Source: Flavobacteriaceae bacterium (lineage in GTDB: Bacteria > Bacteroidota > Bacteroidia > Flavobacteriales > Flavobacteriaceae). From it: 32,000 nt of DNA. Location of the stretch: positions 810,001-842,000 of the forward strand of contig OZ245049.1 in NCBI GenBank assembly GCA_965224465.1. The letters are read 5' to 3'. The notes beneath the pieces were generated by a model. That model did not search any database and was not told where the DNA came from. It saw only the letters and a list, made by a program, of their open reading frames with translations. Below, one piece after another: positions 1-32,000 of this stretch. Within the stretch, counting starts at the first letter, position 1. Each line of letters opens with the position of its first letter. Both the position numbers and the translations under genes were made by a program.

Positions 1-1709
<1,709 letters not shown>

Positions 1710-1724
1710 TTAGTGAATATCTTA

Positions 1725-1755
1725 CAAATCTACATTCAAACCACAGATAAATCAA
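1725..1755 (-). promoter_or_regulatory. candidate Bacteroidota-type promoter for katG (-7 box TAGATTTG, -33 TTG)
   Basis: Minus-strand TAGATTTG (1732-1725) matches the TAnnTTTG consensus about 30 nt upstream of the katG ATG. A TTG at 1755-1753 gives a 20-nt spacer. Confidence 0.3.
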
Positions 1756-1920
1756 ATTAGTAATTCTTATATTAATATTGATGAAATCTATAGTCACCTC
1801 TAAATAACACATATAATACAACCTCAAAAACAGCCCCTAATGACAGGTTAAACATTATAAAAAAAAGAAAATAGATCAAGACATATTGAAAGACGCTCTC
1901 ATTATTTCAACAAATCCGGC

Positions 1921-2385
1921 AGCTATAAAAACAGGAATTAATCAAGTAGAATTACGATTAGTACACGTCCAATAAACCTGACGAGAATAAGCTCCTATAA
2001 ATCATAACAAATCAATAAGACTCAAAGCAAGAACAATTGCGTACCTGTAAAAAAAAAGGTTGAAATATAGGGGATTGTTCAAAGCAAGGAAACAAAAATC
2101 ACAAATTAAAACAGGCATCATGACAAGTAAAAATACAGTAAAATCACAGATGTATACTGCGCATATCTTTTACGTCACAAATAGCAAGAACGCTTGCCTA
2201 TAAAAAATACAATTTGTAAAAATTTCCGGGTGCGCGTGAAATTATATACCTGTGTTAATCTGTTTAAGTTTATGTTGTTTCTAATTACAGTTTTCACCCC
2301 CAATTTGAGCGTTTAATTCTCAGAGACGCTGCCTCTAAATAAAGAATAGTCTTTCAAAGTAAAGATCAACTCCTAGGAGGGGGAT
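1921..2385 (-). repeat. partial copy (lipoprotein-proximal half) of the non-coding spacer also present at 11179-11632 and 18103-18557
   Basis: Near-identical from AGCTATAAAAACAGGAATTAATCAAG onward. Homology to the other copies stops at 1921; further left is unique sequence leading to katG. Confidence 0.9.
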
Positions 2386-2585
2386 TTAGTTTACAATATC
2401 ACCTTCGTTATACTCGTGTCTTATTTTAAATAGTTTATCCTTTTTAAAGAATAAAGACACTGAGGAATTCCCTGCCCTTGTAGAATTAATAGCATGAGAA
2501 AATGTAAAGTGCCACACATTATAATTCATTATATCTGGATCAAAATCTTTTTCCAACCACTTATTAGAAAGTACAATTTGGTATT

Positions 2586-3712
2586 CTTAAATTCAAGTAG
2601 TAAATGCAACTTCTTAGATTTGAGAGTTTCTAAGGTTTATTTTTCAAAACAGAAAGAGAGTCACCTCTCCTTCATGTTTTGATGGAATAGTTACCTTACG
2701 CCCTCAAGTCTCTGAAAAAGAAGTAGTATGGCACATTTAACCAAAGAACAAAGATACACAATTACCTGTATGTTATCACAGGGGTATTCTAAGTCCAAAA
2801 TAGCCTTGGCTATAGGGAAACATAAAAGCACTATAAGTAGAGAATGCAAACGTAATTGCGATGCTCGTAGCGGCTCCTATGAATACGAATTAGCACATAG
2901 AAAGTGGAAGGATAGACATAAGAAAAAGCGAAAGCACATTAGGTTTACTGAGAAGATAAGAAGCGAGGTTGAAAAGCTGTTACGTGATGATTATAGTCCA
3001 GGACAAGTGGTTGGAATACTTACTAAGCAAGGAAAAGAAGTTGTTTCAGTAGAACGTATTTATCAGCATATCTGGCAAGATAAGAAGCATAAAGGCACAC
3101 TCTATACTCATTTAAGAAGACAAGGAAGGAAGTACAGGAAACGAGGGGCATTCAAGGACTCACGTGGTATTATTAAAGATCGAATTAGTATTGAAAAACG
3201 ACCAGATATAGTGGAGAAAAGAGAACGTTTTGGAGATTTAGAAGTGGATTTAATAATTGGAAAAAATCATCATCAAGCCATTCTTACAATCAATGACAGG
3301 GCTTCTGGGATGCTAAAGATGAAAAAAATAGCATCTAAAGAATCTTCTGTTGTAACAGCTGCTATTAATGAGCTTTTAGAAGATTGGATACCGTATATAA
3401 ACACTATAACAGCTGATAACGGAAAAGAGTTTGCAGGACATAAAAAAGTAGCTGAATTTTTAGGAATCGATTATTATTTTGCACATCCTTACCATTCATG
3501 GGAAAGAGGATCTAATGAAAATTTAAATGGGCTTATTCGGCAATATTTCCCTAAAGGAAGTGACTTTTCGATATTAACTAAGCAGATGATAAAACAGGTG
3601 GAAGGAAAATTAAATAGAAGGCCTAGGAAAAGGTTTTCATATCAAAACCCTATATTTGTAATGAATCAATTATTGTTTAACCAAAAAGTTGCGTTTATAA
3701 GTTGAATTCAGC
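2586..3712 (+). mobile_element. IS30-family insertion sequence (copy A) with imperfect terminal inverted repeats and a 3-bp ATT target duplication
   Basis: Left end CTTAAATTCAAGTAGTAAATGCAACTT. The reverse complement of the right end is GCTGAATTCAACTTATAAACGCAACTT. ATT occurs at 2583-2585 and 3713-3715; the uninterrupted paralog reads GGTATTTTTCATATATGGG. Confidence 0.88.
2728..3705 (+). CDS. IS30-family DDE transposase
   Basis: 325-aa ORF with an N-terminal HTH-like segment (LTKEQRYTITCMLSQGYSKSKIALAIGKHKSTISRECKRN) and a DDE-type core (GDLEVDLIIGK..., ITADNGKEFAGH, HPYHSWERGSNENLNGLIRQYFPKG). Confidence 0.92.
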   Translation: MAHLTKEQRYTITCMLSQGYSKSKIALAIGKHKSTISRECKRNCDARSGSYEYELAHRKWKDRHKKKRKHIRFTEKIRSEVEKLLRDDYSPGQVVGILTKQGKEVVSVERIYQHIWQDKKHKGTLYTHLRRQGRKYRKRGAFKDSRGIIKDRISIEKRPDIVEKRERFGDLEVDLIIGKNHHQAILTINDRASGMLKMKKIASKESSVVTAAINELLEDWIPYINTITADNGKEFAGHKKVAEFLGIDYYFAHPYHSWERGSNENLNGLIRQYFPKGSDFSILTKQMIKQVEGKLNRRPRKRFSYQNPIFVMNQLLFNQKVAFIS

Positions 3713-4201
3713 ATTTTTTATATATGGGATTTTTGTAAATCGATAGTAACTTTTTATAGATCTCTCCAAGTGGACCATTAACATGGATAGCGATTTGATC
3801 CGATACATTTTCTGGCCATTTTGGAATAGCATCCAAAAGAGCCCCTCCTTTTTCTATAGCACTTACCTTGTTTTGATTAAATCGGATAAGGACCCGTTGT
3901 GTGACTCCCAATGTTCTCTCTAAAGTAATAGCGTGGTATAAACTAATATCACTTTTAATTTCAGTTGGATTTGAAAAGGGTTGCCTGTAAGGTATTGATA
4001 CATCGTGAAAATTTTTCTCTATCCCTAATTCTTGTAGTTGACGGTACACATCTGTAGGAGAACTTCCAATTTTAAGTTTCCATTTTTTCCCACTAGTTAT
4101 GTTTTCAGTTTTCGGAAAATCAACATCTATTTCACACGAGAATAAAAAGAATAAAGAGGCGATTAATAAAGCTATTTTTTTCATGATCTTAATTTATATG
4201 T

Positions 4202-4391
4202 TCAACCATTTATCTTTTTGGATAATTTTCCCACATCGTCATCATCGGCTGCTTTATAAAGATTTTTTACTTCTTTATTTTGATGTTTCCAAAAGAAACC
4301 AGCACTCATGCAGGCATCTTTTAAATTGGAGGCTATTTTTTTTGAAAAAGTTTTAAGTGTTACTATAACGTTTTCTGCAAATAGCGTATAA
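4202..4391 (-). pseudogene. 3'-truncated orphan effector fragment fused to the amplification junction
   Basis: Minus strand encodes ...FSKKIASNLKDACMSAGFFWKHQNKEVKNLYKAADDDDVGKLSKKING then a stop. Homology to the effector ends at 4204/4205, where upstream sequence of the 222-aa lipoprotein gene begins. Confidence 0.8.
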
Positions 4392-5123
4392 TCATTCCTT
4401 TATAATATTTCTTTTAATTTCAGTAATATCTTGTAATTTATTAATATCAATATATTTGTTGTAATTATTAATATTAATTAAGGTATCAAGTTGGTAATAA
4501 TATTCTTCCTCGTCCATCCTAAAATTATATTTCATAAATACTTTATTAATAGTTAATGTATTGTTGTTATTTATTTTAAAGTAAATATCATAAGCTTGTA
4601 AATAATTATTATGCATCTTAAATTTAGCCAAAGTGTCATTAATTTTTATAATTTCTAGTGAACCTGACATATTGCTAGGGCCGTATGGTCTTTTAGCCTC
4701 GCCATAGTTACAATAAGTGTAAAATATAAACTCCTTTTTGTCCTTTGTTTTTTTTAAATGAATAGGATAGGTGCTAAATTTATTAGTCCCTGTTTTATAA
4801 TAACTCAATTCGTTGAAAGATTGAATTACAAATCTTGAAGTTTTATTATTTAAAGTAATTTTACTTTCTGTTTCTTCATTTTCTTTATGAAACAAAACAG
4901 TATCTCCTTCTTTTACTGGAAGTGTATGTATTAGATTTCTAACAAACCCTTTTTTACGTCTATTAGTTTCTATATTACTATAGTCATATATAATAGTATC
5001 TATGACTATAGTATTCTTTTTATTCTCTGTATTTTTTAGAGTCATTTTACAAGAATTTGTAATCATTAAACAAAATAATACTAATAGTACACTACTGGTT
5101 CTTTTCACAATTTTCATAATCAA
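4392..5123 (-). CDS. 243-aa lipoprotein, putative immunity protein (variant a)
   Basis: Signal peptide plus lipobox-like LMITNSC. Paralog of five other ORFs in the window. Start overlaps the preceding effector fragment by 32 nt. Confidence 0.85.
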   Translation of the reverse strand: MIMKIVKRTSSVLLVLFCLMITNSCKMTLKNTENKKNTIVIDTIIYDYSNIETNRRKKGFVRNLIHTLPVKEGDTVLFHKENEETESKITLNNKTSRFVIQSFNELSYYKTGTNKFSTYPIHLKKTKDKKEFIFYTYCNYGEAKRPYGPSNMSGSLEIIKINDTLAKFKMHNNYLQAYDIYFKINNNNTLTINKVFMKYNFRMDEEEYYYQLDTLININNYNKYIDINKLQDITEIKRNIIKE

Positions 5124-5424
5124 ATATTAATTTTAAATCATCTGTATATTTTTGGCGTTGGATTAATCCTTTTGTACCTCCATTTATCTTTTTGGTTAAT
5201 TTTTCCACATCATCATCATCAGCTGCTTTATAAAGATTTTTTACTTCTTTATTTTGATGTTTCCAAAAGAAACCAGCACTCATGCAGGCATCTTTTAAAT
5301 TGGAGGCTATTTTTTTTGAAAAAGTTTTAAGTGTTTCTATAACATTTTCTGCAAATAGCGCATAATCATTCCTTTCTAATATTTCTTTTAATTTCAGTAA
5401 CATCTTGTAATTTATTAATATCAA
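5092..5424 (-). pseudogene. orphan effector C-terminal cassette (tip type 2); here the frame is open for 110 codons
   Basis: The last 63 aa are identical to the C-terminus encoded at 7037-7228. Effector homology begins around TLKTFSKKIASNLKDAC. The extra upstream codons overlap the 3' end of immunity gene 5366-6097. Confidence 0.8.
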
Positions 5425-6097
5425 TATATTTGTTGTAATTATTAATATTAATTAAGGTATCAAGTTGGTAATAATATTCTTCCTCGTCAATCCTAAAATT
5501 ATATTTCATAAATACTTTATTAATAGTTAATGTATTGTTGTTATTTATTTTAAAGTAAATATCATAAGCTTGTAAATTATTATTATGCACATCAAATTTT
5601 GCTAAAGTATCATTGATTTTTATAATATCTACTGCGCTTGACATAGCACTAGGTCCGTATACTTTTTCAGCCTCGCCATAATTACAATAAGTGTAAAATA
5701 TAAACTCCTTTTGGGCCTTTATTTTTTTTAAACTAATAAGGTAGGTGCTAAATTTATTGGTACCTGTTTTATAATAACTCGATCCGTTAGAAGATTGAAC
5801 TACAAAACTTGAAGTATTGTAATTTATATTAATTTTACTTTCTGTTTCTCCATTTTCTTTAAGAAACAAAACAGTATCACCTTCTTTTACAGGAAGTGTA
5901 TGTATTAAGTCCAAATCAAATCCTTCTTTACGTCTATTTGTCTCTATATTACTATAGTCATATATAATAGTATCTATAACGATACTATTACTGCTCTTCT
6001 CTGTGTTTTTTAGAGTCATTTTACAAGAATTTGTAATCATTAAACAAAATAATACTAATAGTACACTACTGGTTCTTTTCACAATTTTCATAATCAA
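5366..6097 (-). CDS. 243-aa lipoprotein, putative immunity protein (variant b)
   Basis: Same N-terminal signal and lipobox and same conserved C-terminal half as the paralogs, with a variable central region. Confidence 0.85.
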   Translation of the reverse strand: MIMKIVKRTSSVLLVLFCLMITNSCKMTLKNTEKSSNSIVIDTIIYDYSNIETNRRKEGFDLDLIHTLPVKEGDTVLFLKENGETESKININYNTSSFVVQSSNGSSYYKTGTNKFSTYLISLKKIKAQKEFIFYTYCNYGEAEKVYGPSAMSSAVDIIKINDTLAKFDVHNNNLQAYDIYFKINNNNTLTINKVFMKYNFRIDEEEYYYQLDTLININNYNKYIDINKLQDVTEIKRNIRKE

Positions 6098-6254
6098 ATA
6101 TTATTTTTAAATCATCCGTATATTTTTGGCGTTGGCTTAATCCATTTCTACCTCCATTTATTGCTTTAGTTATTTTTTTTACATCATCGTCATCAGCAGA
6201 TTTATAAACATCAAAATATTGATTTTGATGTTTCCAAAAGAAACCAGCACTCAT
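6066..6254 (-). pseudogene. orphan effector C-terminal cassette (tip type 3)
   Basis: 62-aa MSAGFFWKHQNQYFDVYKSADDDDVKKITKAINGGRNGLSQRQKYTDDLKIIFDYENCEKNQ, identical to the fragments at 13960-14148 and 15002-15190. There is no N-terminal catalytic part upstream. Confidence 0.85.
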
Positions 6255-6336
6255 GCAGGCATCTTTTAAATTGGAGGCTATTTTTTTTGAAAAAATTTTA
6301 AGTGTTTCTATAACGTTTTCTGCAAATAGCGTATAA

Positions 6337-7068
6337 TCATTCCTTTATAATATTTCTTTTAATTTCAGTAACATCTTGTAGCTTGTAAAGGTCAATATAT
6401 TTATTCTTATTATTAATATTTATTAAGGTATCAAGTTGGTAATAATATTCTTCCTCGTCCATCCTAAAGTTATATTTCATAAATACTTTATTAATAGTTA
6501 ATGTATTGTTATTATCTATTTTAAAGTAAATATCATAAGCTTCTAAATTATTATTATGCACATCAAATTTAGCTAAAGTGTCATTGATTTTTATGATATC
6601 TACTGCGCTTGACATATTACTAGGGCCGTATGGTTTTTTAGCTTCGCCATAGTTACAATAAATATAAAATAGAAACTCCTTTTTGTCCTTTATTTTTTTT
6701 AAATGAATAGGATAGGTGCTAAATTTATTAGTACCTGTTTTATAATATCTCAATTCGTTGAAAGATTGAATTACGAAACTTGAAGTTTTATTATTTATAT
6801 TAATTTTACTTCCTTTCTCTTGTGAAAACTTAATAAACAAAACAGTATCACCTTCTTTTACAGGAAGTGTATGTATTAAGTCCAAATCAAATCCATCTTT
6901 ACGTCTATTAGTTTCTATATTACTATAGTCATAGATAATAGTATCTATAACGATACTATTACTGCTCTTCTCTGTATTTTTTAGAGTCATTTTACAAGAA
7001 CATGTAATAATTAAAGAAAATAATACTAATAGCACACTACTGGTTCTTTTCACAATTTTCATAATCAA
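6337..7068 (-). CDS. 243-aa lipoprotein, putative immunity protein (variant c), directly downstream of the IS66-disrupted effector
   Basis: Paralog of the other immunity-like lipoproteins, with a 32-nt overlap with the effector 3' end. Confidence 0.85.
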   Translation of the reverse strand: MIMKIVKRTSSVLLVLFSLIITCSCKMTLKNTEKSSNSIVIDTIIYDYSNIETNRRKDGFDLDLIHTLPVKEGDTVLFIKFSQEKGSKININNKTSSFVIQSFNELRYYKTGTNKFSTYPIHLKKIKDKKEFLFYIYCNYGEAKKPYGPSNMSSAVDIIKINDTLAKFDVHNNNLEAYDIYFKIDNNNTLTINKVFMKYNFRMDEEEYYYQLDTLININNKNKYIDLYKLQDVTEIKRNIIKE

Positions 7069-7566
7069 ATATTAATTTTAAATCATCTGTATATTTTTGG
7101 CGTTGGATTAATCCTTTTGTACCTCCATTTATCTTTTTGGTTAATTTTTCCACATCATCATCATCAGCTGCTTTATAAAGATTTTTTACTTCTTTATTTT
7201 GATGTTTCCAAAAGAAACCAGCACTCATGCAGGCATCTTTTAAATTGGAGGCTATTTTTTTTGAAAAAGTTTTAAGTGTTTTTAAAAATTTTTCAGGGAA
7301 GCCATGTTTAGTGCCATACTTTGCTAAGTAAGCGGTAACACTTTGGTATTTATCATCACGTTTTGCAATATAAATTTTAAAAAGAGGCGTAAATACTTCA
7401 GTACTATTAGATTCTTTATGAATAATTCTTTCTTGTTCGTCGTAACAAGCTAAATAGTTGTAATCGTGTGTTATTTGTTTTATTCCTCTACCTCTAAATT
7501 CTCTACCTCCATAATAGTTTAAACCATCTCCTTTATTTGTAAGCGTACGGTAAAGTACACCCTTGA

Positions 7567-9069
7567 TTATTTATCAACAGGCTTCCAATTTTGAGGCAGT
7601 AACTCCGAAAGTTTATTAGCCTTATGTTCTGGTAATCTATTAAGGACATCACATAGCCACGTATGTGGGTTTACGTTATTCTTTTTGCAAGTAGCAAAAA
7701 AGCTATAAAATAGAGCTATGTTTTGTGCGGACTCATGACTGCCAGCAAAGAGATAATTTTTTCTGCCAATAGCTAAAGGTCTTATGGCATTTTCTATATT
7801 ATTGTTGTCTATTTCAAACCTGCCATCATCGATGTATAGTTTTAGGTTTTGCCATATTTTAAGAGTATAAGCAATTGCTTTTCCTATGGCACTTTTAGGC
7901 AGTACGTTTTTTCGCTCTTTTGTAAGATAAATTTCTATTCCGTCTAAAACAGGTGATGCATGTTTTTCTCTATATGCTTTAGTTTGCTCAATAGTTAATT
8001 CTTGTTCTTTTATTTTACGTTCTATCTTGTATAGCTTTTGAATTTCCAACAAAACAACATCCGCTCTTTTAGGATCATTATCCAGCGCCTTCTCAAAATA
8101 CCGCCTAGCATGAGCCATGCAACCTAAAAGAGTAATTTCTCCTTTTGTTGTTAAGTTTTGGTATGCAGCATACCCATCGGACTGTAGTGTCCCATTGAAA
8201 TCTTTAAAAAACTCTTCTGGAACAACTTTTCCTCTCCCTTTATTGTATTCAAAAAGAACTAAATTTTTAACAGGATTTCGATACACCCACATATACCCTC
8301 TGTGTGTTGATTTTTTCTTGTCTTTATCTAAAACCTTTATAGGAGATTCGTCTGCTTGAATATAATTGGCATTTTCTAAAAACTGAGCCTTAAATGTATC
8401 GTATAAAGGAGCGATAAGCTCCGAACTTTTAGATACCCATCCTCCAATTGTTGATTTACTTACTTTTAAATCTTGTCGTTTAAAAATTTGAATTAATCTG
8501 TAAAGTGGTAAATGGTCTACAAATTTTGAAATAAGTATAAAGGCCAATAAACTTGCTGATGCATTTCCTTTAGGTATCGGTAAGCTTGGTAATTCTGCTA
8601 TAACAACGCCTTTTTCTTCCGGAAGTGCATATTTAGGTCTTACAATTCGTCTTACAAAAACGGAAAGAGGCGTTATTTCTAAAAGTTCTGTAACTTCTTC
8701 TCCTATTTTTACAGCTCCTTCTTCTATGTGCTTAGGCTCTATAATCTCTTCTACTCTCGGAAAATGCGCAGGTATAGAAGAGCGAACAGGTTTTTTCTTT
8801 CCTTTCTTCTTTTGTTTTCTTTCGTAGATTACAATATGTTTTTTGTATGCCTCTTCTTTCTCAGCTATTATTTTTCCGAAAAGCGACAATTGATTTGTGT
8901 CAACAGGGATAAAACGTTCGCTTTTAGACCCGAAAACCATTCTTTTAAGCTGCTCGTATTGCTGCTTAATTTCAGCTAGTTCTTGAGCTTTTTTTTCAAG
9001 TTCAATCTTTAAAATTACCAGCTCTTTTTGTATGTCTATTGTATTGTTTTCCACACTATAAATATACAA
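7567..9069 (-). CDS. IS66-family transposase (TnpC-type)
   Basis: 500 aa with an N-terminal coiled coil followed by FGSKSERF, a central DDE-like region and CMAHARRYF, all typical of IS66 transposases. Confidence 0.92.
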   Translation of the reverse strand: MYIYSVENNTIDIQKELVILKIELEKKAQELAEIKQQYEQLKRMVFGSKSERFIPVDTNQLSLFGKIIAEKEEAYKKHIVIYERKQKKKGKKKPVRSSIPAHFPRVEEIIEPKHIEEGAVKIGEEVTELLEITPLSVFVRRIVRPKYALPEEKGVVIAELPSLPIPKGNASASLLAFILISKFVDHLPLYRLIQIFKRQDLKVSKSTIGGWVSKSSELIAPLYDTFKAQFLENANYIQADESPIKVLDKDKKKSTHRGYMWVYRNPVKNLVLFEYNKGRGKVVPEEFFKDFNGTLQSDGYAAYQNLTTKGEITLLGCMAHARRYFEKALDNDPKRADVVLLEIQKLYKIERKIKEQELTIEQTKAYREKHASPVLDGIEIYLTKERKNVLPKSAIGKAIAYTLKIWQNLKLYIDDGRFEIDNNNIENAIRPLAIGRKNYLFAGSHESAQNIALFYSFFATCKKNNVNPHTWLCDVLNRLPEHKANKLSELLPQNWKPVDK

Positions 9070-9112
9070 AAAACAAGACTAAATAGCAGGTAAAACCTAC
9101 AGTTTTATTGAA

Positions 9113-9466
9113 TTATTTAGCCTCTAAATAACGTTCGTTTTTCTGAGTATTTATAATACTAATTCCGTCTAAAACCATAACCATTTGGGTATAACTCAAA
9201 ACTACTAATCCATCTTCAATGTCGTATTTTGGAAGCTCAAAAATACCTCGTTCCAATCGTTTATAATACAGTACAAATCCTCCAGGTCGCCAATGAAGAA
9301 GTTTTAGTTTATTTTTTTGCTTATTGATAAATGCATAAACACTATTTCTATCTCGCTCTTGTTCCATGTGCTCACTAACTAATCCACTTAATCCATTAAA
9401 TCCTTTTCGCATATCAACTGCAGATAAGTGATAATAATACGTGTGTTCTGTACCTAATCCTAACAT
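9113..9466 (-). CDS. IS66 Orf2 / TnpB-like accessory protein
   Basis: 117 aa with VDMRKGFNGLSGLV and LLHWRPGGFVLYYKRLERGIFELP, the characteristic IS66 Orf2 pattern, immediately upstream of the transposase. Confidence 0.9.
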   Translation of the reverse strand: MLGLGTEHTYYYHLSAVDMRKGFNGLSGLVSEHMEQERDRNSVYAFINKQKNKLKLLHWRPGGFVLYYKRLERGIFELPKYDIEDGLVVLSYTQMVMVLDGISIINTQKNERYLEAK

Positions 9467-10106
9467 TTATATTTTCGTTTTTGTTTAGATGCAAAAATTA
9501 GATTATTTTTAACTTCTTACAAGATGTAGTTCTCCGTACGCTTACCTTTATTTAGAGCTTCATAGGTATTTACAAATCTTGTTGATTCATGGTAAGATTG
9601 TGCTAGAAAATGAATTTTACGAATACATGTTTTTATGTCATATTTATTAAAAGTTTTGTTTAGGTATTCTGCAAATAGGCTATAATTGTTTGCCTCACTA
9701 GATTTTATTTTTTCACTTCTTTTAGATTGAAAAATATTAGTTCCTAAATCTGAAAATTTTGTTATCCTCTTAACAACTCTTTTAATTTCTTCTTTTCCTT
9801 CGTACTCTTTAGAAGAATATGTGCCTTTTTCTTTATCTATTAATTTGTAGAATCCTTTTTTCTTTTTTCTATCTTTTAATTCAAAAAATTCATCCCCATT
9901 GGCATTGCTATATAATTTATTTCCATTTTTATGAGATTGACCTTGGGCTTCAACTACAACTTCTTTTTCTCTTAATTCCTTAACTATCTTTTTTAACTCT
10001 GTTACTGTTATATCCCTATTACAATAACAAGGTTCAATAATGTTTAAATCTTCAAATTCATGACTTATATGTTCATGTTCTGTAAACCAAGCTCTTCCCA
10101 TAGTAT

Positions 10107-10805
10107 TTAGTTTTGTTCTGTAATTGTTTTTAACTTTAATTTCATTGTATCAGCCGTTATATTTACATGTAATATATCGTCTGTTAAAACTTCATTATTA
10201 TACTCAAAATCTAATTTGTTATTATCAAGGTCAATAGCCAATTCTTTACCCGCAGCGTTTAATGTTTTTAAAACAAAAAAGACTTCTTTACCTCGTTTTA
10301 AATTATTTTTTGGCATTTTATTACCCTCTAAATCGGTATAATACATTTCTATAATTTCAGGTTCTTCTTGTTGCTCTATTACAGTTGGTTCAACTTCTAT
10401 AAAAGGATCTTCAAACACCCAATTTTCTATTTTTTTAACATCTTTTATTTTAACAGCTCCACACGTTATCTCTAAATTAATGTGTAAGGGTAAATTGTCT
10501 TGATTGTCAAATTCTTCTGTAAGGCCTACAATATAGGCTTTGTGGAATTCTACTTTGTACAAGGTTTTAAACTCATCTCTGTCATAAAATATTAATTCAC
10601 CGCTAAAACTAGCATTTGGTGAAAACATATAGTGATACAAATCGCTATCAAACCCCGTAGATTCAAACATTAAATGGAATGGGCTTTTACGCGTTGTTGT
10701 CGTAGGATTTCCCGTAATATCTTTTAGTTTGTATAAGGTGTATTCTGCTCTTAATAACGTTCTTTCTTTTCCATCTATAATGGCGATGCCTTTAAAACTA
10801 CTCAT
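10107..10805 (-). CDS. tssD: type VI secretion tube protein TssD/Hcp-like with a ~95-aa C-terminal extension (copy 2)
   Basis: The N-terminal ~130 aa follow the Bacteroidota TssD pattern (see feature 17031-17729). Differs from copy 3 at one residue. Confidence 0.8.
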   Translation of the reverse strand: MSSFKGIAIIDGKERTLLRAEYTLYKLKDITGNPTTTTRKSPFHLMFESTGFDSDLYHYMFSPNASFSGELIFYDRDEFKTLYKVEFHKAYIVGLTEEFDNQDNLPLHINLEITCGAVKIKDVKKIENWVFEDPFIEVEPTVIEQQEEPEIIEMYYTDLEGNKMPKNNLKRGKEVFFVLKTLNAAGKELAIDLDNNKLDFEYNNEVLTDDILHVNITADTMKLKLKTITEQN

Positions 10806-11632
10806 GGCTTTTCAATTTCTGGATTCATCTTTTAATTTTTAATAGTTATAGATATTTTCTTACCCTGACACTAGCCCCATAGTATCACAATAGCAATTCC
10901 GAACATGATGGTATATCCATTTAGTTCACATTACAGGACGGGCTTATTATTAGGGTGTATCTATTTTTTTAAACGTAGGTCAAATATATAAAATAATGTT
11001 ATACGCAGCATGTTTTTATGGTTTACCCCCACATTTTAGGGGGTAAATCCCCGTAGCGCTGTCTAGAAACAGAAAACAATCTTTCGGAGTGCACCTTGTA
11101 CCCTCAGGTAAAAGCTGTTGGCTACAGATATAGTACTGTTTATTTGGTAATTACAAGAGGTTGACGGCTCTTTTACGTAGCTATAAAAACAGGAATTAAT
11201 CAAGTAGAATTACGATTAGTACACGTCCAATAAACCTGACGAGAATAAGCCCCTATAAATCATAACAAATCAATAAGACTCAAAACAAGAACAATTGCGT
11301 ACCTGTAAAAAAAAAGGTTGAAATATAGGGGGTTGTTCAAAGCAAGGAAACAAAAATCACAAATTAAAACATGCATCATGACAAGTAAAAATACAGATGT
11401 ATACTGCGCATATCTTTTACGTCACAAATAGCAAGAACGCTTGCCTATAAAAAAATACAATTTGTAAAAATTTCCGGGTGCGCGTGAAATTATATACCTG
11501 TGTTAATCTGTTTAAGTTTATGTTGTTCTAATTACAGTTTTCTCCCTCAATTTGAGCGTTTAATTCTCAGAGACGCTGCCTCTAAATAAAGAATAGTCTT
11601 TCAAAGTAAAGATCAAACCCTTAGAGGGGGAT
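10806..11632 (-). repeat. ~830-nt non-coding spacer between the lipoprotein gene and tssD (copy 2)
   Basis: No ORF of 60 aa or more on either strand. Near-identical to 17730-18557. Its lipoprotein-proximal half also occurs at 1921-2385. Confidence 0.9.
11022..11047. other. perfect 9-bp GC-rich stem-loop inside the spacer (TTTACCCCC-ACATTTTA-GGGGGTAAA)
   Basis: Read directly from the sequence. Not followed by a T-run on either strand, so it is not a canonical terminator. An identical copy lies at 17946-17971. Confidence 0.6.
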
Positions 11633-12301
11633 TTAGTTTACAATATCATCTTCGTTATACTCGTGTCTTATTTTAAATAGTTTATCCTTTTTAAAGAATA
11701 AAGACACTGAGGAATTCCCTGCCCTTGTAGAATTAATAGCATGAGAAAATGTAAAGTGCCACACATTATAATTCATCATATCTGGGTCAAAATCTTTTTC
11801 CAACCACTTATTAGAAAGCACAATTTGGTATTTTTCATATATGGGATTTTTGTAAATCGCTAGCAACTTTTTATAGATCTCTCCAAGTGGATCATTAACA
11901 TGGATAGCGATTTTATCCGATACATTTTCTGGCCATTTTGGAATAGCATCCAAAAGAGCCCCTCCTATTTCTATAGCACTTACCTTGTTTTGATTAAATC
12001 GGATAAGGATCCGTTGTGTGACTCCCAATGTTCTCTCTAAAGTAATAGCGTGGTATAAACTAATATCACTTTTAATTTCAGTTGGATTTGAAAAGGGTTG
12101 CCTGTAAGGTATTGAAACATCGTGAAAATTTTTCTCTATCCCTAATTCTTGTAGTTGACGGTACACGTCTATAGGAGAACTTCCAATTTGAAGTGTCCAT
12201 TTTTTCCCACTAGTTATGTTTTCAGTTTTCGGAAAATCATCATCTATTTCACACGAGAATAAAAAGAATAAAGAGGCGATTAATAAAGCTATTTTTTTCA
12301 T
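11633..12301 (-). CDS. 222-aa lipoprotein of unknown function (copy 2)
   Basis: MKKIALLIASLFFLFSCEIDDD... has a signal peptide plus lipobox Cys. By hand alignment it differs from copy 3 at 9 nucleotides, 6 of which change the amino acid. Confidence 0.85.
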   Translation of the reverse strand: MKKIALLIASLFFLFSCEIDDDFPKTENITSGKKWTLQIGSSPIDVYRQLQELGIEKNFHDVSIPYRQPFSNPTEIKSDISLYHAITLERTLGVTQRILIRFNQNKVSAIEIGGALLDAIPKWPENVSDKIAIHVNDPLGEIYKKLLAIYKNPIYEKYQIVLSNKWLEKDFDPDMMNYNVWHFTFSHAINSTRAGNSSVSLFFKKDKLFKIRHEYNEDDIVN

Positions 12302-12319
12302 GATCTTAATTTTATATGT

Positions 12320-12566
12320 TCAACCATTTATCTTTTTGGATAATTTTCCAACATCATCATCATCGGCTGCTTTATAAAGACCTTTTACTTCTTTATCTTG
12401 ATGTTTCCAAAAGAAACCAGCGCTCATGCAGGCATCTTTTAAATTGGAGGCTATTTTTTTTTGAAAAAGTTTTAAGTGTTACTATAACGTTTTCTGCAAA
12501 TAGCGTATAATCATTCCTTTATAATATTTCTTTTAATTTCAGTAATATCTTGTAATTTATTAATAT
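12320..12566 (-). pseudogene. 3'-truncated orphan effector fragment plus the last ~18 codons of an immunity gene, cut by IS30 copy B
   Basis: Encodes ...ACMSAGFFWKHQDKEVKGLYKAADDDDVGKLSKKING then a stop (12320-12427). Same junction with lipoprotein-upstream DNA as at 4204/4205. 12510-12566 matches an immunity 3' end (compare 4392-4447). Confidence 0.8.
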
Positions 12567-13691
12567 GCTGAATTCAAGTCACAAACGCAACTTTTAGTTA
12601 AATAATAATTGTTCCATTACAAATATAGGGTTTTGATATTTATGTCTCTTCCTAGGTCTGTTATTTAATTTTGTTTCTACCTCTTTGATTCTTTGATCTG
12701 TTAGGTTTGTAAAGTCACTTCCTTTGGCAAAATATTGTCTAATCAAACCATTTAAATTTTCGTTAGATCCTCTTTCCCAAGAGTGATATGGATGCGCAAA
12801 AAAGTAATCAATACATAAATTTTCTGCAACCTGCTCATGGCCTGCAAATTCTTTTCCATTATCAGCTGTTATAGTATGTAGATAAGGCTTCCAGTCTTCT
12901 AATATTTCATTGATAGCTTTAGTGACAACAACTGCTTCTTTAGAGCTTACTTTTTTCATTTTAAGCATTCCAGAAGCTCTATCATTTACGGTAAGTATGG
13001 CTTGATTATGGTTTTTACCTATGATTAAATCGACCTCTAAATCTCCAAATCGATTTCTTTGTTCAACAACTTCAGGGCGTTGTTCTATACTAATACGATT
13101 CTTTATAACCCCTCTAGAATCCTTTGATGAGCCACGTTTTCTATATCTCCTTCCCTGTCTGCGAAGGTGTGTATGTAAATCACCATCATTCCTCTTGTCT
13201 TCCCTAATATGCTGATATATACGCTCAATAGACACCGTTTCTTTACCTTGTTTTTTTAGGACACCAACTACTTGCTCAGGACTATAATCGTCTCGCAATA
13301 ACAACTCTATTGCTTGTTGAATATCTTCTGTAAAGCGTTTTCTTTTAGGCTTTTCTTTATGACGTTTAGCATACTTTTTTTGGGCTAATTCATGCTTGTA
13401 AACTCCATTTCTTTTGTCTGAATTACGCTTAATCTCTTTGCTAATAACAGACTTGTCTTTTCCTATAGCAGCTGCTATCTCAACCTGTTTATAACCTTGT
13501 TTTAACATGCAACAAATTGTGTATCTTTGCGCTTGGGTGATGTGTTTCATACAACTTCTTTTTTCGAGATTTGAGACCGTAAGATACATATCCATCAAGA
13601 CAAGAAAGGTAGGTTTTCCTACTTTTCTGTTTTGAAAATATAACCATCATAGAATCAAATCGAAAAGTTGCGTTTATTAGTTGAATTTAAG
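12567..13691 (-). mobile_element. IS30-family insertion sequence (copy B, inverted relative to copy A, diverged), with no target duplication
   Basis: Ends are GCTGAATTCAAGTCACAAACGCAACTT and AAGTTGCGTTTATTAGTTGAATTTAAG. The flanking triplets differ (TAT / AAT), and the flanks come from different parts of immunity genes. Confidence 0.85.
12594..13598 (-). CDS. IS30-family DDE transposase (the true start may be the internal MKHITQAQRYT at 13550)
   Basis: 334-aa ORF collinear with 2728-3705 (same HTH and DDE-region motifs) but with many substitutions. Confidence 0.9.
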   Translation of the reverse strand: MMDMYLTVSNLEKRSCMKHITQAQRYTICCMLKQGYKQVEIAAAIGKDKSVISKEIKRNSDKRNGVYKHELAQKKYAKRHKEKPKRKRFTEDIQQAIELLLRDDYSPEQVVGVLKKQGKETVSIERIYQHIREDKRNDGDLHTHLRRQGRRYRKRGSSKDSRGVIKNRISIEQRPEVVEQRNRFGDLEVDLIIGKNHNQAILTVNDRASGMLKMKKVSSKEAVVVTKAINEILEDWKPYLHTITADNGKEFAGHEQVAENLCIDYFFAHPYHSWERGSNENLNGLIRQYFAKGSDFTNLTDQRIKEVETKLNNRPRKRHKYQNPIFVMEQLLFN

Positions 13692-13991
13692 AATTAAAAA
13701 ACTTGAAGTTTTATTATTTATATTAATTTTACTTTCTCTTTCTCTATTTTCTTTAAGAAACAAAACAGTATCACCTTCTTTTACAGGAAGTGTATGTATT
13801 AAATCCAAATCAAATCCATCTTTACGTCTATTAGTTTCTATATTACTATAGTCATAGATAATAGTATCTATAACGATACTATTACTGCTCTTCTCTGTGT
13901 TTTTTAGAGTCATTTTACAAGAATTTGTAATCATTAAACAAAATAATACTAATAGTACACTACTGGTTCTTTTCACAATTTTCATAATCAA
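13692..13991 (-). pseudogene. immunity lipoprotein gene truncated after ~100 codons by IS30 copy B
   Basis: ORF 13677-13991 matches the d/e-type immunity N-terminus through KTSSFLI and then reads into the IS end. Confidence 0.85.
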
Positions 13992-14261
13992 ATATTATTT
14001 TTAAATCATCCGTATATTTTTGGCGTTGGCTTAATCCATTTCTACCTCCATTTATTGCTTTAGTTATTTTTTTTACATCATCGTCATCAGCAGATTTATA
14101 AACATCAAAATATTGATTTTGATGTTTCCAAAAGAAACCAGCACTCATGCAGGCATCTTTTAAATTGGAGGCTATTTTTTTTGAAAAAATTTTAAGTGTT
14201 ACTAAAAAGTTTTCAGGGAAGCCATGTTTAGTACCATACTTTGCTAAATAAGCCGTAACAC
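13960..14261 (-). pseudogene. orphan effector C-terminal cassette (tip type 3) with longer upstream homology
   Basis: Effector homology extends upstream to VTAYLAKYGTKHGFPENFLVTLKIFSKKIASNLKDAC and breaks at about 14261. Confidence 0.8.
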
Positions 14262-14292
14262 ATGGTTAGCAACTGGGCTTTTTTTAGTGATT

Positions 14293-15033
14293 TCAATAAT
14301 TGTACTTTCTTCTATTTTTTTTATCTCGAGCAGCCCTTTTTAGCTTGTAAAGATCAATATATTTGTTCTTGTGATTAATATTTATTAAGGTATCTAGTTG
14401 ACTATAAAATCTTTCCTCTTCATTCATGAAATTATATTTAATAATTACTTTATTAATAGTTAATGTATTGTTATTATCAATTTTAAAGTAAATATCATAA
14501 GCTTGTAAATTATTATTATGCACCTTAAATTTAGCCAAAGTGTCATTAATCTTTATAATTTCTAGTGAGCCTGACATATTGCTAGGGCCGTATGGTCTTT
14601 CAGCTTCGCCATAGTTACAATAAATGTAAAATGTAGACACCTTTTTTGTCTTTTTGTTTTTAATACTAATTGGGTAGGTGTTAAATTTATTAGTCCCTGT
14701 TTTATAATAACTCGATCCGTTGCTAGAAGATTGAATTAAAAAACTTGAAGTTTTATTATTTATATTAATTTTACTTTCTCTTTCTCTATTTTCTTTAAGA
14801 AACAAAACAGTATCACCTTCTTTTACAGGAAGTATATGTATTAAATCCAAATCAAATCCATCTTTACGTCTATTTGTCTCTATATTACTATAGTCATATA
14901 TAATAGTATCTATAACGATACTATTACTGCTCTTCTCTGTGTTTTTTAGAGTCATTTTACAAGAATTTGTAATCATTAAACAAAATAATACTAATAGTAC
15001 ACTACTGGTTCTTTTCACAATTTTCATAATCAA
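14293..15033 (-). CDS. 246-aa lipoprotein, putative immunity protein (variant d, altered C-terminus)
   Basis: Almost identical to 15273-16007 over most of its length. It ends ...YKLKRAARDKKNRRKYNY instead of ...YKLQDVTEIKRNIIKE. Confidence 0.85.
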   Translation of the reverse strand: MIMKIVKRTSSVLLVLFCLMITNSCKMTLKNTEKSSNSIVIDTIIYDYSNIETNRRKDGFDLDLIHILPVKEGDTVLFLKENRERESKININNKTSSFLIQSSSNGSSYYKTGTNKFNTYPISIKNKKTKKVSTFYIYCNYGEAERPYGPSNMSGSLEIIKINDTLAKFKVHNNNLQAYDIYFKIDNNNTLTINKVIIKYNFMNEEERFYSQLDTLININHKNKYIDLYKLKRAARDKKNRRKYNY

Positions 15034-15190
15034 ATATTATTTTTAAATCATCCGTATATTTTTGGCGTTGGCTTAATCCATTTCTACCTCCATTTATTGC
15101 TTTAGTTATTTTTTTTACATCATCGTCATCAGCAGATTTATAAACATCAAAATATTGATTTTGATGTTTCCAAAAGAAACCAGCACTCAT
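15002..15190 (-). pseudogene. orphan effector C-terminal cassette (tip type 3)
   Basis: 62-aa fragment identical to those at 6066-6254 and 13960-14148, preceded by ...FSKKIASNLKDAC homology only. Confidence 0.85.
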
Positions 15191-15272
15191 GCAGGCATCT
15201 TTTAAATTGGAGGCTATTTTTTTTGAAAAAATTTTAAGTGTTTCTATAACGTTTTCTGCAAATAGCGTATAA

Positions 15273-16007
15273 TCATTCCTTTATAATATTTCTTTTAATT
15301 TCAGTAACATCTTGTAGCTTGTAAAGGTCAATATATTTATTCTTATTATTAATATTTATTAAGGTATCAAGTTGGTAATAATATTCTTCCTCGTCCATCC
15401 TAAAGTTATATTTCATAAATACTTTATTAATAGTTAATGTATTGTTATTATCAATTTTAAAGTAAATATCATAAGCTTGTAAATTATTATTATGCACCTT
15501 AAATTTAGCCAAAGTGTCATTAATCTTTATAATTTCTAGTGAGCCTGACATATTGCTAGGGCCGTATGGTCTTTCAGCTTCGCCATAGTTACAATAAATG
15601 TAAAATGTAGACACCTTTTTTGTCTTTTTGTTTTTAATACTAATTGGGTAGGTGTTAAATTTATTAGTCCCTGTTTTATAATAACTCGATCCGTTGCTAG
15701 AAGATTGAATTAAAAAACTTGAAGTTTTATTATTTATATTAATTTTACTTTCTCTTTCTCTATTTTCTTTAAGAAACAAAACAGTATCACCTTCTTTTAC
15801 AGGAAGTATATGTATTAAATCCAAATCAAATCCATCTTTACGTCTATTAGTTTCTATATTACTATAGTCATAGATAATAGTATCTATAACGATACTATTA
15901 CTGCTCTTCTCTGTATTTTTTAGAGTCATTTTACAAGAATTTGTAATCATTAAACATAATAATACAAATAGTACACTACTGGTTCTTTTCACAATTTTCA
16001 TAATCAA
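15273..16007 (-). CDS. 244-aa lipoprotein, putative cognate immunity protein of the intact effector (variant e)
   Basis: Signal peptide plus LMITNSC lipobox. The start overlaps the effector stop region by 32 nt. Confidence 0.85.
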   Translation of the reverse strand: MIMKIVKRTSSVLFVLLCLMITNSCKMTLKNTEKSSNSIVIDTIIYDYSNIETNRRKDGFDLDLIHILPVKEGDTVLFLKENRERESKININNKTSSFLIQSSSNGSSYYKTGTNKFNTYPISIKNKKTKKVSTFYIYCNYGEAERPYGPSNMSGSLEIIKINDTLAKFKVHNNNLQAYDIYFKIDNNNTLTINKVFMKYNFRMDEEEYYYQLDTLININNKNKYIDLYKLQDVTEIKRNIIKE

Positions 16008-17025
16008 ATATTAATTTTAAATCATCTGTATATTTTTGGCGTTCCTTTAATCCAGTAACTCCACCATTTATCTTATCAGTTAGTTCTTCTACATCGTCAT
16101 CATCAGCTGCTTTATAAAGATTTTTTACTTCTTTATTTTGATGTTTCCAAAAGAAACCAGCACTCATGCAGGCATCTTTTAAATTGGAGGCTATTTTTTT
16201 TGAAAAAGTTTTAAGTGTTTTTAAAAATTTTTCAGGGAAGCCATGTTTAGTGCCATACTTTGCTAAGTAAGCGGTAACACTTTGGTATTTATCATCACGT
16301 TTTGCAATATAAATTTTAAAAAGAGGCGTAAATACTTCAGTACTATTAGATTCTTTATGAATAATTCTTTCTTGTTCGTCGTAACAAGCTAAATAGTTGT
16401 AATCGTGTGTTATTTGTTTTATTCCTCTACCTCTAAATTCTCTACCTCCATAATAGTTTAAACCATCTCCTTTATTTAGAGCTTCATAGGTATTTACAAA
16501 TCTTGTTGATTCATGGTAAGATTGTGCTAGAAAATGAATTTTACGAATACATGTTTTTATGTCATATTTATTAAAAGTTTTGTTTAGGTATTCTGCAAAT
16601 AGGCTATAATTGTTTGCCTCACTAGATTTTATTTTTTCACTTCTTTTAGATTGAAAAATATTAGTTCCTAAATCTGAAAATTTTGTTATCCTCTTAACAA
16701 CTCTTTTAATTTCTTCTTTTCCTTCGTACTCTTTAGAAGAATATGTGCCTTTTTCTTTATCTATTAATTTGTAGAATCCTTTTTTCTTTTTTCTATCTTT
16801 TAATTCAAAAAATTCATCCCCATTGGCATTGCTATATAATTTATTTCCATTTTTATGAGATTGACCTTGGGCTTCAACTACAACTTCTTTTTCTCTTAAT
16901 TCCTTAACTATCTTTTTTAACTCTGTTACTGTTATATCCCTATTACAATAACAAGGTTCAATAATGTTTAAATCTTCAAATTCATGACTTATATGTTCAT
17001 GTTCTGTAAACCAAGCTCTTCCCAT
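15976..17025 (-). CDS. putative T6SS cargo effector: GH19/COG3179-type lysozyme-like peptidoglycan hydrolase with a charged N-terminal region (intact copy)
   Basis: Contains IHFLAQSYHESTRF (catalytic Glu context), FRGRGIKQITHDYNY, CMSAGFFWKHQ and INGGVTGLKERQ. These match the predicted-chitinase/GH19 lysozyme family pattern as I recall it. Starts 5 nt after tssD. Confidence 0.8.
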   Translation of the reverse strand: MGRAWFTEHEHISHEFEDLNIIEPCYCNRDITVTELKKIVKELREKEVVVEAQGQSHKNGNKLYSNANGDEFFELKDRKKKKGFYKLIDKEKGTYSSKEYEGKEEIKRVVKRITKFSDLGTNIFQSKRSEKIKSSEANNYSLFAEYLNKTFNKYDIKTCIRKIHFLAQSYHESTRFVNTYEALNKGDGLNYYGGREFRGRGIKQITHDYNYLACYDEQERIIHKESNSTEVFTPLFKIYIAKRDDKYQSVTAYLAKYGTKHGFPEKFLKTLKTFSKKIASNLKDACMSAGFFWKHQNKEVKNLYKAADDDDVEELTDKINGGVTGLKERQKYTDDLKLIFDYENCEKNQ

Positions 17026-17030
17026 AGTAT

Positions 17031-17729
17031 TTAGTTTTGTTCTGTAATTGTTTTTAACTTTAATTTCATTGTATCAGCCGTTATATTTACATGTAATATA
17101 TCGTCTGTTAAAACTTCATTATTATACTCAAAATCTAATTTGTTATTATCAAGGTCAATAGCCAATTCTTTACCTGCAGCGTTTAATGTTTTTAAAACAA
17201 AAAAGACTTCTTTACCTCGTTTTAAATTATTTTTTGGTATTTTATTACCCTCTAAATCGGTATAATACATTTCTATAATTTCAGGTTCTTCTTGTTGCTC
17301 TATTACAGTTGGTTCAACTTCTATAAAAGGATCTTCAAACACCCAATTTTCTATTTTTTTAACATCTTTTATTTTAACAGCTCCACACGTTATCTCTAAA
17401 TTAATGTGTAAGGGTAAATTGTCTTGATTGTCAAATTCTTCTGTAAGGCCTACAATATAGGCTTTGTGGAATTCTACTTTGTACAAGGTTTTAAACTCAT
17501 CTCTGTCATAAAATATTAATTCACCGCTAAAACTAGCATTTGGAGAAAACATATAGTGATACAAATCGCTATCAAACCCCGTAGATTCAAACATTAAATG
17601 GAATGGGCTTTTACGCGTTGTTGTCGTAGGATTTCCCGTAATATCTTTTAGTTTGTATAAGGTGTATTCTGCTCTTAATAACGTTCTTTCTTTTCCATCT
17701 ATAATGGCGATGCCTTTAAAACTACTCAT
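17031..17729 (-). CDS. tssD: type VI secretion tube protein TssD/Hcp-like with a ~95-aa C-terminal extension (copy 3)
   Basis: MSSFKGIAIIDGKERTLLRAEYTLYKLKDITGNPTTTTRKSPFHLMFESTGFDSDLYHYMF...GELIFYDRDE...YIVGLTEEFD...INLEITCGAVKIKDVKKIENW is collinear with Bacteroidota TssD proteins. Then comes an acidic linker EVEPTVIEQQEEPEIIE and an extra domain. Confidence 0.8.
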   Translation of the reverse strand: MSSFKGIAIIDGKERTLLRAEYTLYKLKDITGNPTTTTRKSPFHLMFESTGFDSDLYHYMFSPNASFSGELIFYDRDEFKTLYKVEFHKAYIVGLTEEFDNQDNLPLHINLEITCGAVKIKDVKKIENWVFEDPFIEVEPTVIEQQEEPEIIEMYYTDLEGNKIPKNNLKRGKEVFFVLKTLNAAGKELAIDLDNNKLDFEYNNEVLTDDILHVNITADTMKLKLKTITEQN

Positions 17730-18557
17730 GGCTTTTCAATTTCTGGATTCATCTTTTAATTTTTAATAGTTATAGATATTTTCTTACCCTGACACTAGCC
17801 CCATAGTATCACAATAGCAATTCCAAACATGATGGTATATCCATTTAGTTCACATTACAGGACGGGCTTATTATTAGGGTGTATCTATTTTTTTAAACGT
17901 AGGTCAAATATATAAAATAATGTTATACGCAGCATGTTTTTATGGTTTACCCCCACATTTTAGGGGGTAAATCCCCGTAGCGCTGTCTAGAAACAGAAAA
18001 CAATCTTTCGGAGTGCACCTTGTACCCTCAGGTAAAAGCTGTTGATTACAGGTATAGTGCTGTTTATCTAGTAATTACAAGAGGTTGACGGCTCTTTTAC
18101 TCAGCTATAAAAACAGGAATTAATCAAGTAGAATTACGATTAGTACACGTCCAATAAACCTGACGAGAATAAGCCCCCTATAAATCATAACAAATCAATA
18201 AGACTCAAAACAAGAACAATTGCGTACCTGTAAAAAAAAAGGTTGAAATATAGGGGGTTGTTCAAAGCAAGGAAACAAAAATCACAAATTAAAACATGCA
18301 TCATGACAAGTAAAATCACAGATGTATACAGCACATATCTTTTACGTCACAAATAGCAAGAACGCTTGCCTATAAAAAAATACAATTTGTAAAAATTTCC
18401 TGGTGCGCGTGAAATTATATACCTGTGTTAATCTGTTTAAGTTTATGTTGTTCTAATTACAGTTTTCTCCCTCAATTTGAGCGTTTAATTCTCAGAGACG
18501 CTGCCTCTAAATAAAGAATAGTCTTTCAAAGTAAAGATCAACCCCTAGGAAGGGGAT
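17730..18557 (-). repeat. ~830-nt non-coding spacer between the lipoprotein gene and tssD (copy 3)
   Basis: Near-identical to 10806-11632, with small clusters of substitutions (for example around 18040-18075 and 18310-18345). Confidence 0.9.
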
Positions 18558-19226
18558 TTAGTTTACAATATCATCTTCGTTATACTCGTGTCTTATTTTA
18601 AATAGTTTATCCTTTTTAAAGAATAAAGACACTGAGGAATTCCCTGCCCTTGTAGAATTAATAGCATGAGAAAATGTAAAGTGCCACACATTATAATTCA
18701 TCATATCTGGGTCAAAATCTTTTTCCAACCACTTATTAGAAAGCACAATTTGGTGTTTTTCATATATGGGATTTTTGTAAATCGATAGCAACTTTTTATA
18801 GATCTCTCCAAGTGGATCATTAACATGGATAGCGATTTGATCCGATACATTTTCTGGCCATTTTGGAATAGCATCCAAAAGAGCCCCTCCTTTTTCTATA
18901 GCACTTACCTTGTTTTGATTAAATAGGATAAGGATCCGTTGTGTGACTCCCAATGTTCTCTCTAAAGTAATAGCGTGGTATAAACTAATATCACTTTTAA
19001 TTTCAGTTGGATTTGAAAAGGGTTGCCTGTAAGGTATTGAAACATCGTGAAAATCTTTCTCTATCCCTAATTCTTGTAGTTGACGGTACACATCTATAGG
19101 AGAACTTCCAATTTGAAGTGTCCATTTTTTTCCACTAGTTATGTTTTCAGTTTTCGGAAAATCATCATCTATTTCACACGAAAATAAAAAGAATAAAGAG
19201 GCGATTAATAAAGCTATTTTTTTCAT
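18558..19226 (-). CDS. 222-aa lipoprotein of unknown function (copy 3); candidate orphan immunity protein of the upstream metallopeptidase remnant
   Basis: Signal peptide plus lipobox (LFFLFSC). Starts 61 nt downstream of the stop of the HExxH fragment. Confidence 0.85.
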   Translation of the reverse strand: MKKIALLIASLFFLFSCEIDDDFPKTENITSGKKWTLQIGSSPIDVYRQLQELGIEKDFHDVSIPYRQPFSNPTEIKSDISLYHAITLERTLGVTQRILILFNQNKVSAIEKGGALLDAIPKWPENVSDQIAIHVNDPLGEIYKKLLSIYKNPIYEKHQIVLSNKWLEKDFDPDMMNYNVWHFTFSHAINSTRAGNSSVSLFFKKDKLFKIRHEYNEDDIVN

Positions 19227-19287
19227 GATCTTAATTTTATATGTTCATACTTAGGTTTACCGATTGAAATAAAAAAACATTCATATT

Positions 19288-19482
19288 TTAATGACGTATC
19301 CACACCGTTTTAGATAAAAATAATATAAGATTTCGTGTGTAGCTAAAACCATGATATAAACCCATTGCGTGAAAAGTTTCGTGTACCAATGTACTATTTG
19401 TAAATCCAGGACGTAAAACAATTACAGAGCGATTAGTTAAAGGTATACTATAAGCTCTACCAAACTTAGATTTTCCGCCTAG
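19288..19482 (-). pseudogene. C-terminal remnant of a metzincin-type zinc metallopeptidase (no start codon, in-frame TAG immediately upstream)
   Basis: Manual translation gives LGGKSKFGRAYSIPLTNRSVIVLRPGFTNSTLVHETFHAMGLYHGFSYTRNLILFLSKTVWIRH then a stop. HETFHAMGLYH fits HExxHxxGxxH. Confidence 0.6.
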
Positions 19483-19540
19483 CTAAAACAAAAAATAATT
19501 CCATTTGTAAACCATCACTTGGAAACAAATTTGGTATAAG
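19477..19540. repeat. 64-nt dispersed repeat, copy A
   Basis: GCCTAGCTAAAACAAAAAATAATTCCATTTGTAAACCATCACTTGGAAACAAATTTGGTATAAG. 54 of 64 positions are identical to 21534-21597 by hand alignment. Confidence 0.7.
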
Positions 19541-19889
19541 AAGCATGACTATAGCTTTTGAGTTAGCTTATGGATACTTGTATTTGTATGCAACAATTCT
19601 TTTCAAATACACAGACAATAGTTATATACCGCATACATAAACAGTATTTATTTAAAAAATTAACATATGGCAAAGAAAACGTCAAACACAGTGAAAGAAC
19701 ATTGTTTTACGGAAGAAGAAAAAAAGGATATTTTTAGAGCAGTACACTTACAAAAAACAAGAAGGTTACAAAGCTACTACAAGTCATTTTCTTAAAGCAA
19801 TTTTCACTTAGGAAACTCCAATAACATGTCAAAATCACTAAAAAAATAATCAAGCAATAAAAACCAATTCCATTTCTAAAAGTCTATTG

Positions 19890-20222
19890 TTACTTATTCG
19901 TCTGTTTATTATTGGGCATCAGACAGATAAAAATCAATAAGATGAATTGCAGGCAAATAACAATAAATGCAACTACTTGAGTTGAATAAGCAATAGTAGA
20001 AATTCTTCTTTCAATTGTTCTTTCAAAACCTATCTCGCTTTTCAATACATTCTTTTCACATGTATTAAGATCTGTTCTTTTATCTATTTCTTGCTTTTTC
20101 ATTAAAGCAATGGTCTCATTTTTATTGGCTGGGATATCCAGCAAATCCAATCTGTCAATTATAAGCCATCCACAGCTACTAATTGTAAAAACACACAAGA
20201 CTATTGCTATTACTTTTTTCAT
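19890..20222 (-). CDS. small lipoprotein with a C-terminal hydrophobic segment, unknown function
   Basis: MKKVIAIVLCVFTISSCGW... has a lipobox. The C-terminal VVAFIVICLQFILLIFICLM looks like a TM helix. Confidence 0.6.
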   Translation of the reverse strand: MKKVIAIVLCVFTISSCGWLIIDRLDLLDIPANKNETIALMKKQEIDKRTDLNTCEKNVLKSEIGFERTIERRISTIAYSTQVVAFIVICLQFILLIFICLMPNNKQTNK

Positions 20223-20331
20223 TTAAAAACAGGTATTAGAATCACCACTCAGCGACACATTAAACACAGCACTATTTAATATCATAACAATCCAAAATAA
20301 CCGATATTAATAGTTTATTAATTACGGATAA

Positions 20332-21219
20332 TTATTTTTTGGTTTCCACTATTTTCAGTAACCATTTTCTCTTCCAAAGAAAAAGAAACAGCAGTATTAA
20401 AAAAGGCCAAACACTCAACAATCCTAAAAACAATTCAGACACCAAATTCCAACCATTTTTTATTGCATCCCATGATTTAGAAAAGAAAGATTTTTCATAA
20501 AAACTACGCACTACCGTATTATTTACTTTTTGAAACAATTGTAAATTTATGGTACTAAAATTAACTTTGTCTTTTAAAAATCGCAAACGACCTTCTTTCG
20601 CTTCAATCTCTTCCGTAATTTTACGAATGGCTTCTTCTGCTTCAATTACATCCGTAATACTTCCCGTTTTGTTCTTTAAAATATGAATGTATCGATCACG
20701 CACACTTCTTTTTGTTTTTAAACGGCTTTCAATATCAACAAATTCTTCCGTCACATCATCTGACAAAATAGTTGCTTTTCTAGTATAGACTGCATGGGCT
20801 TTTACATCATTTATAAGCGTATTAAAATACTCATTCCCAACCCTTATTGTAATGCTATTTGATATTTGATGATTGCTATTCATAAGCGACATTTTAGATA
20901 CAAATGCATTGTATTTTAAACATATCTTATTTATATATTTTGTTGCTTCATCAACATTATTCACTTGAAGCTCTAAATCTGCAATCCAAATTATTTTTCG
21001 CTGTAACAGTCCCTTTTGCTTGGTATCAATTAGTGTAACTGAGCTACCTACTTCTGCAGCATTCGAAATCACATTAGAATCTGCACGTATATCCTGATTC
21101 AAACGAGTCTTAGACTCCGAACAAGAACAGCAAATTACTACAATGAATAAAGCCGTGATTATTTTTTTTATTTTCATACCATTAAATGTTATTATGAATG
21201 ATTTAGGACACAAATACAT
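20332..21219 (-). CDS. DUF4349-like lipoprotein (coiled-coil middle, C-terminal TM segments); the start is probably the internal MKIKKIITALF at 21180
   Basis: VICCSCSE lipobox. DDVTEEFVDIESRLKTKRSVRDRY...EAEEAIRKITEEIEAKEGRLRFLKDKVNFSTINLQL and the hydrophobic tail match the DUF4349 architecture as I recall it. Confidence 0.65.
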   Translation of the reverse strand: MYLCPKSFIITFNGMKIKKIITALFIVVICCSCSESKTRLNQDIRADSNVISNAAEVGSSVTLIDTKQKGLLQRKIIWIADLELQVNNVDEATKYINKICLKYNAFVSKMSLMNSNHQISNSITIRVGNEYFNTLINDVKAHAVYTRKATILSDDVTEEFVDIESRLKTKRSVRDRYIHILKNKTGSITDVIEAEEAIRKITEEIEAKEGRLRFLKDKVNFSTINLQLFQKVNNTVVRSFYEKSFFSKSWDAIKNGWNLVSELFLGLLSVWPFLILLFLFLWKRKWLLKIVETKK

Positions 21220-21533
21220 GTTTAAAAAACTGAATCACTTGATCTACTTGCAATTAAAATCATACATTTTCTATACCACACAAAAAAACCTTCGATTATA
21301 ATGCTGATTCTTAATTGTATTTTTCTATGTGCTAAACGTCTACATCACACAATTATTTTATCAACAAAAAAAAAGTTAAAATACACCTAGCCCTCTGATC
21401 ATATTGAAAAGACAGCCAACACCCCGTGTACCAGGCCTTATACCTATTACAATCCAAAACAACCCATATAAATAGGTTGTTTTACGTTCTAGCATTGTTA
21501 AGAAACAGAACCATAGCTAAGACAATACTTATC

Positions 21534-21597
21534 GCCTAGCTAAATCAAAAAACAATTCTATTTCTAAACCGTCACATGGAAATGTATTTGGTATTAG
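21534..21597. repeat. 64-nt dispersed repeat, copy B
   Basis: GCCTAGCTAAATCAAAAAACAATTCTATTTCTAAACCGTCACATGGAAATGTATTTGGTATTAG. The adjacent 21390-21533 shows only faint similarity to the metallopeptidase remnant (shared TTGGTACACG). Confidence 0.65.
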
Positions 21598-21627
21598 CCC
21601 CTCCATAAAAGATAAAGAAAAGGAACA

Positions 21628-23127
21628 TCAATCAAATACCAAATCTTTTAATGTGATTTTTTCGTTTAGGATAAAATCATAAAGAGTCAAACGTCTAAGA
21701 GTGTAATAATCGTTCCAAAAACTTTGCAAGGAGCGCAGGTATTTCACCACAGATTTATCTTTTTCCTCTAAGGCAAGGTTTAGGTCGGTAATCGTAATTT
21801 TACCAAGTACATAGCGTTTATTAGTAATTTCGTAGCGCTTTTGGGCGACAATTTTAGCCTTTTCCGCAATGGCTAAAAAACTGCGTTGGTTGGACCAGTT
21901 GAGCACATGGAGAAATATTTCCTGTTCAAAAGCCAATTCGTCTTGAGCTACATTTGTATTGACCAATGCCAAGTCAGATTCAGCCATTCTCCTACGAGAT
22001 TTAGAAACCCCCCAATCAAAAATAGGAATCCCTACTCTTAAGGTAACACTTTGTTGTTGGTTAAAATTTTGGTACAACTGATTAAAATCTTCCTGTTGAT
22101 TACTCAGTCCAAAATTGGCATTCAAATTTATTTCTAAACGATTGCTTCCTTTTAGCTCAGCCACTTTTTTCTCAGCTTGTAACCTACGTCTTCTAAATTC
22201 TATTACCGATTTTCTATTCGCTCTAGCCTCTTCTATCGCCTTCGCAATGTCCACGGAAAAAGGAATTAAAGTTTCGGGAATAGATAAGGTAATTTTCTCC
22301 AATTTCATACCTAGAAAACGGGCTAAATTTTGAGAAGTACGCTTTACAGAAATGATATTGGAAGTTACATTGTTTTTAGAATTCAGCAGTGCCAATTCCA
22401 TTTGTAAAAGTTCGTTTTCTGCAATTTTCCCCATTCTAAAACGCCCTTGAGCAATGTTGTACAAAGTCTCTTGGTTGGACAAATCCTTTTTGGCTATTTC
22501 TAATTGCATTTGAGCAGTTAACAAGTCAAAATACAACCTACATGTACGCAAGGATACTTGTTCCATTTTCTCCACATAGTCTCTTTTGGACTCTTCGAAC
22601 ATTAAGGGTTCTATTTTCTTATCCCATTTAAAAGGGTTGTAAAAAAGGGATTTTTGATAATAATTAATAGAAAACGGAGTCACATTATAATTGGTCGAAC
22701 CATTACCTCCATAACGATCTATACGTTGCAAATTTGAAGAAACCGCAAAGGATCCTCCAGTAAAAGGCACATTTTGAACCAAGGAAAGATTGGTTTCTAA
22801 TAAGGATTGGTTTTGGCTTACAAAAACATCATCTCCATTATCCTTTGTCAACCTACGTACTGAATTTGAATAAGAAGGAATGGTAGCATCCAATCGCAAT
22901 TGAGGGAGCAACCCCGCTTTATAATTTTTAAATCGCCAATAACTTCCTTGAGTCTGATTGATGATATTCTTATAGTCAGGTGATTTTTTCTGAGCTATTA
23001 CAATGGCTTTTTTAAGATCTAACTGTTGGTTTTGTGCACCAATTAAAATTGGGAACAAAAGGCATATTCCAAACCAATATTTTAGGATTAGAACAGCGTT
23101 GTTTTTTAAATATAAATTATTATTCAT
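21628..23127 (-). CDS. TolC-family outer-membrane efflux protein
   Basis: 499 aa with a signal peptide and two repeated coiled-coil/barrel halves typical of TolC/OprM-like proteins. Overlaps the upstream permease gene by 8 nt. Confidence 0.85.
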   Translation of the reverse strand: MNNNLYLKNNAVLILKYWFGICLLFPILIGAQNQQLDLKKAIVIAQKKSPDYKNIINQTQGSYWRFKNYKAGLLPQLRLDATIPSYSNSVRRLTKDNGDDVFVSQNQSLLETNLSLVQNVPFTGGSFAVSSNLQRIDRYGGNGSTNYNVTPFSINYYQKSLFYNPFKWDKKIEPLMFEESKRDYVEKMEQVSLRTCRLYFDLLTAQMQLEIAKKDLSNQETLYNIAQGRFRMGKIAENELLQMELALLNSKNNVTSNIISVKRTSQNLARFLGMKLEKITLSIPETLIPFSVDIAKAIEEARANRKSVIEFRRRRLQAEKKVAELKGSNRLEINLNANFGLSNQQEDFNQLYQNFNQQQSVTLRVGIPIFDWGVSKSRRRMAESDLALVNTNVAQDELAFEQEIFLHVLNWSNQRSFLAIAEKAKIVAQKRYEITNKRYVLGKITITDLNLALEEKDKSVVKYLRSLQSFWNDYYTLRRLTLYDFILNEKITLKDLVFD

Positions 23128-24487
23128 GTCTAATGGCTTCTATTGGGTTTTTATTAGCTGCTGATTTTGCTGGCATAATTCCGAAAACCAAACCTATTAC
23201 AGTGGCAACGATAAACGAAAGTACGATGGACGATACTGTCAAAATGGTTTCTATACCTGTAGAGAATTCAATAATATAGGAACTGACAATTCCCAAAATA
23301 ATTCCCAGTACTCCACCACCAATACTAATAAGAACAGATTCTGCTAAAAACTGTAAAATCACATCTTGTTTGGTTGCCCCTAAAGCACGAATAATTCCAA
23401 TTTCTTTGGTGCGTTCCAATACAGAAGCCAGCATAATATTCATAATTCCAATCCCTCCAATCAATAAAGAAATCCCCGCAATAATACTGAGCACCACATT
23501 AAAAATTTGTTTGGTTTTTTGCTGTTGTTTTAACAATTGAATAGGAATGGTAATTTTAAAATCTTGCACATTATTATGCCTACGTTTGAGCATCCTACCA
23601 ATAATATTAGCTGTGGATTGCAACATTGTAGATGCTTTTACTTGAACCACTAATTTATCCAATTGATGGTAATTTCCACGGGGAATCCTCTTTTTGGGAC
23701 CACTGTTATTGCCTCCAAAAAACATAAAACCTCCATTTCTATCTTGTACTTTGTCTACTACTATTTTTCGATCGCGATACCGTACTAAAAAAGATTTAAT
23801 TGGAATGTAAATATCTAAATTTAGGTCACGGATACTTAAATTTTCTTTGGCTTCGTCCGAAATATACTTTTCCTCTATCACTCCAACCACCTTTAACCAA
23901 ACATCCTTTACCTTTACTTGTTTCCCCAAGGCAGAACTCCCAGGAAACAATTTCTTTTCCATAGTTTTCCCAATAATACAAACGGGCAAAGCATTGCGAG
24001 CCTGCCGTACAGAAAAATTACGTCCATTGTTTATTTTGATATTAGAAACTTCAAAAAAAGAACGGGACACCCCTATTAATTTTACCGAATTTTGACGGCC
24101 TTGGCTACTGACATACGTTTCCATAACAATTTCTGGACTTGCTAAAGAAATAGAAGGAATATTTGCCAACATACTTTTTACATCCAGCACATCCAATCCC
24201 TTAGAAAATCTTTTTGCCTGACTCACATCATCATCACCAGCATCAGCACCTTCTTTTTCTGTATCAGCAATGGGGGTGATTACAATATTATTTACTCCGA
24301 TCAATTCCAATTGTGCTAAAATTTCTTTTTCAGCACCTTTCCCTATAGACATCATGGCAATGACAGCGGCCACCCCAAAAATGATTCCTAAAGCCGTTAA
24401 AAAAGTCCGTACCTTATTTATTAAAATGATCCGTCCTGCTTCATAGAAATTCGACTTTAGCTGTTCTAGCAGCATCTTATCTATCAT
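23120..24487 (-). CDS. ABC transporter permease, FtsX/MacB-type (no fused ATPase)
   Basis: N-terminal TM (LTALGIIFGVAAVIAMMSIG), a large periplasmic domain, and a C-terminal FtsX-like region (LIGGIGIMNIMLASVLERTKEIGIIRALGATKQDV...). Confidence 0.88.
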   Translation of the reverse strand: MIDKMLLEQLKSNFYEAGRIILINKVRTFLTALGIIFGVAAVIAMMSIGKGAEKEILAQLELIGVNNIVITPIADTEKEGADAGDDDVSQAKRFSKGLDVLDVKSMLANIPSISLASPEIVMETYVSSQGRQNSVKLIGVSRSFFEVSNIKINNGRNFSVRQARNALPVCIIGKTMEKKLFPGSSALGKQVKVKDVWLKVVGVIEEKYISDEAKENLSIRDLNLDIYIPIKSFLVRYRDRKIVVDKVQDRNGGFMFFGGNNSGPKKRIPRGNYHQLDKLVVQVKASTMLQSTANIIGRMLKRRHNNVQDFKITIPIQLLKQQQKTKQIFNVVLSIIAGISLLIGGIGIMNIMLASVLERTKEIGIIRALGATKQDVILQFLAESVLISIGGGVLGIILGIVSSYIIEFSTGIETILTVSSIVLSFIVATVIGLVFGIMPAKSAANKNPIEAIRHE

Positions 24488-25736
24488 CTTCCTTTTTTAA
24501 CAATTGAATCTGCTTATTTTCATACCCCTCCGGTTCGTTCAAATAAATAACCTGATCTACGTTGAGTCCTCTTTTTACAATCACTTGATCTAAATTGGCA
24601 TCACCGAGTTCAAGTTGTTTTTTCTGAATTGAAAACCCGGTTTTTACATAAGAAAAACTAATAGAATCTTTAGAAAATACAGCTTCTAAAGGAATGATCA
24701 ATACATCTTCTTGCTTTTGAATTAGAATCCTATTGGAGGTAGTCATTCCAGGTTTGATGCTCTCGTGAATTTCTTTAATCAAAATAGATACTTGAAATAT
24801 TTTAATGTCAGATCCTCGTTTATTTTCTCCAACATTGGCGACACTGGTTACCACACCTTCTAGATTAATTTCAGGAAAAGCATCAAAACCAACACTCACA
24901 ATTAGGCCCTTTTTAATTTTACGAATGTCTACTTCGTTGGCATAGGTCTTCGATTCCATTTTTGTTAAATCTGGCAACGTAGCAATTGTCAAATCCCACA
25001 TATTTATAGTAGACCCAACTTTTTTCTTTGAGCCATTCCATGTTTTCGCATAGGTAATCATCCCTGAGGCATCAGAATATATGGTAAAAGAGTTTTGCAA
25101 TTCTTGCAAGGCTGTCAATCGTTTTTTAATTTTTAAAACTTCAGTCCCTACTTCCACCATTTTTGCAATAGCACGTCGCTTTTTTATCGAATAATTTTCC
25201 AATCGTTCACGTAAATCTCGCGTACCTTTTTCTAGATCAATCTCCAATTTCCGAATGGTTGCAGGTGGTTCGTAAATAGATTGTTTGAGTTCCAATTCGT
25301 TTTGTTCTATGCCAAAACGCAAATCTTTAATAGCACTGCGTTCCTGTTTTAGGGTAAGTGTCGTATCTATCTGCTGTTGGATGTATTTAGATTGACATGT
25401 TTCTAGGTTTAAACGTGCATCAATAATCATTTCATTGACACCGGAAGGATCTAATTTACCAATATAATCCCCTTTTTTCACTATGGTTCCTTCTGTAATT
25501 AAATCTTGAATTTTTATATCCCTCAATTTAAATTTACGAACAGCATCAGGACCGTTTATCTTTTTAAGGCTTGTAGATTGTGCCTCTCCTGAAATAATGA
25601 CTTCATCGAGAAAATCACCTTTTTTAACCACCGTAGTAATGGCTAATTCTGTTTCTTTACTACCTCTAAAAAAAGCATAAGCAACTACAATAAATAATAG
25701 CATACCAGCTATCCAAAGGTACTTTTTGTATTTCAT
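24477..25736 (-). CDS. HlyD/MacA-type periplasmic adaptor (membrane fusion) protein
   Basis: 419 aa with an N-terminal TM, a biotinyl-lipoyl-like segment (GTIVKKGDYIGKLD), a long coiled-coil and a C-terminal beta-barrel region. Overlaps the permease gene by 11 nt. Confidence 0.85.
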   Translation of the reverse strand: MKYKKYLWIAGMLLFIVVAYAFFRGSKETELAITTVVKKGDFLDEVIISGEAQSTSLKKINGPDAVRKFKLRDIKIQDLITEGTIVKKGDYIGKLDPSGVNEMIIDARLNLETCQSKYIQQQIDTTLTLKQERSAIKDLRFGIEQNELELKQSIYEPPATIRKLEIDLEKGTRDLRERLENYSIKKRRAIAKMVEVGTEVLKIKKRLTALQELQNSFTIYSDASGMITYAKTWNGSKKKVGSTINMWDLTIATLPDLTKMESKTYANEVDIRKIKKGLIVSVGFDAFPEINLEGVVTSVANVGENKRGSDIKIFQVSILIKEIHESIKPGMTTSNRILIQKQEDVLIIPLEAVFSKDSISFSYVKTGFSIQKKQLELGDANLDQVIVKRGLNVDQVIYLNEPEGYENKQIQLLKKEDDR

Positions 25737-25971
25737 AATGAATTGGGTTTTATCAGTTTCACAAGAACATTGTTATAACGTTCATAATAAGACACCGATA
25801 ACCTCCACCAATCACAACATCACAATACACTTCACAACAGTATCTTACCACTCAATTGATACTAAAAATACATTGTTTTTCCCTGATTCCTGTTATTTTT
25901 ATGTTAAAAACAAGATGTCCTCCATTCATTTATCATCCAAAAAACACTTTCCACCTTCATAAACCTCCTTA

Positions 25972-26853
25972 TTATTCTTTGAAAGAATAGGAAGGAAAAA
26001 CACTGTAAATTAACCTCTTTTTTCTAAAATACTTTAGGTTTTTCTTATACCCTTTCAACTTAGAACGAATCAAAAAATTATACATCAGAAGCCCTTGTTT
26101 TCCTTTTTGGGACAAAACCAGAGTTGCAAGATTCTTAAACGCAATTTTCTCCTCTTTAGTCGTTATTTTTACCAACGCCAAATAATCTGATAATTCACGT
26201 ACATTAGAATCACTTAAAACGGCAGCTAATTCAAAACTTTTAGAGACATGTGTAGTGTCTAAGGAGCTCAACGTCTCTTTATTTTCAATGTCCAAGATGC
26301 AATCCTTGAGCTCTCCATTTGCAAAACGCCACAACTGATACGTTGTTTTTACGGCACCATGAATACATTCAAAATCACGAGTGGTAACCGTAGCACCAGA
26401 CGCAGCATCTGTTTCATAAAATGAATTTTCTGCTTGACGCTCCGTTAAATCTGCCAATGTTAAAAATTTAAAATCAGAAGTATCATCCAATAAAATGGCA
26501 TGTAGCTTTGCATAATCTTTTACAGAAAACTTTTTATGATTTAACTTGGTCAATGGAGTGTCTTTACGCAATTCAATCGTTAAGAAATCGCCCTTGACAT
26601 CCCAGTACATACGGAGTTGCATCAGCTTACACTCATTCACTGATTTACAAGGGAATGCGACAATATCAATAAAATAGAATTGAGACACTCCTTCTAAATC
26701 TACTGCCTGATTTAATGTATAAGCTACATTTTCATATTGAATTTTATGAGGAATCAACACTATTTTATCTTCAACTACGTTGTCTTTAGACGCTTTTATT
26801 CCAAGGAATTGATACATCCCAAGCGACAAACATATAGCTATAAAAGTTTTCAT
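25972..26853 (-). CDS. exported protein of unknown function
   Basis: 293-aa ORF with an N-terminal signal-like segment MKTFIAICLSLGMYQFLG. No motif that I recognise. Confidence 0.6.
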   Translation of the reverse strand: MKTFIAICLSLGMYQFLGIKASKDNVVEDKIVLIPHKIQYENVAYTLNQAVDLEGVSQFYFIDIVAFPCKSVNECKLMQLRMYWDVKGDFLTIELRKDTPLTKLNHKKFSVKDYAKLHAILLDDTSDFKFLTLADLTERQAENSFYETDAASGATVTTRDFECIHGAVKTTYQLWRFANGELKDCILDIENKETLSSLDTTHVSKSFELAAVLSDSNVRELSDYLALVKITTKEEKIAFKNLATLVLSQKGKQGLLMYNFLIRSKLKGYKKNLKYFRKKRLIYSVFPSYSFKE

Positions 26854-26928
26854 TTATTTTTAATTTTAATGATTTAATATTCCTTTACAAACAAGGATTC
26901 TCCATGGAATCGATGGTCTTATCTGTAC

Positions 26929-27810
26929 CTATTTTTTATGTTTAAAAACCTTTATTTTAATATTGAAACCCAATCGTAAATTTTTAAAAGCAATCCCATT
27001 GGTCGTTTTTAATAAACCTTTTGCCAAGCCTATTTGTTCTCTTGTAGTCAAAAAAACCTGTAAATTATGAGAGAGAGTTCCTGTTTCAAACCCTAAGGAA
27101 ATCCCAGGTTTTGGTCTAACGGTCACATTCTTACTAGATGAAAACAAACCAACATCCCATGGATACATATACCGAATAAACAACGTTTTATTGCGATTCA
27201 ATCGGTATCCAAAAGCCAATGCCACCTCCATTTTATCTGCTTGAAACATAGGATCTACCTTATTAAAATGAACAAAACTCAACCAAGCAGCAACATTAAA
27301 AGTGTAGGCTATTTGTTTTGAAACTATCATTTGATGTGTATAAAACAATCGGTTGGTAAACCGATACTTTTCCCCAAATTTCTCACGTGCCCTAGCATCA
27401 ATAGATAGGCTTGTATTGTACACTAAAGATATAGGCACACTATGATCAATATTTTGTTGTAGAATGCAATACTTAGAAGTAAGCTCTTGAGTTTTACTCA
27501 TTTTTTCACTTAGAAAACTAACCTGTAAATTTTTTAAAAGCCCATATTCAAATCCCATTGCAATATTTGAAGAACCGTAAACACCATACATATTACTTAT
27601 ACCAGATGCTATGGTCTCAAACCTATGCACAATTTCAAAACTAAAAGCGCCCTTGTCTAGTATATTTGTTGTCTGAGCATCGACAAGACGTGTGCCCCAA
27701 AAAACAGAATTAATCGCTGTGTTTTCTTTTGGTATTCCTTGCGCTATAAGAGAGCAAGTAAGGAGTAATAAAAATTGTGTAAAAACGCATTTTATCATAA
27801 ATTTGTACAT
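26929..27810 (-). CDS. probable outer-membrane beta-barrel protein (possibly DUF5777-like)
   Basis: Signal peptide, alternating hydrophobic beta-strand-like pattern and aromatic-rich strands. Abuts the cytochrome-domain gene (1-nt gap). Confidence 0.5.
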   Translation of the reverse strand: MYKFMIKCVFTQFLLLLTCSLIAQGIPKENTAINSVFWGTRLVDAQTTNILDKGAFSFEIVHRFETIASGISNMYGVYGSSNIAMGFEYGLLKNLQVSFLSEKMSKTQELTSKYCILQQNIDHSVPISLVYNTSLSIDARAREKFGEKYRFTNRLFYTHQMIVSKQIAYTFNVAAWLSFVHFNKVDPMFQADKMEVALAFGYRLNRNKTLFIRYMYPWDVGLFSSSKNVTVRPKPGISLGFETGTLSHNLQVFLTTREQIGLAKGLLKTTNGIAFKNLRLGFNIKIKVFKHKK

Positions 27811-27811
27811 A

Positions 27812-28186
27812 TTAATTGTTTAAAGCACCTTGAATAATCCAATTCAAAAGCATGCTTTTTTGATTTTTAGTTGGAGTTTCATTATCGGGATGATTGGAGT
27901 TTACCCTTTGCATCAAAACACTTGATACAGGATCTTTAACGTTCAAATACCCCCCAGAAGTCAATGCTAGAAAAGCACTGCTCTCTAATAAGACAGGAGG
28001 ATTGGAATCGTTATTATGACAAGCAATACAAGAGGTCTTAAATATAGGAATAATGTCCTGAGAAAACCCCATGGTTTTATTAAGATCAATGTCTGGATAG
28101 ACAATAGTTTCGTATTCACAAGAAGTCAAGAACAAGAACGCAGCAAGTAATACTGCGTTGAATAATTTTCTATTTAACACGCTCAC
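27812..28186 (-). CDS. small lipoprotein with a single CxxCH heme motif (PSCyt1-like cytochrome c domain)
   Basis: FLFLTSC lipobox, CIACHN, and a C-terminal LLNWIIQGALNN tail like the planctomycete-type cytochrome c domain. Confidence 0.6.
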   Translation of the reverse strand: MSVLNRKLFNAVLLAAFLFLTSCEYETIVYPDIDLNKTMGFSQDIIPIFKTSCIACHNNDSNPPVLLESSAFLALTSGGYLNVKDPVSSVLMQRVNSNHPDNETPTKNQKSMLLNWIIQGALNN

Positions 28187-28873
28187 TTAATCGTTTAAGG
28201 CACCTTTACGAATCCAGTTTTCCACTAATTTCTTATCACTTGCACTTGCACTGATACTCGCTTGATGCTTAAAACTGATACCATCGACATGCAATACATT
28301 TATCATAAAACTTTCTTTTGTAGAAAATGGTTTTACTCTAAAAAGACTCGAATTGGTCGCTTTTACATTGACAAGATTGTTATAACTATACGTTGGTAAT
28401 AAATTCAGATTTGCAGCAACTTCTCCACTAGAATCGCCATGGCATACCATACAAGAGTTAAACACTTGTTTTTGAACTCTTCGATAGCTCACTAAAGTCA
28501 TGTTTTTTTCTTTAAGAACAAGATCTTCCTTAACACTTTGAGAACTATACACTAGTAAATTCACTATATTCCTTCCGTTTTTAGCAAGGTATATTTTAAA
28601 TTCATAGGATCCTTTTTTGATGTTTTTCATATAAAAACTTCCTTTTCCTTGAGCTGTTATCGCCAATTTCACACTGGACAACGCTTGTGTTTCACCCGCA
28701 TTAAAAACACCAAAGCGAATGTCTTCATTATCCGTTAAATAATCCATGTCTGTAATTATTACATTACCCGATACTGAATACACTTCGGAAACATCATCTC
28801 CACCACCACTACTACAGCTTAAAGCTATCAAAAAAACCGCCAAATACCCACTTATTTTAATCATTTGTTTCAT
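28187..28873 (-). CDS. lipoprotein with an N-terminal beta-sandwich-like region and a C-terminal single-heme CxxCH (PSCyt1-like) domain
   Basis: LIALSCSS lipobox, CMVCHG, and a C-terminal LVENWIRKGALND tail. Directly abuts the next gene. Confidence 0.6.
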   Translation of the reverse strand: MKQMIKISGYLAVFLIALSCSSGGGDDVSEVYSVSGNVIITDMDYLTDNEDIRFGVFNAGETQALSSVKLAITAQGKGSFYMKNIKKGSYEFKIYLAKNGRNIVNLLVYSSQSVKEDLVLKEKNMTLVSYRRVQKQVFNSCMVCHGDSSGEVAANLNLLPTYSYNNLVNVKATNSSLFRVKPFSTKESFMINVLHVDGISFKHQASISASASDKKLVENWIRKGALND

Positions 28874-28945
28874 TTGAAAATTATTTAAAAATTTCTTCCA
28901 ACATTAAAAAAATATTGGAAGAAATCAATTATTAGTTTATCGATA

Positions 28946-30205
28946 CTAAAAAGCAAATTGCAATTGAACAGAAACCATGTGTTCTGCCAATCCATTATCA
29001 TCATCGTTTTCCTTAAATAAGGAACTATGACCATTCTTTCCTAAATACTGATACATGGTTTGTAACTTAAGATTGTGACCAACAATAAAATAATTCAATC
29101 CAATAGCAGGCATGTATAAAATCCCATCGTTATCTGTTGAATTTCTATCCATCATATCCAATCTTAAGGCAGCTTGTAACTTATCCGTTGCAAAATACCC
29201 CGCTTGGACATAGGCGCCATAGTACGTATAATTAGGTTTAATTTTCTGTCTTTCTACAAAATCCATATTTAACATATAGGCTTCCCCCGAAAGAAACAAA
29301 CGATTTGCCATATATGACACTTCTAGTCCAGCTCTCAAATCATTCGTACTCTCATAATTTGCTTCTACATTATAAGAAACACTCGGAGCAATCATAAAAT
29401 AATGACTTGTAAGTTCCGAAGGACTCCCTTGATGTAAGGGCATCGGACCATTGGGCATATACGCCACTCTTGCAGAATACAACAACGCAGGAATCCCTAA
29501 ATCATCACTCGTAGAACTGGTGGCTTTATTGACACCAATACCTGTTCCATTAAAAATTCCAACGCGATATTCAAAAGTATTGTGTAACAATCCGTGAACT
29601 TGTACTCCTATATCAAAACCAGTAGCAATGGTAGGGTTTACAGAATTGATATCAAAGTCTAAATTTACTCTTGTAGTTAAAGAGCTTGGAAGAGTACAAA
29701 AAAGAGTCTGTCCCAGACGCACCAAATACGCCTGACTAAAAGGGGTTTTAAATTTTCCGATTCGAAAACGTAACTCATCTTTTAAATTGATATCAAACCA
29801 CGCTTGATTTAATAATCTAGCACCAGATGCGGAAGCATTTATGGCTAAATTAAAGGTAACTTTATTAAATGCTTTCCCTGCAAAACCTATTAAGGAATAC
29901 GGAACAGAAAAACCAGAGTTTAAAACATTGTCTTGCTCTGCTAAATTCAAGCCCTCATCATCGTAATAGTTAAAATTTGCACGTGTTTGAATTAACACAT
30001 ACGGTTTAAAGAAAAAATTCTGGTCTTTAGATTTCCAAGAAATCCCATCTCTACCAGCAAGTGAAATTAGCTCACTTTCTATATATTTATTGGTCAGTGT
30101 ATCATTCTGTCCAAAACTATGAAACACAGAAAGCATTAATGTAAGAATGCTTATCTTTTTTAATAATTGCATCATTTTATTCTGTTTTTTGTTTGTTGTT
30201 ATCAT
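28946..30205 (-). CDS. outer-membrane porin (phosphate-selective porin O/P-like beta-barrel)
   Basis: Signal peptide, LRFRIGKFKTPFSQAYL motif, alternating strands, C-terminal ...VQLQFAF ending in Phe. Confidence 0.6.
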   Translation of the reverse strand: MITTNKKQNKMMQLLKKISILTLMLSVFHSFGQNDTLTNKYIESELISLAGRDGISWKSKDQNFFFKPYVLIQTRANFNYYDDEGLNLAEQDNVLNSGFSVPYSLIGFAGKAFNKVTFNLAINASASGARLLNQAWFDINLKDELRFRIGKFKTPFSQAYLVRLGQTLFCTLPSSLTTRVNLDFDINSVNPTIATGFDIGVQVHGLLHNTFEYRVGIFNGTGIGVNKATSSTSDDLGIPALLYSARVAYMPNGPMPLHQGSPSELTSHYFMIAPSVSYNVEANYESTNDLRAGLEVSYMANRLFLSGEAYMLNMDFVERQKIKPNYTYYGAYVQAGYFATDKLQAALRLDMMDRNSTDNDGILYMPAIGLNYFIVGHNLKLQTMYQYLGKNGHSSLFKENDDDNGLAEHMVSVQLQFAF

Positions 30206-30208
30206 TAT

Positions 30209-31381
30209 TTAAAAATTAGGAAGCGCTTTATCTGCTATCTTTTTTATAGCAATACATTCCACTTCTATCAACCATCCAGGGCGACATACAGGTGCCAATA
30301 CCATTACCTTAGGAAGGTCACAATAATTGTTTTCAAAATATGCTGCAATTACCTTTTTATCAGCTACGTCTCTAATATAAATGATAAGTTGAGCTACATC
30401 ATCCATAGCTGCATCGGCATCTTTTAATAAAGCCTTTACATTTATCATCGCACGATCTATCTGAGCACTCACATCATTTTGGTGAACAATTTCTCCTTTA
30501 TTATCAATACTTGCCGTTCCAGAAATAAAAATATGACGTCTATCTCCATAATCTACACTTGTACCACGTTCAAAAGTAACACCGTATTCGTGCGTTGGGT
30601 TCAAATTTTCTGGAGCCACTAAAAATTTCACTTGTTGCTCTTTGATTCCACCAACACTATAAGCATCCATCAAAACATTTACATTCGGATTGGCATGCCT
30701 CCCTTCTATTCCCGTGCTGGCAATAAAATGAGAATCAATATTCATGTCTAATTTATTAAAAAATGAAGATCGAGATCGTACCACACCATCGTAATTAAAG
30801 TCAACATCTTTTACAAAAAGCCAAGTACGTATACAGTGATCTTTGATGTTCATCCCCTTCTTTTCTAGGCGTTGATTCAAGTCTTCAAAAACACCAAACG
30901 TTTGATTATAAGACGTCAAAGATTTGTAATCAGAAGTCAATAGCGTAGACCAAACATGCGTATAACCATTTCTTTGAACTACTAATTCATGCTCACTTTC
31001 AAGTGTTTTTTGAATTGCGTTGTTCTTATCATTTATAACATAGGCCCATAATACGACCTTGGTATCGTTTAATGGAGGTTGTTGTACTACAGATAAAGCA
31101 CAGTTATGAACACCATTTCCTGCCCATTTTTTCATGGTAGTGAGGATGCTATCTTGATTTGCAAAATCACTTATAAAGAAGCGTGTAAAAACCAATGCAT
31201 CCTTTGGGATTGAAGCATTTTCCATATACGACTCCAGTGTATCAAGTAATTCTTTCAATTGATTTTCAAAACAATCAGTTTGGATTGCTTCAATCATTAA
31301 ATGAATTTCTTCTACGTTATTGTTCGAAAAAACAGCTTCACTTACGCGTGTTTTTTTATTTAAAATTTTATTGTATTTCAT
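30209..31381 (-). CDS. FkbO/Hyg5/XanB2-type chorismatase-like protein (RidA/YjgF-fold C-terminal domain)
   Basis: 390 aa. The C-terminal FISGTASIDNKGEIVHQNDVSAQIDRAMINVKALL...LIIYIRD...VCRPGWLIEVECIA resembles the YjgF/RidA fold as found in two-domain chorismatases. Assignment is from memory of the family. Confidence 0.45.
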   Translation of the reverse strand: MKYNKILNKKTRVSEAVFSNNNVEEIHLMIEAIQTDCFENQLKELLDTLESYMENASIPKDALVFTRFFISDFANQDSILTTMKKWAGNGVHNCALSVVQQPPLNDTKVVLWAYVINDKNNAIQKTLESEHELVVQRNGYTHVWSTLLTSDYKSLTSYNQTFGVFEDLNQRLEKKGMNIKDHCIRTWLFVKDVDFNYDGVVRSRSSFFNKLDMNIDSHFIASTGIEGRHANPNVNVLMDAYSVGGIKEQQVKFLVAPENLNPTHEYGVTFERGTSVDYGDRRHIFISGTASIDNKGEIVHQNDVSAQIDRAMINVKALLKDADAAMDDVAQLIIYIRDVADKKVIAAYFENNYCDLPKVMVLAPVCRPGWLIEVECIAIKKIADKALPNF

Positions 31382-31383
31382 TT

Positions 31384-32000
31384 TTATAATGACTTCAAAA
31401 ATGTTATTAATGCGTCTCTATCAGTTTTTTGCATTTGTTTGAACAATTGCCTAGAAACATCTCCTTCTCCTCCGTGCCACATAATGGCTTCTACATAGTT
31501 CCTCGCTCTTGCATCGTGTAAAAATGAAGTATGACCATTCACCACATTTTGCAATCCAATTCCCCAAAGTGGTGTTGTTCTCCATTCGTCACCAGAGGCA
31601 TTAAACTGAGAAAAATCATCCCCCAATGCAGGTCCCATATCATGAAGTAAATAATCTGAATACGGGTGAATGGTTTGATTTCCTAGCCATGGCATATTGG
31701 TACCATCAATTAATTTCACCCCACCAGCTTTTGTATGTAATGTAGGCGTATGGCAAAGATTACATTTGGCTCGAAAAAACATTTTCTCACCTTGTTTTAC
31801 GGTTGGATCGTCCACATATCTACGAGCAGGAACACCTAATGAATGCAAATAAAAATCTACATCCCCCATATCTTTTGTGGTAATCTGAATACCATAATCT
31901 CCTTTCACTTGTGACTGTCCTTCTGCAATTTCGTGAGGAAAACGATCATTTGTCACTCCCATATCAGATAAAAAACCAAGTTCTACGGTCAAATCTGCAT
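31384..32000 (-). CDS. di-heme cytochrome c peroxidase-like protein (DUF1111 family), C-terminal ~205 codons; the N-terminus lies beyond the right window edge
   Basis: The frame stays open to the window end; the listed start at 31992 is a TTG inside the frame. Contains CNLCHTP (CxxCH), HPYSDYLLHDMG, WRTTPLWGIG and FLHDARARNYVEAIMWHGGEG. Confidence 0.75.
   Translation of the reverse strand, partial: ADLTVELGFLSDMGVTNDRFPHEIAEGQSQVKGDYGIQITTKDMGDVDFYLHSLGVPARRYVDDPTVKQGEKMFFRAKCNLCHTPTLHTKAGGVKLIDGTNMPWLGNQTIHPYSDYLLHDMGPALGDDFSQFNASGDEWRTTPLWGIGLQNVVNGHTSFLHDARARNYVEAIMWHGGEGDVSRQLFKQMQKTDRDALITFLKSL

Follow-up and report, generated by a model that had tools for sequence, protein, structure and literature searches.

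In the window analysed here (the whole stretch of 32,000 nucleotides taken from contig OZ245049.1 of a Flavobacteriaceae bacterium) a putative effector gene is followed by serial copies of its own 3' end, each with a lipoprotein gene behind it, which raises the question of whether these copies are silent cassettes from which the effector renews its C-terminal tip together with a matching immunity gene, as an initial annotation proposed, or have arisen and been kept in another way. The array is known from this one genome, that of a flavobacterium of marine type; the window has a G+C content of 32%, and its closest homologues come from Tenacibaculum and Psychroserpens.

Effector and Hcp genes

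The Hcp-like and effector genes, with the insertion that interrupts one of them, are as follows.

17031-17729, minus strand: TssD/Hcp-like gene B, 232 aa, with a TssD domain at residues 3-130 (Pfam PF17642, E=1e-24) and a C-terminal extension of ~100 aa
15976-17025, minus strand: effector B, the sole intact effector, 349 aa, with tip T1 (VEELTDKINGGVTGLKE)
10107-10805, minus strand: TssD/Hcp-like gene A, with 99.6% identity to B
9546-10101, minus strand: 5' part of effector A, covering residues 1-186 and identical to B
7539-9545, minus strand: IS66-family element, 2007 bp, with TnpB (9113-9466), transposase (7567-9069) and an 8-bp target duplication, AAATAAAG
7037-7538, minus strand: effector A, 3' part, residues 184-349, with tip T2; not a cassette

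Repeats had been placed behind each full-length effector, but only effector B is full length. Since the IS66 element splits effector A, it is the 3' end of that gene, and not a further cassette, that occupies 7037-7228 and the extension of this stretch to 7538.

Effector B consists of an N-terminal CxC domain and a predicted GH19-like domain (~138 to 349), the latter assignment, already made in the initial annotation, being one on which sequence, profile and modelled fold all agree. A single-sequence search of the PDB matched 9ms7 at 2.9e-10, and a profile search matched 9ms7 (4.8e-23), 9eoi (3e-13) and 4ok7 (5e-9), as well as class II/IV chitinases at about 2e-3. The AF2 model has a pLDDT of 87, and each of the top 25 Foldseek matches is a GH19 endolysin, a GH19 chitinase or the T6SS effector TseP (TMt ~0.30-0.69, probability 0.84-1.0), with GH19 endolysins and TseP matching best. 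At E<=0.01 no Pfam family, PF00182 (Glyco_hydro_19) included, was assigned to the effector, and PF00182 was found in one distant homologue only (P0090). Residues E172, E181, N320 and R329 are invariant among 34 homologues; we take the first two to be the catalytic glutamates (Glu-x8-Glu, as in endolysin-type GH19) and the other two to belong to the substrate-binding motif INGG...R, which in GH19 enzymes lines the substrate cleft.

In both copies the TssD gene ends 6 nt 5' of the effector gene, which is the Hcp linkage looked for in a T6SS cargo effector; the order TssD-effector-immunity recurs in locus L031, and DUF4280/PAAR-like neighbours are found in L032. T6SS core genes are absent from the window. 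The arrangement suggests an auxiliary T6SS(iii) effector-immunity locus, in which an Hcp gene is followed by a GH19-type peptidoglycan/chitin hydrolase, presumably delivered via the T6SS, and then by what would be a periplasmic lipoprotein immunity gene.

Repeat units

The tandem repeats of effector tip and immunity gene lie where they had been described. A repeat search of the window returned 6 to 8 copies in register, spaced 971-977 nt apart and 84-100% identical, at 4173-7391 and 13682-16330, far above chance expectation. Each unit of ~974 bp comprises the last ~87 codons of the effector, and thus a 5'-truncated piece of it, together with an intact presumed immunity lipoprotein gene. The immunity-like reading frames start at 7068, 6097 and 5123 and at 16007, 15033 and 13991, as given before; these starts are TTG codons, and the likely ATG lies 6 nt 3' of each. 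The stretch TLK(T/I)FSKKIASNLKDACMSAGFFWKHQN is present in every unit, its 81 nt being 99-100% identical across copies. The conserved head and the effector fragments, which begin at one of two types of junction, are listed below.

16138-16218, minus strand: conserved head TLKTFSKKIASNLKDACMSAGFFWKHQN, 99-100% identical in 8/8 copies, the left recombination boundary within the GH19 domain
15002-15262, minus strand: fragment B2, tip T3, starting at junction type 1, residues ~263-349
13960-14259, minus strand: fragment B3, tip T3, starting at junction type 2, residues 250-349
12323-12500, minus strand: fragment B4, ending ...VGKLSKKING* and fused to the 21 nt preceding lipo222, the macro-duplication junction
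6066-6326, minus strand: fragment A2, with tip T3 and junction type 1
5092-5355, minus strand: fragment A3, with tip T2, ~245 nt identical to effector A, and junction type 1
4205-4381, minus strand: fragment A4, ending KING*, joined to the lipo222 upstream sequence as in B4

The three tip types are as first reported, as is a fourth, truncated one (...VGKLSKKING*, found at 4205-4381 and 12323-12500), and the boundary does fall inside the catalytic domain, homology and recombination both having their limit directly after SAGFFWKHQN. Two other details need correction: the tip, said to vary over ~50 codons, consists of ~31 variable codons followed by ~22 conserved ones, and what is repeated is not just the last helix, the fragments covering six predicted helices (residues ~263-349; in one copy, 250-349). 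They do not include the catalytic Glu172 and Glu181 and, lacking a promoter and the N-terminus as well, would be inert alone.

Immunity-like genes and flanking elements

The lipoprotein genes are presumed from gene context to be immunity genes; these, and the insertion within array B, are the following.

15273-16001, minus strand: lipoprotein B1, immunity-like, with 242 aa counted from the ATG, overlapping the effector stop by 26 nt
14293-15027, minus strand: immunity B2, body 97-100% identical to B1, with a divergent C-terminus (...KRAARDKKNRRKYNY) and the native 3' flank kept
13692-13985, minus strand: 5' part of immunity B3 (codons 1-100), interrupted by IS30
12577-13690, minus strand: IS30-family element, transposase at 12594-13598
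12511-12576, minus strand: immunity 3' remnant, A3-like, followed by junction type 1
6337-7062, minus strand: immunity A1
5366-6091, minus strand: immunity A2
4392-5117, minus strand: immunity A3

The IS30 element cuts the third unit of array B, and immunity codons ~101-223 are missing across the insertion. The signal peptide of the immunity protein is that of a lipoprotein and ends in ...SC, a localisation in keeping with the target of the effector, as looked for in an effector-immunity pair, and its gene co-occurs with the effector in L001, L030, L031, L032, L035 and L039. The family is small (16 members in 5.8 billion proteins), with no Pfam match and no structural match. Orphan immunity homologues preceded by just the last 31 effector codons are found in Psychroserpens and on one metagenome contig; those of Psychroserpens sit 3' of an unrelated SMI1_KNR4 gene fused at INGG, a combination that occurs twice at locus L028, which looks like an acquired interbacterial defence island.

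Both arrays belong to a ~6.9-kb macro-repeat, the first gene of which, lipo222, encodes a lipoprotein of a widespread family with no Pfam match.

18558-19226, minus strand: lipo222 copy 1, open reading frame
11633-12301, minus strand: lipo222 copy 2
2389-4184, minus strand: lipo222 copy 3, with another IS30-family element inserted in it (transposase at 2728-3705, plus strand)

A terminator-like palindrome follows lipo222 copy 1 (18542-18555), with one such site after each lipo222 and none within the arrays. At 17912 there is a -7 box of the Bacteroidetes type, TATATTTG, and boxes of this kind were found only upstream of the Hcp genes, from whose promoter the downstream immunity genes are probably co-transcribed.

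Junctions

Of the six junctions, five (B2, A2, A3, A4 and B4) are identical. This type 1 reads ...AAAGGAATGA TTATACGCTA TTTGCAGAAAAC..., the native immunity end NIRK* being replaced by NIIKE*. This identity points to tandem amplification of one founding junction, and to an array formed mainly in that way and not from independently acquired cassettes, although identical junctions could in principle also be kept so by gene conversion instead of common descent. At junction type 2, between B2 and B3, the native immunity 3' flank, which is also found in L028, L030, L035, L036 and L001, is joined to the effector at SVTAYLAKY via a GTGT(T)A microhomology, and this looks like a separate illegitimate join. 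The macro-duplication junction is common to A4 and B4.

Mosaicism and age of the tips

Identities calculated per segment reveal the units to be mosaics. When the 6.9-kb macro-copies A and B are compared, 4 mismatches in 1700 nt upstream are followed by 81 in 700 nt and then by 0 (Fisher p=8.5e-40), the 81 differences all lying in the tip or in the middle of the immunity gene. Together with the ~245 nt over which the tip of effector A equals that of cassette A3, these nearly identical copies with different tips mean that exchange at the SAGFFW boundary, as first proposed, has occurred, and intradomain tip exchange has taken place on an evolutionary time scale.

The idea that cassettes are matched pairs of tip and immunity gene fared less well, since the pairing is inconsistent: immunity bodies are near-identical in B1 (T1) and B2 (T3), A1 and A3 have the same tip with different immunities, and comparison of the T1-like L035 with B1 shows tip and immunity body to be uncoupled. 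One combination does recur, the T3 tip and A2-type immunity being found as a full-length pair on metagenome contig L030, to whose immunity gene, paired with a T3-like effector, A2 is the closest match in the window.

The tip alleles are old. Their dS is 0.38-0.54 (dN/dS 0.2-0.6) while that of the head is 0; T3 has 92% nucleotide identity to the tip of the full-length effector in L030, and T1 is 85% identical to the tips of the full-length effectors of L035 and T. ovolyticum, whereas tips within the genome are mutually just 70-83% identical. Old tip alleles beside homogenised flanks suggest selection on tip identity, for which a model of inert by-products has no explanation. Across the family the tip is less variable (1.27 bits) than residues 215-262 (1.49 bits).

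Origin of the array

If each unit recorded its own import of an effector-immunity module, brought in by homology-facilitated illegitimate recombination, with the old effector 3' end and its immunity gene being pushed downstream (the model proposed for V. cholerae in PMC5361080), then each orphan should have its own junction and an allele of foreign origin. Junction type 2 alone has the predicted form of native 3' flank, microhomology and resident effector; the alleles do resemble those of other organisms, and the Psychroserpens orphans behind the SMI1_KNR4 gene are a parallel. Five base-identical junctions, NIIKE* included, are not expected from independent illegitimate events, so that displacement accounts for at most one or two units and is a possible but doubtful origin for the array. 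That the whole is recent and meaningless debris of unequal crossing-over in a decaying, IS-ridden locus, its fragments and extra immunity genes functionless, we regard as improbable: an effector, an immunity gene and a lipo222 copy have each been disrupted by an IS insertion, three in all, and T. ovolyticum also has one decayed effector-immunity copy, but four of the five immunity genes without an IS insertion are intact despite an allele dS of 0.14-0.5 (dN/dS <1), and divergence lies in discrete tracts instead of being uniform. An assembler may mis-join or duplicate repeats in so repetitive a region, yet specific alleles, three IS insertions (of which that of IS66 has a clean 8-bp target duplication) and distinct junctions set the copies apart, and the window proteins map to one 5.24-Mb contig, which leaves hardly any room for an artefact.

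A functional silent-cassette system, in which the expressed effector swaps its tip and matching immunity at the SAGFFW boundary and thereby changes the specificity of weapon and antidote, in the manner of Rhs/CdiA or pilE/pilS, would explain why the macro-copies differ only in tip and immunity mid-part, why effector A and A3 share a tip, and why the T3 pair recurs in L030; ancient tip alleles shared across organisms beside homogenised flanks are a signature of maintained alleles, and the tip borders on the invariant N320 and R329 of the motif that lines the substrate cleft in GH19 enzymes, a plausible surface for contact with an immunity protein. Against this stand the uncoupling of tip and immunity body, a tip dN/dS below 1, a tip that is not the most variable part of the family, and distant relatives with single effectors and no fragments downstream. 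Neither a recombinase nor any other dedicated switching element was found in the window, only IS transposases being present. We regard a functional silent-cassette system, as initially proposed, as rather unlikely.

We consider it quite probable that the locus is an orphan-immunity array with effector remnants, similar to those of V. cholerae T6SS clusters and built by duplication and gene conversion. An illegitimate join of the last immunity codons to effector codon ~258-263 would have founded the ~974-bp unit, which unequal crossing-over would have amplified, while a second, independent join would have given the longer B3 fragment; the entire lipo222-Hcp-effector-array block would then have been copied at least twice. 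Homologous recombination and gene conversion would have shuffled diverged old alleles of the tip (~31 codons around the INGG substrate-binding loop) and of the immunity mid-part among units, probably also with imported alleles, the flanks staying nearly identical. Protection against variant effectors from related bacteria is the probable role of the intact immunity genes downstream, and the fragments may provide the homology for transferring tip or immunity segments to the expressed gene or for fusing them to it by deletion.

Comparison with known systems

The GH19 endolysins (9ms7, 9eoi, 4ok7) and TseP of Aeromonas dhakensis, a GH19-fold T6SS antibacterial effector (8xcl; PMC11893102), share with the present effector the fold and the motifs HES...E, GRG.Q.T, SAG.FW and INGG...R, but the latter has a different N-terminal domain (CxC) and an insertion of ~50 residues (215-262). 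No cassette array was found reported for these enzymes in the literature searched.

In Bacteroidales, Ross et al. are reported to have described, in 2019, islands of acquired interbacterial defence (orphan immunity). Those are likewise Bacteroidota stacks of immunity genes without cognate effectors, and L028 resembles them, whereas the immunity genes of the window lie directly 3' of their own effector family and not in a recombinase-associated island of diverse types.

The likeness to orphan Rhs-CT and CdiA-CT arrays, which the initial annotation had drawn, is borne out in part. As far as the account in PMC5361080 goes, these undergo C-terminal displacement, with orphan activation in Salmonella (Koskiniemi et al. 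2014, cited there). Both consist of toxin pieces that lack a promoter and the 5' part of the gene and have an immunity gene behind them, and in both a stretch identical to the expressed gene (here the 81-nt head) permits recombination or deletion that would fuse an orphan to it. However, there is no demarcation motif here (PxxxxDPxGL or VENN), the border lies inside the GH19 domain, and no complete toxin domain is encoded: of the single GH19 fold an orphan has no more than the final ~87 residues, without either catalytic glutamate; exchange thus gives intradomain chimeras between alleles of one enzyme.

The closest precedent is found in the T6SS clusters of V. cholerae, with their arrays of orphan immunity genes and effector 3' remnants (Kirchberger et al. 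2017, PMC5361080). There too several immunity homologues lie 3' of one effector with effector 3' pieces kept before them, mosaics arise via homologous recombination without fixed sites, and the proposed role is protection against kin still carrying old effectors. Although no description of such an array in Flavobacteriia was found in the literature searched, this precedent means that the kind of array is not new. The present one differs in that most units share one junction, and thus arose by tandem amplification, a route that PMC5361080 argued against for Vibrio; its units are alleles of one effector-immunity family and not unrelated types, the cargo effector is Hcp-linked in a Bacteroidota-type T6SS context, and the whole block is itself duplicated. 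The flavobacterial array would accordingly be a version of the Vibrio-type arrays that arose by duplication and was reshuffled by recombination.

Structure of the repeat region

All of the relevant genes of the island lie on the minus strand. A repeat search of the window recovered 6–8 in-register copies at a spacing of 971–977 nt, at 4173–7391 and 13682–16330, and translation upstream of the immunity starts gave the peptide TLK(T/I)FSKKIASNLKDACMSAGFFWKHQN ahead of every one of them, followed by one of three tips (T1, T2 and T3) and then by the constant tail RQKYTDDLK(L/I)IFDYENCEKNQ*. Since the same conserved peptide stands upstream of each immunity start and the repeats are in register, the observation made in the initial annotation is real: tandem repeats with an effector tip and an immunity gene, immunity-like ORFs at the starts proposed (as found in the ORF listing) and three tip types into which the conserved peptide continues are all present.

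The repeats belong to a larger block of ~6.9 kb, present in two copies (A and B) and a third, partial one, the region ending with a katG-like gene. The gene order within the block is lipo222 (encoding a 222-aa lipoprotein), ~830 nt of intergenic sequence, TssD/Hcp, effector, immunity array and truncated effector fragment. Two full-length effectors had initially been described, of which only that of copy B is intact.

Effector and array components of the two block copies
15976–17025, minus strand: effector of copy B, the sole intact effector, tip T1
Copy B, remaining parts: immunity gene B1; cassette B2 (tip T3); cassette B3 (tip T3), its immunity gene cut by IS30; terminal effector fragment B4
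Copy A effector, minus strand: split by a 2007-bp IS66 element at 7539–9545
Copy A, remaining parts: immunity gene A1; cassette A2 (tip T3); cassette A3 (tip T2); terminal effector fragment A4

As the copy A effector is split by IS66, the segment 7037–7538, with tip T2, belongs to a full-length gene as its 3' portion and is not a cassette. The IS66-family element (7539–9545, with TnpB and a transposase) sits at codons 184–186 of the effector, just past the catalytic glutamates. It is bounded by perfect terminal inverted repeats (GTAAGCGTACGG...) and flanked by an 8-bp target duplication (AAATAAAG); because its flanks are identical to copy B, the insertion looks recent. Two IS30-family elements, different from each other, lie at 12577–13690, inside immunity gene B3, where either ~370 nt of the gene or entire units are absent across the element, and at ~2587–3668, inside the third lipo222 copy. 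Three genes of the island are IS-inactivated.

The G+C content of the window is 32%, no RNA family was found in it with Rfam, and the nearest homologues come from Tenacibaculum ovolyticum and Psychroserpens. The katG-like gene is represented by the N-terminal part of a catalase-peroxidase (1–~1640, minus strand, running past the window edge and hence absent from the ORF listing), ahead of which there is a lipoprotein-type signal peptide, and a 65-nt direct repeat (85% identical, 19476–19540 and 21533–21597) occupies intergenic sequence upstream of the island.

Effector, Hcp and immunity proteins

The effector is preceded by a gene with a TssD (Hcp) domain (Pfam E=1e-24) and itself has no Pfam match at E≤0.01. 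Its residues ~138–349 resemble GH19-type endolysins by sequence (9ms7, 2.9e-10), a profile search returned 9ms7 at 4.8e-23 together with 9eoi, 4ok7 and plant or bacterial GH19 chitinases, and the best PDB matches of its AF2 model (pLDDT 87) are GH19 endolysins, GH19 chitinases and the T6SS effector TseP (8xcl). Residues E172, E181, N320 and R329 show no variation in 34 homologues. The fragments in the array correspond to residues ~263–349, with six predicted helices, which is more than the exchange of a last helix initially suggested, and within them only ~31 codons vary rather than ~50.

The N-terminal domain of the effector (residues 22–135), beta-rich in prediction and with an invariant C-x-C-N-R-D motif (C25, C27), has no match to known families. 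The Hcp protein (17031–17729 and 10107–10805) is 232 aa long and consists of the TssD domain and a C-terminal extension of ~100 residues with a weak DUF7238 match; a 230-aa TssD likewise stands ahead of the effector in comparison locus L031, and the extension may be an adaptor for the GH19-type effector family.

The lipoprotein encoded downstream of the effector (242 aa) has a family of only 16 clusters among 5.8 billion proteins, and its gene follows the effector in all relatives examined. Its AF2 model is all-beta (pLDDT 73), with no meaningful PDB match found, and so lends no independent support to an inhibitor fold. Given the tiny family, the position behind the effector and the lack of a PDB match, we infer the immunity function from context.

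Expression

Each Hcp gene is preceded, at a distance of ~180 nt, by a Bacteroidetes-type -7 box, TATATTTG (17905–17912 and 10981–10988, minus strand), which is a candidate operon promoter. The sole other such box in the arrays, at 6571, falls inside the coding sequence of immunity gene A1, and none is found upstream of the immunity gene in any cassette. Terminator-like hairpins occur only behind lipo222 and within the IS elements. With -7 boxes of this placement and no hairpins in the arrays, transcription probably continues into the arrays from the Hcp promoter. A scan for sigma-70 promoters was uninformative, giving fewer matches than in shuffled sequences.

Origin of the array

The joins of B2, A2, A3, A4 and B4 are base-identical (...AAAGGAATGA-TTATACGCTA-TTTGCAGAAAAC...) and carry NIIKE* in place of the native immunity end of relatives, NIRK* with the flank AATCACTAAAAAAAGCCCAGTT... 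Such a junction is unlikely to have been repeated by independent illegitimate events, which argues for one founding immunity/effector junction that unequal crossing-over would have multiplied into the array. The join of B2 to B3 is of another type: immunity gene B2 retains ~43 nt of native 3' flank, also present in the comparison loci L028, L030, L035, L036 and L001, and this flank meets the effector at SVTAYLAKY via GTGT(T)A microhomology, the trace expected either of a second duplication or of Vibrio-type displacement by imported DNA. Fragments A4 and B4 share an end at which ...AAGATAAATGGT is joined to TGAACATAT..., the right side being the 21 nt immediately before the first lipo222 copy; this join marks where the 6.9-kb macro-duplication was made.

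A coincidence of breakpoints was also seen, in that the terminal fragments of the window (4205/4204 and 12323/12322) stop at ATAAATGGT (KING*) and orphan remnants in Psychroserpens locus L028 (9931–9960 and 15550–15580) and in metagenome contig L036 (24–50) start at ATAAATGGTGG (INGG), directly behind the end (KYKWW*) of an SMI1_KNR4 gene to which they are fused. This may reflect either a favoured site of illegitimate recombination or chance.

Mosaicism and age of the tips

Per-segment identities vary sharply along the units. Between B1 and B2 the tips are 69% identical and the immunity genes 97–100% over ~620 nt; B2 and A2 are 100% identical in the tip and the immunity 5' end and 83–86% beyond that; A1 and A3 have tips of 100% identity and immunity genes of 81–94%; and the final 150 nt of B1 and A1 are 100% identical. 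Over 1700 nt spanning Hcp and the 5' part of the effector, macro-copies A and B show 4 differences; the following 700 nt have 81, all within the tip and immunity codons ~60–190, and beyond that stretch the copies are identical again (Fisher p=8.5e-40). The tip of a full-length effector has thus been exchanged, with a left boundary inside the GH19 domain, and in this respect the initial proposal stands.

Between tip types dS is 0.38–0.54, in contrast with dS=0 in the neighbouring head (the conserved 81-nt SAGFFW stretch before the tip). Positive selection on the tip finds no support in its dN/dS of 0.2–0.6. T3 matches the tip that a full-length effector carries in metagenome contig L030 at 92% nucleotide identity, and T1 those found in L035 and in a paralogue from T. 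ovolyticum at 85%, whereas the tips within the window genome are just 70–83% identical to one another; the heads follow the opposite trend, being 99–100% identical within the genome and 84–90% between organisms. Read from these identity patterns, the tips are old alleles, retained or imported, beside flanks in concerted evolution. At the family level variability of the tip is moderate (1.27 bits) and that of residues 215–262 is higher (1.49 bits).

Related loci

A scan of genome contigs recovered relatives at 30–40% in Chryseobacterium and Flavobacterium only, all of them single effectors with no downstream fragments, and a metagenome scan for DAC[MI]SAGFFW recovered one contig. T. ovolyticum CP115918 (L001, 10001–15626) has three tandem effector–immunity pairs of full-length type, all from this family, with effectors 54%, 39% and 73% identical to that of the window; the third pair is decayed, its effector carrying an internal deletion and its immunity gene a frameshift. 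In another T. ovolyticum strain (L039) there is one pair, at a different locus and beside an IS. In Psychroserpens sp. NJDZ02 and a metagenome contig, orphan immunity homologues each stand behind only the last 31 effector codons, which join the end of an SMI1_KNR4 gene at INGG. Orphan immunity genes of this family with effector remnants are thus present in further genera, where the breakpoints differ.

The Psychroserpens locus (CP039451, 7218–16360) carries twice a module of a large protein (519 or 643 aa), SMI1_KNR4 and an orphan immunity homologue, with beta-lactamase-like and erythromycin-esterase-like genes between the copies; the module may be another effector–immunity system that has displaced the GH19 effector.

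Copies of lipo222 lie at 18558–19226, 11633–12301 and 2389–4184. Its family is length-conserved, has no Pfam domain and comprises 84 clusters at ≥49% identity, in Flavobacterium, Arenibacter, Prolixibacteraceae and Bacteroidales. The idea that lipo222 is an orphan immunity gene was dropped, the family being widespread and well conserved and, in Flavobacterium sp. TAB 87, present as ICE-like cargo without an adjacent effector (there it adjoins an astacin peptidase). A 222-aa gene in L039 proved unrelated.

Discussion

The initial observation is confirmed, with corrections, and its interpretation is supported in part. The window holds an orphan-immunity and effector-remnant array, set apart by an exchange boundary inside a domain, by tandem amplification and by old tip alleles found across organisms. 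We consider it unlikely that the array is in addition a working allele library, in which the 81-nt SAGFFW head would serve gene conversion, or deletion, to swap the ~31-residue loop region surrounding the INGG motif of the substrate cleft and, separately, the centre of the immunity protein. The pairing of tip and immunity gene that had been proposed is not consistent: it holds for T3 with A2-type immunity, which recurs as a natural pair in L030, but not for B2, which combines T3 with B1-type immunity; nor is B1 the closest relative of the immunity gene of L035, whose tip is T1-like. No recombinase or special element was found in the window, only the IS66 and IS30 transposases. Were such swapping to operate, a lineage could evade the immunity proteins of its competitors and keep a stock of immunity variants, a small surface patch in a single catalytic fold would set the effector–immunity specificity of a GH19 effector family, and balancing selection would maintain ancient tip alleles across species. 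If the tip determines specificity, the locus would offer a compact system for mapping the residues of a muramidase-type effector that are recognised by its immunity protein; if it does not, it is a clean case of duplication, gene conversion and IS insertion remodelling effector–immunity loci.

Toxin C-terminal cassettes and orphan immunity arrays are known chiefly from Rhs, CdiA and Vibrio T6SS, where whole domains or genes are exchanged, and they are central to the diversification of contact-dependent bacterial weapons. The resemblance to CdiA-CT and Rhs-CT orphans noted initially applies to the truncated toxin pieces, which have no promoter but do have a homology arm, and not to the defining features of those orphans, a demarcation motif and a complete toxin domain, both of which the window pieces lack. 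Fte1 of F. johnsoniae was rejected as a relative, being DUF4280/PAAR-like and not GH19. No description of a comparable array in Flavobacteriia was found in the literature; arrays of this kind are known from V. cholerae (PMC5361080). In Pantoea, duplicated T6SS immunity genes have been observed to recombine within the chromosome.

Among described systems the V. cholerae T6SS comes nearest, with orphan-immunity arrays that retain effector 3' ends (PMC5361080), and the window array has the same architecture and likely the same defensive role. Unlike the Vibrio arrays, for which tandem amplification has been argued against (PMC5361080), it arose mainly by tandem amplification and consists of alleles of a single effector–immunity family. 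The logic of the Rhs, CdiA and Vibrio arrays is thus met again in a flavobacterial Hcp-linked GH19 effector, with the boundary placed within one catalytic fold, tandem amplification instead of serial acquisition, and old tips common to several organisms set between homogenised flanks.

Follow-up and report, generated by a model that had tools for sequence, protein, structure and literature searches.

Two tandem effector modules trailed by orphan units

The 32-kb window, that is, the whole stretch of DNA analyzed here, contains two tandem paralogous blocks, each trailed by an array of ~974-bp orphan units, with every gene of the effector/cassette locus on the minus strand. Each block consists of a lipoprotein gene, a gene for a long-form Hcp/TssD, a gene for a 349-aa GH19-like effector, and a gene for a lipoprotein that is the putative immunity protein. 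The 232-aa Hcp/TssD upstream of effector copy 3 (E3) is encoded at 17031..17729 (Pfam PF17642, 1e-24), and a 99.6% identical copy lies upstream of effector copy 2 (E2), at 10107..10805; the effector gene is located directly downstream of hcp/tssD, with a spacing of 6 nt. A candidate hcp promoter, TATATTTG, is present at 17912 and 10988. A sigma-70 promoter scan of the window, with a model that is not informative for Bacteroidota, was below the shuffle expectation, and Rfam and tRNA scans of the whole window were empty. No T6SS core genes (TssB/C, ClpV, VgrG) were detected within the 32-kb window by Pfam search and ORF annotation. In a Tenacibaculum MAG (L036), a homologue of the effector follows a long TssD beside TssC/ClpV, with the same gene order, and at another locus (L035), a homologue adjoins VgrG and a PAAR-like gene. 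Judging by its gene content, the locus is a predicted type VI secretion cargo module of the Bacteroidota type, in which the array would be co-transcribed.

A search of the PDB sequences with the effector retrieved the PWe2 endolysin (9ms7, 2.9e-10), and the AF2 model of the effector (pLDDT 90) matched, in a Foldseek search, the same endolysin (2.3e-6), the GH19 endolysin 9eoi, TseP (8xcl), and chitinase C (1wvv), that is, structures of the GH19 fold. The Pfam/NCBIfam search produced no match, including the GH19 family PF00182, which is carried by only one distant homologue of the effector (P0090). Two glutamates, E172 and E181, are invariant in 70 homologues; by analogy with GH19, we take these to be the catalytic pair. 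Based on the model, the effector is predicted to be a secreted peptidoglycan hydrolase toxin. Its C-terminal domain shares the fold and motif of the GH19-type endolysins and the TseP lysozyme domain (PDB 9ms7, 9eoi, 8xcl; PMC11893102). Unlike these proteins, however, the effector contains a distinct N-terminal beta domain and shows no Pfam GH19 match, and its immunity protein is modeled as an all-beta lipoprotein (pLDDT 76) for which no significant fold match, that is, no structural relative, was found in the PDB. TseP is a peptidoglycan-cleaving T6SS effector that is neutralized by an immunity protein (PMC11893102), and the role of the effector is likened to it here by sequence and fold: secretion via T6SS and neutralization by the product of the adjacent gene are predicted.

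The arrays comprise 3 + 3 units plus 2 remnants, with the full-length gene followed by 5'-truncated C-terminal fragments, each accompanied by an immunity gene. Each orphan unit consists of the last 87-100 codons of the effector and a complete immunity gene (truncated in unit A3), the start codon of the immunity gene being located within the last 32 nt of the effector. The cassettes span residues 250/263-349 of one GH19-like domain and contain no complete alternative toxin domains; lacking E172/E181 and the N-terminal domain, the orphan tips are likely to be inert. Near-identical blocks flank two variable cores, namely, the effector tip and immunity codons about 80-185; the 1-kb units share 85-92% identity and the 7-kb blocks 99%. 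Most of the cassette 5' junctions are identical, which suggests that the units multiplied by tandem duplication from one founder.

In array B, the immunity-like lipoprotein gene beside E2 (6337..7068) carries core allele 2, which is unique in the window and closest to the outgroup immunity genes paired with c-like tips. Next comes cassette B2 (6066..6254), with a b-type tip, which is the native tip of a full-length effector at another locus (L037), and an immunity gene with core allele 3 (5366..6097). The b cassette and its immunity gene differ from the L037 full-length pair at 7/53 and 19/318 sites, respectively, and this match suggests that the cassettes are displaced tip-immunity modules. 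Cassette B3 (5089..5336; ORF 5092-5283; extends to 5424), the probable donor discussed below, has an a-type tip and is followed by an immunity-like lipoprotein gene with core allele 4 (4392..5123). There is also an a'-type, 3'-truncated tip remnant (4205..4375), joined to the region upstream of the next lipoprotein gene, and a second a'-type remnant with the same junction (12323..12494). In array A, the immunity gene beside E3 (15273..16007), with core allele 1, is identical over 429 nt to unit A2, which consists of a b-type tip cassette (15002..15190) and an immunity gene with core allele 1 and a divergent 3' end (14293..15033). Unit A3 includes a b-type cassette with a different and longer 5' junction (13960..14259; about 100 codons) and an immunity gene (13677..13991) that is truncated beside an IS30-family element (transposase 12594-13598). 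Among the proteins of this genome, the short tip ORFs belong only to the a, b, and a' types, with no c-type cassette ORF. The result is a small matrix of 3 tips and 4 immunity cores, in which the pairing is not one-to-one (core 1 is found behind both the c tip and the b tip, and the b tip also stands before core 3); this weakens the case for the patch setting immunity specificity.

The two effector copies differ in a single short patch

The preliminary description presented E2 and E3 as two full-length copies derived from a very recent duplication, identical over the first 186 aa and up to the tip, with the tip as the only divergence. E3 (15976..17025) is an intact gene of 349 codons, with an N-terminal beta-rich domain and a GH19-like lysozyme/endolysin domain. 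E2, however, is split after codon 186 by an IS66-family element (7539..9545; tnpB 9113-9466, tnpC 7567-9069; Pfam DDE_Tnp_IS66, 1e-93, and TnpB_IS66, 4e-29). The 2,007-bp element has terminal repeats GTAAGCGTACGG and is flanked by an 8-bp target duplication, AAATAAAG, at 7531-7538 and 9546-9553; such a clean insertion indicates that the two halves of E2, a 5' fragment with codons 1-186 (9546..10101) and a 3' fragment with codons about 184-349 (7037..7538; the 63-aa ORF 7037-7228 is its end), were once contiguous. Caution is called for with this copy, which looks full-length yet is IS-disrupted.

The identity over residues 1-186 (10101-9544) holds, also at the DNA level, where the 5' fragment is 100% identical to E3, whereas 6 residues differ in the C-terminal part (7537-7040; 96.4% identity). 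All 17 nucleotide differences lie within a 53-nt patch, which is of the a type in E2 (7105..7157) and of the c type in E3 (16044..16096; VEELTDKINGGVTGLKE), with no differences across 7158-7538, 9546-10101, and 7034-7104; the copies are thus alike up to the tip, and the effector bodies differ at 0/937 sites. The probability that 17 differences all fall by chance in one 53-nt window of the 1050-nt gene is about 1e-19. Beyond the effectors, the blocks are not pristine duplicates: the immunity genes differ at 62 sites (7 in the signal peptide and 55 in the 320-nt core), and the 2.8 kb upstream of the effectors (Hcp, intergenic region, lipoprotein) at 31 sites (1.1%). The patch is therefore not the only divergence.

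Within the patch, 6 codons differ only synonymously and 6 encode amino acid replacements (in the a-type patch of E2: E314K, D317K, V323T, T324K, K327I, and E328Q); pS is about 0.56. For both the patch and the immunity core, dN/dS is below 1, which counts against the reading favored below. The high synonymous divergence suggests that old alleles were brought together, and an origin of the patch by recombination rather than by new mutations is strongly supported by these comparisons. The replaced residues are predicted to be exposed and fall in high-entropy alignment columns around the conserved INGGxxGLxxR motif, the residues of which are kept; the replacement brings a net charge shift of about +5.

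The end of E2 is identical to a silent cassette

The tip of E2 had been reported to match the cassette at 5092-5283 exactly in protein sequence. The match is borne out and extends to the DNA, where 7034-7281 is 100% identical to 5089-5336 over 248 nt; in a GENECONV-style permutation with 277 polymorphic columns, 37 successive sites of this run are concordant (p<0.0005). The nucleotide alignment proposed in the preliminary description delimits the exchange between a minimal tract of 7105-7157 and a maximal tract of 7034-7281: the differences are neither evenly scattered nor continued upstream, and the patch lies between perfectly identical flanks. The homology shared by E2, E3, and B3 includes a 122-nt block of 100% identity and a 71-nt 3' block. 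The same permutation detected further significant tracts, namely, E3-A2 (429 nt), A2-B2 (385 nt), and E3-E2 (330 nt). Given that equally strong tracts connect silent units and immunity genes, the whole array appears to be a recombining mosaic, that is, a case of general concerted evolution of a tandem array rather than a demonstrated, directed cassette-to-expression-site system. Of the earlier proposal of gene conversion from the cassette into an expression site, the recombination stands, and the direction is favored only, whereas the expression-site framing fails: with the IS66 insertion, copy 2 would now be dead as such a site.

We estimate at roughly 0.6 the probability that the locus is a tandem array of T6SS modules that became a patchwork through non-reciprocal exchanges, one of which made the 3' end of E2 identical to the cassette. 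Under this reading, the orphan units multiplied behind each block, and their conserved blocks would permit homologous recombination, presumably, of the RecA type, with recent non-reciprocal exchanges producing the patchwork. A single exchange of 53-248 nt between paralogues of one genome, most likely from the cassette to the effector, would have replaced six exposed residues, with a possible effect on immunity recognition; copy 2 would have been knocked out later by the IS66 insertion. With every immunity allele retained in the array, the cell would not lose its protection.

Relatives and the direction of transfer

Transfer from the cassette to the effector is the probable direction. The c patch is closest to the full-length effectors of T. 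ovolyticum/L039, from which it differs at 8/53 sites, compared to 15/53 for the a patch and 20/123 for the flanks; thus the c patch is as near to the outgroups as its own flanks, and the a patch is twice as far. In the outgroups (Tenacibaculum ovolyticum and metagenome contigs), the tip type of copy 3 occurs in full-length genes beside copy-2-like immunity genes; at 3 of the 5 copy-2-specific sites in the signal peptide, the outgroups agree with copy 2. Among the immunity cores of the window, the one beside copy 2 is nearest to that of the outgroups (50/318 differences vs 60-67 for the others), a modest signal from outgroups that are themselves mosaic and 59-73% identical.

Elsewhere in the effector family, tandem full-length pairs (L034) are identical over the 5' 660 nt and divergent in the 3' third and the immunity gene, which suggests that the C-terminal third together with the immunity gene is a swappable module. 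The exchangeability of this part both here and in L034 points to the probable seat of immunity recognition.

Searches for closer strains or intermediate forms yielded at most 40% identity among species-representative genomes, nothing above 71% in the protein database except for this genome, no match in an exact 30-mer scan of metagenomes, and 5 distant loci in a metagenome profile scan. A search with the 63-aa tip retrieved only the ORFs of this genome while missing known full-length homologues, and so is weak evidence of absence elsewhere.

Alternative explanations

The exchange could have run in reverse or altered copy 3 instead, a rather unlikely scenario in which the ancestral tip was of the a type, cassette 5089-5336 was overwritten from E2 or is a homogenized descendant of it, and copy 3 took up the c patch by homologous recombination with foreign DNA or from a cassette since deleted. 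At this locus, the a lineage is old, with the two a' remnants about 3-6% away from a, and c-like tips circulate in other species. Furthermore, the two private sites of copy 3 at alignment columns 303 and 312, next to the patch and just past the stop codon, would be in keeping with a conversion of this copy; an IS30-associated deletion in array A could have taken out a c-type donor; and the contrast between the effector bodies (0/937) and the flanking 2.8 kb (1.1%) indicates that inter-copy homogenization has occurred, which the patch could have escaped. However, this scenario requires two or more events, compared to the single one of the favored reading. Measured against the outgroups, the c patch is collinear with its backbone, and the a patch is not; the outgroups combine the c-like tip with copy-2-like immunity; and no full-length a-tipped effector was found among the homologues searched (protein database and outgroup loci).

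That there was no conversion at all is quite improbable. In this view, unequal crossing-over made the cassette as a recent tandem duplicate of the copy 2 3' end, and the array is a passive record of effectors displacing one another in sequence, with no later exchange. The identity ends sharply at 7033/5088, beyond which the immunity genes differ at 26/199 and 41/342 sites; the b unit stands between the two sequences; and upstream of 7281/5336, the cassette shows the standard immunity-to-cassette junction rather than effector sequence. Further short identical tracts connect otherwise divergent units, which duplication alone would not be expected to produce. These observations outweigh the shared 5' junctions, the orphan immunity genes of Psychroserpens (L040), which keep only a 31-codon tip remnant, and the precedent of V. 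cholerae, whose immunity arrays contain effector 3' remnants and have been put down to displacement (PMC5361080).

A false patch created in assembly or polishing by mis-placement of reads from one repeat on another would be conceivable in a region this rich in similar 1-kb units and 7-kb blocks but is very improbable: the record is a single 5.24-Mb contig, reads with 17 mismatches in 53 nt would not cross-map, the IS target duplications are clean, and the mosaic pattern is coherent with the outgroup alleles. Finally, local hypermutation or strong diversifying selection acting independently in both places can be dismissed, and a diversity-generating retroelement ruled out, for although the replaced residues occupy family-wide variable positions, the differences in six of the codons are synonymous only, the spectrum of substitutions is mixed rather than adenine-specific, no reverse transcriptase was found among the window ORFs, and the identity to the cassette is exact over 248 nt.

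Significance and comparison with known systems

Beyond the patchwork of exchanges, it is possible, if doubtful, that the array is a working diversification device in which short conversions of sub-domain cassettes rewrite the immunity-contacting surface of a single-domain hydrolase, with the linked immunity alleles protecting from every variant. If so, block B, with a new tip beside its native immunity gene, and block A, with its native tip beside a new immunity core, would be two snapshots of the process, and cassette-based toxin switching would extend from whole-domain swaps to fine retargeting within one catalytic domain in a Bacteroidota T6SS.

In antigenic variation of the Neisseria pilin (pilE/pilS), one expressed gene is accompanied by promoterless partial copies, and mosaic patches are located between conserved blocks. 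The present locus similarly combines partial copies with mosaic patches flanked by conserved blocks; however, there are only 4-6 cassettes, and tracts also join the silent units. Neither a G4 motif, a candidate initiator of G4-driven, programmed conversion, nor any other initiator was found in the window, and the tracts between silent units argue against strict directionality; a programmed switch is not supported.

In the orphan Rhs-CT/CdiA-CT systems, C-terminal fragments that are 5'-truncated and accompanied by immunity genes lie behind a full-length toxin gene, and when the main gene recombines with an orphan, the deployed toxin is altered while the immunity is kept (Poole 2011, PMC3150448; Koskiniemi 2014, PMC3967940). 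The array described here likewise consists of orphan tip and immunity units with a homology block in common with the main gene. However, the Rhs/CdiA orphans encode a whole different toxin domain for a very large carrier, and the event documented in Salmonella is a rearrangement that produced a fusion. In the present locus, each fragment corresponds to the final quarter of a single GH19-like catalytic domain, the effector is a small Hcp-linked cargo protein with allelic variants (6-15 residues), and a short patch is exchanged with the probable donor retained. In Neisseria, the small globular toxin MafB is encoded ahead of CT cassettes that are silent or lack a start and that each have an immunity gene behind them, and comparison of genomes has shown that the cassette of one strain equals the expressed CT of another (Jamet 2015, PMC4287609). 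MafB uses another secretion route and other toxin folds and exchanges entire CT domains, and the evidence for it is between strains, compared to the paralogues of one genome here. The immunity gene arrays of the Vibrio cholerae T6SS, in which orphan immunity genes occur together with leftover effector 3' ends, have been explained by sequential displacement through homologous recombination (Kirchberger 2017, PMC5361080). The present locus shares with these arrays the T6SS cargo effector, orphan immunity genes, and effector 3' remnants; the V. cholerae arrays, however, consist of unrelated immunity families from different effector types, whereas every unit of the present arrays is an allele of the same family, most of them have one founder junction that points to tandem duplication, and short intra-array conversion tracts are seen.

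The locus is, then, a new case of orphan toxin-tip/immunity cassettes, comparable to those of Rhs, CdiA, MafB, and Vibrio cholerae; it involves no new mechanism and is of value as a clean example from nature. It adds a predicted T6SS peptidoglycan-hydrolase effector of marine, Tenacibaculum-like Flavobacteriaceae to the toxins with such cassettes, and its delimited borders indicate that a cassette and a full-length gene exchange pieces of only 53-248 nt.

Organization of the locus

The locus consists of two tandem paralogous blocks, A and B, delineated by self-comparison and tblastn within the window, with all relevant genes on the minus strand. Block A includes genes for a lipoprotein (18558-19226), Hcp/TssD (17031-17729; Pfam PF17642, 1e-24), a 349-aa effector (E3, copy 3 of the preliminary description; 15976-17025), and an adjacent immunity-like lipoprotein (15273-16007), followed by two orphan units, each combining an effector-tip cassette with an immunity gene: A2 (cassette 15002-15190, immunity 14293-15033) and A3 (cassette 13960-14148, shortened immunity gene 13677-13991, adjoining an IS30-family element). 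The far end of this block is occupied by an immunity-gene end and a tip remnant that lacks its 3' part (12323-12494). Block B contains the corresponding lipoprotein (11633-12301), Hcp (10107-10805), effector (E2, copy 2) in two pieces (9546-10101 and 7037-7538), adjacent immunity gene (6337-7068), units B2 (cassette 6066-6254, immunity 5366-6097) and B3 (cassette 5092-5283, immunity 4392-5123), and a tip remnant (4205-4375), after which comes a third lipoprotein copy, split by a second IS30 element (transposase 2728-3705). The array units have a period of ~974 bp, and each immunity ORF begins within the final 32 nt of the reading frame of the preceding effector or cassette.

The 222-aa lipoprotein that heads each block (18558-19226, 11633-12301, and 3708-4184 plus 2389-2586) belongs to no recognised family; the interrupted copy is the oldest, with 3-4.5% divergence, and a terminator-like hairpin (18542-18555) follows the gene at 18558-19226. 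The duplicated region is bounded by a KatG-like, peroxidase-family ORF (3-1709, minus strand; Pfam PF00141, 5.5e-55) that has a lipoprotein-like signal and runs off the left window end. At the A2/A3 junction (14149-14300), the A3 cassette has a longer, different 5' junction, with effector homology from ~codon 250, and the immunity gene ahead of it has a divergent C-terminus (KLKRAARDKKNRRKYNY); hence, the arrays were assembled through at least two independent truncation events.

A short tract exchanged between E2 and a cassette

The 17 positions that distinguish E2 from E3 all lie inside 7105-7157 (16044-16096 in E3), with no differences in 7158-7538, 9546-10101, or 7034-7104. The identity of the E2 tip with the B3 cassette, originally noticed at the protein level, extends to the DNA, where 248 nt are identical (7034-7281 and 5089-5336). 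Upstream, this identity ends where the cassette-effector homology ends; downstream, the limit is 7033/5088, beyond which the immunity genes differ at 26 of 199 and 41 of 342 positions. Because the E2-E3 differences are confined to a 53-nt patch and the borders of E2-B3 identity are mapped, the exchanged tract is bounded between 53 and 248 nt, and divergence does not continue upstream within the effector. In a GENECONV-style permutation on 277 polymorphic columns from five aligned units, the E2-B3 run encompasses 37 concordant sites (p<0.0005).

Within the patch, six codons show synonymous differences only and six are amino acid-changing (pS ~0.56, pN ~0.19), with a mixed substitution spectrum. 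The two patch versions are anciently diverged alleles set in identical flanks, a signature of recombination rather than of recent mutation or adenine-targeted hypermutation. The recombination that had been proposed is borne out by the concordant run and by the old alleles in identical surroundings; the observation itself is real and well beyond chance, and we put the probability of a recent E2-B3 exchange at roughly 0.9.

Direction of the exchange

The window contains three tip types: a in E2 and B3 (with the variant a' in the two remnants), b in three cassettes, and c in E3 only. With the third effector of Tenacibaculum ovolyticum and the Logan contig L039 as outgroups, the c patch differs at 8 of 53 positions, near the rate of its 5' flank (20/123), and the a patch at 15 of 53. 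These outgroups natively combine a c-like tip with an immunity core nearest to that beside E2 (50/318 differences vs 60-67), and, of the five signal-peptide sites specific to E2, they match three. Under the simplest history, the ancestral effector would have had a c tip and been paired with an E2-type immunity gene; after block duplication, the block B tip would have been overwritten from cassette B3, and the block A immunity core by the allele common to unit A2. Transfer from cassette to effector is, on these comparisons, the probable direction; weighing against it are the distance of the outgroups and their own mosaicism, two private sites of E3 immediately past the stop codon, and the possible loss of a c donor through an IS30-linked deletion in array A. 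Among the called proteins of the source genome, there is no c-type short ORF. In the original proposal of conversion from a cassette into an expression site, the recombination is right and the direction probably so, but "expression site" is an overstatement.

A metagenomic full-length effector (L037) carries a b-like tip (7/53), and its immunity core differs least from that of the gene following cassette B2 (19/318 vs 36-44). Given this resemblance, the cassette-immunity units are displaced modules from formerly full-length pairs.

Mosaicism of the array

Contrary to the earlier claim, the duplicates also diverge outside the patch: in the immunity genes beside E2 and E3, the signal peptide has 7 differing sites and a 320-nt core has 55, with identity resuming over the final 330 nt of the alignment, and the 2.8 kb upstream contain 31 differing sites. 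Many of the latter are clustered (for example, 11121-11178) in the Hcp-intergenic-lipoprotein stretch of 2.2-2.8 kb. In contrast to these 31 differences, the effector outside the patch shows 0/937 (9546-10101 and 7158-7538 vs 16097-17025), which suggests that the effector bodies were homogenised later, separately from their surroundings.

Three other tracts are as significant in the permutation as E2-B3, namely, 429 identical nt spanning the immunity core (E3 and A2 units), 385 nt spanning the b tip and the immunity 5' end (A2 and B2), and 330 nt (E3 and E2 units). There are four immunity core alleles (dS 0.13-0.35), with dN/dS of 0.4-0.9 in the core vs 0.1-0.25 in the flanks, and tip and core types do not pair one-to-one inside the window. 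Given these multiple tracts, core alleles and loose pairings, the locus is a tandem array with concerted evolution in conserved blocks and retention of old variable cores.

Mobile elements

The preliminary description listed two full-length effectors; E3 is indeed intact, but E2 is a pseudogene, with codons 1-186 (9546-10101) parted from 7037-7538 by a 2,007-bp IS66-family element (7539-9545). This element ends in terminal inverted repeats (GTAAGCGTACGG) and is bordered by an 8-bp target duplication (AAATAAAG); it is complete, encoding TnpB and TnpC only, with no tnpA-like ORF. The clean target duplication shows that the E2 halves were a single gene when the element landed. The insertion could exert a polar effect on the immunity array that lies downstream.

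The two IS30-family elements (2589-3705, transposase on the plus strand; 12567-13676, transposase 12594-13598, minus strand) are only ~72% identical. The first splits the third lipoprotein copy; the second abuts the shortened immunity gene, at a point where the array has lost 370 nt or more, and therefore is not a simple insertion.

Gene products and link to type VI secretion

The effector has no match in Pfam or NCBIfam. Its C-terminal domain is similar in sequence to the PWe2 endolysin (9ms7, 2.9e-10), and its AF2 model (pLDDT 90) matches 9ms7, the Pseudomonas aeruginosa GH19 endolysin 9eoi, the T6SS effector TseP (8xcl), and Streptomyces chitinase C; residues E172 and E181 do not vary across 70 homologues. 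Because the cassettes span only effector residues 250/263-349, they cannot encode an active enzyme. The six E3-to-E2 replacements (E314K, D317K, V323T, T324K, K327I, E328Q) occupy family-wide variable columns, among the conserved L315, T316, I319, N320, G321, G325, and R329. A lipoprotein-type signal (Cys25) is present in the immunity-like protein, for which the predicted all-beta model has no PDB relative.

The window contains no T6SS core genes; the link comes from the hcp gene adjoining the effector and from relatives, where homologues follow a long TssD beside TssC and ClpV (Tenacibaculum MAG L036) or lie beside VgrG, a PAAR-like gene, and Tle1-like genes (L035). The long Hcp/TssD forms (232-233 aa; 17031-17729, 10107-10805, and L036 7212-7913 and 9297-9998) consist of a TssD domain to ~residue 130 and a ~100-aa extension without a solid family match. 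In L036, each of the two long TssD genes precedes a putative effector, which suggests one dedicated carrier Hcp per effector. Bacteroidota-type -7 motifs (TATATTTG) are present only upstream of each hcp (17912, 10988), and neither array contains a minus-strand terminator-like hairpin, so that transcription of the array by read-through from the hcp side is plausible.

Related loci

The nearest effectors are those of T. ovolyticum (71% and 54%). In T. ovolyticum and in the MAG L034 (GCA_947493665.1), effector-immunity pairs are full-length and in tandem, and these loci contain no tip-only cassettes. In L034 (10001-13655), two effectors are ~100% identical over the first 660 nt, but identity falls to 55-85% in the 3' third and the immunity gene; the polymorphic module of this family is thus the C-terminal third plus immunity. 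The L034 pairs are a whole-gene counterpart of the tip-cassette arrangement.

Psychroserpens sp. NJDZ02 (L040, CP039451.1) encodes two orphan immunity homologues (65-74% identity), in modules (9378-10726 and 14979-16360) where the homologue is preceded by a SUKH/SMI1_KNR4 gene to which a 31-codon remnant of the tip is fused. As neither module has an effector nearby, the locus resembles an island of orphan immunity genes directed against this GH19-like effector family. Two metagenome contigs (L030 and L031) contain an isolated tip remnant. Illegitimate junctions in different genera fall on one short conserved island, ATAAATGG(T)GG (INGG codons; window 4205-4215 and 12323-12333, L040 9931-9945 and 15550-15564, contig L038 24-40): the a' remnants are cut just past it, and the Psychroserpens and L038 remnants start there, joined to the end of a SUKH/SMI1_KNR4 gene. 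The agreement could be chance, or the island could be a preferred site of breakage.

Comparison with known systems

The locus shows no sign of a programmed device of the pilE/pilS kind: no G4 motif was found in the window, and the tracts also join silent units. Both the architecture and the inferred process are like those of orphan CT/immunity modules described for Rhs and CdiA (PMC3150448), for which recombination between orphan and main genes has been demonstrated experimentally in Salmonella (PMC3967940), Neisseria MafB-CT cassettes (PMC4287609), polymorphic toxin loci in general (PMC3482391), and Vibrio cholerae immunity arrays that keep effector 3' ends (PMC5361080). Thus, the locus belongs with the known orphan tip/immunity toxin arrays, from which it differs in that a small Hcp-linked cargo effector of a Bacteroidota T6SS serves as the carrier, the cassette covers only part of the effector's own catalytic domain, most units have one common founder junction, and the exchange tract is very short.

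Follow-up and report, generated by a model that had tools for sequence, protein, structure and literature searches.

Co-variation of a C-terminal Hcp extension with an effector leader suggests a portable toxin-loading system in a duplicated, putative T6SSiii cargo module

The stretch of DNA analysed here, hereafter the window, is 32 kb in length, and in its middle part three consecutive open reading frames (ORFs) lie on the minus strand, at 17031-17729, 15976-17025 and 15273-16007, exactly where a sequence-only reading had placed an Hcp (TssD), an effector and an immunity lipoprotein. As that reading also described, the 349-aa effector ORF begins 5 nt past the Hcp stop codon, and the downstream 244-aa ORF carries a lipoprotein signal; it shares 32 nt with the 3' end of the effector gene. 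The parts of this module, called module A below, are as follows.

17340..17729 (-): Hcp/TssD tube core of Hcp-A (aa 1-130), by PF17642, 6bdc, AF2 and Foldseek
17283..17339 (-): acidic flexible linker of Hcp-A (aa ~131-149, EDPFIEVEPTVIEQQEEPE), low pLDDT
17031..17282 (-): C-terminal extension of Hcp-A, type A (aa ~150-232 plus stop), ~85-aa beta-sandwich and putative leader receptor
16960..17025 (-): effector leader (aa 1-22, MGRAWFTEHEHISHEFEDLNII), putative tag for the Hcp extension
16888..16953 (-): CxC motif and helix of the effector (aa 25-46, CYCNRDITVTELKKIVKELREK), conserved in 69 homologues
16621..16887 (-): K/E-rich variable insertion of the effector (aa ~47-135), predicted beta-rich subdomain
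15976..16620 (-): GH19-type lysozyme-like catalytic domain (aa ~136-349 plus stop), by 9ms7, 8xcl and 9eoi
15273..16007 (-): immunity lipoprotein A1 (244 aa), putative cognate

The 232-aa protein Hcp-A had been described as TssD-like for about 130 residues, and in fact Pfam PF17642 matches it at aa 3-130 (E=1e-24, 87.3 bits, the cutoff being 25.8), with F. johnsoniae Hcp1 6bdc (1.8e-10) and B. fragilis TssD as the nearest solved sequences. In the AF2 model, aa 1-122 adopt the Hcp fold, for which the best Foldseek matches are 8gra_B (1.3e-8, TMt 0.74) and 6bdc (4.1e-8, TMt 0.77); aa 123-144 have a pLDDT below 50, and aa 150-229 form an all-beta domain of six strands at pLDDT 85-91. The acidic linker and the beta-rich extra domain of about 80 aa, both noticed earlier from the letters, are thus seen in the model as well. 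Altogether, the sequence matches and the predicted fold support the assignment of this protein as a T6SSiii-type Hcp with a C-terminal extension. A direct fusion of this Hcp core and linker to HExxH toxins is seen in related MAG loci (L012, L016).

As for the extension itself, its domain family comprises 191 cluster representatives, for which Pfam gives no consistent family and no toxin family match; the extension profile finds nothing significant among PDB sequences (best E 0.084). DUF7238 was considered as its identity and rejected, being sub-threshold in 4 of 16 full-length proteins and appearing in only one of 32 isolated domains. Moreover, members of the domain family are also found within the N-terminal regions of effectors and on PAAR-like proteins, and therefore the role of the domain may be broader than that of a leader receptor, or a different one. 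In the C-terminal beta-rich region of a DUF4280 protein at locus L021 the extension HMM has no match, and the likeness there is by eye only.

The effector had been called lysozyme-like, and this is upheld both by sequence and by predicted structure. Its residues ~138-340 match GH19-type endolysins (PWe2 9ms7, 2.9e-10, by sequence), and the sequence matches the T6SS effector TseP 8xcl and 9eoi as well. The AF2 model (pLDDT 88.8) shows a lysozyme-like alpha-helical fold, for which Foldseek returns 9ms7 (2e-7, TMt 0.70), TseP 8xcl (3.6e-4), the GH19 endolysin 9eoi, 4ok7 and GH19 chitinases; in Pfam and NCBIfam no model is matched at E<=0.1, PF00182 included. Among 69 homologues E172, in the HES motif, and E181 are invariant, and from what is known of GH19 endolysins we take these two to be the candidate catalytic residues. 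On these grounds the protein is supported as a GH19-type, putative peptidoglycan hydrolase. In the N-terminal part, the leader is disordered in the isolated model (pLDDT below 50), and the helix at aa 33-46 reaches pLDDT 97; C27 and R44 are invariant in the same homologues and C25 is nearly so.

The charged insertion of about 100 residues rich in K and E is present as had been proposed, but it can hardly be a loose charged linker, since AF2 predicts a beta subdomain with six strands at aa 48-114 (pLDDT 61-89). Across homologues its length varies from ~0 to ~100 aa; most of them have it, and in relatives from Chryseobacterium and Flavobacterium it is nearly missing. The further suggestion that the insertion splits the lysozyme, with helix 33-46 as its canonical first helix, found no confirmation by sequence: a construct with the insertion deleted aligns with the endolysin 9ms7 only from residue 18, the alignment not being extended into residues 1-17.

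Homologues of the lipoprotein A1 follow GH19-like effectors in the Tenacibaculum loci L017 and L018 (E 1e-24 to 4e-57), and this sequence evidence supports A1 as the lipoprotein immunity protein of the effector. A1 is not the only one of its kind, and the module is far from standing alone as formerly described, for it is one of two tandem copies, 98.9% identical, within an island ridden with IS elements and orphan immunity arrays. The other features of the island are listed below.

18558..19226 (-): 222-aa lipoprotein heading each repeat unit, with further copies at 11633-12301 and 3708-4184
13677..15190 (-): orphan cassettes of module A, from ORFs and the self-similarity map
15002-15190 and 14293-15033 (-): module A cassette 1, effector 3' remnant and immunity A2
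13960-14148 and 13677-13991 (-): module A cassette 2, effector 3' remnant and truncated immunity A3
12562..13694 (-): IS30-family element (Pfam HTH_38 and rve) at the junction of the two tandem units, truncating immunity A3; extent set by 75-76% homology with the other IS30 copy
10107..10805 (-): Hcp-B, the second Hcp copy, differing from Hcp-A by 1 aa
7037..10101 (-): effector-B, counterpart of the 349-aa effector, split by an IS66-family element
7539-9545: the IS66-family element in effector-B, with TnpB at 9113-9466, transposase at 7567-9069 and an 8-bp duplication CTTTATTT
4392..7068 (-): immunity array of module B, with B1 at 6337-7068
6066-6254 and 5366-6097 (-): module B cassette, effector remnant and B2
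5092-5424 and 4392-5123 (-): module B cassette, effector remnant and B3

The self-similarity map revealed that the segment 9545-12322 is the 98.9% copy of 16469-19247, including the second Hcp and the IS66-disrupted second effector. Downstream of both module copies lies an array of cassettes, each made of an effector 3' remnant and an immunity gene, with IS30 elements at the unit junctions; altogether the IS elements number two of the IS30 and one of the IS66 family within 17 kb. Six immunity paralogues are located outside 15273-17729, and five of these follow an effector 3' remnant. These paralogues are 77-98% identical, and the remnants, which span only the last ~60-110 codons of the effector, are of two sequence types. 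A duplicated module with divergent effector C-termini and with cassettes of remnant plus immunity gene would fit a recombination-driven diversification of the effector and a stockpiling of immunity. From the sequence, the IS30 and IS66 elements appear to have reshaped the island later and to have inactivated one effector copy. The IS66 element (transposase 9e-121, TnpB 1e-25, NCBIfam) still has visible inverted repeats and target duplication, and its removal in silico gives back an ORF of 349 aa; because the duplication is intact and the excision restores effector-B, this insertion looks recent.

The 222-aa lipoprotein at the head of each repeat unit has no family match in Pfam or NCBIfam, is absent beside Hcp in the other loci compared, and in its third copy (3708-4184) is interrupted by the IS30 element at 2583-3712. 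A terminator-like hairpin lies by this gene at 18540-18558, and the gene is probably transcribed apart from the Hcp module. The right flank of the island carries DUF4349, a TolC/MacB/HlyD efflux set, a porin and others, and the left flank katG. Neither the Rfam nor the tRNA scan of the window gave a hit, and a sigma-70 promoter scan gave 26 sites against 29.7 expected, the sigma-70 type being the wrong one for Bacteroidota. Among the flanking ORFs scanned with Pfam no T6SS core gene was found in the window, in agreement with the earlier reading.

The central question is then what the Hcp extension is matched with. The sequence-only reading had suggested that the extension and the charged insertion of the effector could be a matched pair of adaptor and cargo. 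In this idea the adaptor-like character of the extension is retained, but the insertion as its partner is not, and it is the leader of the effector that tracks the extension instead. In nine Hcp-effector pairs, which come from four sources only and are not independent, three types of extension and three types of leader are found; the distances between extensions are strongly correlated with those between leaders (Mantel r=0.84, p=0.0002), as against r=0.20 for extension versus Hcp core and r=0.24 for leader versus toxin body. For example, P0110 and P0111 share only 24-25% identity with Hcp-A in their cores, as opposed to 77-82% in their extensions. The effectors encoded downstream of these two Hcps, behind type-A extensions in L001 (637 aa) and L019 (519 aa), have leaders that start with MGRAWFTEYEHVSTDFENLTIV and MGRAWFTDFENISADFDNLNIV, to be compared with MGRAWFTEHEHISHEFEDLNII here; these leaders are 62-67% identical to that of the present effector, whereas the bodies are unrelated to it and have no K/E-rich insertion.

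At the nucleotide level, the comparison with the Ulvibacter locus L001 delimits the conserved block: a stretch running from Hcp nt ~420 to effector nt ~66 shows about 78% identity, and beyond it on either side the identity is random, the linker of Hcp-A being the left breakpoint. Within the block dS is about 1, and dN is 0.14 in the extension and 0.23 in the leader, with dN/dS of 0.12 and 0.23, respectively. Because dS is already about 1 while dN stays low, the block is under a long-standing constraint at the protein level and does not stem from a recent transfer.

The other two types behave in the same manner. The second extension type occurs in dolphin-oral MAG loci (L002, L004-L008, L011) with the leader MAGFVVTPENTLNIQ..., and the third in L009 and L010, where the leader ..DQRTFMGTVSF[DE]SGRG.. 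stands on two different toxins. A prediction could also be drawn: the leader of P0015, a GH19-like homologue, resembles type C, and therefore a type-C extension was predicted upstream of it. In the Tenacibaculum locus L017 this prediction held, the type-C extension being present twice, with two different toxins that have a common leader. By these comparisons, Hcp core and toxin body are swapped independently of extension and leader. Since the extension co-varies across genomes with the N-terminal ~22 residues of the toxin, the data suggest a portable system of address tag and receptor for toxin loading.

Such co-variation might nevertheless arise by linkage alone, the extension and the leader being co-inherited as neighbours without binding each other. 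The extension would then have another role, such as to cap or mark the terminal Hcp ring, to contact VgrG or the sheath, or to bind a target, and some other component would read the leader. As the two parts are contiguous in the DNA, linkage by itself does partly predict their co-inheritance, and the presence of the domain family on PAAR-like proteins and inside effectors, together with effectors of similar leader that occur without an adjacent Hcp, speaks for it too. However, breakpoints flank the block on both sides in independent lineages, extension and leader are both under purifying selection at saturated dS, and the three extension types keep their own leaders across different Hcp cores and toxins, as the prediction made out of sample also bore out. 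We regard linkage without binding as rather unlikely.

It is improbable, to a greater degree, that the island is a decaying orphan relic in a genome without a working T6SS, kept at most for immunity against the effectors of neighbours. The two IS30 elements and the IS66 element in 17 kb, the disrupted effector, an immunity gene and a lipoprotein gene that are each truncated, the six immunity paralogues that look like acquired defence arrays, and the lack of core genes in the window (flanking ORFs, Pfam) would all be expected of a relic. Against this, module A is wholly intact with tightly spaced genes, the IS66 insertion looks recent, and the same genome encodes at least four further Hcp paralogues that carry other extensions (P0099/P0115, P0104, P0106, P0107).

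Lastly, recognition of the ~100-aa K/E-rich insertion by the Hcp extension, attractive at first since both additions are unusual and sit in neighbouring genes, is very improbable, because P0015 keeps the same kind of insertion behind an extension only 35% identical to that of Hcp-A, the effectors of L001 and L019 lack it behind extensions 77-78% identical, and the insertion goes with the GH19-like effector family regardless of carrier, as its bearers lie behind a PAAR-like gene at L021, within a VgrG island at L020 and among orphan arrays.

The interpretation that we favour, and hold to be fairly probable, is that of an auxiliary cargo module of the Bacteroidota-type T6SSiii in which the Hcp extension is the receptor of the effector leader, accompanied by a putative peptidoglycan hydrolase as effector and by a lipoprotein for immunity. 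We infer the binding of extension and leader from their co-variation, and it would probably take place by the leader adding beta strands to the extension. In this way a cargo too big for the Hcp lumen would be tethered non-covalently to a specialised Hcp, and the module would be a split form of the Hcp-toxin fusions known from related genomes; the tight gene spacing would couple expression with assembly. A link with the T6SS is supported by related loci, as a gene for a ClpV-like ATPase adjoins L017 and the gene cluster that contains L021 includes TssF. Counting against the interpretation, many homologous effectors (L018, L020, L022-L025) have no Hcp beside them, and six 85-aa domains and a 40-kDa cargo inside the sheathed tube would be a difficulty for such tethering. 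After firing of the T6SS, the effector would cut peptidoglycan in the periplasm of the target, where its four conserved cysteines may form disulfides, and the lipoprotein, facing the periplasm, would guard the producer and its kin. A wider generalization is offered tentatively, as somewhat less probable than not: a loading code of T6SSiii in Flavobacteriia, in which portable N-terminal leaders of ~22-25 aa, on any effector, would be read by cognate beta-sandwich receptors of ~85 aa at the C-terminus of specialised Hcp and also PAAR-like proteins, with several orthogonal types (at least A, B and C) coexisting in one genome. Were this so, the swap of a 22-aa tag would suffice to reprogramme cargo specificity.

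The choice of cargo and its loading onto Hcp are a standing question in T6SS biology, and the T6SSiii of non-gut Bacteroidota has barely been studied. If true, the favoured interpretation would provide a new loading route for large effectors that exceed the Hcp lumen, a rule for finding effectors in Flavobacteriia by a leader that matches an Hcp extension, and a compact tag for engineered T6SS delivery. Moreover, one compact island displays both effector/immunity diversification and IS-driven decay.

To put this module among known systems, C-terminal extensions of VgrG and PAAR proteins, such as transthyretin-like domains, recruit a cargo effector encoded downstream. The present module resembles them by architecture, with a small C-terminal beta domain on a structural component and the cargo gene adjacent, and by the specificity between carrier and cargo that the co-variation and the confirmed prediction point to; its domain family also occurs on PAAR-like proteins. 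The differences are that Hcp, not the spike, bears the domain, and that the likely cargo determinant is a peptide of ~22 aa, not a folded domain. For T6SS core proteins, putative adaptor domains at the C-terminus have been discussed (bioRxiv 10.1101/2021.10.07.463556). The T6SS literature searched covers Hcp-toxin fusions, minor Hcp heteromers and such putative adaptors on core proteins, and in it no description of an Hcp-borne adaptor, or of an extension or leader of this kind, was found.

The 'evolved' Hcp or Hcp-ET ends in a C-terminal toxin domain, and its gene precedes an immunity gene (Ma et al. 2017, cited in PMC13213661; bioRxiv 10.1101/2021.10.07.463556). Hcp-A likewise is a specialised Hcp with an addition C-terminal to the tube core, and its auxiliary module includes an immunity gene; however, the addition is a beta-sandwich of ~85 aa without toxin features, the toxin is separate and 5 nt downstream, and the effector gene, not the immunity gene, directly follows Hcp. 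The Hcp-ET class was rejected for Hcp-A, as the extension has no toxin family match and the next gene encodes the lysozyme-like effector, with the immunity gene after it. In Bacteroidales, minor Hcps assemble into heteromeric rings and show recognition of particular effectors (PMC13213661; PDB 9vne). The likeness to them lies in the T6SSiii, the several Hcp paralogues and a specialised Hcp beside an effector that would give cargo specificity; they differ in having insertions within the core and no folded C-terminal domain, the specificity being ascribed to the ring.

The effector shares the catalytic fold and the motifs HES...E, GRG.xQ.T and ING...G...R with GH19-type endolysins and the C-terminal domain of TseP (9ms7, 9eoi, 4ok7, 8xcl), to which it adds, unlike these, the leader, the CxC motif, a beta insertion of ~90 aa after the first helix and an insertion of ~60 aa inside the catalytic domain (aa ~215-276). 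As for the arrays, orphan immunity proteins in acquired immunity islands of Bacteroidales have been mentioned (PMC10470768), and the tandem order of toxin 3' fragment and diverged immunity gene with a conserved junction is like the orphan arrays of toxin tips and immunity genes in Rhs and CdiA systems, though here the effector in question is a small, Hcp-linked lysozyme and the remnants span only its last ~60-110 codons.

The three genes proposed by the sequence-only reading, in their order and broad identities (a TssD-like Hcp, a lysozyme-like effector and a lipoprotein), are confirmed by matches to PF17642 at 1e-24 and 9ms7 at 2.9e-10 and by a lipoprotein signal, as is the effector start 5 nt beyond the Hcp. 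That reading had also regarded the module as stand-alone, which does not hold: self-comparison of the window revealed a second, 98.9% copy (9545-12322 vs 16469-19247), with extra cassettes of effector remnants and immunity genes. The features are:

18558-19226 and 11633-12301, minus strand: 222-aa lipoprotein gene at the head of each unit
17031-17729, minus: Hcp-A, 232 aa (open reading frame and Pfam TssD/Hcp PF17642)
15976-17025, minus: effector, 349 aa (open reading frame, starting 5 nt past the Hcp stop codon)
15273-16007, minus: immunity lipoprotein, 244 aa (32-nt overlap with effector end; lipoprotein signal)
15002-15190 and 14293-15033, minus: module A cassette 1, remnant and immunity gene
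13960-14148 and 13677-13991, minus: module A cassette 2, remnant and immunity gene truncated by IS30
about 12562-13694: IS30-family element at the junction of two units, truncating immunity A3, the last in module A
10107-10805, minus: second Hcp, one residue different from Hcp-A
7539-9545: IS66-family element (TnpB 9113-9466, transposase 7567-9069), terminal inverted repeats GTAAGCGTACGG, 8-bp target duplication CTTTATTT
6066-6254 and 5366-6097, minus: module B cassette 1, remnant and immunity gene
5092-5424 and 4392-5123, minus: module B cassette 2, remnant and immunity gene
3708-4184 plus 1920-2582: third copy of the 222-aa lipoprotein gene, interrupted by IS30
2583-3712: the interrupting IS30-family element

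The extra cassettes after each module consist of the last 62-110 effector codons and a full immunity paralogue; these paralogues are mutually 77-98% identical, and the remnants are of two sequence types. Past the IS66 break point the effector copies and immunity genes of the two modules diverge more (93% nucleotide identity), the immunity proteins being 86% identical at the protein level. In Tenacibaculum loci, homologues of the 244-aa lipoprotein come after the same effector family, with E of 1e-24 to 4e-57. The second effector copy is split by the IS66 element, and since its removal in silico gives back the 349-aa reading frame, the insertion looks recent. The two IS30 elements, ~75% identical and in opposite orientation, occupy the boundaries of the tandem units; this placement suggests that the island was duplicated or rearranged through IS activity. 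The 222-aa lipoprotein has no family match and is absent beside Hcp in related loci; its gene at 18558-19226 is followed by a terminator-like hairpin at 18540-18558. The island as a whole (about 1920-19250) has a GC content of 0.25-0.31, with 0.33-0.38 in the flanks, and is bordered by katG on one side and by DUF4349 plus efflux genes on the other. The katG-side stretch at 3-1709 (minus strand, 569 open codons running past the left window end) encodes a catalase-peroxidase with KatG-like motifs and an N-terminal lipoprotein-like signal. Consistent with the earlier reading, a scan of flanking reading frames in the window turned up no other T6SS core gene.

In Hcp-A, PF17642 covers residues 3-130 (E=1e-24, 87 bits, cutoff 25.8), and the protein lies closest, among sequences with solved structures, to Flavobacterium johnsoniae Hcp1 (6bdc, 1.8e-10) and Bacteroides fragilis TssD. 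In its AlphaFold2 model, built from 16 input sequences, residues 1-122 form the Hcp fold, the acidic linker at 123-144 has low confidence, and residues 150-229 form a six-strand all-beta domain (pLDDT 85-91), in agreement with the extra beta-rich domain previously proposed; the top Foldseek matches are 8gra_B and 6bdc. Profile searches found neither a Pfam model for this extension nor a match among PDB sequences. An exhaustive search collected 191 cluster representatives of its family, the majority at Hcp C-termini and some on PAAR-like or DUF4150-like proteins; others sit in effectors (M23 plus lysozyme, DUF6402, Rhs), close to the N-terminus and preceded by a different leader. Since the family also occurs on these PAAR-like or DUF4150-like proteins and inside effectors, the extension is read as a general T6SS module, with binding partners that may vary. 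In the effector-like proteins P0199, P0175, P0226, P0220 and relatives, 1-3 copies preceded by the conserved leader MSKAQLINRSDLPKEPNYN... stand ahead of the toxin parts, a second context for the domain.

The effector has no Pfam or NCBIfam match at E<=0.1. Its residues ~138-340 resemble GH19-type endolysins by sequence (PWe2, 9ms7, 2.9e-10), and its predicted fold (mean pLDDT 88.8) matches 9ms7 at 2e-7 with a TM of 0.70 in Foldseek, other matches being the T6SS effector TseP (8xcl), the GH19 endolysin 9eoi and the SPN1S endolysin 4ok7. Alignments of 21 and then 69 homologues, chiefly from Tenacibaculum, Flavobacterium and Chryseobacterium, revealed that E172 (HES motif), E181, the GRG motif and H207 are invariant in the 69. 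The homologues share one layout: an N-terminus that varies is followed by an almost invariant CxC motif and helix (CYCNRDxTxxExKxIxxxLRKK), then by a stretch of differing length and last by the catalytic domain. The charged region, formerly described as an insertion of ~100 aa, does exist, its length in homologues running from almost none to about 100 residues, but is not a loose linker in the effector model, where residues 48-114 form six beta strands (pLDDT 61-89), helix 33-46 reaches pLDDT 97 and residues 1-20 fall below 50. Considering the homologue layout and the modelled strands, it is probably a family-typical, folded subdomain. Sequence comparison gave no support for reading helix 33-46 as the lysozyme fold's canonical first helix, now displaced. 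Moreover, C25, C27, C159 and C345 are invariant or nearly so across the 69 homologues: the CxC ahead of the first helix, one cysteine in TCIRKIHF and one in the C-terminal YENC.

The Hcp extension varies independently of the Hcp core. Same-genome paralogues (P0099/P0115, P0104, P0106, P0107/P0117) have nearly the core of Hcp-A and different extensions; P0110 and P0111 have a core only ~25% identical to it and an extension ~80% identical. In the Ulvibacter locus carrying P0111 (L001), a 637-aa protein is encoded 5 nt downstream of the Hcp and starts with MGRAWFTEYEHVSTDFENLTIV, to be compared with MGRAWFTEHEHISHEFEDLNII in the window effector, the rest being unrelated; on a metagenome scaffold (L019), the same extension type (type A, as in the window) accompanies a 519-aa effector starting MGRAWFTDFENISADFDNLNIV. 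Window and L001 share about 78% nucleotide identity solely between Hcp nt ~420 and effector nt ~66, and identity is at random level on either side. Judged from substitution rates in this block, extension and leader (the first ~22 effector residues) have both been long maintained at the protein level, since dS is near saturation (1.14 and 0.96, respectively) and dN is low (0.14 and 0.23). A frameshift breaks the type-A Hcp gene of the scaffold (L019:5598-6303) into calls of 80 aa and 100 aa; this probably reflects faulty assembly, not an extension domain that stands alone. Both effectors (L001:8702-10615, L019:6309-7868) terminate in S-x-H-x-N-G-x-x-x-D, resembling LAS/VanY-type peptidoglycan peptidases, and have an internal stretch resembling the extension domain.

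Other extension types accompany other leaders. In a dolphin-oral Flavobacteriia MAG, whose Hcps have cores 78-81% identical to Hcp-A and which also has plain 134-139-aa Hcps, a second type (B) accompanies the leader MAGFVVTPENTLNIQHRRV and a third (C) the leader ..DQRTFMGTVSF[DE]SGRG..MR..F, on two different toxins. Because the leader of the GH19-like homologue P0015, MTNKRNTGTASFDSGKGNTLKIKF, is type-C-like, a type-C extension was predicted on an upstream Hcp. Its Tenacibaculum locus (L017) bore this out twice: two Hcps, whose core is different again, both carry a type-C extension, and each precedes a different toxin, the leader being common to both; these modules adjoin a ClpV-like ATPase gene. 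Over nine Hcp-effector pairs from four sources, the Mantel correlation of extension with leader is 0.84 (p 0.0002), a value inflated by linkage because the two are DNA neighbours; it is 0.20 (p 0.09) for extension with Hcp core and 0.24 (p 0.10) for leader with toxin body. The genes lie 5 nt apart in the window and -8 to +6 nt in other loci. As for the matched pair of Hcp extension and effector insertion suggested earlier, the insertion does not follow the extension: P0015 carries the insertion with a type-C extension, and the L001 and L019 effectors lack it behind type A. What follows the extension is the leader. The same MAG encodes true Hcp-toxin fusions in T6SSiii (L012:2542-4305, L016:3431-5086), in which an Hcp-A-like core and acidic linker are joined directly to ~400-aa HExxH toxin domains; behind each fusion lies a short reading frame with a signal peptide, probably an immunity gene.

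Other GH19-like homologues lack a neighbouring Hcp: those of L018, L022, L023 and L024 belong to orphan effector-immunity arrays, those of L020 to a VgrG island, and that of L021 (Flavobacterium sp. ZT3R18) follows a DUF4280 PAAR-like protein within a core cluster. In the last (L021:2940-3995), the 351-aa DUF4280 protein stops 5 nt ahead of the effector, whose leader, of a further type, is GRVLRFKSADGDTRFQDV. The DUF4280 protein may be a PAAR-borne counterpart of the proposed receptor; its C-terminal part has no match to the extension HMM and resembles the Hcp extension by eye only.

From co-variation, constraint and spacing, we suggest that the extension would be a receptor for the effector leader, which is predicted to be disordered alone. 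The effector would hydrolyse peptidoglycan in the recipient's periplasm, where the conserved cysteines may form disulfides after delivery, and the lipoprotein would shield the producer.

Hcp-effector-immunity auxiliary modules, spike-borne adaptor domains, and orphan toxin-tip plus immunity arrays are already known. So are GH19-like T6SS effectors (TseP, PDB 8xcl). The literature searched gives no description of a non-toxic receptor domain at the C-terminus of an Hcp that pairs with a short leader on the effector. The proposed pairing would be a non-covalent counterpart of the Hcp-toxin fusions already known (Ma et al. 2017, as cited in PMC13213661; bioRxiv 10.1101/2021.10.07.463556), and would let effectors of 349-637 aa, far beyond the capacity of the Hcp lumen, ride on a specialised Hcp. 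Such Hcps may make only a terminal or mixed ring, an arrangement reported for the already known effector-specific minor Hcps of Bacteroidales (PMC13213661).
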